Positions 1 through 64,000 of a stretch of DNA of 64,000 nucleotides are shown one piece after another. The stretch is taken from contig CATNEN010000010.1 of the NCBI GenBank assembly GCA_950097015.1, positions 2,666,001 to 2,730,000 of the forward strand, read 5' to 3'. Within the stretch, counting starts at the first letter, position 1. Each line of letters opens with the position of its first letter. The position numbers and the translations under genes were made by a program. The notes under the pieces are model-generated. The model searched no databases and was not told the origin of the DNA. It saw nothing but the letters and a program-made list of their open reading frames with translations. The stretch comes from Macrostomum hystrix (lineage: Eukaryota; Animalia; Platyhelminthes).

Positions 1-745
1 CAACAAAATAACGCTTTCTTGCCTTCCTTTTTATTAGAAATTGCACACGACAGCGCGGAAAAAGGGGAGAATTGAGACAAAGCAATAGGACAGTCCTAGT
101 ATAAGACCTGACCAGGCATAAGTAGCGATCAGAACTGCCAAGGGAAAGTGTTCTTTGGCGCACATAAATGTACTCCCGAGAATACAGGTGTCACAGGTGT
201 GAAAAGCTACACAAAACAGTATCAGTTACAATAAGTACCGCGCACGCTGCCACCGGAGACAGTGTTAATCTTAACAGGCATTTTATGCAGTTTAACCAGT
301 TTCACAGAAAAATATTATTACTCTCTACTGAAGCTAAACTTATTCCTGCTTTGAAATTGCAACCAATGTAAAACTGATTTGTGCACTTAAAAAACCTATG
401 AGTAAACAGAATAATTAGTGCCTAGGAAGTCTCCAACGGACTCACAAAAGAAAATGAGAAGTTTGTCAAAACGTGCCCAAAAATGAGCATGAAACAATAA
501 GTACGCGCTGCAAGTTATATAGTAACCGAAAAACTTTTTTTCTTGCTCGCTCCTACTACTGGTATATTAAGTGGCAGCAGTAGTGACTATCGCATACAAA
601 CGGATTATTGTTCACTGTCCATGCAGCTCAGTCGAGTCTTAGGTGAAGCAGAAAGATTCTGATAATGAATGAAAGTGAAACGATCTAAATAAGGAAATCA
701 AAATCGAATAGAGACAGAGTCACGAGGGGCGCGGGCAGCGGCCAA

Positions 746-3700
746 TCAGGACCTGGCTAGACGGGGCAGCTTCTGAAACAGGGAGCCGGCCAGGCTGAGC
801 ATCACCAGCCACATTGTGCGCAGCAGCGGCACCCGCTTCACCGCTAGCCGCCACAGCACGACGCAGAGCAGCACATTCCACAGTACGCCCAGCCTCTGAA
901 GCCTGTGACAACGGTGTATGTGGGTCTTGAGTTCGAATCCGACAAGCTCTTTGACCGGAAAATAATACTGAGAGAATGAGGGAAAGCTTGGGGGCTTGTC
1001 GTGTGATTTTCGCCATTGTGGGCCAACCTCCAAGGCACAGTGAAATGAACACAGCCTGACGATGAGACAGTCAGGGCAAATGTACACACCTGTGCGTGTG
1101 TGCCTGCGTACAGTATCTGTGTGCGTGTGTTCTCAGAAGTCAGGGAAATGGGCAGAATTGCCTCCTTGTTGGCTGCGGGTCTAGTGTCACCAATTAATGT
1201 ACCATTGCCCACAACCCTCCTGCAATTGTTATTATTATCATTATTTTTACTGATACTCTCACTTGAAGTCAAAATAATCTCACAAAAACCTAGATAATCT
1301 CACTAGAATCCAGAACTAACTAACATTATTGATTATCTTATCAGCATTCGAAGACTAAGCTGACTAAATTCTTATTCAGTTGGACATAATGTGTGGATAA
1401 TCTTGTGAGACTGGGTCTAAAAGTACAAATACCAATGTTGGCTCAGGTTAGTATTAACAGTAGAACTACCAAGGGGGGGAATTCCCCCCCTGACCATTTT
1501 TTGCTGCACCCGAACGGAACAATGCAAGCACACGAAACTCAAGAACACGGGCCAACTTTTTGTTGCGCATCTTCTGAAACAAGAAACAAGTGGCCAGCTC
1601 TTCAGACCGTCGAGATATTCAATGTTTCTGGCCGAAGGTCCGATTTTTCCCATAAGAGCTAGTGTATTTCATACACCCCTATACACGAATTTGCACTGCG
1701 CCTCAGTGCGGCCTTTCCAGACCTTCAAACTTTATCAGCATGTCACCCGAATGGGCTTGCATCATCTCCGACTTCGGCGGTCACCGACCGATCTCTATTC
1801 GTTTGGGGGGGGGGGAATTCCCCCCACTGGTATAAAAACGGGCGGCAAAATGGCTTGGTAGTCCTACTGTTAATAATCTCCTAGTTAATCAAACTAGTAG
1901 AATGAATATAATCAAGTAATCAATTATTTCTCTCGCTGAACGAGATTCATTAAAATATTCACTACGTTTTTAACTGAAGCAGCACAGCCTACTTAGAAAG
2001 TAGCAAAAACTACAAATAGCAAATACTCACTTCCTGATGCGGGCCCGGGCCGAGCCGTCACTGTCCTCGCTCTCCTTAAGCGCGTATTTTGTCACCCCGA
2101 TGCAGTAGCGCTCCAGGTACTGGTGCCAATCCAGCTTGGAGGCGTCGCAGTCGAACTCCTGAGCATTTTCGTGTCGACTTTTGCGGGTTGTCTTTTCCAA
2201 AAAAACTCGTACTGGACTACTCAAATAGGGATTTAATTCCCAAAATGTCTCCCATCAAGTTTCTCCCCTCAAGGCATAGAACACATGCTCACCACCCGAT
2301 CCGAAGGCGACATGCACTCCATGGCGTGCATCACGTTGGCATTGTTGAACATCCACTCTCGGTGGGTAAAGTACTCCAGGGTTCGGATGGACTTGTTAAT
2401 ACGGTTGGAGACGCGAACAAAACTGCAATCGGTTGTCAGGGCGGATTTTAATCAAGGCTCACTTCGTGAGATCCTAAAGCGCTTCTAACAGTTGCTAAGG
2501 TAACTTCCTGATTGTGAAAATATGTGAAGTGCATCGGATTTCAGCAGACGGTTGCCTAGACAATGGTTGCTAAGGAAGTTCCACAGATGCGGATGATTAC
2601 CAGGGAACACAACCATCTCAATTGGTTGCTAAGGGAGTGGCAGCTGAAAGCTGTAAAAATTTATACTCAGCAGGTAAAACCAAATAAACCATGGTCAGGG
2701 TACATAGCAACTAGAAAAACACAATTTGAATTTACTGACAAAAAAATTAAAAGTAATTATCTACATAAAATGAGATGGGTAGTTTTTATATCTATCCTAG
2801 GGTTGTTCGGGTTTCCATTTTTTCCGGGTTTGGGGTCCCCGAACCCGGTAAACTGGCCTCGAACCCGGAACCCGACCCGAGCCCTTAACCCCGAACCCGG
2901 AACCCGACCCGACTCCGAACTTTACCCGACTATCTTCTGGACTTGGAGTCATGGTTGAGGACACTATGCTTGTCTTATAATACCAGTATTCTGCCTTTTC
3001 CTCTTTCTACTTTTCAATTGTTAACTCTTCTCCCCACTATGACTACACTACTCAACTCCTCAGTCGTACTCTTCACTTCATCCTCAGCTCCTCAAGGCCT
3101 CAGGCACGTTTTTATGTTAATAATTCATATTTTGGTTCCAGACGTGTGAATGAATAAAAAACTAGAATAGAAGATGAGGAAGTTTTCAGTTATTACTCGT
3201 ATTATTAAAAAGTTGCTAATTTTCTACTGTTCCAGCAAAACAAGTAAAACTGAAATAAAATAAAAAAATCCGGAAACCCGAACCCGAACACCCTACCCCG
3301 AACCTCGAACCCGACCCGGACACCTACCCCCGAACCCGGTACCAAAACCCGACCCGACCCCGAACACCCCTAATCTATTCATATTTTAGTGGAGTTCAGA
3401 CGATGCATTTTGTTACAGACACAAGTCAATCATACACAAAAGATACTTTGATAAAAATAGATTTCGAAACTTGTGCACTGACTGCCAGCGTGGACAGTAG
3501 CAGCGAGTGTGGAGAAAAACTGGCCAGCTACAGTAGAGTGCGCATGTGGGGTGATCCGGGCCAGCTCTGCACAGCTAGGAATGGGGTTGGCGTGGCGCTA
3601 TGCGCACTGAGTGCGCCACTCGGCTTTAGCGCAGAAACTGACACCGCTTTTTTCTATTCACGGAGTCGGTGTGCACTTTCAATGGCAAGCCGGCTTTGCT

Positions 3701-6371
3701 TGCCATTTGAGGAATTATTGAGAGACAGGAGCCGCGGACGGACATTGGGATAGGGACGAGAACACGGACCGGCTGGAAATGAAAGGGTGTGAGAGAGGAA
3801 GCAACAGCATAGAATCGCTGAAATTTGGAGTCCGAAAGAAAGAGAGAAAAGCGAGAAATAGAGGGGAGAGGAGAGAAGATTTCAGGGGGAGAGGAGAGAA
3901 TATATCAGTGAGAGGAAAGAATGTTTCAGGGAGAAAGGACAGAAGCTTTCAGGGAGAGAGAAAAGACTTTAGGTAGAGGAGATTTTAGGGGAGATTTTAG
4001 GGGAAGAGGAGCGTAGAATACTTAGGGGAGAAAGGAGAGAAGAGGGGGGAGAAAGAAAGGAAGAGAACTAGAGAAGAGTAGAGTAGAGAGAAAAAGCGGC
4101 AGTGACCGAGTGACATTGAGGCATGGAACAAGCAGTATCAGTGATATTGTGAGGCCCGGGTGCGCAGGGCCGATTATTCTGTCGGGCCAGCCGTGAACTT
4201 TAAAGTGCGGTCAGCCGCAGACGCGCACACCAAAGCAGCCAATGCCTGGGACAGATACGGTTGGCTATCAGGCGGGAGCACGCGGCCAGGTCGTGGCTGC
4301 GCTTCAGCGGGTGGGTGTGTAAAGTATGCGTCCCCGAATCGCGTCAGCAAATGCAAACTGGAATAGTGCTTTATTGATATCGCCAAAGGCGGTGGGGCGG
4401 AGAGGGAAGAACTGGGTGGAAGCAAGCTTTGCGGTTAGCTTTGATACCGACTGTAATTAGGACACTCGGATATTCTATGCGAGAAGTCGAAGTCGAATGT
4501 GACAAATATTTTTTTAGTAAACGGCAGGAGCAACTAAGAATAGATGTGTAATGCAAAATGCTTCGTAATCTAAGAAGTGAGTAATTACTCACACTGCCTT
4601 GCGTCCACTGGCGTACATCCACAGGTCCATGAGACAGGCCGGCAGCTGATGATTGAACAGCCAGTTGGCCTGATACCACATCGTGTTGGTGGTGAACACA
4701 GCCTTAGGCAGACGAATTGCGCTCTGCATTGGATGGGCAACGAAATATTTCGGCGTCAGGGTCTCCACGTGGGCCCAGGTGAGACGATTGGCCGGTCCGA
4801 TCACGGCGTGGTACACCGGCTGCCTGTCAGTCGGCTTGAATACGCGCTGGTGCCATACGCTGACCAGCAGGACATTCGTGGCAATGTCCACTGGCACAAT
4901 GTCCGCTCGGCAACCGCGGTCACCGTGCATGATGCGCATCATTCCCTGCATGGATGAGGCAACGCAGTGGATTGCTAGTCTATCCCAGTGGATGAGGCGA
5001 CGCAGTGGATTGCTAGTCTATCCCAGTGGATGAGGCAACGCAGTGGATTGCTAGTCTATCCCAGTGGATGAGGCAACGCAGTGGATTGCTAGTCTATCCC
5101 AGTGGATGAGGCAACGCAGTGGATTGCTAGTCTATCCCAGTGAATTGCTAGTCCTGTAGCCTAGCCTATGCATATTATTTTTAGAACCAGGCCTGCAGTC
5201 CATCACTGCAGTGGTTCCAGAGCACTATAACAAAGGACGGTGCTCACCTTGCCGACTGCGGCAAACAGGCCGGTGGGCCCGTTAAAGTTGTCCACCCAGC
5301 CGGGGAAGGGGTCCTCCCAGCTGGCTCCAACAATCGAGGGCCGAACAATGATGATTGGCAGGTGCGGGAACTTATTGGTCAGGTAGAACTCAGCCAGCTG
5401 CTTAGTGAATGTGTACGTGTTCGGCTTCTGGCCAATCAGCTTAGGCGTTACCTGAAAAATTATTTTGTTTTAAGCTTCAAACAATAAGAATACTGTGTTC
5501 TCAGAGCACAATAAATACCTGCTTCTCAGATCCAAATTTAACCTGGATCTCATGAGCTAGCAACTGCTAAAAATAACAATCCAAGGTGCCCAGCCTCTCA
5601 CCTGCTCAAGCACACCTTCATCCATCCACTCGATGGCGTCGAGCAGCTTCTGCGGGTGCAAAGGTGGCGGGTAGACAACTTCGTCGACGATTTTGCGCTC
5701 GCAGTTGGCATAGGCGGTGGACACGTGCACCAGCGCCTCCAGCTTGCGCATGCCCTCGCACAGTTCGGCCACTTTGCGCGGCCCGTCCAGGTTCATCTGG
5801 AGGGCGATCTTTAAGTGCTCATCGAAGCGCACAGTAGCCGCGCTGTGGAACACGATGCTAACCCGGTCGCGAAGCTCTTCAACGGCTTCGGGCGAGAGGC
5901 CCAGGCCAGGCTCGAACATGTCACCCTGGATGGGCACGATGCGGTCGCGAAAGTCCGGCCGGTCGCGCCGCAGCCGGTCAAACAAAACGCTGCCAAGCAG
6001 CTCCTGAGTTTGAGGGTGAAGCCGGAATTCAATTTGGACAGACAATGTTTTGGGACTGGACAGGAAGGGTGGGCTTAGGTGAGTGTCTGGCTAGATTAGA
6101 CCGTTGATCCCTTATTGCGTGAGCCAATGTGGCAGGCACTCACCTCGAGCCGCTCCTCAACAGGCCGGCCCCGCTTGGGCCTCATGATAGCGTAGATGCG
6201 GCCCACCTGAGGACAGGCCCAGAGCAGCTTCTCGAGCAGTACTTTGCCTAGGAAGCCGGTGATGCCCGTGATCAAGACGTCCTTCCCGGCGTAGAATTCG
6301 CCGATAGACTGGAAGCCGACCCGACTGGCATCGACTTCTGACTCCGCCTGCCTTTCGCTTTGAGTCTGCAT
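746..6371 (-). CDS. FAR1: Fatty acyl-CoA reductase (FAR1/2-like, male-sterility/NAD_binding_4 + Sterile domain); 7 exons: 6371-6144, 6003-5602, 5451-5248, 4945-4593, 2422-2293, 2158-2031, 902-746 (533 aa)
   Basis: Motifs [86 protein letters not shown] and a hydrophobic C-terminus. All introns are GT..AG with matching phases (total 1602 nt). Confidence 0.93.
905..1190 (+). mobile_element. tRNA-derived SINE family A, copy 1 (5'-degraded), in the last FAR intron
   Basis: B-box-like GAGTTCGAATCC at ~928. The body (ccaacctccaaggcacag...cctgacgatgagacagtcagggc...gcagaattgcctc) matches 44566-44790 and the reverse complement of 58505-58705. Confidence 0.7.
1458..1869. mobile_element. Non-autonomous DNA transposon (MITE) flanked by TTAA
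   Basis: TIRs CAGTAGAACTACCAAG / CTTGGTAGTCCTACTG; TTAA on both sides (1454-1457, 1870-1873); subterminal GGGGGGAATTCCCCCC palindromes. A related inverted copy lies at 36258-36626. Confidence 0.8.
2798..3372. mobile_element. hAT-like MITE
   Basis: Termini TAGGGTTGTTCGGG / CCCGAACACCCCTA; many subterminal (A)ACCCG(A) motifs; 8-bp flanks ATCTATCC / ATCTATTC (7/8 TSD match). Confidence 0.7.
4948..5142. repeat. 38-bp minisatellite (~5 copies) abutting the FAR exon 4 splice acceptor
   Basis: Unit gtggatgaggcaacgcagtggattgctagtctatccca. Confidence 0.9.
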
Positions 6372-8170
6372 GCTGAAGACTGTAGCTGCCAACTGGCTGT
6401 GGGCGAGCAGAGCGAATAACAGACGATAAAACACAAACCAACTGTGCGGCGTGAGTCTCAACACTATTGCTATTTTATTTATAGTCATGCGCCTGAGCAC
6501 AAGCTCATGGCGTGAGCCGAATGCCTGACCCCGGCCTCTGACCCTGAATACCCACAGTGCCACCCGGCCCCCCTTTCCACATCGAATTGTTCTTCTGTAC
6601 ATTCGAAAACAACACTGAGATTGGTCAAAGTGCAAACAGACGTCAGATAAGGGACAGGGCACATCAGCATCGCTTCAAATATTTGAGTTATACTTGCTGA
6701 GCGACACTCCCAGTGCCACACACAGTCACCAGAAGGTCATTAAATGTTACCTTGAGCACTAAACCTTGTTTGAACATATGCAACTAACCACTGTGCAAAT
6801 AAATGCTGCTTAATGTACACAACAGTGTATGCCAAGATGCTAATTTGCTTAATGATTTCCAGTGATTAAGAACTGAGTAAAAACTTACAAAACTACAAAC
6901 TTAGTTCTATTCTTTTGTGTGCTGGGTTGTTATGTTCATTGATTTGGGGTAATTGCATGGTTCCAATGTTTCCTATTAATCAGGGAAAAGGCATGGTTCC
7001 AAATGATTGGGCTAAAAAAGGCATGGTTTTCATCCTCATGATTAGTGCAGGTAAAAACTTGCTTCCTAATGATTTGCTAGGCGAGAAAAAACTATTCAAT
7101 TGACATGTTAACACATGACTCCAAATTATTTGAGTATTAAAAAGTGTGGTTCCCTATAAGAGGAAAGGTAACAACATGACTACCTAATTGAAATAGTTAA
7201 ATATATATATTACTGGTGACTTTAAGATAGTTATCTAGATAGGTACATGGAAATATTTTAGCTCAAAAAAGAATAAAGCAGAAAAACAAGTTCTAAAAGA
7301 TAGATACAATAATAAATTGCTATAGCTAGCCAGAAAGAACAAAAAGACCCAGTTCTAGAAATAAAAGTAGCATAAAAAATTCATTTCAACCTGAAAAATA
7401 TAAATGACAAATACTTATATGTAGAAGCCTTAGCCAGAAAAAAAACAAACAAGCCTTGAAAAGGGTCTTTAGTCACTTAAAGCTAGCTAGTGGTATAGAG
7501 CTTGTTAAAGCCTAGCTATTAGTCCTATGATTACTGGTCAGTTTGGTCACATGGTAGTCTATTTAGAAAAAATCTGGCAACATGTCATTTCAGCCAACTG
7601 AGATTCAACTCTTTGTTTTCAAGCCAACTCAGCCATTGCCAGATTGGTCATAGCCAATTAGAATAATTTGCAAGTGATCATAGCAAATTATGGTGAATAA
7701 ATTTATTATTATAAGTTTCTTAAACTATACTTAAAGGCTTTAAAATTTATCACACAGTTGCATCTGTTTGATACAATACTAATTTTATTTAATAACAATT
7801 ATTGAATATTATTCTAGACTTTAGTAAATGTGTTCTATGTATTGAGGTTCTTAGTAGTATTTTGGCCCATTCTACTATAAATATAACTGTTTAAATTGCC
7901 ACAACACAACCTTCCTACAATTTGATTCTACTATAGTCATAGATAGAGCAAACACTAGTGGCAAAACTGATAACAGCAAAACAAGATTTAATTCTTATGT
8001 GAACAAAAATAACGTCTGCCAAAATTGCTATAGCTGAATCAGCTAGTATCAAGAACTATAATAGCAAAGCTTATCAACCTGCTAGTCTAGAAAAAGTTGC
8101 TAATACTAATTCTAGATATAGGCTAGTTAAGGGTGTCCTAAAATATTATTGTGTACTTCTTTCTACCCCA

Positions 8171-8626
8171 TGTGACGTTGTCTCTCTAATTTAATGTAAT
8201 TTTAATATGCTATTTCAAATTAAGTGCATTATTTTCGTTAGCTATATTTGTTAGGGATATTTCTTCGGTTTTCCATATATATTTATAATGGTTTTGTTTT
8301 AGTGTACTACATAGTCGTAGTTCGTATTCAAATGTGCTAACTAGGCCTTTCCAGGAAGGCTCCCAACCCTTCCCCCGGGCTTGTTCTACGACTGAGTGCT
8401 GGTTGTTATTTTGTCAGTGGCTAATCTGAACTGTAGCCGTAGCTGTATTTCAAGTGAATCCATTGAGTAGCTCTGTAACCCATCTAAGATATAGCCAGCA
8501 TTCGCCGTAAAGACGATTTCTTAATTCGAAGGCCCAATTTACTGCATGAGAGTGCTTTCCGCTACGAAGGTTTTGTAACGATCGATAATTTACCTTGCTA
8601 TTAAAATAAACCGAAACTTCGTCATA
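8171..8626 (+). repeat. 5' LTR
   Basis: Matches 16447-16902; AATAAA near the 3' end. Confidence 0.95.
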
Positions 8627-8632
8627 TAAATT

Positions 8633-8646
8633 TGGAGGACCCACCG
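8633..8646 (+). promoter_or_regulatory. Putative primer-binding site (TGGAGGACCCACCG), resembling tRNA-Thr-type PBS
   Basis: TGG start 6 nt downstream of the 5' LTR. TGGAGG is the complement of typical eukaryotic tRNA-Thr 3' ends (recalled, not verified against this species). Confidence 0.55.
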
Positions 8647-9692
8647 TCAATGACAATTCGAACCCGGTCATCGACCATCGTCATTCGTCAAAAAGCTAGC
8701 TCATAGGCCTAGGCCTACTCATCATTAATTAGATCTCAAGTCTACTAAAGTCCAACAGTGATTCAGCACTATCAGTTCACGGCACAGCCTACCTACTACA
8801 CAGACGATCGAGAAAGTAAACAACAACCAACTTTATCAGCTTAAGCGTATCGGCAGTGTGTCTTCGCAGAGTGAGTCAGACGCTAAGCCTAAAGGAGGGT
8901 CAGACAACCAGCCAACCTCTGTGCTCTGCGCCTGTGTCCAATCACGTGACCACTAAACACACCTGGTTAGGAGTATCAACTCTTAATTGCAAGCGCAACA
9001 ACCCCAAAGCTTTAGCCCGCCGAGCGCCACCCCTCTCGTCTGTTGAACTGCGCCTAGCCATTGCAATCGATTGCCTAAGGGTTCTCTCGGCCTGCGCCCC
9101 GCTTGATTTTTGTGGACTAGGCGAGCCAGGCTAACACTGCAAAGCATTTTCGCCAGGTCGTCACTTACAACATCAGCAATAGCAGTCAATTAGCCAAACG
9201 CCGGCAGCAGCGGCCCTACGCCAGCTGTTCACGACAACAGCTACTACGGCAGCCGGTGCCAGTCTGCAGTTGCAACAGCGGCCAACAACAATCGGGTAGC
9301 ATCAGAGCATCGCCTCGCGGGTTGAACGGGCCTGCGACTGAAGGGCACCTGCCATCTGCGAACAAGCCAAGCCAAGCTGAACCGAACCGATCCGAGCCGA
9401 GCGGTGTGCAGCAAGCCTGGTTGAGCTGGACCTTGCCGATTGCCGTGGCGAACTGAGCAGTGTGCCGAAGACAACGGCGGCCGAGATTCGGAACTGGTGG
9501 TTGCAGCTAAGGCTGAGTTCAATTATTTATTATTTTTATATTAGGATCTATTGTGGCAGTAACTTTAGACTTAGGACCACCATTAGTACTAGACTTGTTG
9601 CTCAATAATTTGTAAACTGCCACATTCTTTCTTGTGTAGGCCTAGCTCGTTCTTCGCTCCTCTTTTTCTAGTTGTGTGTCTGAGTTCTAGTC

Positions 9693-12600
9693 ATGTCAGG
9701 CGTAAATTCAGATACCGACCAAGTCGACCAGTCAGGGGCAGCATTGTCAGGCCAGGGACCAGAGGAGAGCATCGGCCATGGGCCTGGGACAGCAGGAGGT
9801 GCTGAGGTGGAGATGGAGGGAGGTGAGCAGCCGGAGCGCGAGACCTCCTTAGGTGACCTCGCCAGAACCCTAGCCCAAATCCGTGACAACACCAGCACCA
9901 GTTCTAGAATACCGAAATCGAGCCCTCGGCTCAGACCCCCAGTGGCCTACACACCCAAAACCAAATTTGATATCTGGTGGACGCAATTCCGCCTGTTTCT
10001 TGAAGCCAATGAGATCATGCCTGAGCATCGGACAGCAGTGTTGCTTTCATCCCTGTCACCCGAGTGCCAAGAATTCTTTTACAACTATCGTCTGCACGAG
10101 AAAAGCTTTGATGAAGCAGTGAAGAGTCTAAGAAGCCGGTATGGCGAGCCAACCCACGTAGATAAATACTATATAGAACTGACCTCAGCCCAACAGCTGT
10201 CATCGGAGAGTATCCAGGAGTATTTTGACCGCCTCATAGGCCTAGCAAATGCCGCGGACATGAGCCGCTCTGAGTACGAGCCCCTAGTAAGGACGCGGTT
10301 TTGCTATGGCTTGGCTGACAAAACTATTGCCGAAAAACTTATCAATATGCTGCATGAAGCACCCAGGGCTTCACTGGAGAGACTCCTAGCTAGGGCTCGA
10401 GACACAGATCAAACTAGGCAGCTGCTCAAACTGACTGAGCAACCCAAGGTTAGAAGTGTTGAAGCAGACGAGATCCGAGCCCTGAAGGCGAGAATAGCAG
10501 AACTGGAGAAGAAACAGTCAGGGCCACAACAAAGCACGCAGAAACCTACTAATAGCAACAGTGGTGGCCATAGGCACAACTTTCAATCTCAGAAGTCCCT
10601 ACAGGACTACTCTAGTCATGCCCGAATGAGCGGCGCCCTACCTAAATGCTTCAGGTGTAGTGAGACTGGCCACCTCATTGCCGAATGCCCCTATCCTAGA
10701 GAGCCAGGTACTGGTGCGCCACCCTCGAAGTTCAGGACCCCGCAACCCTTTAGGGAGCCGAAAAGTTTTAAGCCAAATGCGAGTTCGAGGCCACCCAGAG
10801 AGAAGGGAGTAGTGACTCATTGGAAAGACTCTTACGGGTTCATTCAGTCCTCTCAGATAGGCGACTCTGTTTTTGCGCACCTGTCTCAGTTGGTCCAGCC
10901 CCTGTTGGACCTGGCCTTAAGCCACCAGCTAGTGGGTACCAGCGTGACATTCAGCCGTGTCGCCGACGCTGGCAAGTCTAGAGACAAAGCTATTAGTGTG
11001 ACAGCTACGTCGACGGACCCTAAGTGTGCTGAAGTGTCTTCAGACCTACCCAGTTACAAGGCAGGATTCTATGTTCAGGTTGAGATTGGCGAGACCAAGA
11101 CTGTTGCCCTTCTAGATCCCGGTGCCAATGCCTCCCTGATTTGCCCGAAGATGCGAGACAAGCTCCTAGAAGCTGATCCAATCAATAATGTCTTCACCCC
11201 TGCGCGCACCCAGCGCACAGCTACTGGTTTCAATGGGGCTAGTTCGCAAATACTAGGCAAGCTCCAGTGCGAAGTGAGTTTAGGCAAATTAAAACAGCAG
11301 CACATATTCTTAGTGATTGAAGGCCAGTTATCCGAGATCCTGCTAGGGTTGGACTTCTGTGGTAATTTCCAAATCGTCATGGACATGGCCTGTGACCGTG
11401 TGACCTGCGCTGGAGAGTACGTCCCAATTTTTCGCGGCACCAATGCGATCTGTAGCGTGAATCGCGTTGTGGCCGCTTGCGATACAGTCCTGCCACCCCG
11501 CTCAGAAACGCTGATCCCAGCTAGGGCTATAGACGCTGAGAGCAGTTCCTATGGCGTTGTTAGTACCAGATTATTCGACCCCGACCCGTCTATCATAGTC
11601 GCCAATTCATTGGACCAGGTCAGCCCCACTAGTCACGTGTTAGTCAGAGTCCTAAACAGCGGCGAAGATGAGGTGAGGATTGCCAAGGGCGAGGAGGTAG
11701 CGTCTTTCAAGAAGCTAGGAGCTGATGAGAGCGTAGTGAGTACCAGACTTAGTGAGAGTGATTTCAGCATTGACAACGAGAGCGCGCTTAATGATAAGCT
11801 GTGCAAGCTGCCCTACCCAGATCCAGGGACAGCCAAGTGGCTCTTAGATCAATTTCACCTGCAGGAACGTAACCTGACCCAGGAGCAGCTGGATACGACA
11901 GTAAAAATGCTGAACTATTTTCTTAGCCAGATCTCGAAATCGGAAGCAGACATCGGTAGAACCCCTCTGCATGAACTGTCAATCGAGTTAAAGGACCCGA
12001 AGTGTCGCCCGATTTCTCAGCCATCGAGGCGAACAACCCCAGCGCAAAAGGAATTTCTGGATAAGTACATCGCCCAGCTCCTAAACCAGGGAGTTGTTGA
12101 AGAGTGCGACTCCGAGTGGGCCTCACCCATTGTGCTTGTGAAAAAGAAGGACGGTACATGGCGCCTTTGCGTAGATTACCGTGCGCTCAACAAGCACATA
12201 AAGCCGTGCTCTTTCCCGCTGCCCTTAATAGACGAATCTTTCGATAGCTTAGCGGGATCCGCCGTCTTTAGTAGTTTAGATCTGACGAGCGCCTACTGGC
12301 AGGTAGGGATCCGGGAAGCTGACCGAGACCTCACCGCGTTCTCATGTCCCCAGGGCACCTTTCGTTGGACCGTAGTCCCCTATGGGATCAAGACCGCGCC
12401 TGCAAGTTTCGCCAGGCTGATGCACCGCGTGTTTCGCCCTCTTTTGCTCAGGGTTAGCCTAATTTACCTAGACGATGTCATCATCAAGGCCAGAAACAAC
12501 GACGAGATGATTTCCCACCTGGCGCTAGTTTTCTGGCAGCTTAGAAAAGCGAATCTGAAAATCAGACCCTCGAAGTGTGAGCTCTTCAAGGACAAACTGA

Positions 12601-15600
12601 AGTTTCTGGGCTTCATAGTTTCCTCAAAAGGGATAGAGGCCGATCCGACCAAAACTGAGGCCGTTCAACAGTGGTGTACACCTAGGGATAAGAAGCAGCT
12701 TCTCTCCTTCCTGGGATTTGCCAATTACTACAGAAAGTTTGTCCCTAGGTTCTCCATCATAGCCACGCCTCTGTATGCCCTAGCCAAGTGCTCTGAGAAA
12801 TTTGTTTGGCGCCAAGTGCACGAGGCCGCTTTCCAAGAACTAAAGTCCAACCTATGTAACCCACCAGTGCTGAGATACCCGGACCTGAGTCCCACAGCGG
12901 GCACCTTTGTTCTAGACTGCGACAGCTCCCTTGACGGTGTGGGAGCAGTCCTTTCCCAACTAGATGGGAACGACGTAGAACAAGTGATTGCCTACGCTTC
13001 TAAAAAATTCACCAGCGCGCAGCGAAACTATTGCGCCACCTTGAGGGAGCTCCTAGGTCTGGTTCTTATGTTAGAGCAGTTCAGGACTTACTTACTTGAC
13101 CGGGAGTTCCTAGTGCGAACAGATGCGATTGCTCTGAAGTGGTTACACTCGAAAAAACACGCAACCGGAATGCTCGCCCAATGGTTGGTCACACTAGAGC
13201 CTTACACCTTCAAGGTAGACCAGACTCCACTGGAGAGAATAGCGGAGTACGATTTTAAAATCTCCCACAGAGCTGGGGAATCCCACGTTAATGCAGATGT
13301 TTTGAGTCGCAACCCGAAGTTCAGAGCAGACCATTTCGACTGCCCAACCTGTAGCCTGATCCCAGAATTTATATCCAAGTTCCAGAAGGGAAAAAAACCA
13401 GCGCCATCGGATGTTAGTGAGGTCAAAATCAGCCGTATGTGTGTCAGTACTCAGACTCTAGTCACAACTGGCTGTCAGACCACCGAGCTGATATTCGACT
13501 CAGCGATTCAGCTTCAAAATGAGCCGGTTACAGACTTAGCAGTTCAGACTGACCTCCAACGGGTCCCTGAGATCCCTGAGCCTAATCAAGCTAGCAAGCG
13601 CCCAGTCATCCCAACCTCGTCTGCAGGTACTCAGGTAGACACCAAACCTAAACCGGAAACACCGCCATCAGCCGCAGCACATGCTGTGCAAGTCCAGGTC
13701 TCGGATAGGTCCACGATCGCAGACGAAGTTCTAGACCCAGGCAGTGATAACGAAGATGAGGCGGGGGCTGAACAGAGAGAAAGAGAATGGGCCCGTAGTG
13801 CTCAGGATTCAAACATTGATCTTGTTTTCCTGAGAGATGCTGTAGCTGGAAAGGTAGAGAGGTTGTCTAAGCAGGAGCTCCAAGGTTGCAGTCGTGAGCT
13901 CAGAGCCTTATGGGCTATGTTTGACGAACTGTCTGTTGAGGACGATCTGCTGCTTCGGAACAAGCCAGCCAAGAAAAGGAAGCCCGCTGCCAAGCTTACG
14001 GTCATCCCTGAGTCTGCGAATGTAGATGAACTAGTAACCAACTACCACAGAGCCGTTAATCACTCGGGGATAAACAAGACTTTAGGAGTGGTAAAAAAGA
14101 ACTTTCAAATCTCGAACCTAGAAACTATAGTCAAGGGAGTCGTAGCCAGCTGTGAGATTTGCGCTAGGACTAAGAAATGCAAGCGAAAGAACAAAGCTCC
14201 GATGCAGCCAACCCTAGCCGGGTACCCGAACCAGGTCGTGCATGTAGACCATTGCGGACCGTTCCCTGAACAGGAAGGCTACCGGTATCTGCTTGTAATG
14301 ATTGACAGATTCACCGGATTTGTGGAAATTGTCCCTGTGAAAGACGTAACTGCCGAGACAACCGCGGCAGCAATCCTGACAGAGTGGATTGTTCGCTACG
14401 GTGCTATGGAGCAAATGGTCTCGGACAATGGCACGGCATTCATAAATAACATTGTTGCAGAGCTGACCCGCTTGCTAGAGATCGATACCGTTAGAATCAC
14501 TGCTCGCCGCCCCCAGGCCAACGGGAAGGTGGAACGCAACATCCAGACTATTAAGAGTCAAATTCGAGCAGTCTGTGCTGAGAGGCATGTGACTTGGCCC
14601 TTTGCCGCTAGGTGTGTAGGGATGAGCATCCGCTCCCTAGAATCCGAATCGACAGGCATGACACCTGCTAAGCTTTTTCTGGGCCGTGAATTTCAAATGC
14701 CCCTAGACCTGATGTACAACCCACCAAGGCAAGATTGCTATGACCCGGACAGTTACGCGCACCGACTCCACCGAACTCTTGTCGAAACCTCTGCCACCGC
14801 ACGGGCTGTTAGGAAGAAGGCACAGGCTAGGCAGAAGCGTTACTATGACAGATCGGTTTATAAGTCAAGCTACGAGGTTGGAGAGCTAGTGTGGGTTCTA
14901 AACCCCGACCACAAGGGCCTCGACCCAGCTGTTTGGTTTGGTCCGTACAAGGTTATTCAGAAGGTCTCTGAGAGAAACTATAGGCTGATTCCAGAGTTTT
15001 CGCGAGAGAATCCGTTCAGAGTACCGAATCCTAGTCACAACATCTATAACGTAGACCGGATGAAGAGGTGCATCCGCCAGCCAAACTATCAGGATGTGGT
15101 TGATAGATTTAGATTAGACACCGTAGCAAGGATGCCACGCTCATCTAAGCTAGGACAAGGAGATCTGGATTCCAGCTCCAGACAGCTGAGCTTTAGTTCT
15201 GACTGGACTTCCGAACCAGACTTGGTCACTGTCCCACCTGTGGGTCAGAAGAGCCGCTCTTTTCCGAGAAGCCAATCATCATCAATCACACAGCCAGTCG
15301 AACAGCCAATCACACAGCCAGTTCAACAGCCAATCACACAGCCAGTTCAACAGCCAATCACACAGCCAGTTCAACAGCCAATCAAAACACTGCCAGTGGA
15401 ACAGCCAAATGCTCAACCAGTCACTAAACCAGAGTTACCACCCGAGGTGCAACCTGAACAAGCACCACAAGCAGTAAACATTGTCAATAATGAACAGGTG
15501 CCAGACATCGGTGCTGAAGTTGAAGTCACAGCAGAGCCAAATCCAGATCCTCAGGCAACACCAATACCAAATATGCCACCAGAACCACAACCACAAATAG

Positions 15601-15752
15601 AACACGAGCACGAACATGAACACGAATACGATCAGACAGACCAGGCACAGAGACCAGCTTGCACTGTTACGAGATCCGGCCGGCAAGTAAGGCCGCCGGT
15701 CAGATTCCTTTCCACGCTGGTCAACCTGCTCAGGAGAGGTAACGAGAGCTAA
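9693..15752 (+). CDS. Gypsy Gag-Pol polyprotein (2019 aa): capsid, CCHC knuckle, cold-shock domain, aspartic protease, dUTPase-like remnant, RT, RNase H, long linker, integrase with GPY-like module, repetitive tail
   Basis: CFRCSETGHLIAEC; KGVVTHWKDSYGFIQ..VFAHLSQL; LLDPGA; WASPIVLVKKKDG..RLCVDYRALN; YLDD; LDCDSS..RELLG..RTD..NADVLSR; H..H..CEIC; HVD..SDNG..GKVER; WFGPYKV. Confidence 0.96.
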   Translation: MSGVNSDTDQVDQSGAALSGQGPEESIGHGPGTAGGAEVEMEGGEQPERETSLGDLARTLAQIRDNTSTSSRIPKSSPRLRPPVAYTPKTKFDIWWTQFRLFLEANEIMPEHRTAVLLSSLSPECQEFFYNYRLHEKSFDEAVKSLRSRYGEPTHVDKYYIELTSAQQLSSESIQEYFDRLIGLANAADMSRSEYEPLVRTRFCYGLADKTIAEKLINMLHEAPRASLERLLARARDTDQTRQLLKLTEQPKVRSVEADEIRALKARIAELEKKQSGPQQSTQKPTNSNSGGHRHNFQSQKSLQDYSSHARMSGALPKCFRCSETGHLIAECPYPREPGTGAPPSKFRTPQPFREPKSFKPNASSRPPREKGVVTHWKDSYGFIQSSQIGDSVFAHLSQLVQPLLDLALSHQLVGTSVTFSRVADAGKSRDKAISVTATSTDPKCAEVSSDLPSYKAGFYVQVEIGETKTVALLDPGANASLICPKMRDKLLEADPINNVFTPARTQRTATGFNGASSQILGKLQCEVSLGKLKQQHIFLVIEGQLSEILLGLDFCGNFQIVMDMACDRVTCAGEYVPIFRGTNAICSVNRVVAACDTVLPPRSETLIPARAIDAESSSYGVVSTRLFDPDPSIIVANSLDQVSPTSHVLVRVLNSGEDEVRIAKGEEVASFKKLGADESVVSTRLSESDFSIDNESALNDKLCKLPYPDPGTAKWLLDQFHLQERNLTQEQLDTTVKMLNYFLSQISKSEADIGRTPLHELSIELKDPKCRPISQPSRRTTPAQKEFLDKYIAQLLNQGVVEECDSEWASPIVLVKKKDGTWRLCVDYRALNKHIKPCSFPLPLIDESFDSLAGSAVFSSLDLTSAYWQVGIREADRDLTAFSCPQGTFRWTVVPYGIKTAPASFARLMHRVFRPLLLRVSLIYLDDVIIKARNNDEMISHLALVFWQLRKANLKIRPSKCELFKDKLKFLGFIVSSKGIEADPTKTEAVQQWCTPRDKKQLLSFLGFANYYRKFVPRFSIIATPLYALAKCSEKFVWRQVHEAAFQELKSNLCNPPVLRYPDLSPTAGTFVLDCDSSLDGVGAVLSQLDGNDVEQVIAYASKKFTSAQRNYCATLRELLGLVLMLEQFRTYLLDREFLVRTDAIALKWLHSKKHATGMLAQWLVTLEPYTFKVDQTPLERIAEYDFKISHRAGESHVNADVLSRNPKFRADHFDCPTCSLIPEFISKFQKGKKPAPSDVSEVKISRMCVSTQTLVTTGCQTTELIFDSAIQLQNEPVTDLAVQTDLQRVPEIPEPNQASKRPVIPTSSAGTQVDTKPKPETPPSAAAHAVQVQVSDRSTIADEVLDPGSDNEDEAGAEQREREWARSAQDSNIDLVFLRDAVAGKVERLSKQELQGCSRELRALWAMFDELSVEDDLLLRNKPAKKRKPAAKLTVIPESANVDELVTNYHRAVNHSGINKTLGVVKKNFQISNLETIVKGVVASCEICARTKKCKRKNKAPMQPTLAGYPNQVVHVDHCGPFPEQEGYRYLLVMIDRFTGFVEIVPVKDVTAETTAAAILTEWIVRYGAMEQMVSDNGTAFINNIVAELTRLLEIDTVRITARRPQANGKVERNIQTIKSQIRAVCAERHVTWPFAARCVGMSIRSLESESTGMTPAKLFLGREFQMPLDLMYNPPRQDCYDPDSYAHRLHRTLVETSATARAVRKKAQARQKRYYDRSVYKSSYEVGELVWVLNPDHKGLDPAVWFGPYKVIQKVSERNYRLIPEFSRENPFRVPNPSHNIYNVDRMKRCIRQPNYQDVVDRFRLDTVARMPRSSKLGQGDLDSSSRQLSFSSDWTSEPDLVTVPPVGQKSRSFPRSQSSSITQPVEQPITQPVQQPITQPVQQPITQPVQQPIKTLPVEQPNAQPVTKPELPPEVQPEQAPQAVNIVNNEQVPDIGAEVEVTAEPNPDPQATPIPNMPPEPQPQIEHEHEHEHEYDQTDQAQRPACTVTRSGRQVRPPVRFLSTLVNLLRRGNES

Positions 15753-16430
15753 GGTGTAGTCGTGTCGTATGCTGCCTGTGTTCTGTGTGCCTGTTAGCTT
15801 TTCTTTAATATAGCTTTCGCCAATCTCTTCATTTTGTCATTAGGTTAGTATCTCTGCGGTCGAGCCTTGAATCTTCGGATTAGGTTTTGGCCATAGAGTA
15901 GCCTTTGTCGTAGTCATTGTTTGTAGCCTGTAGTTAGGAGCTTAGCTTGGCTGCGGCCGCTGGTGCTGTAGTCGAGGCCGCCCAGGTTTTCGCTCCGCCG
16001 CCGATTCGCCGAAATTTTCGCCAGTCCTAGACAATTCTCGTGTTTGTCTATTTGTCAGTTTTGTTTAAAAAATAAAAAAAACATTGCATTTGCTAAAACA
16101 AAAATATTTTCAATTCCTTTTATTGCCTCTGCGGTTTGATGACGTTGTTCAATTTGCCAATACCTTGCTGAATTTTGCCTTTGGCTTTTGTTCGAATTTT
16201 TGCCATTCGTCGTTCAGTTTTGCCACTCGATATTCCGTTTTTGCCGTTCGTCTTTGAAGTTTAATGCCTGTTTTTGTGTCACTTGAAACTGCCATTGTTA
16301 ACCTTATTTTCAAAATATTTCTAGACAGCTATTCTAATAACTCTAATAACGTAGCAACAATTTTGAAATCGTTTTTTTCGCTAGCCATTTCGATGTTCGT
16401 AGCCACTACTGTTAGTAGGCCATTAAGCTT

Positions 16431-16446
16431 CTGAGAGGGAGGCGAG
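16431..16446 (+). promoter_or_regulatory. Polypurine tract
   Basis: CTGAGAGGGAGGCGAG immediately before the 3' LTR. Confidence 0.75.
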
Positions 16447-16902
16447 TGTGACGTTGTCTCTCTAATTTAATGTAATTTTAATATGCTATTTCAAATTAAG
16501 TGCATTATTTTCGTTAGCTATATTTGTTAGGGATATTTCTTCGGTTTTCCATATATATTTATAATGGTTTTGTTTTAGTGTACTACATAGTCGTAGTTCG
16601 TATTCAAATGTGCTAACTAGGCCTTTCCAGGAAGGCTCCCAACCCTTCCCCCGGGCTTGTTCTACGACTGAGTGCTGGTTGTTATTTTGTCAGTGGCTAA
16701 TCTGAACTGTAGCCGTAGCTGTATTTCAAGTGAATCCATTGAGTAGCTCTGTAACCCATCTAAGATATAGCCAGCATTCGCCGTAAAGACGATTTCTTAA
16801 TTCGAAGGCCCAATTTACTGCATGAGAGTGCTTTCCGCTACGAAGGTTTTGTAACGATCGATAATTTACCTTGCTATTAAAATAAACCGAAACTTCGTCA
16901 TA
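16447..16902 (+). repeat. 3' LTR
   Basis: Matches 8171-8626; followed by the TSD CCCA. Confidence 0.95.
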
Positions 16903-17025
16903 CCCATGTCTACACTATAGACCTCAACCCCCAACCACTTTCTCACCTGCATCCACACTGATTGGCTGCCAACCCTGTCCCTCTCTGTCTTTCTCTTGCT
17001 GTGTTTTGATGTTCAATTTCAAAAG
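16903..17025 (+). repeat. ~140-bp repeat (with 8152-8170) split by the Gypsy insertion; uninterrupted inverted copy at 27539-27678
   Basis: cccatgtctacactatagacctcaacccc...gttcaatttcaaaag is the reverse complement of ctttt gaaattgaac...gtctatagtgcagacatggggtagaaaaaagta. Confidence 0.85.
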
Positions 17026-17843
17026 GCTAGTATAGGCTAGTAAGATATAGGTTACAGGTTCTTAATAAACTTTTGATTTGTGATTTGTTGCTAAAAACAT
17101 AACATATTTTAAATAGTTATGGGATATCTATCACAGACAATTGCCACTAGGCTACAAACATAAATAACCAATAATATTATTTGGAAGAACCAGTGACCAC
17201 TAGGAAAAACTCATTTAATTTAAGGCTAGTCCTTATCATTGGCAAGAACATGTAGTGGATTACTAAAAAGGATATTAAAATTAAAATGAAGTTGGTGATA
17301 GGGGGGCCTATCTGTCAGAAATGCACTAGCCCTGATAAAAAGTACCATAGCTAATAAACTATTTAAGAACTAGACACACTTGATTTATTGAATAATGTGC
17401 TCAAGTTAAAGAATAATATATAGCAAGGACTACATAGATATAAAGGATCCTAGTAATTTTGTCAACTGCCATTAAAAATTGCTTGTAGCACTAGATTCTC
17501 AGCAATTCCTATAGCTGGTCACATTGTTACTTGCTAACTAGGCAACCCAAGGACAAAATCAAAAGGTTTGTTATTGTCAAGTTTGTTAGGCCTATCATAT
17601 TAAAATTAAGGCCCTTATGAATAAACAATACTTGAACTATTCTTTCATGTCTACTTTAGACATGTAAATCTACATTGAATAATTAAAAACTTACAATCAC
17701 CTTTTTTAATTGCTTAGACAAAATGACTTAGACTAGGGGCCTATTTTGGACACTTCATACGTCCTATTTTCCAGTACCAGTAACAGTACCAGTACCGGAA
17801 AAAATAAAAGTTAAAACAAATGGTCGTAACATCGAAAAATATT

Positions 17844-18496
17844 AATTGCCATGGCTGTAGATGAAGCACGTGCAATTTCAGCTTCCTACAGCATCCAGCG
17901 CCGGAGCAGTGGACCCTTAAAGTGCGTCTCCCCACCCCAGCCATAGAAGCCTCTGTTACTAAGGTCATGAGGACCCTTATTGCGCCAGCATGACTGGTCA
18001 GGGGCAACTAATAACCATCAGAGCATCAATTGCCATGGCTGTAGATGAAGCACGTGCAATTTCAGCTTCCTACAGCATCCAGCGCCGGAGCAGTGGACCC
18101 TTAAAGTGCGTCTCCCCACCCCAGCCATAGAAGCCTCTGTTACTAAGGTCATGAGGACCCTTATTGCGCCAGCATGACTGGTCAGGGGCAACTAATAACC
18201 ATCAGAGCATCAATTGCCATGGCTGTAGATGAAGCACGTGCAATTTCAGCTTCCTACAGCATCCAGCGCCGGAGCAGTGGACCCTTAAAGTGCGTCTCCC
18301 CACCCCAGCCATAGAAGCCTCTGTTACTAAGGTCATGAGGACCCTTATTGCGCCAGCATGACTGGTCAGGGGCAACTAATAACCATCAGAGCATCAATTG
18401 CCATGGCTGTAGATGAAGCACGTGCAATTTCAGCTTCCTACAGCATCCAGCGCCGGAGCAGTGGACCCTTAAAGTGCGTCTCCCCACCCCAGCCAT
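17844..18496 (+). repeat. 184-bp tandem array (~3.5 units) in the left TIR
   Basis: aattgccatggctgtagatg... recurs with G at 17848, 18032, 18216 and 18400. Confidence 0.95.
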
Positions 18497-19420
18497 GACG
18501 ACCCTTTAAAACGTGTGAAAGGTTCGTTGAAAATGCCGGGACAAAGATGTGACAGGGTTCTGAAGGTTTGTTACTGGTGCAGAAGGGTTTTGAAGTATTT
18601 TGTTGGCAGAGTTAATTATTGGATTCGTTTAGTGCAGTAAATTAGGCATATGTGCACCCTCCTTCTTTTTAAATCGGGCTTGGGACCGACTTTGGCGAAG
18701 TTACTCACAAAGTTTTTCATTCGTATTATGCTATGATCACAAAGCATAGCTGCTTTGAGTTTTAAACACAATTATTAAAAATAGTTTGCTAATTTTTAGT
18801 TGTGAACTGAAATGAAAACAAAATTTTAAAATAATATTTTTCATATTTCACCAAAATTTTTTTTGCTAAGTAGAATTTACATTATTGTAGTCGACTACGC
18901 TTATCATAAAAAGCTACCTTCTATGACTAGCATGGTAGTTTCTTTGTTGGAAACTACCTCTCTAATGCCTAATAATCTATTTTCATTCAACACATGCTTG
19001 GTCAGGGATCTGTTGGCTATGACTGGAGAATGTCAAAGCTGTTGGTGAGTTGAGTCCCATACAGACCAAATCGAAAATAATTGTTTTTTAGCGATGTAAG
19101 CAAAATGAGCAACTGTTACCACTGAAGCTATATGATGCACACATAAAAAATGGAATGAGAAACAGCGAATAAACGGCAAAATACAGGTACAACTGATGAG
19201 CCAACCTTCTTGGTGAGCAAGCATGCAAAATAAGAAAACACATTTGTGCATAAGAAATGGAATCTATATACTACTAAGTATAGTTTAGCATGGTACCACT
19301 CAATATGCAACGGTTTTAATCTGTGGCACTTCAGCTAAAAATTGATTAGGAAAAGCTATTGATACGAAAGCGAATGTGACTCGCGGTGCTGAGGCCTGAG
19401 CCAAAACGCCGAAGACTCGA

Positions 19421-22400
19421 TCAATTAGTGCAGCAAGACACAAAGGCACCAGATTGATGACGAATCAATAATTCGGATTCGGCGCATCGACTGTGAATCC
19501 AGGCATCACAGAGATCGCACTGGATCCAAAATGTCTCACTTCTGGTGCTGCCCTTGCATACTTTGCAAGTGTCTGATTCCATCGATAATTTCTGACAGTT
19601 GCTTTCAATCGTTTTCCAAATGTAATTTCGAGCAGCATTAAAAAACCTCTGGCTGGTCGGAATCATTAAGTTGCTAAATCCTGCTGCTGATCCTATAATT
19701 AACATCTTAGCAAACAGACAGACAAAAACACCGCAGTTGTATGAATCCTTTTGCATGGAGTGAAGAAACGAGCGCTTCTTGTACTGCCCATATGCGCTGG
19801 GCATTATATTTTGTATTTCTTGACTGCCTGCAAATTTTTGCCATGCTTCTAGGTACTGATTCGTTCGGCGAGATTCATTTTGCACCATGGGATCAAGAAG
19901 CGAAAATTCCTTGGTTTGCAGGTTGACGTAAACTAAAAAGTAGTGATAGTTCAGCAGAACTGGACACAGAATTTTAGTCGCAGTTGAGTCAGCGCAGTCC
20001 AAGAGGCTCTGAGCTGCTGCGGCGCTGTCGTCTCTTAGTAGCTGTTCGAAAAAGCTGCACTTTAGGAGTCGAATGTGACTTCTAGGATTGCTCTCACAAA
20101 GAATATTTACGAATGCATTGACTGATCCAAGCGAAACCCACGCATTTGGCTGTAGTGATTCTTTGTCGAAGTCTACGATTACGTCATTCGTAGTAGTCTT
20201 CCAAATAAAGCTCTCCTTTGGTTTGCCTCTTGATTCTGGTTCGTTCTGGGGCGGTTTTACATGTCGTGACTTTTTCTTGGTCGTCTCGGGCTTTAGAATC
20301 GGTGAGCTTGGTCGCTTATATTTAGTTCGCTGTCTTGTGGGCTTCCTGCCCCACTGCTCTTTCGCTTCTTGTGCGCTTTCTTCATTTCTTTGACTGGATA
20401 ATTTAGGGGCACGTTTGTCCGCAAGAATCGAGAAACCTTTCACGCGGCGTAGTACATACTGGAATTGCTGCTCAGTGAATGCACATATCTTAAGCCGAGA
20501 ACTTCTCGTGGCTTTATTTTTCTTCAATTCACGAAAGTACGACTCCACAAAAGCATTAGAATACCAGCTGTCGATCTTTTCAAAACTTTTTATCTCACAT
20601 ATAAACATCGCAAATAGAGGGGCCAGTGGAAGCCAGTGCTTGATTAGGTATTCAAGTAATTCAGGCGCGATTACATGCTCTGCAGGAGATCTAACTGATT
20701 TTAACAAATATGAAAAATGTTTCATAAATGGCGAGCAGTTTCGAATCGTTTTTCTATCGGCTTTCTTGCGTTCTTGGGTTATTTTTTTTTCATCTTCGCT
20801 GAGACTTTCGTCTTCAACATCAGATGGCGTGCGGTCAGATTCTGATTCTAAAACGTGCGACACAGATGTGTCCCATTGCTTAAGCCTTTCACGAAGCTTT
20901 TTTAGATTTTGGTCAGACGTGAATTCCTCAATAATCAGATTAATGGTGCTCTCAAAGCCCGCGAAGGTCTCCTGATGAATGAGGTATACAAACGCTGATA
21001 CAAGAATTTCCTTCATACTTTTATCTGTATTCTTTGCCTGTGGAATTTCACCTAGTCCGCGAATAAACGCTTTGATAACATGATTGGTGCAAACAAAAGG
21101 TATAGGATGGTCAACCAGTGTGTTGGTTTTTACGGCATTGTAAGCTTCATTTAAGTAGCTCTCCAACTCACTGCCAAAGGCATGGCACACTGAGTGCAGC
21201 AGTGCCCAGGAAAAATCTGTGACAATGATGCCCGGCAAACATTCCCTTCGCATCACAGAGTTTCGACCGATAAGCCTTGCGAGATCACAGCGGACACTAA
21301 ACAGAAAATTGCTTATTTTTGGAGTTGTTTGAATCGTAGAAACCATCTCTGCAATAGGAATGCTGCGAGTGTTTCCGCTTTTCGATGGTAGAAGCAGCGA
21401 GTAGATGAGGCATGGCTTTTTTACATGTTCGATGATTCGATGAACTCCACCTGTCGCATCTAAATGTAAAACGCACCCGGGCCGGTCAGCCAGTAAGTTT
21501 AACTGCTTTTCTGAGTACAACGTTATTAGAAACGGATCGAACTCAAAGCTTTGAATGAAGCCTTTTATGGATTTACTTTCAATGTCCGTATTTCGCATAA
21601 TTTTTTGCATAATATGAAGTTCTTTAATGACATTTTTGTGCACGCGTCCTTCTTCTTTGACTTCTAGCTTCGCGTTAATTCGCCGAATAGCTGGAAGAGA
21701 TTTGACGCGCGAAAAGTCATTCTCGTCTATCTCTTTTTCTGTCATTGACGCCAAAAGCTCGTCATACAGTTCAGCCGGACTTTTTTCTTTCAACAGCTCT
21801 TTAAATTTTTCTGCTTCAACAGCTGTAACTTTACTTAGAGTTGGAAAGTCGTGCCTTTTCTGTCCTTGTGTTGAAACTGATAGCGTAACATCTACATTTG
21901 CCGTTCTTGGCAATGCTTTTAATATAAATTCAAACTTTTTGTTGCACGTTGAATGCTGACATTGGGCAAGCTGTCTTATGAAGTATTTTTTAGCTCGCAT
22001 TGAAACAGAAGGATCATTGATGTAACGGTTTTTAAATTTTAGAATGCATCCTGATACTTCATGATCCTCAATGCTTGCTAATAGTTTCCTTAAAGTTGAC
22101 ATCCACCACATGGATGAATCCTTTGTAAACACGTAGGTTTTTGCTTTATGAAACCTAGCCCCGTCAAACCACTCTTTTCCGCTTATTGAAATGTTAAATT
22201 TTAATTGGTGATCAGAATCCTTCGAGATAGATTGATTGTCAGAAGTGGGATCGCTCACCTGAAAAGAGCCTTCATCTGATAAAGGCTGCTCCGCTGCCGC
22301 TGGAGTTGGCGCTCCATCCGTGCGCCCAGCTGCCGCTGGAGGTGGAGCTGCTGCCGCGCGCTGCTCCGCTGCCGCTGGAGTTGGCGCTCCATCCGTGCGC

Positions 22401-22699
22401 CCAGCTGCCGCTGGAGGTGGAGCTGCTGCCGCGCGCTGCTCCGCTGCCGCTGGAGTTGGCGCTCCATCCGTGCGCCCAGCTGCCGCTGGAGGTGGAGCTG
22501 CTGCCGCGCGCTGCTCCGCTGCCGCTGGAGTTGGCGCTCCATCCGTGCGCCCAGCTGCCGCTGGAGGTGGAGCTGCTGCCGCGCGCTGCTCCGCTGCCGC
22601 TGGAGTTGGCGCTCCATCCGTGCGCTCAGCTGCTGCTGGAGGTGAAGCTCCTGCCGCGCGCTGCTGCTCTGGAAGGAAAATTTTGGAAATAATTGGATC
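19421..22699 (-). CDS. MULE/NOF-like transposase fused to Ulp1 (peptidase C48) and a PHD-like finger; main exon (the ORF track start is TTG, so the true start is probably in an upstream exon)
   Basis: DDE-type motifs LHLDATGG, VTDFSWAL, CTNH, SNAFVESYF; Ulp1 triad NYHYFLV / LLDPM / QKDSYNCG; C-terminal CKVC..WIQCDLCDAWIHSRC..SCC; splice acceptor ttttgcactataag|GAT at 22700/22699. Confidence 0.88.
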   Translation of the reverse strand, partial: DPIISKIFLPEQQRAAGASPPAAAERTDGAPTPAAAEQRAAAAPPPAAAGRTDGAPTPAAAEQRAAAAPPPAAAGRTDGAPTPAAAEQRAAAAPPPAAAGRTDGAPTPAAAEQRAAAAPPPAAAGRTDGAPTPAAAEQPLSDEGSFQVSDPTSDNQSISKDSDHQLKFNISISGKEWFDGARFHKAKTYVFTKDSSMWWMSTLRKLLASIEDHEVSGCILKFKNRYINDPSVSMRAKKYFIRQLAQCQHSTCNKKFEFILKALPRTANVDVTLSVSTQGQKRHDFPTLSKVTAVEAEKFKELLKEKSPAELYDELLASMTEKEIDENDFSRVKSLPAIRRINAKLEVKEEGRVHKNVIKELHIMQKIMRNTDIESKSIKGFIQSFEFDPFLITLYSEKQLNLLADRPGCVLHLDATGGVHRIIEHVKKPCLIYSLLLPSKSGNTRSIPIAEMVSTIQTTPKISNFLFSVRCDLARLIGRNSVMRRECLPGIIVTDFSWALLHSVCHAFGSELESYLNEAYNAVKTNTLVDHPIPFVCTNHVIKAFIRGLGEIPQAKNTDKSMKEILVSAFVYLIHQETFAGFESTINLIIEEFTSDQNLKKLRERLKQWDTSVSHVLESESDRTPSDVEDESLSEDEKKITQERKKADRKTIRNCSPFMKHFSYLLKSVRSPAEHVIAPELLEYLIKHWLPLAPLFAMFICEIKSFEKIDSWYSNAFVESYFRELKKNKATRSSRLKICAFTEQQFQYVLRRVKGFSILADKRAPKLSSQRNEESAQEAKEQWGRKPTRQRTKYKRPSSPILKPETTKKKSRHVKPPQNEPESRGKPKESFIWKTTTNDVIVDFDKESLQPNAWVSLGSVNAFVNILCESNPRSHIRLLKCSFFEQLLRDDSAAAAQSLLDCADSTATKILCPVLLNYHYFLVYVNLQTKEFSLLDPMVQNESRRTNQYLEAWQKFAGSQEIQNIMPSAYGQYKKRSFLHSMQKDSYNCGVFVCLFAKMLIIGSAAGFSNLMIPTSQRFFNAARNYIWKTIESNCQKLSMESDTCKVCKGSTRSETFWIQCDLCDAWIHSRCAESELLIRHQSGAFVSCCTN
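22287..22670 (-). repeat. In-frame 75-bp (25-aa) coding repeat, ~5 copies
   Basis: RTDGAPTPAAAEQRAAAAPPPAAAG repeated; DNA period 75 (ccatccg ending at 22320 and 22395). Confidence 0.95.
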
Positions 22700-23278
22700 C
22701 TTATAGTGCAAAATAATAAAGTAGGCTTAGAGCCCCAAAATCATGTGATAATTAAAGCAGCAATGTATTCAGATAAATTTATGTTCTGATGAGCTGATAG
22801 CCAACTTGTAGTTTTCTCGTGGTGTTCACGTCAGTTTACTTTGTCTGACATTGGTGCCATTCTACAGTATACTTTTAAGTAGAAAGTGATCCCAACCCAT
22901 TACAGTTAAAGAGAAAATTTTAATGTCGATTGCCTGTTCGACTAATAGTAATAATAGTGATTACGATAACGTTCTACACCTGGCCCCTATGCGAGATTTG
23001 CAACCGACAGCACAGCTGCAGATTACGCGACGCATCTAATGACTGTTGTTCAGTCCAAAGATTTGTGGGTGGCAACCCTTCATACTCGTACTCATTTTAC
23101 AGCTGATTGTACTGAAGCAATAAGGAGTTAGTGACACATTCTATGGGATCGCAACAATCTTGAGTCATTCTTTTCATTTAGGCCACATGTGTTTTGACTC
23201 CCCTGGATGTGACCGTCATTCACAAGCAGTACATATGCATGCACGTACATGAAAGGCAATCAGCAAAGCCAAACTTAC

Positions 23279-23620
23279 CTCTAGCGTGACGCCGATAGTA
23301 TTCGTAGACAGTCTTGCGATTCAAAAGGGAGTTTTTGAAATCAAGTTTCAGAACGATCTGACCCCATATGGATTTAGGATCGTGGTAGGAAGAGGAGCAA
23401 AGCTCCGATTCTTCATATTCACCAAAAATAAGCGGTGATAGATGTACAGTGCTAAGTTTTCCTCGTTTAAAAGCAATGCAGGAGGTAAAGAGAAGCGATA
23501 CAACAAAAATTCGAAGCATGGCGTTCCAAGTGAGGTTCCTTATTGATAATATTTTATGACACTGCGCGGAGTATTGAGTTCCTTTATACGAGCGTATTTG
23601 CCCTGCTCGAAAACCCCCAC
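23279..23620 (-). CDS. Probable upstream exon of the MULE transposase (putative DNA-binding N-terminus); start uncertain
   Basis: Open frame ...DPKSIWGQIVLKLDFKNSLLNRKTVYEYYRRHAR ends at a perfect donor AG|GTAAGT (23279/23278). Its phase (1) does not match the main-exon acceptor (0), so an intermediate exon is implied. Confidence 0.5.
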
Positions 23621-23968
23621 TCCTCACCATAGCCAGTGAAATTGAAGGCCAACAATCATCCAATTAAAAGGGAGTAAATTACGAAGGTCAGGTACAGTAA
23701 GCTGTCAGAAAATTAAAACCATTTAAGACTTAACAATAGCATTAGGAAGGCACGCTCGTAATACACTGGGATAAGAATACAGCGCCAGTGGAGTTTAAAG
23801 AGACTAAACCTAACAATTAAAAGCAAATCCTGCACAACAATGGACGAGGAGTAAGCAACGTGGAGGCTTAAAAAAGGATGCATGTTCACTGTTCAATTAA
23901 GATATGCCGCCAAAGAAACTATAAAATTGGCTAATTCGCGCATATCTGAATTTGCCACAAGGCCATAC

Positions 23969-24803
23969 GGCTGGGGTGGGGAGACGCACTTTAAGGGTCC
24001 ACTGCTCCGGCGCTGGATGCTGTAGGAAGCTGAAATTGCACGTGCTTCATCTACAGCCATGGCAATTGATGCTCTGATGGTTATTAGTTGCCCCTGACCA
24101 GTCATGCTGGCGCAATAAGGGTCCTCATGACCTTAGTAACAGAGGCTTCTATGGCTGGGGTGGGGAGACGCACTTTAAGGGTCCACTGCTCCGGCGCTGG
24201 ATGCTGTAGGAAGCTGAAATTGCACGTGCTTCATCTACAGCCATGGCAATTGATGCTCTGATGGTTATTAGTTGCCCCTGACCAGTCATGCTGGCGCAAT
24301 AAGGGTCCTCATGACCTTAGTAACAGAGGCTTCTATGGCTGGGGTGGGGAGACGCACTTTAAGGGTCCACTGCTCCGGCGCTGGATGCTGTAGGAAGCTG
24401 AAATTGCACGTGCTTCATCTACAGCCATGGCAATTGATGCTCTGATGGTTATTAGTTGCCCCTGACCAGTCATGCTGGCGCAATAAGGGTCCTCATGACC
24501 TTAGTAACAGAGGCTTCTATGGCTGGGGTGGGGAGACGCACTTTAAGGGTCCACTGCTCCGGCGCTGGATGCTGTAGGAAGCTGAAATTGCACGTGCTTC
24601 ATCTACAGCCATGGCAATTGATGCTCTGATGGTTATTAGTTGCCCCTGACCAGTCATGCTGGCGCAATAAGGGTCCTCATGACCTTAGTAACAGAGGCTT
24701 CTATGGCTGGGGTGGGGAGACGCACTTTAAGGGTCCACTGCTCCGGCGCTGGATGCTGTAGGAAGCTGAAATTGCACGTGCTTCATCTACAGCCATGGCA
24801 ATT
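23969..24803 (-). repeat. 184-bp tandem array (~4.5 units) in the right TIR
   Basis: Reverse complement of the 17844-18496 unit. Confidence 0.95.
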
Positions 24804-25589
24804 AATATTTTTCGATGTTACGACCATTTGTTTTAAACTTTTATTTTTTCCGGTACTGGTACTGTTACTGGTACTGGAAAATAGGACGTTTGGCAACAGT
24901 CATTTTGGATTTTTGGCAACAAGTCATTTTGACGAATTGACTTCAGCGACAAGTTTTGATCCCTTAGGCGACAATTAATTACAGGCAAAAATTATACCCG
25001 ACTCGATCATAAAGCAACTTTGATAAAATATTTGCTTTTTATATTTTGCGTTAAAAAATAAAAATTTTATGTTAAAACTATTTGCATAGTTGATCATGCT
25101 CAAAGTTTCAGAAAGCACTAGGCCTAGTTGTGTTAGAGTTAGTTAGATCATGCTAGTTAGAGTTAGAATTAAGGTCCATTAAGACAACTACAAACCTCTA
25201 GGAGCGAGCATGTTGACCATTCACCTGATTCATGCTCTGCCCACAGCTTGAAGTAGGTGGCCTGACATAGATGGTACTTTGTCTGCTGAAGCTAGCAAAG
25301 TATTCCTTCTGTTATTAGATGCATGTTGACGCTGACCATGCATCCCTCATCAAAGAGGAGCTTGATCAGAAGGTAGAGCTGCAACTGTCTGCATTAAGCG
25401 CAACTGTTCAGCATCAGATGATAGCCTTCGAGATCAATGTTTAATTGAGTGGCCTGACCAAATACAGAAATCTCATCAGGCAAGTAGATCGTGCTGCTGA
25501 TCCACGTGCTCTAAAATTAAGCAGAGAGAAATTTATTCTATAAGTCTCAACTTGCACATTAGGTCCTACAAATTGCAAATACCTACATG

Positions 25590-26870
25590 TAATCAAACAG
25601 TGCAAAAATCTGGCAAGGTGCAGAGGCAGTTAATGTTGCTCGGAGTTCAAAGAACAATGGAGCGATTTCGGCACCTATAATGTATTGTTATAATACAAAA
25701 TTCATACCCATTTTAAAGTACAATTATCGCCGATAATTAAATGGTCAGCAAGTGATCATTTTTTGCCTAAGTGATCAAAACTTGTTGGCAAAATGACTGT
25801 CCCTGAAGTGATTTGTCGCCCAAGTGATCATAACCCAACAGTAGGGGGCCTATCAGCCAATATCCTGAAAATTTTTGTCTCACATTTTTGCATTCAGTTT
25901 CTTTGAAAGAAATGAACTAATTGTTTTTCAATCTATGTTAGGAAATTATGCTAGAAAGAGCCTAAAACCAATCCCCCCAAAAAATCTTGGCTATACCCCT
26001 GGTTACTAGGCCTTTGTCTAGCTAATTTCATTAGGTAAATAGGGATTTTGCTAATAAAGCAACAAATTTCAAGGTATATTTGCTTCTTTGAATATGTTTT
26101 AAACAATTTGTGCATAGAAAAATGCCATTCGTTTTTTTAAACTATGCATGGTTGGTCCTTGAAGCCAAAGGTAATAGTGAGCAAGCAAGTAAATTCTAAT
26201 TTTTTTCATATTGTTAATAGAAATTTGTTTTCACTTTTTAGTGATTCTTTTTTAATAAAACATAGTAGATGATGCATTTGCAAGTCATGAAAAATTGACT
26301 CACCATTCAAGAGAGTAATGCCCACTGTGGTCAGCAACAAGTGGAATGACTCAAAAACTGATATACTGACTCACATGTAGACAATTTTCGATTGCATTGG
26401 CAAATCCCGACTGTCCAAGCATTTGATGAACTGGGTAATAGGCAATGGCTTGCTTCTAGTTTCCTGAAACTCCTAGCAAAACAACGACAATGGCTTCTGT
26501 GATAGGCTTCAAAAGTTGCTGAGCCTCTTTAATGGAGCTTCTTGAGTCAAGGTGGATAACTTCATCTTTGTGTTGATCATAGCCAATGCTAGGTGAAAGG
26601 CTTATTCCATCTAAACATAGGGTAGCTATTCACTGATGTTCCAGGCCTGCAGCAAGCTTCTGCTTCAGCAGCATAAGTGTCATTGAGCAGACAAAGATTT
26701 GTCTAAAAACTGATGTTTGGCGCTTAAGTGCAGACTCTGAAGGAAGTGGTAGCTGCCAATCCTTTCTGAGCATCTTGTTTGCAGCTAGGCTTTTATGGTG
26801 GAGCCTTATTGAAGCAGTGAGGTTATCCTTCAACCATCTCATGCCACAAGCTGCAGTGAAGTGAAGCTTC
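25590..26870 (-). pseudogene. Degenerate P-element/THAP9-family transposase fragments
   Basis: Minus-strand translations IRLHHKSLAANKMLRKDWQLPLPSESALKR, TLCLDGISLSPSIGYDQHKDEV, AIVVVLLGVSGN*KQAIAYY, LVADHSGH and QIFALFDYM follow the order of P transposase motifs (LPLPS..TL; first catalytic D; W-K-Q-P; second D; D..H). Stops and frameshifts are present. Confidence 0.65.
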
Positions 26871-26872
26871 AT

Positions 26873-27122
26873 CATACATGCGCAACACCCGGCCGACCCG
26901 GCTGAACCGGCCGGGTGAAACAAGGGCCAAGCAAGGTAAGTCGCAAAAACCAACCGACCAAGCGCAAAAAAATCAAAGGGGGACCAAGGGACAAAAAAGG
27001 AAGGCGTGAAGAAAAGGAAAAAAGGGAGAGAAAAAGAGAGCAAATGAGAGCAAACTAAGTCGTAAATACAGCAAAAACTAAGTCGCACGGCCGGCTAAGA
27101 TTTGGGAGGTTGCGCATGTATG
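26873..27122. mobile_element. hAT-type MITE, copy 1
   Basis: 14-bp TIR CATACATGCGCAAC / GTTGCGCATGTATG; perfect 8-bp TSD AGCTTCAT. Confidence 0.92.
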
Positions 27123-27538
27123 AGCTTCATGCTGTTTGTGGCCATATGACGCATCACACTACTTTAGAATATAATTGTGTTGTGTCCCAACTTGGACCAG
27201 ACAGCCTTACCCCACACTCTGAACAAGCAGGGAGGCTTAGCACTTCACTCCTGCTGACAACCAGAATTGCACAAATGCATAGGCTCTGGAGACTAAATGC
27301 CCTGATTCTGAACCCCACTGGAAAAAAGGATCTTGCCTTAAATTGCTGATGTGGCTGCTGGTTGCTGTCACTCTGCAGGCTTCAATTTTTTATTTATTAT
27401 GATTGTGCTCACTTAATTGTATGCTGCCCAACCACATGTCTACCTAGCCACAAGGGTGACAGCAAAGCCAACTAATAAATGTTAGGTCCAAGCACAGGGC
27501 ACTGGGGATGGGTAGCATGGTGGCTTAAGTGCCAGGGT

Positions 27539-27678
27539 CTTTTGAAATTGAACATCAAAACACAGCAAGAGAAAGACAGAGAGGGACAGGGTTGGCAGCC
27601 AATCAGTGTGGATGCAGGTGAGAAGGTGGTTGGGGGGTTGAGGTCTATAGTGCAGACATGGGGTAGAAAAAAGTAGGA
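27539..27678 (-). repeat. Uninterrupted inverted copy of the repeat targeted by the Gypsy element
   Basis: Reverse complement reads ...ttctaccccatgtctgcactatagacc..., i.e. the empty site with a single CCCA. Confidence 0.85.
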
Positions 27679-28865
27679 GAGAGAGCCAGGGTAATGGACA
27701 ACTTAAATCAGAACAATTGCCTTGGCCTTGCTAAGTTGCTGCTGTATGCGCCTGCTGGTCGCTCATTGTTTATTCATGCACTGACATTCTTTTTAGCTCC
27801 AGCAAATTCAGATTTTTATGCCAAGAGATAATTGCAGCTTCTGCAGCACACTGATTTCTAAACTGCAGCTGGTGGTGATAGACATAAATGAGGCATAGCT
27901 ATGCCACTGGATCTTTGTCCCAGCACTCAAGCTCAGGTGGGTAGATATTTTCAGCTTCTTCCTTGATTCTAACTACCACTTGTTCAGTGTCATAGCGAGT
28001 TAAGCAAGGCATTGTTATTTCTAGGTCTGTAAGGGTGGTTAAGAATGGTTAAGAAAATAGATATAAAGCTAAGAATATTGCCATACAGCTAGACAGTTTT
28101 TCAGAAGCTTGCAGTGTAAATGTGCTTGCAGTTCTCTAGTCCTCTTTACTAAGCAAATCTTTATTGGGTAAGGCATAAGCAGACCCCTTCTCTAGGAAGG
28201 GATGAAATTATCAATCAAGCAACACCCAAATCTAGTGTGTGTGCATTGTGAGGTAGAGAGAAGGTTTGGGGCCTTGGCCGATAAACTATAGGCCTTCCCC
28301 CACCCGCTTATGTCTAACTTTATAACCCACTTTATTTGCTGCTCTCTCATTGGCTGAGCTAGATCGAGCCTTTGCCCCTACCCCAGGCTAAGTTTTGTCC
28401 ATCTTAAGTTCAATATTGTACATTGATTTAAATGTTGCTTTCCATTAGTAGACACTCCACTTTGACTTTAAATGCAAGTGACATATCTAGTTATTCTACT
28501 ATCTATGGTAAATACTAACAAAAAAGTATAGGACCAAGACTGCCATCAGGTGGGTGGGGGGAACTTACTGATAATCTACTATTTGATTGCTTGGTGGGTT
28601 GAAGACTAGATTGTCTGGGGTCTTGAAAAATGGTGGTTTGTAGGCAATCATATCATTTTTTCAATAATAAATTTAAAGACTCAAATCTACTCTAAGGTTC
28701 TTAAGACATTAAGTCCTTACCTGTAACTAAAAATTTCCTTTTCTGCTATGTAATTAGCTTTTTTCAAAAAAATTATTAATGCAACTATAATAAACCTATA
28801 AAGAGGTTCTATTTTGGTCCAAAATCATATTATTATTAAATGTTTTTAATTAGCTAAATGAATTT

Positions 28866-28906
28866 TAATGTAAATGTAAATGTTGTAAATGTAAATGTAA
28901 ATGTAA
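28866..28906. repeat. (TAAATG)n microsatellite
   Basis: taatgtaaatgtaaatgttgtaaatgtaaatgtaaatgtaa. Confidence 0.8.
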
Positions 28907-28939
28907 AAATTTCTGAGGCACGAAGTATATCTGTGATGC

Positions 28940-29221
28940 CATACATGCGCAACACCCGGCCGACCCGGCCGAACCGGCCGGGTGAAACAAGGGCCAAGCA
29001 AGGTAAGTCGCAAAAACCAATAGACCAAGCGCAAAAAAAATCAAAGGGGGGACCAAGGGACAAAAAAGGAAGGCGTGAAGAAAAGGAAAAAGGGGAGAGA
29101 AAAAGAGAGCAAATGAGAGCAAACTAAGTCGTAAATAGAGCAATGAAATGAACTAAGTCGCAAATGAGAGCAAAAACTAAGTCGCACGGCCGGCTAAGAT
29201 TTGGGAGGTTGCACATGTATG
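28940..29221. mobile_element. hAT-type MITE, copy 2 (same family as 26873)
   Basis: Same TIRs (one mismatch) and body; different perfect 8-bp TSD TGTGATGC. Confidence 0.92.
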
Positions 29222-30624
29222 TGTGATGCAATAGCCTAGCCTATCAGCAAACCCTTGTTCTCTCTCCTTCAGAATGCCAAAGAAAATATCTCCCAATAAT
29301 GGCTAATTAGAAAGGAAGAATTACAGTGACCTCTCATACATTGCTTAGGGCCAATCAGAGTGGTAGTCTTTGGCAGTCTTGGACCATCACAATTAAAAAA
29401 AGCTTATCTTACCTATTAAAGTTGGGCCCCACAAGCTATTTAAGTATTAAAATTCAGCTTTATAAAAAAATTGGGCATAACCAAAATATTCATTTTTATA
29501 TATACTTGGTCACCTTTGTGACCATTACTTTACAACGTGAGGCATAGATTCATAGAATATAGAACTATAAACTAATTCTGATTAATAAAGTTGTTGATGC
29601 CAATGCATTTGAAAAGCTAATGATTAACAAGCCACCTCAACAGTTAGTATGTCTTTACAATTTTTAAAGCATTATTTATTTTAAAATATCATGACTTTTT
29701 GCTTTTAATTAAATTAAACATTTTTGACATAAATTTTCCACCATTAGCTCTCATCTTGTTTGCTGTTCAGAAGCTTCTTGTTTGTTTAGATAAGCAATTG
29801 CTTGATTCTCACTTAATAATTTGCTGCCCGCAGTATTAATTAGTTGCTAATATCTAAGTTTGTACTTTATATCATTGGCTATAGATATATATGCCATAGT
29901 TGTCCTTAGTTCCTAGAAAATCTTTACTATGTACTGCATCAGCAGCACTACAAAAAGTAGTCATAATATATAATTAGCTTAATTTAAATATAATTTTATG
30001 CTAGATTCATCATTGAATTGATTTTCATGTCTATTATTATTTGTGCATTTGTTCAAGAAATTTACAATAAGAAAAACAAAAAATAGCAAAATAAGTGACT
30101 AAGGTCGTTAATTTGTCAGCTATATCTTGTGCTTCACGGCTGCCAGAGAGTTAGTTGCACTTGTGCCATGAGTTGTTGATAGCGGCTGTAATGTTTAAGA
30201 CTGCAAGGCTTCAGCCTTGATCATACAACAGAAAATGCTCAATTCAGAGCCCCTAGCTAACCATGGTTGAAAAATTTGCCTAGGCAGATACAGTCCTCTT
30301 AGGAAATTCAAGAATGTCAGCAAGTTGAGGAATGGTGCCTCAGTCATCTGCCTTTAACAAAAAATCTATTTTCTGCTTCAGTGTCTTGACAGTAGGTGAC
30401 TGTCGTCCTGAGCATCCTAAGCCTGTCTGTCTCTAGAGCACTCGATCTAACCATATTAATGAACTGTTGAAATTCGCACAAATAGGCAAATAAGCTACGC
30501 TGGCATATATTGACTTAATACATATTTTAGGTTCTTTCATAGGTTAATAGGTTAATACATATTTCGTAGAACTTTTATCGTGAGTTTGGCCACAGACAGT
30601 TGCACATCAACTAAAGTAAAATGA

Positions 30625-30943
30625 GGTTGAGGTGAAAATGAGGTTGTAGCCTAGTGGTTAGGGCGTCGGACTCACGACTTGAAGGTCGGGGGTTCGATTC
30701 CCGTCTCCACTGGAACAATTTGTGTCCTTTAGCAAGACACTTAACTCTGCATTGCTTCAGCTCACCCAGCTGTTAAATGGGTACCAGCATTAGCTGGGAT
30801 AATTGAAGGTGGGTGTGGCGTCCCCCCAGTCCATGGACTGAACAGCCGTACGCAGCCTTCAGATGCGCCGCGCAATAGCTGCGGCTGTGCTGTCGGCTGC
30901 ACATCTGACCCGATTGGGGCAGGTGTAATCAATTATCAATTAT
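30625..30943 (+). mobile_element. tRNA-derived SINE family B with a CORE-like domain
   Basis: tRNA-like head (TAGCCTAGTGG A-box, GGTTCGATTCC B-box); then TGTGTCCTTTAGCAAGACACTTAAC...CAGCTGTTAAATGGG resembling the MIR/CORE segment; short (AATTATC) tail; 13-bp TSD TAAAGTAAAATGA (30612-30624, 30944-30956). Confidence 0.85.
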
Positions 30944-31457
30944 TAAAGTAAAATGAAGAGCAGATGAAAAATAAAGAAATTGGTCTACTTTTTACCTAAA
31001 CACGCAAATACTTTTGGATCTGAAAAAATAGACTTAAAATTTTGTCTGATAAATGCTATTCAGGTGACAATTAATAACAGCACAACTTAACGCAAAAGTA
31101 CATTTCCGAGAGAACTTTTAGAAAACCCAATTGCTAGTCCTGTACAACCAGTTTTACACTGTTAGCATAGGAATGAAATATGAGCTTATGAAATCTTCTA
31201 TTCTTTTTATGCACTCAAACTACACTCGAGCTACATAGATTTTTCTAAATATTTCTAGGTTTTTGGACCATTATGACAAAGGAGCCTGACTTAGAAGCCC
31301 GTTGCAATGAAACTATCATGGTAAGATTTGCTTTATTGATCATGCTGGCCTTACGAGTATTTCTGTGGAGGTTTTACTGCAAACGGGTTAGTATAGCACC
31401 GTCTAAAGGATCCAATCCAGCGCAATTCAGCTATAGTTAATTTACATAGTTTTAGGT

Positions 31458-31466
31458 TATAAAAGG
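31458..31466 (+). promoter_or_regulatory. Candidate TATA box for the PIAS-like gene
   Basis: TATAAAAGG ~40 bp upstream of the ATG. A splice acceptor TTTCAG|GACATG is an alternative reading of this region. Confidence 0.4.
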
Positions 31467-31499
31467 CCCAAGTCTTCCCCACCCGATTGGTTTCAGGAC

Positions 31500-34064
31500 A
31501 TGCTGCCCAGCCTGGCGCAACACGAAGCCAGGGAGTTGTTGATCGTGCTCAACCTCGGCCACAATGGTCGCAAATTGCAACTGAAAAAGCGCCTGCTGAC
31601 CTACCTCAGCGACCGCGCAGTGCCCGCGTCAGCCCTATTGAAGTGCCGCTCGCCCAAGCTGCGAACAGCCGCTGGTAATGTGAACTTGCCTCGCATTCAC
31701 ATCTCCGGCTCTCCGCTGCCGTTCTCTGAACTGCTGGCTACACTGATGCCGCTGACGCTGCTTGTTGAAAGCAAAGCGCTGTCCGCCCAGTGCCAGCTGC
31801 TGCAGTTCAGCGTGAAGCCCGAGCACCGCAGCGCCATCGCGGCTGGCGGCCAGCTGACCCTCCGCTTCTACAATCTGGCCGGGCCGGGCGACCAGCGGCT
31901 GGACGAGTTCCCCGAGCAGCTGAGCGTGCGGCTCAATACGAAGGTGCTGCCAAGCGACCAGCTGGCCAATATGAAAGGCCGTCACGCCGGAGTGCCAATC
32001 AATCTGACTGTGCCGACCAAGACAGACGAGAGCGACGTCAACAAGCTGGCAATCATGTGGAGACAGTCGGAGCAGCAGCAGTTCTGCCTGGAGCTGCAGC
32101 TGCTCCGCTTTCGCAGCATTGACGAAGAGCTTTCAAAGATCAAGGTTGTGGCGGGAAATTCCTCTCTGCTTTTCTCCTCAGCCAGCGGCGACGGCGACCT
32201 TCAGGTGGCCTGCCAGCAGGCTTCGCTGCTCTGCCCGCTCAGCATGTCCCGCATAGCGCGGCCGGCACGCGGCTTCAGCTGCCGGCATCTGCAGTGCTTC
32301 GACGCAGTGAGCTACCTGAGCCAATACCGATTCCGACTGGACTGGCGCTGTCCGGTGTGCAATCTGCCCACCCAGCCGCGCCAGCTCTACATTGACGCAC
32401 AGTTCCAGGGCATTCTAAACTCGGCCGAGCCCGAATTTGATTTGGTCGAATTCGACAGCGCCACCTCTTGGAAGCTAATCAAGTCCGCGTCTCGCAGCTC
32501 GTCCTATGCAGCTCCGCCGCCCGGCATGAATTCAGCGGCGGCGACTTCCTCGCCCGCCACCGGTGCCATCATGAAGTGGATGTTAGCGGACTCCGAATCT
32601 GAGTCGTCCGACATGGATATCGACAACGACACCGAGTTGGCTCCGGCTCCGGCGCCAGTAGCGGCTCCTTCTGATGCGAATGTGCCTAAAATTGCTGCTA
32701 ATTACTCCGAAGCTGCAGCTGCAAGAGCGGCTCCCGCCAAGCCTGTGGCCACCACTGTTTTGCCCACCGCTGCTCCCATAGTTATAGATCTGACGCTGGA
32801 CGACGTCAAGGAGGAACCTTTAGACAACGTCATCCTCAGGCCTTCTGCGCCAGATGTCCCTGCGACTTCACTTGGCCTAGTGTCAGCTTCTAAAGAAACC
32901 GTGACGAAATTTCTTAAGGAAGGTCCATCTAATGGTTGCGCCACCTTTGCCACACGCCAGGAGCAATGGCCCGTGCAGAAGCAGCAGCAGCAGCAGCAGC
33001 CAGCTGTGTTAAATAGCAGTGACAAAAAGCAGCTGGGTATTGGCAGCCCGCAAAAGCTACTTCTGTCGCCACCGCTTTCACAGCCGCCACCACCTCCGCC
33101 GCCTCCAGCAGAGGAGGAAAATCAGCGATTTTTTCAACTTTCTCCAGCTCGTCGGGAACTGCCGCTGCCGCCACCAGTGGCCAAAGAGAAAACTGTCGGC
33201 TATTTGCAATTGCCGTGCCAGAAGCAACAGACTGAGTCAGTTACGCAGGACAAACCGGTTTATTTGCAGCTGTCAGCGTATCATCCGCCGCCGCCACGTC
33301 CGGCATCCGGCCAGACTGTCACCATCCCGCTGCCCACACCGGACGAAGTGATGCGTCGGCGGGCCAGCATTGTTTCTGCAGACGGTTCGACAAGTCGCCC
33401 GCGCTCGGCTAGTAGCGAACCGTTTCGAAAACATTCGCCATCAATCGAAGCCACTGGTCCGCGGCTCGGTCTGCAATACCCGCCGCAATCCAATCCGAGC
33501 GAGCAATCAACGTTCGCTTCTCAACGTCAGCAGCCTTCCTCGGTGGAAAGGCCGCAGTATGAGCAGCAGGCGTGGCAGCGCGGGCATCAGTGGAGGCAGC
33601 ATGAGCCACAGCGGCCAGGGCAGCAGCAGCGGTGGTGGCAGCATGGGCTACAGCGGTGGGACCATGAGCGACAGCGGCCTCACCACTCGGAATTGCAGCG
33701 GCGTCAGCACAAGGATCTGCGGCAGCAGGAACTGCAGCGGCGTCAGCACTCGGATCTGCAACAACAGGAACTGCAGCGGCGTCAGCATTTGGAACTGCAA
33801 CAACAGGAACTGCAGCGGCGTCAGCAAGAGCTGCAGCGACGTCAGCGCGAGATGCAGCGGCCCGTCGACCCTGCGGGCTCTTTAAAGCGTCGTTCAACGC
33901 CGCCTCCCCCACCGCCGCCGCCACCAGCGCCGCATCAAAGAAGCGGCACTCAGTCGCTTCTGCCGCTTCCGCCGGTTCGTTCGAACGGCACCAACGGGCT
34001 GGTCCGAGCCCCGGATAACGAGGAGAAGTCCGAAGATCTTGGAGGCTTCCATTATTGGCAGTGA
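31500..34064 (+). CDS. Intronless PIAS/SIZ-family SUMO E3 ligase (SAP-like, PINIT, SP-RING, SIM, Pro/Gln-rich tail), 854 aa
   Basis: SAP-like LAQHEARELL..GRKLQL; PINLT; SP-RING CPLSMSRIARPARGFSCRHLQCFD...WRCPVC; SIM VIDLTLDD; ATG start and open frame throughout. Confidence 0.9.
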   Translation: MLPSLAQHEARELLIVLNLGHNGRKLQLKKRLLTYLSDRAVPASALLKCRSPKLRTAAGNVNLPRIHISGSPLPFSELLATLMPLTLLVESKALSAQCQLLQFSVKPEHRSAIAAGGQLTLRFYNLAGPGDQRLDEFPEQLSVRLNTKVLPSDQLANMKGRHAGVPINLTVPTKTDESDVNKLAIMWRQSEQQQFCLELQLLRFRSIDEELSKIKVVAGNSSLLFSSASGDGDLQVACQQASLLCPLSMSRIARPARGFSCRHLQCFDAVSYLSQYRFRLDWRCPVCNLPTQPRQLYIDAQFQGILNSAEPEFDLVEFDSATSWKLIKSASRSSSYAAPPPGMNSAAATSSPATGAIMKWMLADSESESSDMDIDNDTELAPAPAPVAAPSDANVPKIAANYSEAAAARAAPAKPVATTVLPTAAPIVIDLTLDDVKEEPLDNVILRPSAPDVPATSLGLVSASKETVTKFLKEGPSNGCATFATRQEQWPVQKQQQQQQPAVLNSSDKKQLGIGSPQKLLLSPPLSQPPPPPPPPAEEENQRFFQLSPARRELPLPPPVAKEKTVGYLQLPCQKQQTESVTQDKPVYLQLSAYHPPPPRPASGQTVTIPLPTPDEVMRRRASIVSADGSTSRPRSASSEPFRKHSPSIEATGPRLGLQYPPQSNPSEQSTFASQRQQPSSVERPQYEQQAWQRGHQWRQHEPQRPGQQQRWWQHGLQRWDHERQRPHHSELQRRQHKDLRQQELQRRQHSDLQQQELQRRQHLELQQQELQRRQQELQRRQREMQRPVDPAGSLKRRSTPPPPPPPPPAPHQRSGTQSLLPLPPVRSNGTNGLVRAPDNEEKSEDLGGFHYWQ

Positions 34065-34577
34065 AATGATGCACTTGTCAAGTCACTCGCCATTTCTTAG
34101 CTTTTACTTTTCCTAGCTGAGTGCAGCAGGCAAATCTTTTTGTGCTTGTTGCACATTCTACTTGCTAATTATTTTAAAGAAAGAGAGCAATCCTTTTTTT
34201 GAAGGGCGAAATCCCGATTCCTAACAGCTAGTGGTAGTGATTGAATCTTATGTAATGATTTTTTCTCGGAAGATAACTGATATGACATAATGCCTTTATA
34301 GCTGTGTATTCTCATTGCGTGTTTGTCCTTTGTAACTTACATATTTGCGTTTATTGTTTTTTACCTTCTTTCAGCAATAGCTTCAGTTCCTGTGGGAACA
34401 GAACTCCCGCCCAATCCAAATGACTCAAAATATCTCGAACCATCATGACCCACGGCATCTCAAAAAATCCTCAGGAGTCTTAAAAATTCGATGAGTTTTA
34501 TATTTGAAAAATCTGTGTGCAATCACTAAATGTACTGTGCTTCTGTTTTTTAGTTCCTTGTCTGTCTTTTAATGAGA

Positions 34578-35466
34578 GGTTCAGTGAATGAGAGGCTCAG
34601 TGAATGAGAGGCTCAGTGAATGAGGGGCTCAGTGAATGAGGGGCTCAGTGAATGAGAGGCTCAGTGAATGAGAGGCTCAGTGAATGAGGGGCTCAGTGAA
34701 TGAGGGGCTCAGTGAATGAGGGGCTCAGTGAATGAGGGGCTCAGTGAATGAGAGGCTCAGTGAATGAGGGGCTCAGTGAATGAGGGGCTCAGTGAATGAG
34801 GGGCTCAGTGAATGAGAGGCTCAGTGAATGAGGGGCTCAGTGAATGAGAGGCTCAGTGAATGAGAGGCTCAGTGAATGAGGGGCTCAGTGAATGAGGGGC
34901 TCAGTGAATGAGGGGCTCAGTGAATGAGGGGCTCAGTGAATGAGGGGCTCAGTGAATGAGAGGCTCAGTGAATGAGGGGCTCAGTGAATGAGGGGCTCAG
35001 TGAATGAGAGGTTCAGTGAATGAGAGGCTCAGTGAATGAGAGGCTCAGTGAATGAGAGGCTCAGTGAATGAGAGGTTCAGTGAATGAGAGGCTCAGTGAA
35101 TGAGAGGCTCAGTGAATGAGGGGCTCAGTGAATGAGAGGCTCAGTGAATGAGGGGCTCAGTGAATGAGGGGCTCAGTGAATGAGGGGCTCAGTGAATGAG
35201 GGGCTCAGTGAATGAGGGGCTCATTGAATGAGAGGCTCAGTGAATGAGGGGCTCAGTGAATGAGGGGCTCAGTGAATGAGGGGCTCAGTGAATGAGGGGC
35301 TCATTGAATGAGAGGCTCAGTGAATGAGGGGCTCAGTGAATGAGGGGCTCAGTGAATGAGGGGCTCAGTGAATGAGAGGCTCAGTGAATGAGAGGCTCAG
35401 TGAATGAGAGGTTCAGTGAATGAGAGGTTCAGTGAATGAGGGGCTCAGTGAATGAGGGGCTCAGTA
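34578..35466. repeat. 16-bp minisatellite (~55 copies)
   Basis: Unit CTCAGTGAATGAG(A/G)GG. Confidence 0.97.
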
Positions 35467-36057
35467 AATAGTTTATGGGGAGGGGACACAAAGAGGCCAT
35501 ATTATAATTAGCTGTAACTGGATTTTCGCTTTGTGTTGTATTTTTCCCTAATGTTAAATTTTATCATGTAAGCGTAACTGATTTCATGTGTCTCATCCTG
35601 CTCGTATGTGTTTTCATTGATAATCAAATATGATTTTCGGATAAGTTGGATTCGTACTTATTTTTTTGTCGGGTTTTATGATAGAGCTGGTGCTCCATAG
35701 TGTTTAATTATGTCGCATTTTAAGCAGGCATTAAATCTCTGTCGAGTTTATGTTTAGTTGTTCAGTCGCAGCTTTCAAACTCAGTTAAGCAGTTATTGTG
35801 TTACAACAGTTCTACTTTCATTGCTAGAGAATTACTTCGAAGCAGGAGTAAAATTGGCAGCAATTAAACTTCTCTTTTCTTCAGCTAGTGGTTTATGCAG
35901 CACCAGCCAATAATGAGCCGAATCTCAGCGGCAGCCTTGGCCCCAGATGCCACTGTTCGTGCTCTGATGCTCGCCAACTAACCCGGCTGTAACCAGAGTC
36001 TGGCAAGCAGCCAAGTGAAATCGGTTAAGAGCTTTCGCTACTCGCCTCACTGGGGCC

Positions 36058-39000
36058 ATGCCGGCCCAAATGCTTCTGCTGCAGTTCCGATTTAAGGCCG
36101 GCCTGCCGCTTGGCCTTGTGCTGGAGGACGACTGCGAAACATTCGACAGAGACGGACCAGACTTTGACGCTGGCGACAGCACCGCCATGGTTGGCGTGTC
36201 AGTGAAAGAGGTGAAAGAACACTTGAATATCTATTGCATACTGGATTCTCTGTTCAACACTAGGACTACCAAGCCATTTTGCCGCCCGTTTTTATACCAA
36301 GGGGGAGGGTTAAAACAATTTGGCAGCGCCTAAATGCTAACAGCGTTGGGTGGTGACTGATTGGTTGACTAGGCGAGGGTGTCCTGTGGTCGAGCTGAAT
36401 ATTTAGGCTTGATCGGTGAAATTAGAGAAATCCGCGTTAGGGTGTCCATACCCGGCGGAAAAATCTAAATTTCACGTCGATTTGAACCACGATTTCGACG
36501 TCGAAACTTTCGCGATCAGATGTCGAGAATGCGCCGTCGCATTTTCCACTATTGATGGCGGAAAGTCGACGTTCGGATGCAGCACAAGCAATTGTCGGGG
36601 GGAATTCCCCCTAGGTAGTTCTAGTGTTAATTATTCATTAACGATAGATTCAAATCTACAAAACAATTTTATGTGGTCATTTGATTTTCAGTTCCCACAT
36701 TCTATGAGATTGTCACAGAATTTTTTGCCTGCCTTAATGGTCTTCTGTGGTCTCAGAAATACGAAATCCTAGTTTCAAGGTCATTAGGCGCTCTGGAAGT
36801 TCCTTTTTTTAATTTTCGAGGTCATCAGGCTGTCTGGGGAATACTTCTTTCCTTTTTTCAAGGTCACGCGGTGGTCTTAAAGATTTTCAGCCTCCCGTCA
36901 CTCAAGGTCACCAGGCGTTCTAGGGATTTCCTTTTTTGTTTTCAAGGCAATTAGATGGACTTAGGATTTCCACTGTCATTAGTCCTGACTTTGATGGCAG
37001 GTCTGGATATTCCTACTCTCCCTTTTCACAAGGTCATCAGATTTCTGGGTACTCATTTCTCGATTATCTAACAGTATCCCCTCTAAGGCGTCCTCACTCT
37101 ACCGCTCTTCAACAGCAAGATTCACCGCAATGCGAATCCCAAAATTGCAGATTATTCGTGGCGGCATGGCTCACCTGGATGGCAAGATGCAGGTTGGCGA
37201 CATCCTGTTGAAGGTTAACGACGAATCGCCAGCAAACGGCGAGGAAGCAACTCGCCTAATTGAGGAGGCTCGGGGCAGCGTCTGCCTCACAGTTATGCGG
37301 TCAGTGCCGGCTTGCCCAACTACTGCATGCCAATAGCTCACAATACTCGTACCTATCACTCCAGGGCCTTCATCTCTTTCCTGTCATTCCTGTCATTACC
37401 CCTCTATCTGCTCCCTCGCCATCTATCTGCTCCCACCCCATATATCCGCTCCCATCTTATCTATCTGCTCACATCCTATCTATCTGCTCCCATCCCATCT
37501 ATCTGCTCCCATCCCATCTATCTGCTCCCACCCATCTATCTGCTCCCACCCCATCTTTCTGCTCCCACCGCATCTATCTGCTCCCATATCATCTATCTGC
37601 TCCCATTCCATCTATCTGCTCCCACCCCATCCCCACTCGCACTTCCACTCCGACCCCCATTTTGGACTTAGTGAATACTTATCAGATCACGTATACTATT
37701 AGTAATGAAAAACTCAGTTAGTTCTGCTTACATTAAAAGACTACGAAACTTTATGGACACTTACAAAGAGTCCTTCAGTGGAGTAATGCTCTTGAATATA
37801 TGCATGTTCTTTGTACACTACTGCCTATAATTGCAATAGTAGCGCTCTGAGAATATTTTGCCGGTTTTTAAACAGGCGAGAATTCAGTGAGCCGGCGCCA
37901 GTCAGACGGCACAGCCAATCAGCGGAGGAGGTGTCTATGACGTCATCATTGTTGCGGTTCCCTTCGCCGCCTACGGGCCAACATTGGATGTCATCGGCGT
38001 CGCCCTCCAGTTCCGCAAATTCAACTTCGTCGCGCGCTTCGGCGATGATGCCACACAGCCGCAGCTTCGATCTTCTGCTGACGACTCCGGACCGGCGGCC
38101 GGATTCGCTTTGGTTTGAGGCGTGAGTTCCTGCGTAGGGATGCGGCAGTGCTGCTCTTAGAGTCAGTTAGCTCCATCCATCTGTCAGCTCATTGCTGTTC
38201 CCACTTGTCTCTCCCTAAGCCTCTCCCTAATGTCCTCTAGGGCCTCTCCCCTCTCCTCTGCCCTCTTCCCTTCAGGGCCTCTCCCCTGAGTGTCCTTCAG
38301 GGCCTCTCCCCTGAGTGTCCTTGAGTGCCTCTCCCCTGAGTGTCCTTCAGGGCCTCTCCCCTGAGTGTCCTTCAGGGCCTCTCCCCTGAGTGTCCTTCAG
38401 TGCCTCTCCCCTGAGTGTCCTTCAGGGCCTCTCCCCTGAGTGTCCTTGAGTGCCTCTCCCCTGAGTGTCCTTAAGGGCCTCTCCCCTGAGTGTCCTTAAG
38501 TACCTTTTCTCTATGTCCTTGAGGGTCTCTCCATATGTCCTTCAGGGCCTCTCCATATGTCCTTCAGGGCCTCTACATATGTCCTTGAGGGTCTCTCCAT
38601 ATATCCTTCAGGCCTCTTCCCTATATCCTTCAGGGCCTCTCCATATGTCCTTGAGGGCCTCTCCATATGTCCTTGAGGGTCTCTCCATATGTCCTTGAGG
38701 GTCTCTCCATATGTCCTTGAGGGTCTCTCCATATGTCCTTCAGGGCCTCTTCATATGTCCTTGAGGGCCTCTCCATATGCCCTTCAGGGCCTCTTCCGTA
38801 TGCCCTTCGAAGCCTCTCCCATGCTCTCGTGTTATTTCGGCTTCTCCTAGTTTACCTTTTGCGCCTTCATTGACATTTCCTCATAGCCATCAGACCCTTT
38901 TCTGTCCCCTTTTAGGGTCTTTATCTACTAGCGAGCGGGCCGCTGCCCTCAGTCTTACCCTTCAGTGCTGCTTTTTCTGAGTGCCAGACCAGACCTCTTG

Positions 39001-39603
39001 TTCTGGATATCTCAGAACCTTGTCCATGTGCATAATGACAGATTGCAAGGCAACATCTAGAGTGCAAAGCATTGATTTGTCTTCTTGTCTATTGCCATCT
39101 TCTCACTTTCAAATTGGCAGGCTAGGCTTAGAAATATGTACTACAATTAGTCAGAACCTACTGCAACACAAAATAATGCACAGAATGTACTTTTAATACC
39201 CGGGTTCAACCGGTGCGTCTATTCCCTTTCACTTTTCTTGTCTCCTTTTGCTTTCCCATTTCCCTTCTTTTATCCCCGAAAGCAGATCGAGGGCCACTCC
39301 CTCCGCATGCCAACAATAATGCTCAATCGTGCTCATGCTCAGACTTGCGGCTTAGCGACCCCCGAGGATGCCTCAATCCATTCCGTGTTGCTCAGACCGC
39401 TCAATATGTGCGGAATCTACCGGTAAGGCCCGCCCTACCCTCATGCTATCCCCTGTGCGCCCTGTCTTCCTCTCTCCTGTTGTGTCAACTGTGGCCGTTA
39501 GCCTGGCTGCCGCACTGGTAGAATTATTAAAGTTAATCACAAACACACAGTGAGACAGCGGCTATGCGATATTTAATTCGCATGTACACTGTGCTCACTC
39601 ACA

Positions 39604-39634
<31 letters not shown>

Positions 39635-42600
39635 TGTCTGTCTGTGTTGACATTCCATTGCCAATGACGTAGTGAGTGCAGACTGCGGAGAACAGTCCAG
39701 AGCTTAGTCCGGCGGGGGGCGGGCGCCGCCGCGTGCACATTTGGTTGGAGACCATGGCAGCTAAAAATAGATGAAGCAGCCGTTATTAAGAGCATTAGAT
39801 TGCAATTGTTGGTCCGGCTGTGAGGACCAACAGGGATCGCTTAAGCCGAGCTACAAGATCTAGCTGGGCTGGAAAGCCTCAATTCTCAGCTAGATTTGCC
39901 GGCTCCATTCTCTGCTCTCTCTCTCTCTTAATTTTTTTATCACCCTACCTGACCGCAGTGGCGACAGCACTGACCTGTTTGGCTCATGCCAGCAGCAGCA
40001 GCAGCAGGAGCTGAGCTCGTCGCCTCCAGCCTCTCAACAGCAGCCCCGACTGCAGCTTCAGCACGACCGGGCCGTCTCTCTGCCGGCTGAGGTCACGCCC
40101 GCCTCCGCCGCCATGCCGGCCGCGTCGCTGCTGCCTCTCGGTGCGGGCGCACGGAACTCTCGGCCTACATCTTGGCACGAAGATCCGGCATCTTCAGATG
40201 TGCAGCAGCAGCAGCAGCCGATTCAGCAACAGCAACGTCCCAGACCATCGCCGCCGCCTCCTCCGCTGCCAGCTCGCTCCTCGCAGCCACTGCCACCCCA
40301 GTTGGCTCGTAAGCTCAGCGTACAGCTGCCTCTGCGCCAGCCGGCCCTCACTCAGCAGCAGCCACCTCCGCCACCTCCGCATCACAACCAAGCGCTGAGA
40401 AATCACCAGCGACACAGCTCCCTGATGCCGATGACCTCTGCCATGCAGCAGCAGACTCACAGGGCCCTGCGAGTTGCCCAGGATGACCGGCAGGGCGGCT
40501 TCCTGGCTCTCCAGGCGCTCCGCTCCTCCGGCGCTCCGAGCCGTCGCGGCCCTCTCCTAGCGCGCGCCTCTGACCCGGATGTGGCAGCCAGCCTTCTGGC
40601 CGCAGTCGAGGGCATCGCCTCCCCGCCGGAGATGGCAAGACGCGGCTCCGCTGACGATTACCTTGACGATTCCGCTGCCGATGAAGAAGCCAGCGCTGAC
40701 AGCATTGTTGACATTGTCAATGGCGACGGACCAGCCGGTGGCGAGGACGAGGAAGATGACGATGCGACAATTGTGGAAGACCAGGAGGTCCCCGCGGCAC
40801 CTTCGAGGTGGGTTCTCTTCGTTTGCTTTCACTTTGTCACTGCCGCCCTCAGCACCCAAGCAACATTCTTGATCGTCTCCCTAAATCCCTGATGGCTGGC
40901 ATGTTCGTGATCTCATGTCTAGTGTTGGCACACGGCCTGCAAGCACTATAATTGAACATTGCGGATCTTCATGGGCTTATGATTTATAGCTAAAATGCAT
41001 TTGTGGACTCCGCAATGTTTGCTATCGTAATTACCAGATAAGCTTCCTATCTAAACAGATTTTATGCCTATCTTCGTGATCTTCTGCGAGTTCGTGCTCA
41101 GTCTCGCAGTGCTCGGCCTTAGCTACAGAAAATTTGCTCTAGTCTCAAAGCTCAGTGTTACAATAACAAACAACAAATTTGTCACAATAGAATAGCGACA
41201 CTCCTGCTAGCTAGCCAGCCAGACTAGTGCTTTACTTTCGGCATTGTAGTAATGCTTCAACTTAGTTGGCTATTGTTGACCAGACTAAACACTTGTGCGT
41301 TACCCTCGATTCACTTTCTGTCGATTCAGTTTATTCGACATTGCTTTTTGTATGGGTAATGAGCAACCGAATGAGAGGGAGTGAATGGGTAATGACCAAC
41401 CGAATGAGAGGGAGTGAATGGGTAATGAGCAACCGAATGAGAGGGAGTGAACGGGTAATGACCAACCGAATGAGAGGGAGTGAATGGGTAATGAGCAACC
41501 GAATGAGAGGGAGTGAATGGGTAATGACCAACCGAATGAGAGGGAGTGTATGGGTAATGACCAACCGAATGAGAGGGAGTGTATGGGTATTGACCAACTG
41601 AATGAGAGGGAGTGAATGGGTAATGACCAACCGAATGAGAGGGAGTGAATGGGTAATGACCAACTGAATGAGAGGGAGTGAATGGGTAATGACCAACTGA
41701 ATGAGAGGGAGTGTATGGGTAATGACCAACTGAATGAGAGGGAGTGAATGGGTAATGACCAACTGCATGAGAGGGAGTGAATGGGTAATGACCAACTGAA
41801 TGAGAGGGAGTGAATGGGTAATGACCAACTGAATGAGAGGGAGTGAATGGGTAATGACCAACTGCATGAGAGGGAGTGAATGGGTAATGACCAACCGAAT
41901 GAGAGGGAGTGTATGGGTAATGACCAACTGAGAGGTGCTGTAAAGGTAATCAGCAACAATGCTACTGTCCTCTGTGACCCATTAAAATTATCGTCAGGAT
42001 TTTAAAAGTCTAAGTGCAAATGATTATCAAAAAAGAACCATTGTGAGAGGCTAGGAAATCTGAAAGGTGAATTTTCTGCTCATAATTCAGCTGCGTTGCT
42101 TTAAACAAGAATTCTCTGAGTAGCAAATAACTAGTTAGTCACGGGTCATCGTCGTCATCAAAGCAAACACGACCGATGGACACTAGAGTTGTGACCAAGC
42201 AACTGCTAGGACACAGTAAATATAGGCAAGAAATCTGTGAATTTATCACCTATTGCGACCTGTAAATCCATTAAAAAGCCCAAGCAAAACAGACATCTAA
42301 GAGCTTTTTCTAGTTCTCTCCGGTGTGCGGACTTAGTTTGCAAATTACGTAATTTGCAGTGCAAACAATTTCGCAGTATGAAGCAGTTTTTGTTCAAATA
42401 TTCGATTTGTTTTTCTGTCCCCAGCTGCGCCACTGTTGGTGGGTTGGGTTAGAATTATTCTTATTGAATTATTATATATAAAACTGGTGAAGTGGAAACC
42501 CCGCCGCTGCTGACATTTCTCTGCTCTCTATCGCCAGGTGTTGAGTGTGCTGCGCTTGAACGGCTCTAGGCGAAGAGTCGAAGGCAACGAGCAATGTGGA

Positions 42601-45600
42601 CTCAGATTGGTATAATAGGGGGGAGAGTGATTGTGAGGGCCGGGAGGCAGTGTTGAGTCCGGGGCTGGGACTGGAACTGTTTGATTGACGTCTGCAATGG
42701 GCCTGCCACTTTTCTCTGTCTCTGGCTGAGCGCACTCGCATTTAGCCTTGGTGGAAGCAGAGGGGGGGCAGTCCAGGTGTCTAAATGCCTTCAGACGCTG
42801 AAGTGCATTGCTGAGCTGGCTTGTCGCAGATGATTTGCACTTTTGTGTAGCATCCCGCTGGAGCTAGCAGTGGGTGCGTGAGAGTTCATACTATTTGGGG
42901 TGAAATTCTTCTCTTTCTATCTAGTTTTTAGGAAGTATGAGGGGGATATGGAACAGGGAGGGGGTGGGGGATTTTGCATTATCTATCTGTTATAACACCT
43001 GGGTCCAGAGCCTCATCAACACTGGCCACATCCAGAATCCATGAATAAGTATCCGGGATCTCCTAGCGTGCCAGATCTTACAGGCTCTCTTCCTGTTGTC
43101 TAGGAAAGCAGGAATTTAGGGATTATGGAAGTTCACTGCAAGCACTGCTAGCAGACAGTGTGCTTCTGAGCTGCTGTAGTTGCACTGTCTGCCCCAGCTA
43201 TTTGTTTGTTGTTTGACTTTCATTCTCTTTTGTGACGCTTTCTTTCCTTGTCGCCATCGTTCCCTTGAAATCATTCTTCCTAATGACCACCAAACCTGCT
43301 GGGTCTATCCTCTGGCCCTTCCACCTCTTCATCTGGCCCTTCCACCCCTTCATCTGGCGCTTCCACCCCTTCATCTGGCGCTTCCACCCCTTCATCTAGC
43401 ACTTCCACCCCTTCACCTGGCGCTTCCACCCCTTCATATGGCGCTTCCACCCCTTCATATGGCGCTTCCACCCCTTCATATGGCGCTTCCACCCCTTCAT
43501 CTAGCACTTCCACCCCTTCACCTGGCGCTTCCACCCCTTCATATGGCGCTTCCACCCCTTCATATGGCGCTTCCACCCCTTCATCTAGCACTTCCACCCC
43601 ATCCTCGGGCGCTTCCGCCGACTTCATTAGGCACCCGTAAAGTGTTTCACGCCAAAACGCCTCGCTATTGATTCAGATCGCCAACTTCGGCTGCCGACGA
43701 CAGTTCGTCCACCGATACGGCTCCGCCGGCCCTGCCGCCTCGTCGAAAATCATTCGGTCCACTATCGGCCTCCTACCCTGCCCTGCAGCCTCAGCAAAAG
43801 CAGCAGCAGCAGACCCCATCTCGCAGTCGCCCAGCGGAGCCCCTTGCGTCCCTGTCTGCAGCGGCGAACGGCCTGGCCGAGGCTGGCACCACAATACCTC
43901 GGGAAAAATATGCTCAGCAGATAAGGAAGGCTCAGATGTCCCTGTCGAGGTCAGTCAGCGGAGCCAAGGCACCGTCGGCTGCGGCTGCGGCGATGTCAAC
44001 ACCAACGCCCCCGGCTGTGCCGCCTCGACGAGGAGTTCGTGACTCGGCCAGGTGAGGTCTTTCGCGCTAGTTTTCAATGGACTTTTAGACACACCGGACA
44101 TACCGCATTTCCAATATCTGTCTACAGCTAGACAGCCTTTCTATTTTTCGGCACTCAGAATTCACTGGTGTTGCCTAGCAACGCATCAACAACAGAATGA
44201 AACACATCTGATGGCACTCAAACTATTGTTTGATTCAGCTATCTCCCTACGGCATCTGGTAGCTGTTTGCTCCCCCACTTACAATGCCTCCAAGCATTCC
44301 GGCTGCTCAGCATTCGCTTCAGTGGGATTCTCAAGTGGGCGTCACTCAATTCTCACTCTTCCCTATATATCTAGTCTTCTGTAATTCTACTTTGTGATTC
44401 AGCGCCATCTCTCAGAATAGTTGATTAACTTTCATGGGGGCCTGGAGGCGGCTTTAAATGGACAAGATTTTGTGCTTTTGTTTAACTGAGTTTTAGAAAT
44501 AAAGAAGATACAGAACCGATTCTGTATATAATATGTAAGTCATATTCTCTGATCAACGAGCTCAGAGAGGTGGCGTGAGTTGCGGCGCGGTTAACGCGTT
44601 TGCCACTCGCTCAAAGGTCCCTGAGTTCGGATCCGCGTCGAAGCCACGTTCATTTGAGAAGAGGCAGCGAAAATGTACACTGCCTGATGATGAGAAAGTC
44701 AGGGCAGATGTACAGTATCAGTGAGCATGTGTGCTCAGGAGTCAGCGGAATGGCCAGAATTGCCTCTCGCTGGCTGCAGGTCTTCTGTCACCAAATGATG
44801 TGTCAGGGCCCACAGCCCTCCTGCAAATATTCTCTAATCAGTGAGCTCAAGACACGGCGCTGGTCCATGTTTCTTGGCGCCTTTCTATTTTTTGTTGCTC
44901 TATTTTTAGCAGCTCGAAACACTATTCACACCGTTTGATTGACGTCTAAGATGAGGCAGATGAGCTTTGTGGGGGGTCGGGGCAATAGCGAGGACGGCAA
45001 TTAGAAAGTCCAGGGCTATTGGGAGCTGCACTAATTAGAGACCAATGTGACTTCCTGCTTTATAGCACACCATCTACAATAGATCTGTGTGTGTCTGTAC
45101 GGTGTGTCTGTTCGTGGTGTCTTTTCGTGGTGTCTGTTATGGGTGTCTGTTCTGGGTGTCTGTCTAGTTTTTTGTCTCGGCAATTTATTTTACTTTTTAA
45201 ACTTTTCTGGCATTGCAGCAACAGTTGATTGATTTCTCAGCTCCGATTGCTCACATGCTTACTAATAGTAGTCATTGTTGAGAAAGGAATGCAGCGTGAC
45301 TGCACCCAGGCGTGCCTCATTGCGGTCTTGAGGCCTAATTAGAAATTTCCGCAATAAGGCCGCCTTGGATGTGTTTCTTTACTCGGAGCTAACCGGGTAG
45401 AGACTCCGCCTGCCCGCCTGCCCGCCTGCCCGCCTGCCCGCCTGCCCGTCACTTGTGCTGTCTAGCTGTAAACTAGGCTGGGCGGGCTCTCTCTCGTTGG
45501 GCCTTTTTGGCTATTTTAGTTTGTCTCGGGTGAAGCCTGGCCGTGATTCATTTCTCTATTTTGCTGGCCTCGGTGATAGAGAAGCGGAAAGGCCCTGCTA

Positions 45601-46648
45601 ATTGAGCGGCGATAAGCGGTGTCCAGGCATTCCTCTCGTGCCTTGTGAAGGAATTCCACTGGCATTGTTTTTTTTCGAGTCATGCAGAGTTGGAGAACAC
45701 GCGGCCAGCTCACCAACTGTCCCTTGAACTAGCAACAGTCCCCAGAGTTCTGCTGTCGCTGTGAGAATCGATCTCTCTGGTTTCAAATTGATTCCAGTAT
45801 TTATTAATAGCGGAAGGGGCTTCTGGGCAAGTTTTCATACAAGTATATTGTACGGCTATGGTCCTGTCTGGCCAGATAGAATAACTCTCCCCCGGGTTCG
45901 GCTTTGGCCTGCTTTTTAGAATTGCCGCATTTCAGTCCGCTCTTTCCCTCTGCACAAGTTTTATTATTTATTATTTAGCTGGTCAGTTTCTACTCGCTGG
46001 ACAATTTCCTGACCTGCTCGACCTGCAATTTCCTGACCCCCTGCCCTGTTCCATTGCTATTAGAAGAGTCCCGAATGGCCGCCCACCCCCGACCCGCCCG
46101 CCCAACCTCATTTCTGGACAGTGCTGCACCTAGTTCTGGCCCGCTCTATCGCTATTTCTCTTTCCACTGAGTTTGCCCTGCCCTCTCTCGCTCTCAACTC
46201 TCTCTGCCTTCTTCAATTCTATCGCTTTCTCTCTGCTCAGCAAATACGCCGGCTTGAGTTATAGCCAGTTAGTTTAATTTTTAATAAAGTAGTTTTTAAA
46301 GCAGGATTTCATTTGCTCCTTAACTCAGATTTAGTCGCGAGGCTTCAGCCGCTAACCCCGGTGCCTATTACGGCATTCAGCAGCAGCAGCAGCAGCATCA
46401 ACGGCACACTCTGTCGTCTCCGCCGCCCAGAACACCTGGCAGCAGCAGCGCTTTCAACACCAGTGCCAGCGCCGGCGGAGGCAGCGGAATCAACAGCAGA
46501 CTGGTGTCGTCTCCGTCGCTCCAGCTGCCACTGTTTGCCATGCAGCAGTCCGGCGGCTCAAACTCCAATAATTCGGCCGTCAACGCTGAGGTGATTCACG
46601 AGCGCCAGATTCCCAATGTGCGAGACTTTGTCACCACCTATGAGCGCA

Positions 46649-46690
<42 letters not shown>

Positions 46691-48024
46691 GTGGTGGTGG
46701 TCTTAAAAGCGGGCGCGCAGCACCGGGGCCCGAGACACCGCGAGGCCACGTGTCAGATTTGTCACGCCGGTTCGAGCGCTCGGTCGGCGTCAACAACGGC
46801 GGCAGTCCGTCTTCTTTCCACGAGCTGCGGAACGCGTTTGACCAGGAACTGCGCTCGGCCTCTCGAACTGCTACCAACAATGCGACAGCGGCCACCGTCT
46901 CCTCGCCTTCCCCGGTTCCTTCAACCTCGCCTTTGCCAGAATCTTCGACGTCGCCATCGTCAGCACAGTCGCCCGCGCCTGCTGCAGCACCCGGCCAGCT
47001 CCCAGACGGAACGCCAACGCCCCCGCCTCCCGATGTGTCCACCCTGCCGCCGCAGCTTCCAGCAACGCCGCAGCAGCGGCAGCCGCAGCCGAAGCTGTCT
47101 ACAACTTCGCCAAAAACTTCGGCGAGGTCGAAAACTCACCAGCAGCAGAATGGCAATGACAGTGGAGCCGTTCCTGGCATAGCCAACACCGCCCCTCTGG
47201 CAACGCTCGACTCCTCCGAGGACGACACAGAGGCCGACAAAAACGCGTCAGTTGCTGCCGTTGCAGCTTCACCGAAAACCCCGACGCCGACTTCCTCGCC
47301 TGTCGCTTCACCAACGTCGTCACCGACGCTGGGCTTGGCCTCGCCCTACTGGCAGCAGCCGATGCTTATCACCCTGGAACGGAAGCGGCGGGCAGCCGCC
47401 GAAGCTGCCGCGGCCGCAGTTGTCGACGCTGCCAGCTCAAAGGCCGATGATGCCGATATGGACAACGAAGAACTGGCCCGTCGCCGAGAGCGCCTGTCCG
47501 AATCAATCGCTGAGAAGCTCGGCCAGCTTCACCGCAGCCGCTCCGAATTGCGAGACGAACTCGCCGCTGTGGACGCCGAGCTGCGGGGCCGTTGGCGCGG
47601 CCTCCTGGCAGAGCGGGGCTGCGACGCCGCCGAGCTGGAAGCCTTCGATCGCTACGTGGCCCGCGTCGGCCCAATGGTGCGGCTCCGCTGCCAGCTGGAC
47701 AGGCGGCGGCTGCGCATCGAGCACGCGCTGGACTCGGCGCCGACCAACCCGGAGGACCCGGAGCGGCGGGAGCTTGACAAGCGACGAGCGGAGCTGGACG
47801 CCAAGTTGGCCGAGGCCGACCGTCTTGGCGAGTCGGCGCTGCGCAATCAACTGGCCCTGCTGGCCGCGCTGGAGCGGACCCTGGAGGGTCGGGAGCTGCG
47901 TGAGTGCCGCTCAGCGCTGGAGCTTCGGCTCAGCCTGGCCGGCGAGGAGGAGGCGATGCGGGACCGGCTGGAGTGCGCCGAGGAGCAGCTGGAGGCGCTG
48001 CAGCATGCGGGAGCGGCCGGGTAG
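36058..48024 (+). CDS. Shroom-like protein (N-terminal PDZ, ASD1-like patch, C-terminal ASD2); exons 36058-36210, 37151-37299, 37876-38121, 39959-40807, 43677-44051, 46329-48024 (~1155 aa)
   Basis: PDZ is split over exons 1-2 (PLGLVLE..VSVKE|IIRGGMAHLDGKMQVGDILLKVN). REKYAQQIRKAQ is ASD1-like. The C-terminal coiled coil aligns by eye with Shroom ASD2 (LSESIAEKLGQL..ELEAFDRYV..RLRIEHAL..EEQLEAL). All junctions are GT..AG with consistent phases, total 3468 nt; in-frame stop upstream of the GCCATG. Confidence 0.82.
36258..36626. mobile_element. Second, inverted member of the TTAA MITE family, in Shroom intron 1
   Basis: CACTAGGACTACCAAGCCATTTTGCCGCCCGTTTTTATACC is the reverse complement of the 1458-1869 right end; right end GGGGGAATTCCCCCTAGGTAGTTCTAGTG|TTAA; left flank TCAA. 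Confidence 0.75.
37400..37635. repeat. Degenerate CCATCTATCTGCTC(C) minisatellite
   Basis: Repeated ccatctatctgctc motifs. Confidence 0.8.
38205..38815. repeat. Compound minisatellite (25-bp cagggcctctcccctgagtgtcctt grading into ~22-bp gagggtctctccatatgtcctt)
   Basis: Visible tandem units. Confidence 0.9.
39596..39633. repeat. (CA)n microsatellite
   Basis: Visible dinucleotide run. Confidence 0.9.
41352..41932. repeat. 33-bp minisatellite (~17 copies)
   Basis: Unit tgggtaatgaccaac(c/t)gaatgagagggagtgaa. Confidence 0.95.
43318..43602. repeat. 21-bp minisatellite (~13 copies)
   Basis: Unit ttccaccccttcat(c/a)tggcgc. Confidence 0.95.
44566..44790 (+). mobile_element. tRNA-derived SINE family A, copy 2 (best-preserved head)
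   Basis: GGTGGCGTGAGTTGCGGCGCGGTTAA...GGTCCCTGAGTTCGGATCC head, followed by the hairpin core shared with 905-1190 and 58505-58705. Confidence 0.75.
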
Positions 48025-48589
48025 CGCCGGCTGTGGCGAAGTCTGCTATGTAAAAGGGCACTTTTAGGGACACTGTTGTTCCAGAGCAATCTGTTCGTGG
48101 AGCCCAGCCTTCCTGTTAGTCTATTTAATTTTTTTGCATTAGCTGCGCCTTTGCCAACGTGTTGTTATCGGCTTTATGGTTTAGCCTTACTAACCAGTAC
48201 ATTCGTATGCAGTTGCCTGTTTCCGTGTCTATAATTCAGTGTCGTCTTTCACGAGCATTTCTCTACATTTTCTTCTCTGGATTCCATCTGTCTCTCGCTC
48301 ATCTCTCTGTCCATTTGGCACCTGTCCCAACACGACTCAAGTGCAAACTCAAGTGTGCATCCTACCCCGATACTGGTTTCATGTTTATGTGATTTATTTC
48401 TCAAGCACTATAAACCTGCATACTCTGTAGTTGCTAGTGATTGTAAGCGTAATGAGACCGCTATTTACCACTTGTGTCTTATAGTGAGCTTCAAGTGAGA
48501 AATACATTATCTCGCTTAACAGCAAACTTTAATATACACGCTTTCATTGTGGCTTCATTGTCAGGAGTCGCTACCTGATTCGGTGTCTA

Positions 48590-50222
48590 AATTGGTTGGG
48601 AGGTCATGACCCAATCCCTTTCCTGCTTAAATTGGTTGGGAGGTAATGACCCAATCCCTTTCCTGTCTAAATTGGCTGGGAGGTCATGACGCAATCCCTT
48701 TCCTGCCTAAATTGGTTGGGAGGTAATGACCCAATCCCTTTCCTGTCTAAATTGGCTGGGAGGTCATGACGCAATCCCTTTCCTGTCTAAATTGGCTGGG
48801 AGGTCATGACCCAATCCCTTTCCTGTCTAAATTGGCTGGGAGGTCATGACGCAATCCCTTTCCTGTCTAAATTGGCTGGGAGGTCATGACGCAATCCCTT
48901 TCCTGTCTAAATTGGCTGGGAGGTCATGACCCAATCCATTTCCTGTCTAAATTGGTTGGCAGGTCATGACCCAATCCCTTTCCTGTCTAAATTGGTTGGG
49001 AGGTCATGACCCAATCCCTTTCCTGTCTAAATTGGCTGGGAGGTCATGACGCAATCCCTTTCCTGTCTAAATTGGCTGGGAGGTCATGACGCCATCCCTT
49101 TCCTGTCTAAATTGGCTGGGAGGTCATGACCCAATCCATTTCCTGTCTAAATTGGTTGGCAGGTCATGACCCAATCCCTTTCCTGTCTAAATTGGTTGGG
49201 AGGTCATGACCCAATCCCTTTCCTGTCTAAATTGGCTGGGAGGTCATGACGCCATCCCTTTCCTGTCTAAATTGGCTGGGAGGTCATGACCCAATCCATT
49301 TCCTGTCTAAATTGGTTGGCAGGTCATGACCCAATCCCTTTCCTGTCTAAATTGGTTGGGAGGTCATGACCCAATCCCTTTCCTGTCTAAATTGGCTGGG
49401 AGGTCATGACGCCATCCCTTTCCTGTCTAAATTGGCTGGGAGGTCATGACGCCATCCCTTTCCTGTCTAAATTGGCTGGGAGGTCATGACCCAATCCATT
49501 TCCTGTCTAAATTGGTTGGCAGGTCATGACCCAATCCCTTTCCTGTCTAAATTGGTTGGGAGGTCATGACCCAATCCCTTTCCTGTCTAAATTGGCTGGG
49601 AGGTCATGACCCAATCCCTTTCCTGTCTAAATTGGCTGGGAGGTCATGACCCAATCCCTTTCCTGTCTAAATTGGCTGGGAGGTCATGACCCAATCCCTT
49701 TCCTGTCTAAATTGGCTGGGAGGTCATGACCCAATCCCTTTCCTGTCTAAATTGGCTGGGAGGTCATGACCCAATCCCTTTCCTGTCTAAATTGGTTGGC
49801 AGGTCATGACCCAATCCCTTTCCTGTCTAAATTGGTTGGCAGGTCATGACCCAATCCCTTTCCTGTCTAAATTGGCTGGGAGGTCATGACCCAATCCCTT
49901 TCCTGTCTAAATTGGTTGGCAGGTCATGACCCAATCCCTTTCCTGTCTAAGTTGGTTGGCAGGTCATGACCCAATCCCTTTCCTGTCTAAATTGGTTGGC
50001 AGGTCATGACCCAATCCCTTTTCTGTCTAAATTGGCTGGGAGGTCATGACCCAATCCCTTTCCTGTCTAAATTGGTTGGCAGGTCATGACCCAATCCCTT
50101 TCCTGTCTAAATTGGTTGGCAGGTCATGACCCAATCCCTTTCCTGTCTAAATTGGCTGGGAGGTCATGACCCAATCCCTTTCCTGTCTAAATTGGTTGGC
50201 AGGTCATGACCCAATCCCTTTC
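48590..50222. repeat. 40-bp minisatellite (~41 copies)
   Basis: Unit tgtctaaattgg(c/t)tgg(g/c)aggtcatgac(c/g)caatccctttcc. Confidence 0.97.
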
Positions 50223-51789
50223 GCTGTGAATCGGTTCTGTTCAATGGGTAGCATGTTGTATCGGCTTTACTGCTAGGCGCTGAGCCCCTTGTTGCCTACT
50301 TGAACCAGCTATTTCTGAAGACTTCCTGCCTGCTGTCAGTTGCCGAGTAGATACTTTTCTATGTTGTTATTTTTAAAGCTCTTTTAAGTTCTTTCCATTT
50401 CTTTCACTTTTGACTGCGCATCCTTATTCGTGTAGACTACTCCGTCGTTGCCTGAAATTCTGTAACTTATCTGCACTCTGTTGTCTTGTGTTTGTCTTCT
50501 TTTTCAGATCATCAAGAAAACCCAGCCTGTAAACTATAGGCTGAATGCTAGCCTGTAGATATCAATTTAACTAGCTTGCTGGGTTGTATTAGGCAGGTTT
50601 GTTAATTAACTCTCACGTATTACTAGCAGTAGTAACACTGGACTGCATGCTTTCCGGCTCTTTTAAATGCTTAATTAGTTTCTTCGTGTGTCGCAAATCC
50701 TGTTGCTTAATTTAGATCTGAGGAGTATTATACTAAACCTACTACTGCAACAGCTTATAGTAGTCAGCATCGTCTATGCAGTTGTCAATCCTTAACGTTG
50801 CTGTCTTCAAGCCAAGCACTTTCTTTCTTCTACAGGCCTCTGAACATAAAATCCTCATTGCACTGCCTCGATTTCACTTAGCCATATTCCCGGGATCATT
50901 TGTGCTAAAACTAAAACTTTTTCTATACATATCGGCTCGTTTTTATCTATACCGTTGAAGGTTTTTATCTGGAGCTATTTACAAGCAGTGTGTTCTGCAA
51001 GTAATTCCAGTGTTTTATTTGAAAAGCAAAGCAACAAAAAGCAAAGAATTCCGTGCTTAATTATTTTCCAAGCACCTGCTTCACATCCAGCTGTGTACAT
51101 TACCCGTTCCCAAGCAACTAGCGTTGCGTATTCCGCGTCTCACCTATTATTTGTTTATCTATTTTATTTCAGCCACAGCCTCTTTCCTTTCAATTGCCGT
51201 ACGATACGATGAAAATACTTTTCTACAAGTTACGAGTTTTCGATTCGTTAATATGTTGTGCTTATACGAGGTATTTTGTCATATTTAAAAGTCGCTTTTG
51301 CTTTATATTGTGTTGTTTTTTATCGTTAAGGAAAATTGAAAGTTTCCTTTTGGCGGTATTTTTTCTAAACCAACACCCACACCCACACACACACACATAA
51401 GCACCTTATGCACATTTAATCATAAACTGCTTGTATTAATTTATGTGAAATGTATATGAATTAAATACTGACTGGTTTAGCGAATCAATGCCTGCCCGAG
51501 CTCTGTGCTGCCAGCTAAACAAACTAAGCACAAAAACTATCGCGAACTCACTTGTTCAATTGTTGCTGCTCTACACCGCCGACTTCAAGTACTTTCGGTG
51601 CAATTATATGTACGACAGACAGACAGACAGTAACATGCTATTGGTCAAAATTACTGTCACGTGACAGCGCCCTGATCCAAGTACATGTGTCGTAATGACC
51701 TTACCCTACCAGGACGTACCCCGTCCACATCCATTTCGAAAGTCGCATCAGAAACAAATAAAGCCGTCACGTATCTATGCTAAAACCAT

Positions 51790-54700
51790 GATCAGAGTAT
51801 TGATGGCCGATGCTGAAGGATCAGGGATTGATGGCCGATGCTGAAGGATCAGGAGATTGATGGCCGATGCTGAAGGATCAGGAATTGATGGCCGATGCTG
51901 AAGGATCAAGGAATCATGGGATTGATGGCCGATGCTGAAGGATCAAGGCTCAGGGGATTGATGGCCGATGCTGAAGGATCAGGGATTGATGGCCGATGCT
52001 GAAGGATCAGGAGATTGATGGCCGATGCTGAAGGATCAGGAATTGATGGCCGATGCTGAAGGATCAAGGAATCATGGGATTGATGGCCGATGCTGAAGGA
52101 TCAAGGCTCAGGGGATTGATGGCCGATGCTGAAGGATCAGGGGATTGATGGCCGATGCTGATGCTGAAGGATCAGGGGATTGATGGCCGATGCTGAAGGA
52201 TCAAGGGCTCAGGGGATTGATGGCCGATGCTGAAGGATCAGGGGATTGATGGCCGATGCTGATGCTGAAGGATCAGGGGATCAGGGGATTGAAGGCCGAT
52301 GCTGAAGGATCAGGTCATTGATGGCCGATGCTGAAGGATCAGGGGATTGATGGCCGGCACTGAAGGATCAGGAGATTGAGGGCCGACACTGAAGGATCAG
52401 GGGATTGATGGCCGATGCTGAAGGATCAAGGGCTCAGGGGATTGATGGCCGATGCTGAAGGATCAGGGGATTGATGACCGACACTGAAGGATCAGGGGAT
52501 TGATGGCCGATGCTGAAGGATCAGTAGATTGATGGCCGATGCTGAAGGATCAGGAGATTGAGGGCCGACACTGAAGGATCAGGGGATTGATGACCGACAC
52601 TGAAGGATCAGGGGATTGATGGCCGATGCTGAAGAATCAAGGGATCAGGGTATTGATGGCCGATGCTGAAGGATCAAGGGCTCAGGGGATTGATGGCCGA
52701 TGCTGAAGGATCAGGGGATTGATGACCGACACTGAAGGATCAGGGGATTGATGGCCGATGCTGAAGGATCAGGGGATTGATGGCCGATGCTGAAGGATCA
52801 AGGGCTCAGGGGATTGATGGCCGATGCTGAAGGATCAGGGGATTGATGACCGACACTGAAGGATCAGGGGATTGATGGCCGATGCTGAAGGATCAGGGGA
52901 TTGATGGCCAATGCTGATGCTGAAGGATCAGGGGATTGATGGCCGATGCTGAAGGATCAAGGCTCAGGGGATTGATGGCCGATGCTGAAGGATCAGGGGA
53001 TTGATGGCCGATGCTGATGCTGAAGGATCAGGGGATCAGGGGATTGAAGGCCGATGCTGAAGGATCAGGTCATTGATGGCCGATGCTGAAGGATCAGGGG
53101 ATTGATGGCCGGCACTGAAGGATCAGGAGATTGAGGGCCGACACTGAAGGATCAGGGGATTGATGGCCGATGCTGAAGGATCAAGGGCTCAGGGGATTGA
53201 TGGCCGATGCTGAAGGATCAGGGGATTGATGACCGACACTGAAGGATCAGGGGATTGATGGCCGATGCTGAAGGATCAGTAGATTGATGGCCGATGCTGA
53301 AGGATCAGGAGATTGAGGGCCGACACTGAAGGATCAGGGGATTGATGACCGACACTGAAGGATCAGGGGATTGATGGCCGATGCTGAAGAATCAAGGGAT
53401 CAGGGTATTGATGGCCGATGCTGAAGGATCAAGGGCTCAGGGGATTGATGGCCGATGCTGAAGGATCAGGGGATTGATGACCGACACTGAAGGATCAGGG
53501 GATTGATGGCCGATGCTGAAGGATCAGGAGATTGATGGCCGATGCTGAAGGATCAGGAGATTGATGGCCGATGCTGAAGGATCAGGGGATTGATGACCGA
53601 TGCTGAAGGATCAGGGGATTGATGGCCGATGCTGAAGGATCAAGGGCTCAGGGGATTGATGGCCGATGCTGAAGGATCAGGGGATTGATGACCGACACTG
53701 AAGGATCAGGGGATTGATGGCCGATGCTGAAGGATCAGGGGATTGATGGCCGATGCTGAAGGATCAAGGGCTCAGGGGATTGATGGCCGATGCTGAAGGA
53801 TCAGGGGATTGATGACCGACACTGAAGGATCAGGGGATTGATGGCCGATGCTGAAGGATCAGGGGATTGATGGCCGATGCTGATGCTGAAGGATCAGGGG
53901 ATTGATGGCCGATGCTGAAGGATCAAGGCTCAGGGGATTGATGGCCGATGCTGAAGGATCAGGGGATTGATGGCCGATGCTGATGCTGAAGGATCAGGGG
54001 ATCAGGGGATTGAAGGCCGATGCTGAAGGATCAGGTCATTGATGGCCGATGCTGAAGGATCAGGAGATTGATGGCCGATGCTGAAGGATCAGGAGATTGA
54101 GGGCCGACACTGAAGGATCAGGGGATTGATGGACGATGCTGAAGGATCAAGGGCTCAGGGGATTGATGGCCGATGCTGAAGGATCAGGGGATTGATGGCC
54201 GATGCTGAAGGATCAAGGGATCAGTAGATTGATGGCCGATGCTGAAGGATCAGTAGATTGATGGCCGATGCTGAATGATCAGTAGATTGATGGCCGATTC
54301 TGAATGATCAGTAGATTGATGGCCGATTCTGAAGGATCAGGGGATTGATGGCCGATTCTGAAGGATCAGGGGATTGATGGCCGATGCTGAAGGATCAAGG
54401 GATCAGTCGATTGATGGCCGATGCTGAAGGATCAGGGGATTGAGGGCCGACACTGAAGGATCAGGGGATTGATGGTCGATGCTGAAGGATCAAGGGCTCA
54501 GGGGATTGATGGCCGATGCTGAAGGATCAGGGGATTGATGGCCGATGCTGAAGGATCAAGGGATCAGTAGATTGATGGCCGATGCTGAAGGATCAGTAGA
54601 TTGATGGCCGATGCTGAATGATCAGTAGATTGATGGCCGATTCTGAATGATCAGTAGATTGATGGCCGATTCTGAAGGATCAGGGGATTGATGGCCGATT

Positions 54701-55088
54701 CTGAAGGATCAGGGGATTGATGGCCGATGCTGAAGGATCAAGGGATCAGTCGATTGATGGCCGATGCTGAAGGATCAAGGGATCAGTAGATTGATTGCCG
54801 ATGCTGAAGGATCAAGGAATCAGTAGATTGATGGCCGATGCTGAAGGATCAAGGGATCAGTAGATTGATGGCCGATGCTGAAGGATCAAGGGATCAGTAG
54901 ATTGATGGCCGATGCTGAAGGATCAGGGGATTGATGGCCGATGCTGAAAGATCAGGGGATTGATAGCCGATGCTGAAGGATCAGGGGATCAGAATTGATG
55001 GCCGATGCTGAAGGATCAGGGGATCAGAATTGATGGCCGATGCTGAAGGATCAGGGGATCAGGGGATTGATGGCCGATGCTGAAGGTT
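51790..55088. repeat. ~29-30-bp satellite array (~3.3 kb) with variant monomers and block duplications
   Basis: Unit gattgatggccgatgctgaaggatcaggg(g) with 7-8-bp insert variants. Confidence 0.97.
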
Positions 55089-55441
55089 CATGGGATGGAC
55101 AATCAATCACTGCTAAAACTGAATATAATAGAATTGCAGCTAGTAAGGTGAAATTTCAAAGAAGGCATCCAAACTGGGAAAATATTTTTGCTGTTAAAAA
55201 AAGCATTTCACTTCGTACTTCGCAGCTTTATTGTAAAATATACATTATTAGTTGCATGCTCGCAGCACAATATATTTAGATAATTTTGTTCATACACCTA
55301 TCCTATCTAAAGCCGCAGTGGATATATTCTTCATGAAGAGTATTGATTCGTGTCGTGTGTTCTGGGCTAATTGCACTGGGCTAATTTCTCGAGTCTTTCT
55401 ATTTATTCAATGTACAGTTTGCTCAACTTTGTTGCTCACGA

Positions 55442-55747
<306 letters not shown>

Positions 55748-56821
55748 TCAGCTCTGGGAGTGAGGACCGGAATGTTTTGGGAGCCGTCGTGCGGCTTGGC
55801 TTAATAAAGGCGTTCTCTTACCCCTCAGATTGTTTTAGCTTCACTGGAGTGAAGGCCCACAAGCTTTAGGCGCAGGAGTTTTAGCTTCAACTCGGCGCTT
55901 ATTGGCTGACGGGCATAGATAAGCGTCGAAGTTTAGCTTCAACATGCGCATAGTAGGGGGTTGGGGTAAGAGAAATTAATATGGGGTGGGGTGGGTTGGC
56001 AAAGGGCTTCTCTCATTCCAACTATAGGGCCGGCATGGATCAGTGAGTGTCGCTCAGACCACAGCTTAAAAAATAGCAAGCCTAGCGCAATCGAATTTCC
56101 CGGCGTCAACTGACTGCGCAATAAGTCTGCATTGCACAGCATTAATAAAAAAAGTTCGAACTTAAAACCGACTAAACGACTAAAAGGCATTGCGGTGATG
56201 GGATACGCAAATTCATTTCCCTTCCTTTTCCTTTCTTCGCCATCGTTAACTGGTGTCTTAATAAAACGGCCCCTTTTAGGATCTCCAGTTAAAAGGGATG
56301 TGAACAAAACGATAAGAATGCAGTAAAATTATGCGAAATTATGCGACTTGTCAATTATCCTTCAACGAGAGTTATTTTGTTATACACAATTTTGTGTACT
56401 CATACATTTTATTACATTTTAAGCGCAAGAATATGCGGAAAACAGTTATTTTTTTAAATTGCATTAAAATTTTGTTCTTAAGCTATAGTTACTGGTTAGT
56501 GATGTCACACTCATATCCTACATCAAATAATATTTGCTTTGCTGAATCAACAAGAAAAATAAGTAAATACTGAAAGAAAATTTGAGAAATCTTAACAGGT
56601 TACAACAGTAAGCTCCTATCCACTGCTGCAACAGGAAACTTCCAGAAGAAACCACATCACTGGTTTGTAGAGAATGCGGGCGCGTAATAATAATTAATAA
56701 TTGATTACACATGCCCCAATTAGGTAGCTATTGCTGTACGGCTGTTAAGTCCATGGACAGGGGGAACGCCACAGCCCACAACCACAACCACCCCAATGAA
56801 CCAATAGGTAAATAAAAACAA

Positions 56822-56903
56822 TGCAATAGAAACTTGCTAATGGACACAATTTGTTCCAGTGGAGTCAGGAATCGAACCCACGACCTTAAAGGCCAACAAC
56901 AAA
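56822..56903 (-). mobile_element. Partial copy of SINE family B
   Basis: Reverse complement aaggtcgtgggttcgattcctgactccactggaacaaattgtgtccattagcaag matches 30683-30735. Confidence 0.75.
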
Positions 56904-57454
56904 CTCTCAATTGTACGGACGCGTACTTGTTCTGACAGTGCGAACCCGCAAATAATAAATAGTATTACTAACTCATGTAATAAAATGTCATAATTTCAGC
57001 AATGTAATTTCAACAAAGAGAGGAAAAAATATAACATTGCAATCAGATAGGAAATAGTCATAATTTATTGGGATTTAAATTGTCACGATGAACGAAATTA
57101 TACACAGGCAACACAATCAGCGGGAGCAGATGTATGTGCACTAGCACACAGGCGAAAACAACACTGAGTAAGATTGAAATCCGCAATGAATCAAAGAAAA
57201 ATCGCTTTAATAAAAGCAAAACATTTCTCGCAAGTACATCTGCTAGTACTACTGAGATAGCAGTATAGCTAGAGCATATCAGTGTGCGGCATTCTTTGAT
57301 TTTAGCTAGTAGCAAACCTAGATTAAAAGACCACAGAGCTCAACAATTAAACTTTTAAAGTGACGAAAATCCCAGTTCCAAACAGAACCACAGAGAAGAA
57401 AAACAACAAAAGTACCCATGCCACAGGCATCAGCAGCTTCAGCCACCTCCTCAG

Positions 57455-60400
57455 TCAGATGAACAGCTGCTGGGCGGTCAGGGCGTCGACAAAGGGCGAC
57501 ACGATGCGGCTAGTGAGGAAGTAGAAGATCACGCCGAAGGTGATGCTGATTGGCAGCGCGGGCAGGGCCCGCCGGCCGATGGCCAGCAGCAGCAGCGTCA
57601 GTGACAGGCCGATGAGGATGGCAAAGTAGCAGGACAGGGTGGTGTTCCAGTCACCGGCGCTGCTGGCCCTGCCTACCAGGATGGAGTAGAACACAAAGTC
57701 ACCGAGGCCGAGCTTGACACCGTGGCTCTCGTCCTGGAAGGCTTTGTTGCGCACGCGGAGGCCGCTGCCGTTGGCGTCGCCGGCGGAGTCGTCACCGTGA
57801 GCTGGAGAGCGAAGGAGAGCGCGTGAACTGGCGCCGAGAAGGAGGGGAGTTACAGCCTAGGGACTTGGGATATTATCCTTTATCTATAACAGGAGTCGGC
57901 AAACTTATAACTAGCGGGCCAAAGAGAGAACCTAAAAAATGACTGCGAGCCGCACTAACTGTAGAAATATGAGACAGGGGAGAGACGGGAGAGATGAGAC
58001 ACGGGAGAGATGAGACACGGGAGAGATAAGACAGGGGAGAGATGAGACGAGAAAATGAAACAAATTACTTTGGGTGTCGTAAGGGGCAACAAGCCGGATT
58101 TGGGAGCTTCGAGGGCTGCATCTGGCCCGCGGGCCGGAGTTTGTCGACCCCTGATCTACTAGCTTCGGGGTGACAGGCAGAGCAGAAATGCACCAATGTC
58201 CATCAGCTAATTTATTTGGGGTGCGTAGCCACGGAATTAACCGATTCACGCCGGATAGGAGGCCCACGAAGGCCAAACCTCAAGGCTCGAGGACACGAGG
58301 GCTCGCTGCAAATATTCTTACCATTATAATGTCATTACTGCCCCTATACTGAGGTTTACCGAGCTGTTAATATGGGTGAATAAAAACGAATATTATTGCA
58401 GGAGGGCTGCGGGCAATGGGGGGTTCATCGGAAGTGAGAGTTTAAGGCAATGGCCTTTGACACGAGCGGCGGTAGCCGAAGTTCCAATGTCATATCATTC
58501 AGTGACAGTAGACCCACAACCAGCGAGGAGGCACATCTGCCTACTTCGCTGACTCCTGAGCGCACACGCACACAGATACTGTACGCAGGGCATACGCCCA
58601 CAAAGGTGTGTACATCTGCCCTGACTTTCTCAACGTCAGGCAGTGTACACTTTAACTGTGCCTTGGAGGTTGGCCCTCAATGGCGCAAATTGTACGACAA
58701 GCACCCAAGCCTTCTCTCCGCTGCAACTGCTCTGCCACTAAGCCCATATGCATACAATGTTATTTATGTATACCCTATTCTACTAGCGCAGGGGAGTTTT
58801 AACAATAAGTACAAATGCACTCTAAACAACATAACAGAAAATGCACCTCCGTCCTGATTACCGGAGCGGCCGGATTCTCCGCCATCGCCGGTGCCACCGT
58901 TAAGAATCTGTGCAGCTGCCTGATGCTGCTGCTGCTGCTGCTGGTGACTGCCCGACTCGTCAAGGTCAGACGAAACGTTGCCGTCTTGCTGAGGCTGCTG
59001 ATTTTGTTGTTGCTGCTGCTGTTCAGCCGTACCAACGGCCACGTAGACAGCGGTGGTGGAGTAGATCAGGCTGGGGAACAGGGATTCATTTCGTTCCTGT
59101 GCAGTTTCAACCAGCATGCGCAGCGGCCCCTTGGGACAGAGCACGGCCACCAGGTCCCAGATGCTGATTAGCACCAACAGAACCCAGGTAGTCCATTCGG
59201 GCAGAAACTTGATGAACACCAGGGCCATCAGGGCGCTGATGAATATAAGGTACATCTGCTGCAGCAGCAGGGGACCCTTCCAGTGAACTACCACCTGTGG
59301 GAGAGTATGGTTGAGAATAGCAGCAGAAAATTTGCAGCAGAATAAACAGAGAGTGAGATGAGCATGGGATAATCAGGGAGTACAATGAGCATGGGATAAT
59401 CAGGGAGTACAATGAGCATGGGATAATCAGGGAGTACAATGAGCATGGGATAATCAGGGAGTACAATGAGCATGGGATAATCAGGGAGTACAATGAGCAT
59501 GGGATAATCAGGGAGTACCATGAGCATAGGATAATCTGGGAGTACAATGAGCATGGGATAATCAGGGAGTACAATGAGCATGGGATAATCAGGGAGTACA
59601 ATGAGCATGGGATAATCTGGGAGTACAATGAGCATGGGATAATCAGGGAGTACAATGAGCATGGGATAATCAGGGAGTACAATGAGCATGGGATAATCAG
59701 GGAGTACAATGAGCATGGGATAATCAGGGAGTACAATGAGCATGGGATAATCAGGGAGTACCATGAGCATGGGATAATCTGGGAGTACAATGAGCATGGG
59801 ATAATCAGGGAGTACAATGAGCATGGGATAATCAGGGAGTACAATGAGCATGGGATAATCAGGGAGTACCATGAGCATGGGATAATCTGGGAGTACAATG
59901 AGCATGGGATAATCAGGGAGTACAATGAGCATGGGATAATCAGGGAGTACAATGAGCATGGGATAATCAGGGAGTACAATGAGCATGGGATAATCAGGGA
60001 GTACAATGAGCATGGGATAATCAGGGAGTACAATGAGCATGGGATAATCAGGGAGTACAATGAGCATGGGATAATCAGGGAGTACAATGAGCATGGGATA
60101 ATCAGGGAGTACCATGAGCATGGGATAATCTGGGAGTACAATGAGCATGGGATAATCAGGGAGTACAATGAGCATGGGATAATCAGGGAGTACAATGAGC
60201 ATGGGATAATCAGGGAGTACAATGAGCATGGGATAATCAGGGAGTACAATGAGCATGGGATAATCAGGGAGTACAATGAGCATGGGATAATCAGGGAGTA
60301 CAATGAGAATGGGATCGCCAGCGAGTACAATAAGAATAATAAATTTAGGGAGCACACTTGGAATGTAGGTTGAAATTGAGACAAACTAGTGACAATGAGA

Positions 60401-60949
60401 AGAGATGAGGCCTAGCTAAGGATCTTGCCTTACCTGACCGACCAGGCCGAAGTTCCAGACGCAGACAGCCATGGTGAGGTAGTCGAAGGCCAGGTTAAAT
60501 GTGCTCAGCAGCACGCCGAAGAAGATCAGGCTGAAGAAGAACAGTATAAGTACGCTGGTGACATACAGCCAGCCCTGGATGACTTTGTAGCAGCGCAGCT
60601 TGTAGAGCACAATCAGCACAATGGTCATAACGATCACCAGGCTGAGTATGATAAGGGCATTTAGAATTGACTGCCAGGCAATCTTGCCTGGATCGTCTGT
60701 CTGGTCATGGAAAGGTGTGTAGGGCAGGTACTGCTGGGTGGAGGAGTAGTAGCTCACAGTGGAGATGATGGACACCACGAACAGCATGCAGATGGACACT
60801 GGCACAAACAGGCGAATGATCTGCTTGGAGCCATACAGCAGCAACTTGTCGGCGTCCTCTTCTTCATCCTCTGCATCCACCAAGTGCGGCTCCTGGGCTG
60901 ACTGCTGCTGAGTGCCAGACTGCACATTTTCTCTGACTGAGTCTGACAT
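57455..60949 (-). CDS. PSEN: Presenilin; exons 60949-60434, 59294-58847, 57801-57455 (436 aa)
   Basis: [57 protein letters not shown] (Asp1), [11 protein letters not shown] (Asp2), LPALPISI. Phases are consistent (1311 nt). Confidence 0.97.
57890..58153. mobile_element. hAT (Charlie-like) MITE in presenilin intron 2
   Basis: TIR CAGGAGTCGGCAAACT / AGTTTGTCGACCCCTG; subterminal GGCCCGCGGGCC; flanks ATCTATAA / ATCTACTA (NTCTA-type target, 6/8). Confidence 0.75.
58505..58705 (-). mobile_element. SINE family A, copy 3 (body only)
   Basis: Reverse complement matches ~1010-1190. Confidence 0.75.
59360..60312. repeat. 27-bp minisatellite (~35 copies) filling presenilin intron 1
   Basis: Unit gagcatgggataatcagggagtacaat. 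Confidence 0.97.
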
Positions 60950-62123
60950 GCTGATTGAACTTTAAGTATATGTGCTGTAGTTTAAGAAAAGAAATATGAA
61001 TATTTTAACAGTTCATAATTTTAATCATCTCAGAGTCAGGGTCCTTTCTCTGAACTTTCCCCTAGTGGTTAGAGATTTTGACTTTAGACAGAAAGTTTAC
61101 TATGGCTGGCACTAATTATAATCTTAGCCCAGAGGTGAAACTTTGCTTAGAAAGACTGTATTTCTTATAGCCCCAGTGTTTGCGCCGGAACATTTTTTTA
61201 TTAATCTAATTTATTGATAATCCTCCATGTCAATTACTTGGCACATTTGCATGAAAAGATAATAGTAGCAAAAAGCAAAGAGAAATATTTGTTTATATTT
61301 ATCAAAGATCAATAAATATACTAAGATACAAATTTTGGTCTAATAATAATTACCAAAAAACAAAACAAAAAGTAATTTATAAAAAAATAAAGTTATATTG
61401 TCACAGACTTGAAAGATTGTTAAAATAATAAGTCAAAATGTAAGATTTGAAATGAAGATTGGAATTAGTTATTAGATATACTAATATTTATGTTGAAAAT
61501 ATTTAGGATAAGTTTGAACTTCTAAAAATGTTGCACTGCACACTGCACCATGATTGTGTAACCTCAGGGTGCTCCATAATTGTACACTGTGACCTGTATG
61601 CCAGGTGTGCCATGGCACACACTAACAACATTAGTGTGTGCCATGATTCTGCGCGAAACACATTATGGACCCTTTATATGCCAGAATTTTCCATGACAAA
61701 GGCCCACATCCTGATGATATTTACAGGATCACTTTACCTAGCTATAAAATGTGTTCTAGCAAGATCTAGAATAAGAATTATATGATTTTCAAGGGATGTA
61801 CTAGCTATAGAAACACTACAAAATATAAGTAATTATGCCACTGCCACAAGTCAAACTGGGTTATCTAGAAACACATTAAAAGCCATTAGAACAGTCTTAA
61901 AATTGACATTACAAAATCACTTACTTTAAAGTAAGTCTGTTATATTAAAAAATGCTAAATTGCTTAGCCATTTAAAAAAACTAATTTATTTTCAGAAAAC
62001 ATAAACAAATTTGAAAAATTACATTTGTATCCTTACATTGTATTTTACCAAACACTTATAATCTAGGTTAGAATGACTATTAGCAATATAAAGCAAAATG
62101 ACTTAGGGCTTAAATTTTAAAGA

Positions 62124-62770
62124 TAGGGTAATGTATCATCAACCGAACAGTGTATCTTCAAAACCGAACAAAAATTTTGACTTCTTCCTTGGTCTTATGC
62201 AAGACAAAAACAAGCTATTGTGTTTCACAGAACAACTAATTTGAAAGTTGAAGAAATTATCTACAAGCTGAGGCATGATGTGCAATGAAGCATTAAGAGG
62301 AAAGAAAGATATTGATGTTTCAGTAGAATTTTTTATTGCAAAAGCATACTTTTTAACAACATTTTTTCAGTATGTACTTTAGACTAAGATTGTATGTGGT
62401 TGCTTGCCAATTAAATGACCATAAATGTAGTTATTTATAGAGCATGAAAAATGCCTTCAAATGACATAATTCATGATAGTTAACTCCTTAAAATAAGATT
62501 AAACCACTCACTCAAATTTTAAAACCAAACATCAAATTCTCTGTTTGGTTTGAAGATATATGAAAATCATTGTTCGGTTTTAGAAAAAAAGCAGGAATAA
62601 CTTTTTTTCTATTTGATAAAATAGCAAAAGCAGATACTTTTTAGAAAGATGTAACTGTTTTCTATAACTTGGCTTTTGATTTATCATCATATCTTAAATA
62701 GAAAATCTGTAGCTTAGGTTTGAAGTTAAAAAAATACACATTCTTGTTTGGTTGATGATACATTACCCTA
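62124..62770. mobile_element. MITE-like element with ~25-bp TIRs
   Basis: TAGGGTAATGTATCATCAACCGAAC / GTTTGGTTGATGATACATTACCCTA; no 8-bp TSD (TA flanking GGG..CCC is possible). Confidence 0.6.
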
Positions 62771-63052
62771 ATGTTGACTAAAATACTTGAGATTAGCAGT
62801 AACAGTAAGGAACAATGTTATTGTTAATGACAATGACTTTAACAATAACATGATCATCTTTAGTTTAGCTATAGCCATTGCCTGTATGCCTTAGGAATAA
62901 AATGAAGATAAATTAAAGCTAAAAAAGAAATATAAGTACATATTAGAAATTAATAATTAAGTTGATAAAACAGTTTTACCTATTTTTAAATAATATGAGC
63001 ACTGGCTACAGCATTAATTTGTTACAGCAAAATTATAAGGAAGTGCTTATTC

Positions 63053-63699
63053 CCACGGTCCCGTGCTGATAATTTCAATTTTATCTACATGGATCCGTGC
63101 CAATAATTTTCTGCTTATCCACATGGCAGCTTGTATGAATAGGTCTACTTTTAAGTCCCTACCTATTCTTCTCTGAGCATAAGGCTTTTGCTTCAGAGTA
63201 TAGTGTATAGTGTACACTATCAATGCATAGTGTAAAATAATAACAATGATGTATAATATGTGTGACGAGTTTGGTGCTGACTAGAATTCTGCTGGTTGAC
63301 TTGTATGATTTTCTTTGATTGACTTCTTAATTTTTAAGTAAATACAATTCGAATGAAAACACGTAACGATGAAAAAAGATTTAGTAAGTTGTTATTACAA
63401 AAACTAAAAAGGATGACATTAATGTTGGTTAATGAATGTGTAGGTCAAAATGTAGAACACTGTCGTAACACACTGGCAACTTTGTCGATCTATTGGCTCG
63501 AGGGTTCAGCAAAACGTTCAAACCCGAAAGGGCTTCGTTTCAAAGAACAGAACCGCGTGGATAATATTGAAATTAACGGCACGGCATATTTATATAAAGA
63601 GTTTTAGACCTTTTCATACAAGCTGCCGTGTGGATAAGCTGAAAATTATCGGCACGGATCCGTGTGGATAAAATTGAAATTATCGGCACGGGACCGTGG
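63053..63699. mobile_element. Non-autonomous element with ~95-bp TIRs made of ~34-bp subterminal units
   Basis: ccacggtcccgtgc...catggcagcttgtatgaataggtcta versus tagaccttttcatacaagctgccgtg...gcacgggaccgtgg; CAC..GTG ends resemble the CMC superfamily; no TSD found. Confidence 0.6.
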
Positions 63700-64000
63700 T
63701 GAAAAAGCTCTGCTAAATTATAAAGCATTGCTTTACTTTACAATATACAATAATTAATACAATACTTGTATATCAATTGCATAATAGTCTGCCAATTGCA
63801 AAATTTTATGACATGTGTGATTATTTCTTTGTCCTAATGGACACAATAACGATGACAATCGCGCGTGCTAGTGTAGAGCTCACCGAACAAACTACCTACT
63901 AACAAACTCAGCAAATTAACGTTTCTAGAAAATTAACGTTAAAGCTTTCGAAAATTTGGAACAGCTTTCAATATAATTACGTTCATTCTTTTTTGTAATT

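Follow-up and report, generated by a model that had tools for sequence, protein, structure and literature searches.

A Ty3/Gypsy retrotransposon in a 64,000-nt stretch of Macrostomum hystrix DNA (in the following: the window) encodes a cold-shock domain (CSD) between its zinc knuckle and its protease, which raises the question of where this domain came from, how widely it occurs and what it does for the element. Only rarely has a folded domain become fixed within the Gag-Pol of LTR retrotransposons, and every such case has pointed to an interaction between host and element (chromodomain, G-patch, AlkB). In this study, we describe an intact Ty3/Gypsy element and the lineage to which it belongs, comprising four families or more. 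On balance, we favour with some reservation the combined reading that a single capture from a eukaryotic multi-CSD (UNR-like) protein probably gave rise to their constrained CSD, and that the domain probably acts within the nucleocapsid (NC) as its second RNA-binding module.

Structure, boundaries and age of the element

The element is located on the forward strand between two copies of the target site duplication (TSD) CCCA (8167..8170 and 16903..16906). Its 5′ and 3′ long terminal repeats (LTRs; 8171..8626 and 16447..16902) have a length of 456 nt each and are 100% identical. The LTR termini are TG...TA instead of the usual TG...CA, and the TSD comprises 4 bp. A putative primer binding site (PBS; 8633..8646) beginning with TGG is found 6 nt past the 5′ LTR; it may resemble the 3′ end of tRNA-Gln, and no tRNA gene to compare with it is present in the window. 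The leader of 1066 nt (8627..9692) is followed by a single gag-pol ORF of 2019 aa (P0001; 9693..15752), and a polypurine tract (PPT; 16433..16446) with purines at 13 of 14 positions precedes the 3′ LTR.

According to the ORF and Pfam, the polyprotein has the order capsid (CA), CCHC knuckle, CSD, protease (PR), reverse transcriptase (RT), RNase H (RH) and integrase (IN). The capsid-like Gag region (aa 76-275; 9918..10517) gave weak DUF1759/PNMA matches and shows 46% mean identity in four families, while the single CCHC zinc knuckle (aa 318-333; 10644..10691) matched PF00098 (E 9e-4). Protease was assigned to 11067..11417 (Pfam match aa 461-557) with the catalytic Asp at nt 11115, the reverse transcriptase core to aa 816-976 (12138..12620; PF00078, E 6.7e-36), RNase H to aa 1039-1171 (12807..13205; PF17917/PF17919), and the integrase H2C2 and core to aa 1443-1607 (14019..14513; PF17921, PF00665). 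Direct LTRs, TSD, PBS and PPT together with the pol order PR-RT-RH-IN in Pfam are those of a Ty3/Gypsy element. The first-pass annotation had called it young and intact, and the LTR identity over all 456 nt, the TSD and an ORF without stop or frameshift bear this out.

The boundaries of the element are confirmed, since its flanks, once joined, correspond to a host repeat of which another copy, free of any interruption, lies at ~27539-27675 (97% over 137 nt). The insertion site (~8154-8170/16903-17025) is one of two inverted copies of this 137-nt repeat, which are 97% identical. The 694 nt that separate the stop of the ORF from the 3′ LTR contain no ORF of at least 150 aa; therefore, no space is left for env, and none was found, which sets the element apart from errantiviruses and other env-bearing Gypsy. 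There were no Rfam matches in 7500-17500 and, using a strict pattern, no canonical heat-shock element in the LTR. A public contig of run X2 covers 9693-12600 with 8 differences, and because it spans this region an assembly chimera is excluded. The CSD is also covered by public contigs of run X10, the RNA nature of which is a guess; runs X12, X13 and X14 gave no contig matching the element, and no RNA data set was listed as containing it.

The active-site motif of the protease (11115-11123) reads D-P-G, not D-S/T-G, and is D-S-G in the three other families. Since no difference at this site is among those listed for runs X2 and X9, and since a loose end of a diverged sister piece in runs X1/X2 shares the motif, D-P-G seems to be characteristic of the family and not a lesion of this single copy. 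The region between PR and RT (11418-11762; 115 aa) is 53% conserved in four families without a Pfam match; its position is that of the dUTPase-like region of the planarian element Burro (PMC6431247).

Identification and predicted fold of the cold-shock domain

The CSD comprises aa 369-436 (10797..11000), is of the canonical type with YGF and F-x-H motifs, and is supported by Pfam, a PDB match and a structural model. The peptide reported in the first pass lies in frame in the ORF 9693-15752, and the claim of a CSD was upheld by PF00313, which matched aa 371-438 (nt 10803-11006) with 29.4 bits (E 7.6e-7) on the segment 10770-11030, above the gathering cut-off of 27 bits. On the whole polyprotein, the score was 22.1 bits (E 1.4e-4) and thus under this cut-off. 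The same held for the whole-protein scores in 3 of 4 families (P0001, P0002 and P0028; 20.6-22.1 bits), while the sister protein P0014 reached 28.7 bits. Only one CSD per polyprotein was detected by Pfam. Both (Y/F)GF and F-x-H are present in all four families, with A, C, V or F as the middle residue of the latter.

Two statements on the location of the domain need correction. It had been placed inside Gag: the CSD is indeed situated between CCHC knuckle and protease, but gag and pol share one ORF without a gag/pol boundary, so that "inside Gag" is an interpretation. It had also been placed directly after the knuckle, from which it is in fact separated by a proline-rich linker of 33-35 residues.

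The sole PDB sequence match at E<=0.01 was CSD1 of human UNR (1wfq; E 4.7e-4). For remote searches and fold prediction a profile of CSD plus PR from three families (profile A2) was used, and UNR/CSDE1 accounted for 7 of the 9 CSD-type entries among its PDB matches listed, in a ranking in which this profile favours multi-CSD host proteins. An AlphaFold2 model of CSD plus PR from three sequences had a mean pLDDT of 57 (CSD 65-76). The expected five-stranded barrel was predicted in it, with strands at 2-11, 14-19, 25-29, 50-57 and 64-71; strands 3 and 4 are separated by an additional helix (35-42). Among 48,161 solved chains, Drosophila UNR, as solved together with SXL in 4qqb, came out as the best structural match (Z 11.6; rmsd 1.7 over 68), followed by two UNR entries (Z 9.8 and 9.5), M. 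tuberculosis CspB (9.4) and Lin28A (9.1). By Foldseek, UNR, CspA and YB-1 were not separated (E 2.4-4.4e-4). Taken together, sequence matches and model indicate that the segment is a real canonical CSD.

Sister families and range of the lineage

Three further families carry the CSD at the same place, making four of four in total, and all three are annotated in Macrostomum lignano. Region searches yielded P0002 (1 of 2964 candidates) and P0012-P0015 (5 of 102 candidates, P0002 included); P0028 was added by a profile search. The sister families have 10, 13 and 7 cluster members. The closest proteins are M. lignano gene models with 56% identity overall and ~80% in the RT. Both RNP motifs were found in 25 of 33 annotated M. 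lignano proteins; the rest are one partial gene model with a CSD match and seven proteins that begin downstream of the CSD, so a clean CSD loss was not seen among the 33. P0012 and P0015 are chimeric gene models.

The CSDs of the four families form one group (support 99/87). That CSD carriers might form an RT clade had been suggested as a check, and the four RTs do group together (100/100), in a comparison with only three distant outgroups (34-36% identity) in which no close sister lineage lacking the CSD was found. Contigs of runs X1/X2 with ~83% identity at 9936-10010 and 11124-11176 differ from the three annotated families in the few codons seen, and point to a possible further sister family.

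Beyond M. lignano, profile A2 was searched against 1.84 billion representatives, giving 637 matches at E<=0.001. The best 150 of these 637 comprised 2 proteins with CSD plus protease, both from M. lignano, 122 with CSD only, 25 with protease only and 1 unclassified; hence, no CSD-protease protein from elsewhere was among them. None of 3572 candidates was a shorter relative with the order knuckle-CSD-PR. Of 219 metagenome stretches scanned, 2 passed, and each of these is a locus with a CSD alone and without a match to the rest of the polyprotein. The element was found in 0 of 33 viral contigs, a BFVD fold search gave 0 matches at E<=0.001, and no CSD-protease cluster was among the ESM Atlas matches listed, the best scores of 0.78 and 0.82 being leads only. 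So far, the CSD-bearing Gypsy lineage is seen only in Macrostomum-type sequences. In an unnamed protein, P0154, which is another Gypsy-like polyprotein, protease and RT are separated by a NUDIX domain.

Conservation of the CSD and age of the capture

Across the four families, the mean pairwise identity was 0.49 for the CSD, 0.46 for the capsid, 0.55 for the knuckle, 0.54 for the protease and 0.82 for the RT, whereas the two linkers that flank the CSD reached 0.12 and 0.16. Of 68 CSD positions, 23 are invariant, including W377, G382, F383, F394 and H396; the surface aromatics and His are invariant or nearly so, and conservation is thus not confined to core residues.

In the CSD of a ~97% identical variant from run X9, all 5 changes listed were synonymous and none was a replacement (chance 0.006, transitions only), although the count is small. 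Among the changes listed elsewhere, the synonymous/replacement numbers were 7/1 in PR, 9/2 in RT and 6/2 in CA, while the N-terminus had 1 synonymous and 7 replacement changes and the linker before the knuckle 3 and 5. The segment could have turned out to be unconstrained in sister copies; with 49% identity against 12% and 16% in the linkers, and with the 5/0 ratio of the variant, it did not. Because of this cross-family identity relative to the linkers and the synonymous-only changes, the CSD, as judged from sequence comparison, is old and under purifying selection, while the insertion itself is young. A recent one-off capture was rejected, as the capture predates four families in which Gag and PR are ~50% identical. 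GC3 is 0.61 in the CSD and 0.62 in the RT, without a compositional trace of recent capture.

Possible donor of the CSD

The earlier description of the CSD pattern as UNR-like agrees with the spacing, which is that of UNR CSD1, and with UNR as best structural match. All four element CSDs have 8 residues from the first Gly to (Y/F)GF, as in UNR CSD1. This spacing is not unique to UNR, since 59 of 120 host copies classed share it. In a free tree (91 rows, 76 columns), the element CSDs were placed in a polytomy outside the UNR-like group. When they were forced together with a 32-row UNR-like group, which was picked after seeing the tree, lnL was 8.0 higher (p-AU 0.659). The best single-domain sequence matches include unnamed and protist proteins. 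A UNR-like origin is allowed by these sequence comparisons, and a capture from a host RNA-binding protein is likely.

UNR/CSDE1 (1wfq, 4qqb) is the top match in both PDB sequence and structure and shares the 8-residue spacing before YGF; unlike the element with its single CSD, it is a multi-CSD array, and the element CSD has the extra helix between strands 3 and 4 and only 29-33% identity. The first-pass annotation had also drawn a parallel to the module of Lin28 and plant cold-shock proteins. This module consists of a CSD followed by at least two CCHC knuckles. The parallel was retained in so far as CSD and CCHC occur in one chain, as in Lin28, but the order is reversed in the element, a single knuckle of retroviral type lies within Gag-Pol, and Lin28A (Z 9.1) ranks below UNR. 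A Lin28 module was rejected, as there is only one knuckle and it is placed before the CSD.

Proposed role in the nucleocapsid

It is likely that the CSD helps to bind and unwind the element's own RNA. As gag and pol form one ORF, one CSD per polyprotein would enter the particle. NC and CSD would stay joined after processing, because the proline-rich linker between knuckle and CSD has no evident conserved cleavage-like motif; a [VI]R-x-[VAIL] motif after the capsid is common to the four families and is not evident in this linker, and the cleavage sites themselves are a guess. Alternatively, processing could set the CSD free on its own or leave it attached to PR.

In the proposed mechanism, the basic linker and the knuckle would be responsible for aggregation and annealing of nucleic acids. 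Binding to single-stranded bases and the melting of local structure would fall to the aromatic surface of the CSD (W377, Y/F381, F383, F394, H396). The CSD might thus act in genome selection, tRNA priming and strand transfer, and would do the job of the second zinc finger of HIV-1 NC. According to PMC3258130, the single-finger NC of Ty3 aggregates nucleic acids without duplex destabilisation, for which the second finger was proposed in HIV-1. Outward-facing FGF and (F/Y)FH residues define canonical CSDs, a lone CSD binding RNA weakly and tandem CSDs more strongly (PMC7383231), and CspA uses aromatic and basic residues to melt hairpins in RNA (PMC5397153). The knuckle is devoid of F, W and Y in 2 of 4 families, while the CSD aromatics are kept in 4 of 4; the loss of knuckle aromatics would fit a hand-over to the CSD. 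In structure prediction, the PBS region was no more paired than the sequence around it (unpaired 0.51 vs 0.51), which counts against the proposed role. Since most one-knuckle Gypsy elements replicate without a CSD, the domain is not needed in general. As a tentative extension that we would not expect to hold in full, a Gypsy NC may have been rebuilt around a captured CSD that performs the base stacking and duplex melting of the second HIV-1 finger, and CSD capture may be a recurring, unnoticed route to an RNA chaperone for unrelated retroelements.

Apart from this role in the NC, the CSD may mainly control translation or stability of the element mRNA, and not reverse transcription, by acting as a UNR-like IRES trans-acting factor, by poly(A) binding or as a switch from translation to packaging. 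We regard this as unlikely, even though the best matches are of the UNR type, the leader is as long as 1066 nt, and host Unr is a binding partner of HIV-1 Gag/NCp7 that also stimulates the viral IRES (PMC9413769). The leader contains 1 ATG vs 11.1 expected, making it the most depleted triplet, compared with 14 CAT vs 15.6 expected, and this depletion fits scanning rather than an IRES and weakens a translational role. With such a scanned-leader pattern, an IRES was rejected as the main reason for the long leader. Moreover, a single CSD binds weakly (PMC7383231), and the position adjoining the NC suits roles in the particle. The sole upstream ATG opens an 18-codon uORF at 8650, just past the PBS.

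Less probable still is a module for counter-defence or host interaction, which would shield the RNA from PIWI/small RNAs or decay, or compete with UNR for partners or granules. It would be in line with the RNA- or DNA-related functions of many fixed extra domains of LTR elements (PMC9289625) and with UNR CSD1 working with protein partners, as the title of 4qqb indicates; however, the CSD is under strong purifying selection and shows no sign of fast change. We give little credence to a tolerated passenger or a spacer for polyprotein folding without an RNA-binding role: the whole-protein Pfam score is under the cut-off in 3 of 4 families, but the surface aromatics and His are near-invariant in four families and 5 of 5 variant changes listed are synonymous. 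An assembly chimera, a one-off insertion or a domesticated host gene is hardly conceivable: chimeric gene models do occur among the annotated relatives (P0012, P0015), but the spanning run X2 contig, identical LTRs, TSD and many copies per family oppose it, and an assembly chimera was rejected by this contig, the LTRs and the conservation across families.

Comparison with known elements and novelty

The M. lignano Ty3/Gypsy elements have LTRs, TSD, PBS, PPT and the gag-PR-RT-RH-IN order in common with the element studied here. In the part of PMC12801592 that was accessible, they are assigned to the clusters Mag, CsRN1, Gmr1/Osvaldo and Mdg3/Micropia and described without mention of a CSD, whereas the present element has one between knuckle and protease; "cold shock" and "CSD" are absent from the main text and 5 supplements covered. 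LTR elements with captured domains (chromoviruses, G-patch, KOW, and AlkB in orchid Gypsy; PMC9289625) likewise possess a fixed extra domain of likely host origin that often binds nucleic acids, and in Burro, too, additional in-frame domains are placed between gag and pol (PMC6431247). In term searches of the accessible text of PMC9289625, PMC3248453 and PMC6431247, "cold shock" did not occur.

Full-text literature searches yielded no account of an LTR retrotransposon with a CSD; Repbase, GyDB, Biryukov et al. 2020 and most subscription journals were outside their scope and may mention it. The first-pass statement that no Gypsy clade with this domain is known thus stands for the literature searched. 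Automatic annotation already tags the domain, with PF00313 on P0013 and P0014 and the UniRef name "CSD domain-containing protein" on P0015. The CSD is a real, constrained and apparently undescribed domain gain in a Gypsy lineage.

The HIV-1 NC and host Unr (PMC9413769) combine a retroelement NC with a CSD protein in trans, while here the CSD is provided in cis; the cis-encoded CSD mirrors the use of host Unr by HIV-1 Gag. Its fusion beside the knuckle offers a natural experiment on what is missing from a nucleocapsid with one finger. It can be studied as a small recombinant protein, and the lineage is accessible because it is multi-copy, has intact young insertions and has relatives in a tractable laboratory flatworm.

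Other features of the window

A DNA-transposon-like element, presumably Mutator-like, is located at 17756-24892. Its inverted repeats of 698 nt are 99% identical and contain 184-nt internal repeats, and it carries a minus-strand ORF of 1101 aa (19421-22726) with Ulp1 protease and PHD domains. An uninterrupted ORF of 875 codons at 31437-34064 has PINIT and zf-MIZ domains, as in a PIAS-like SUMO ligase. Host gene pieces encode a fatty acyl-CoA reductase-like NAD_binding_4 domain (5557-6674, minus strand) and a Shroom ASD2 domain (46324-48024, plus strand). Presenilin is encoded at 58764-60961 on the minus strand, its two parts being separated by a 27-nt tandem array.
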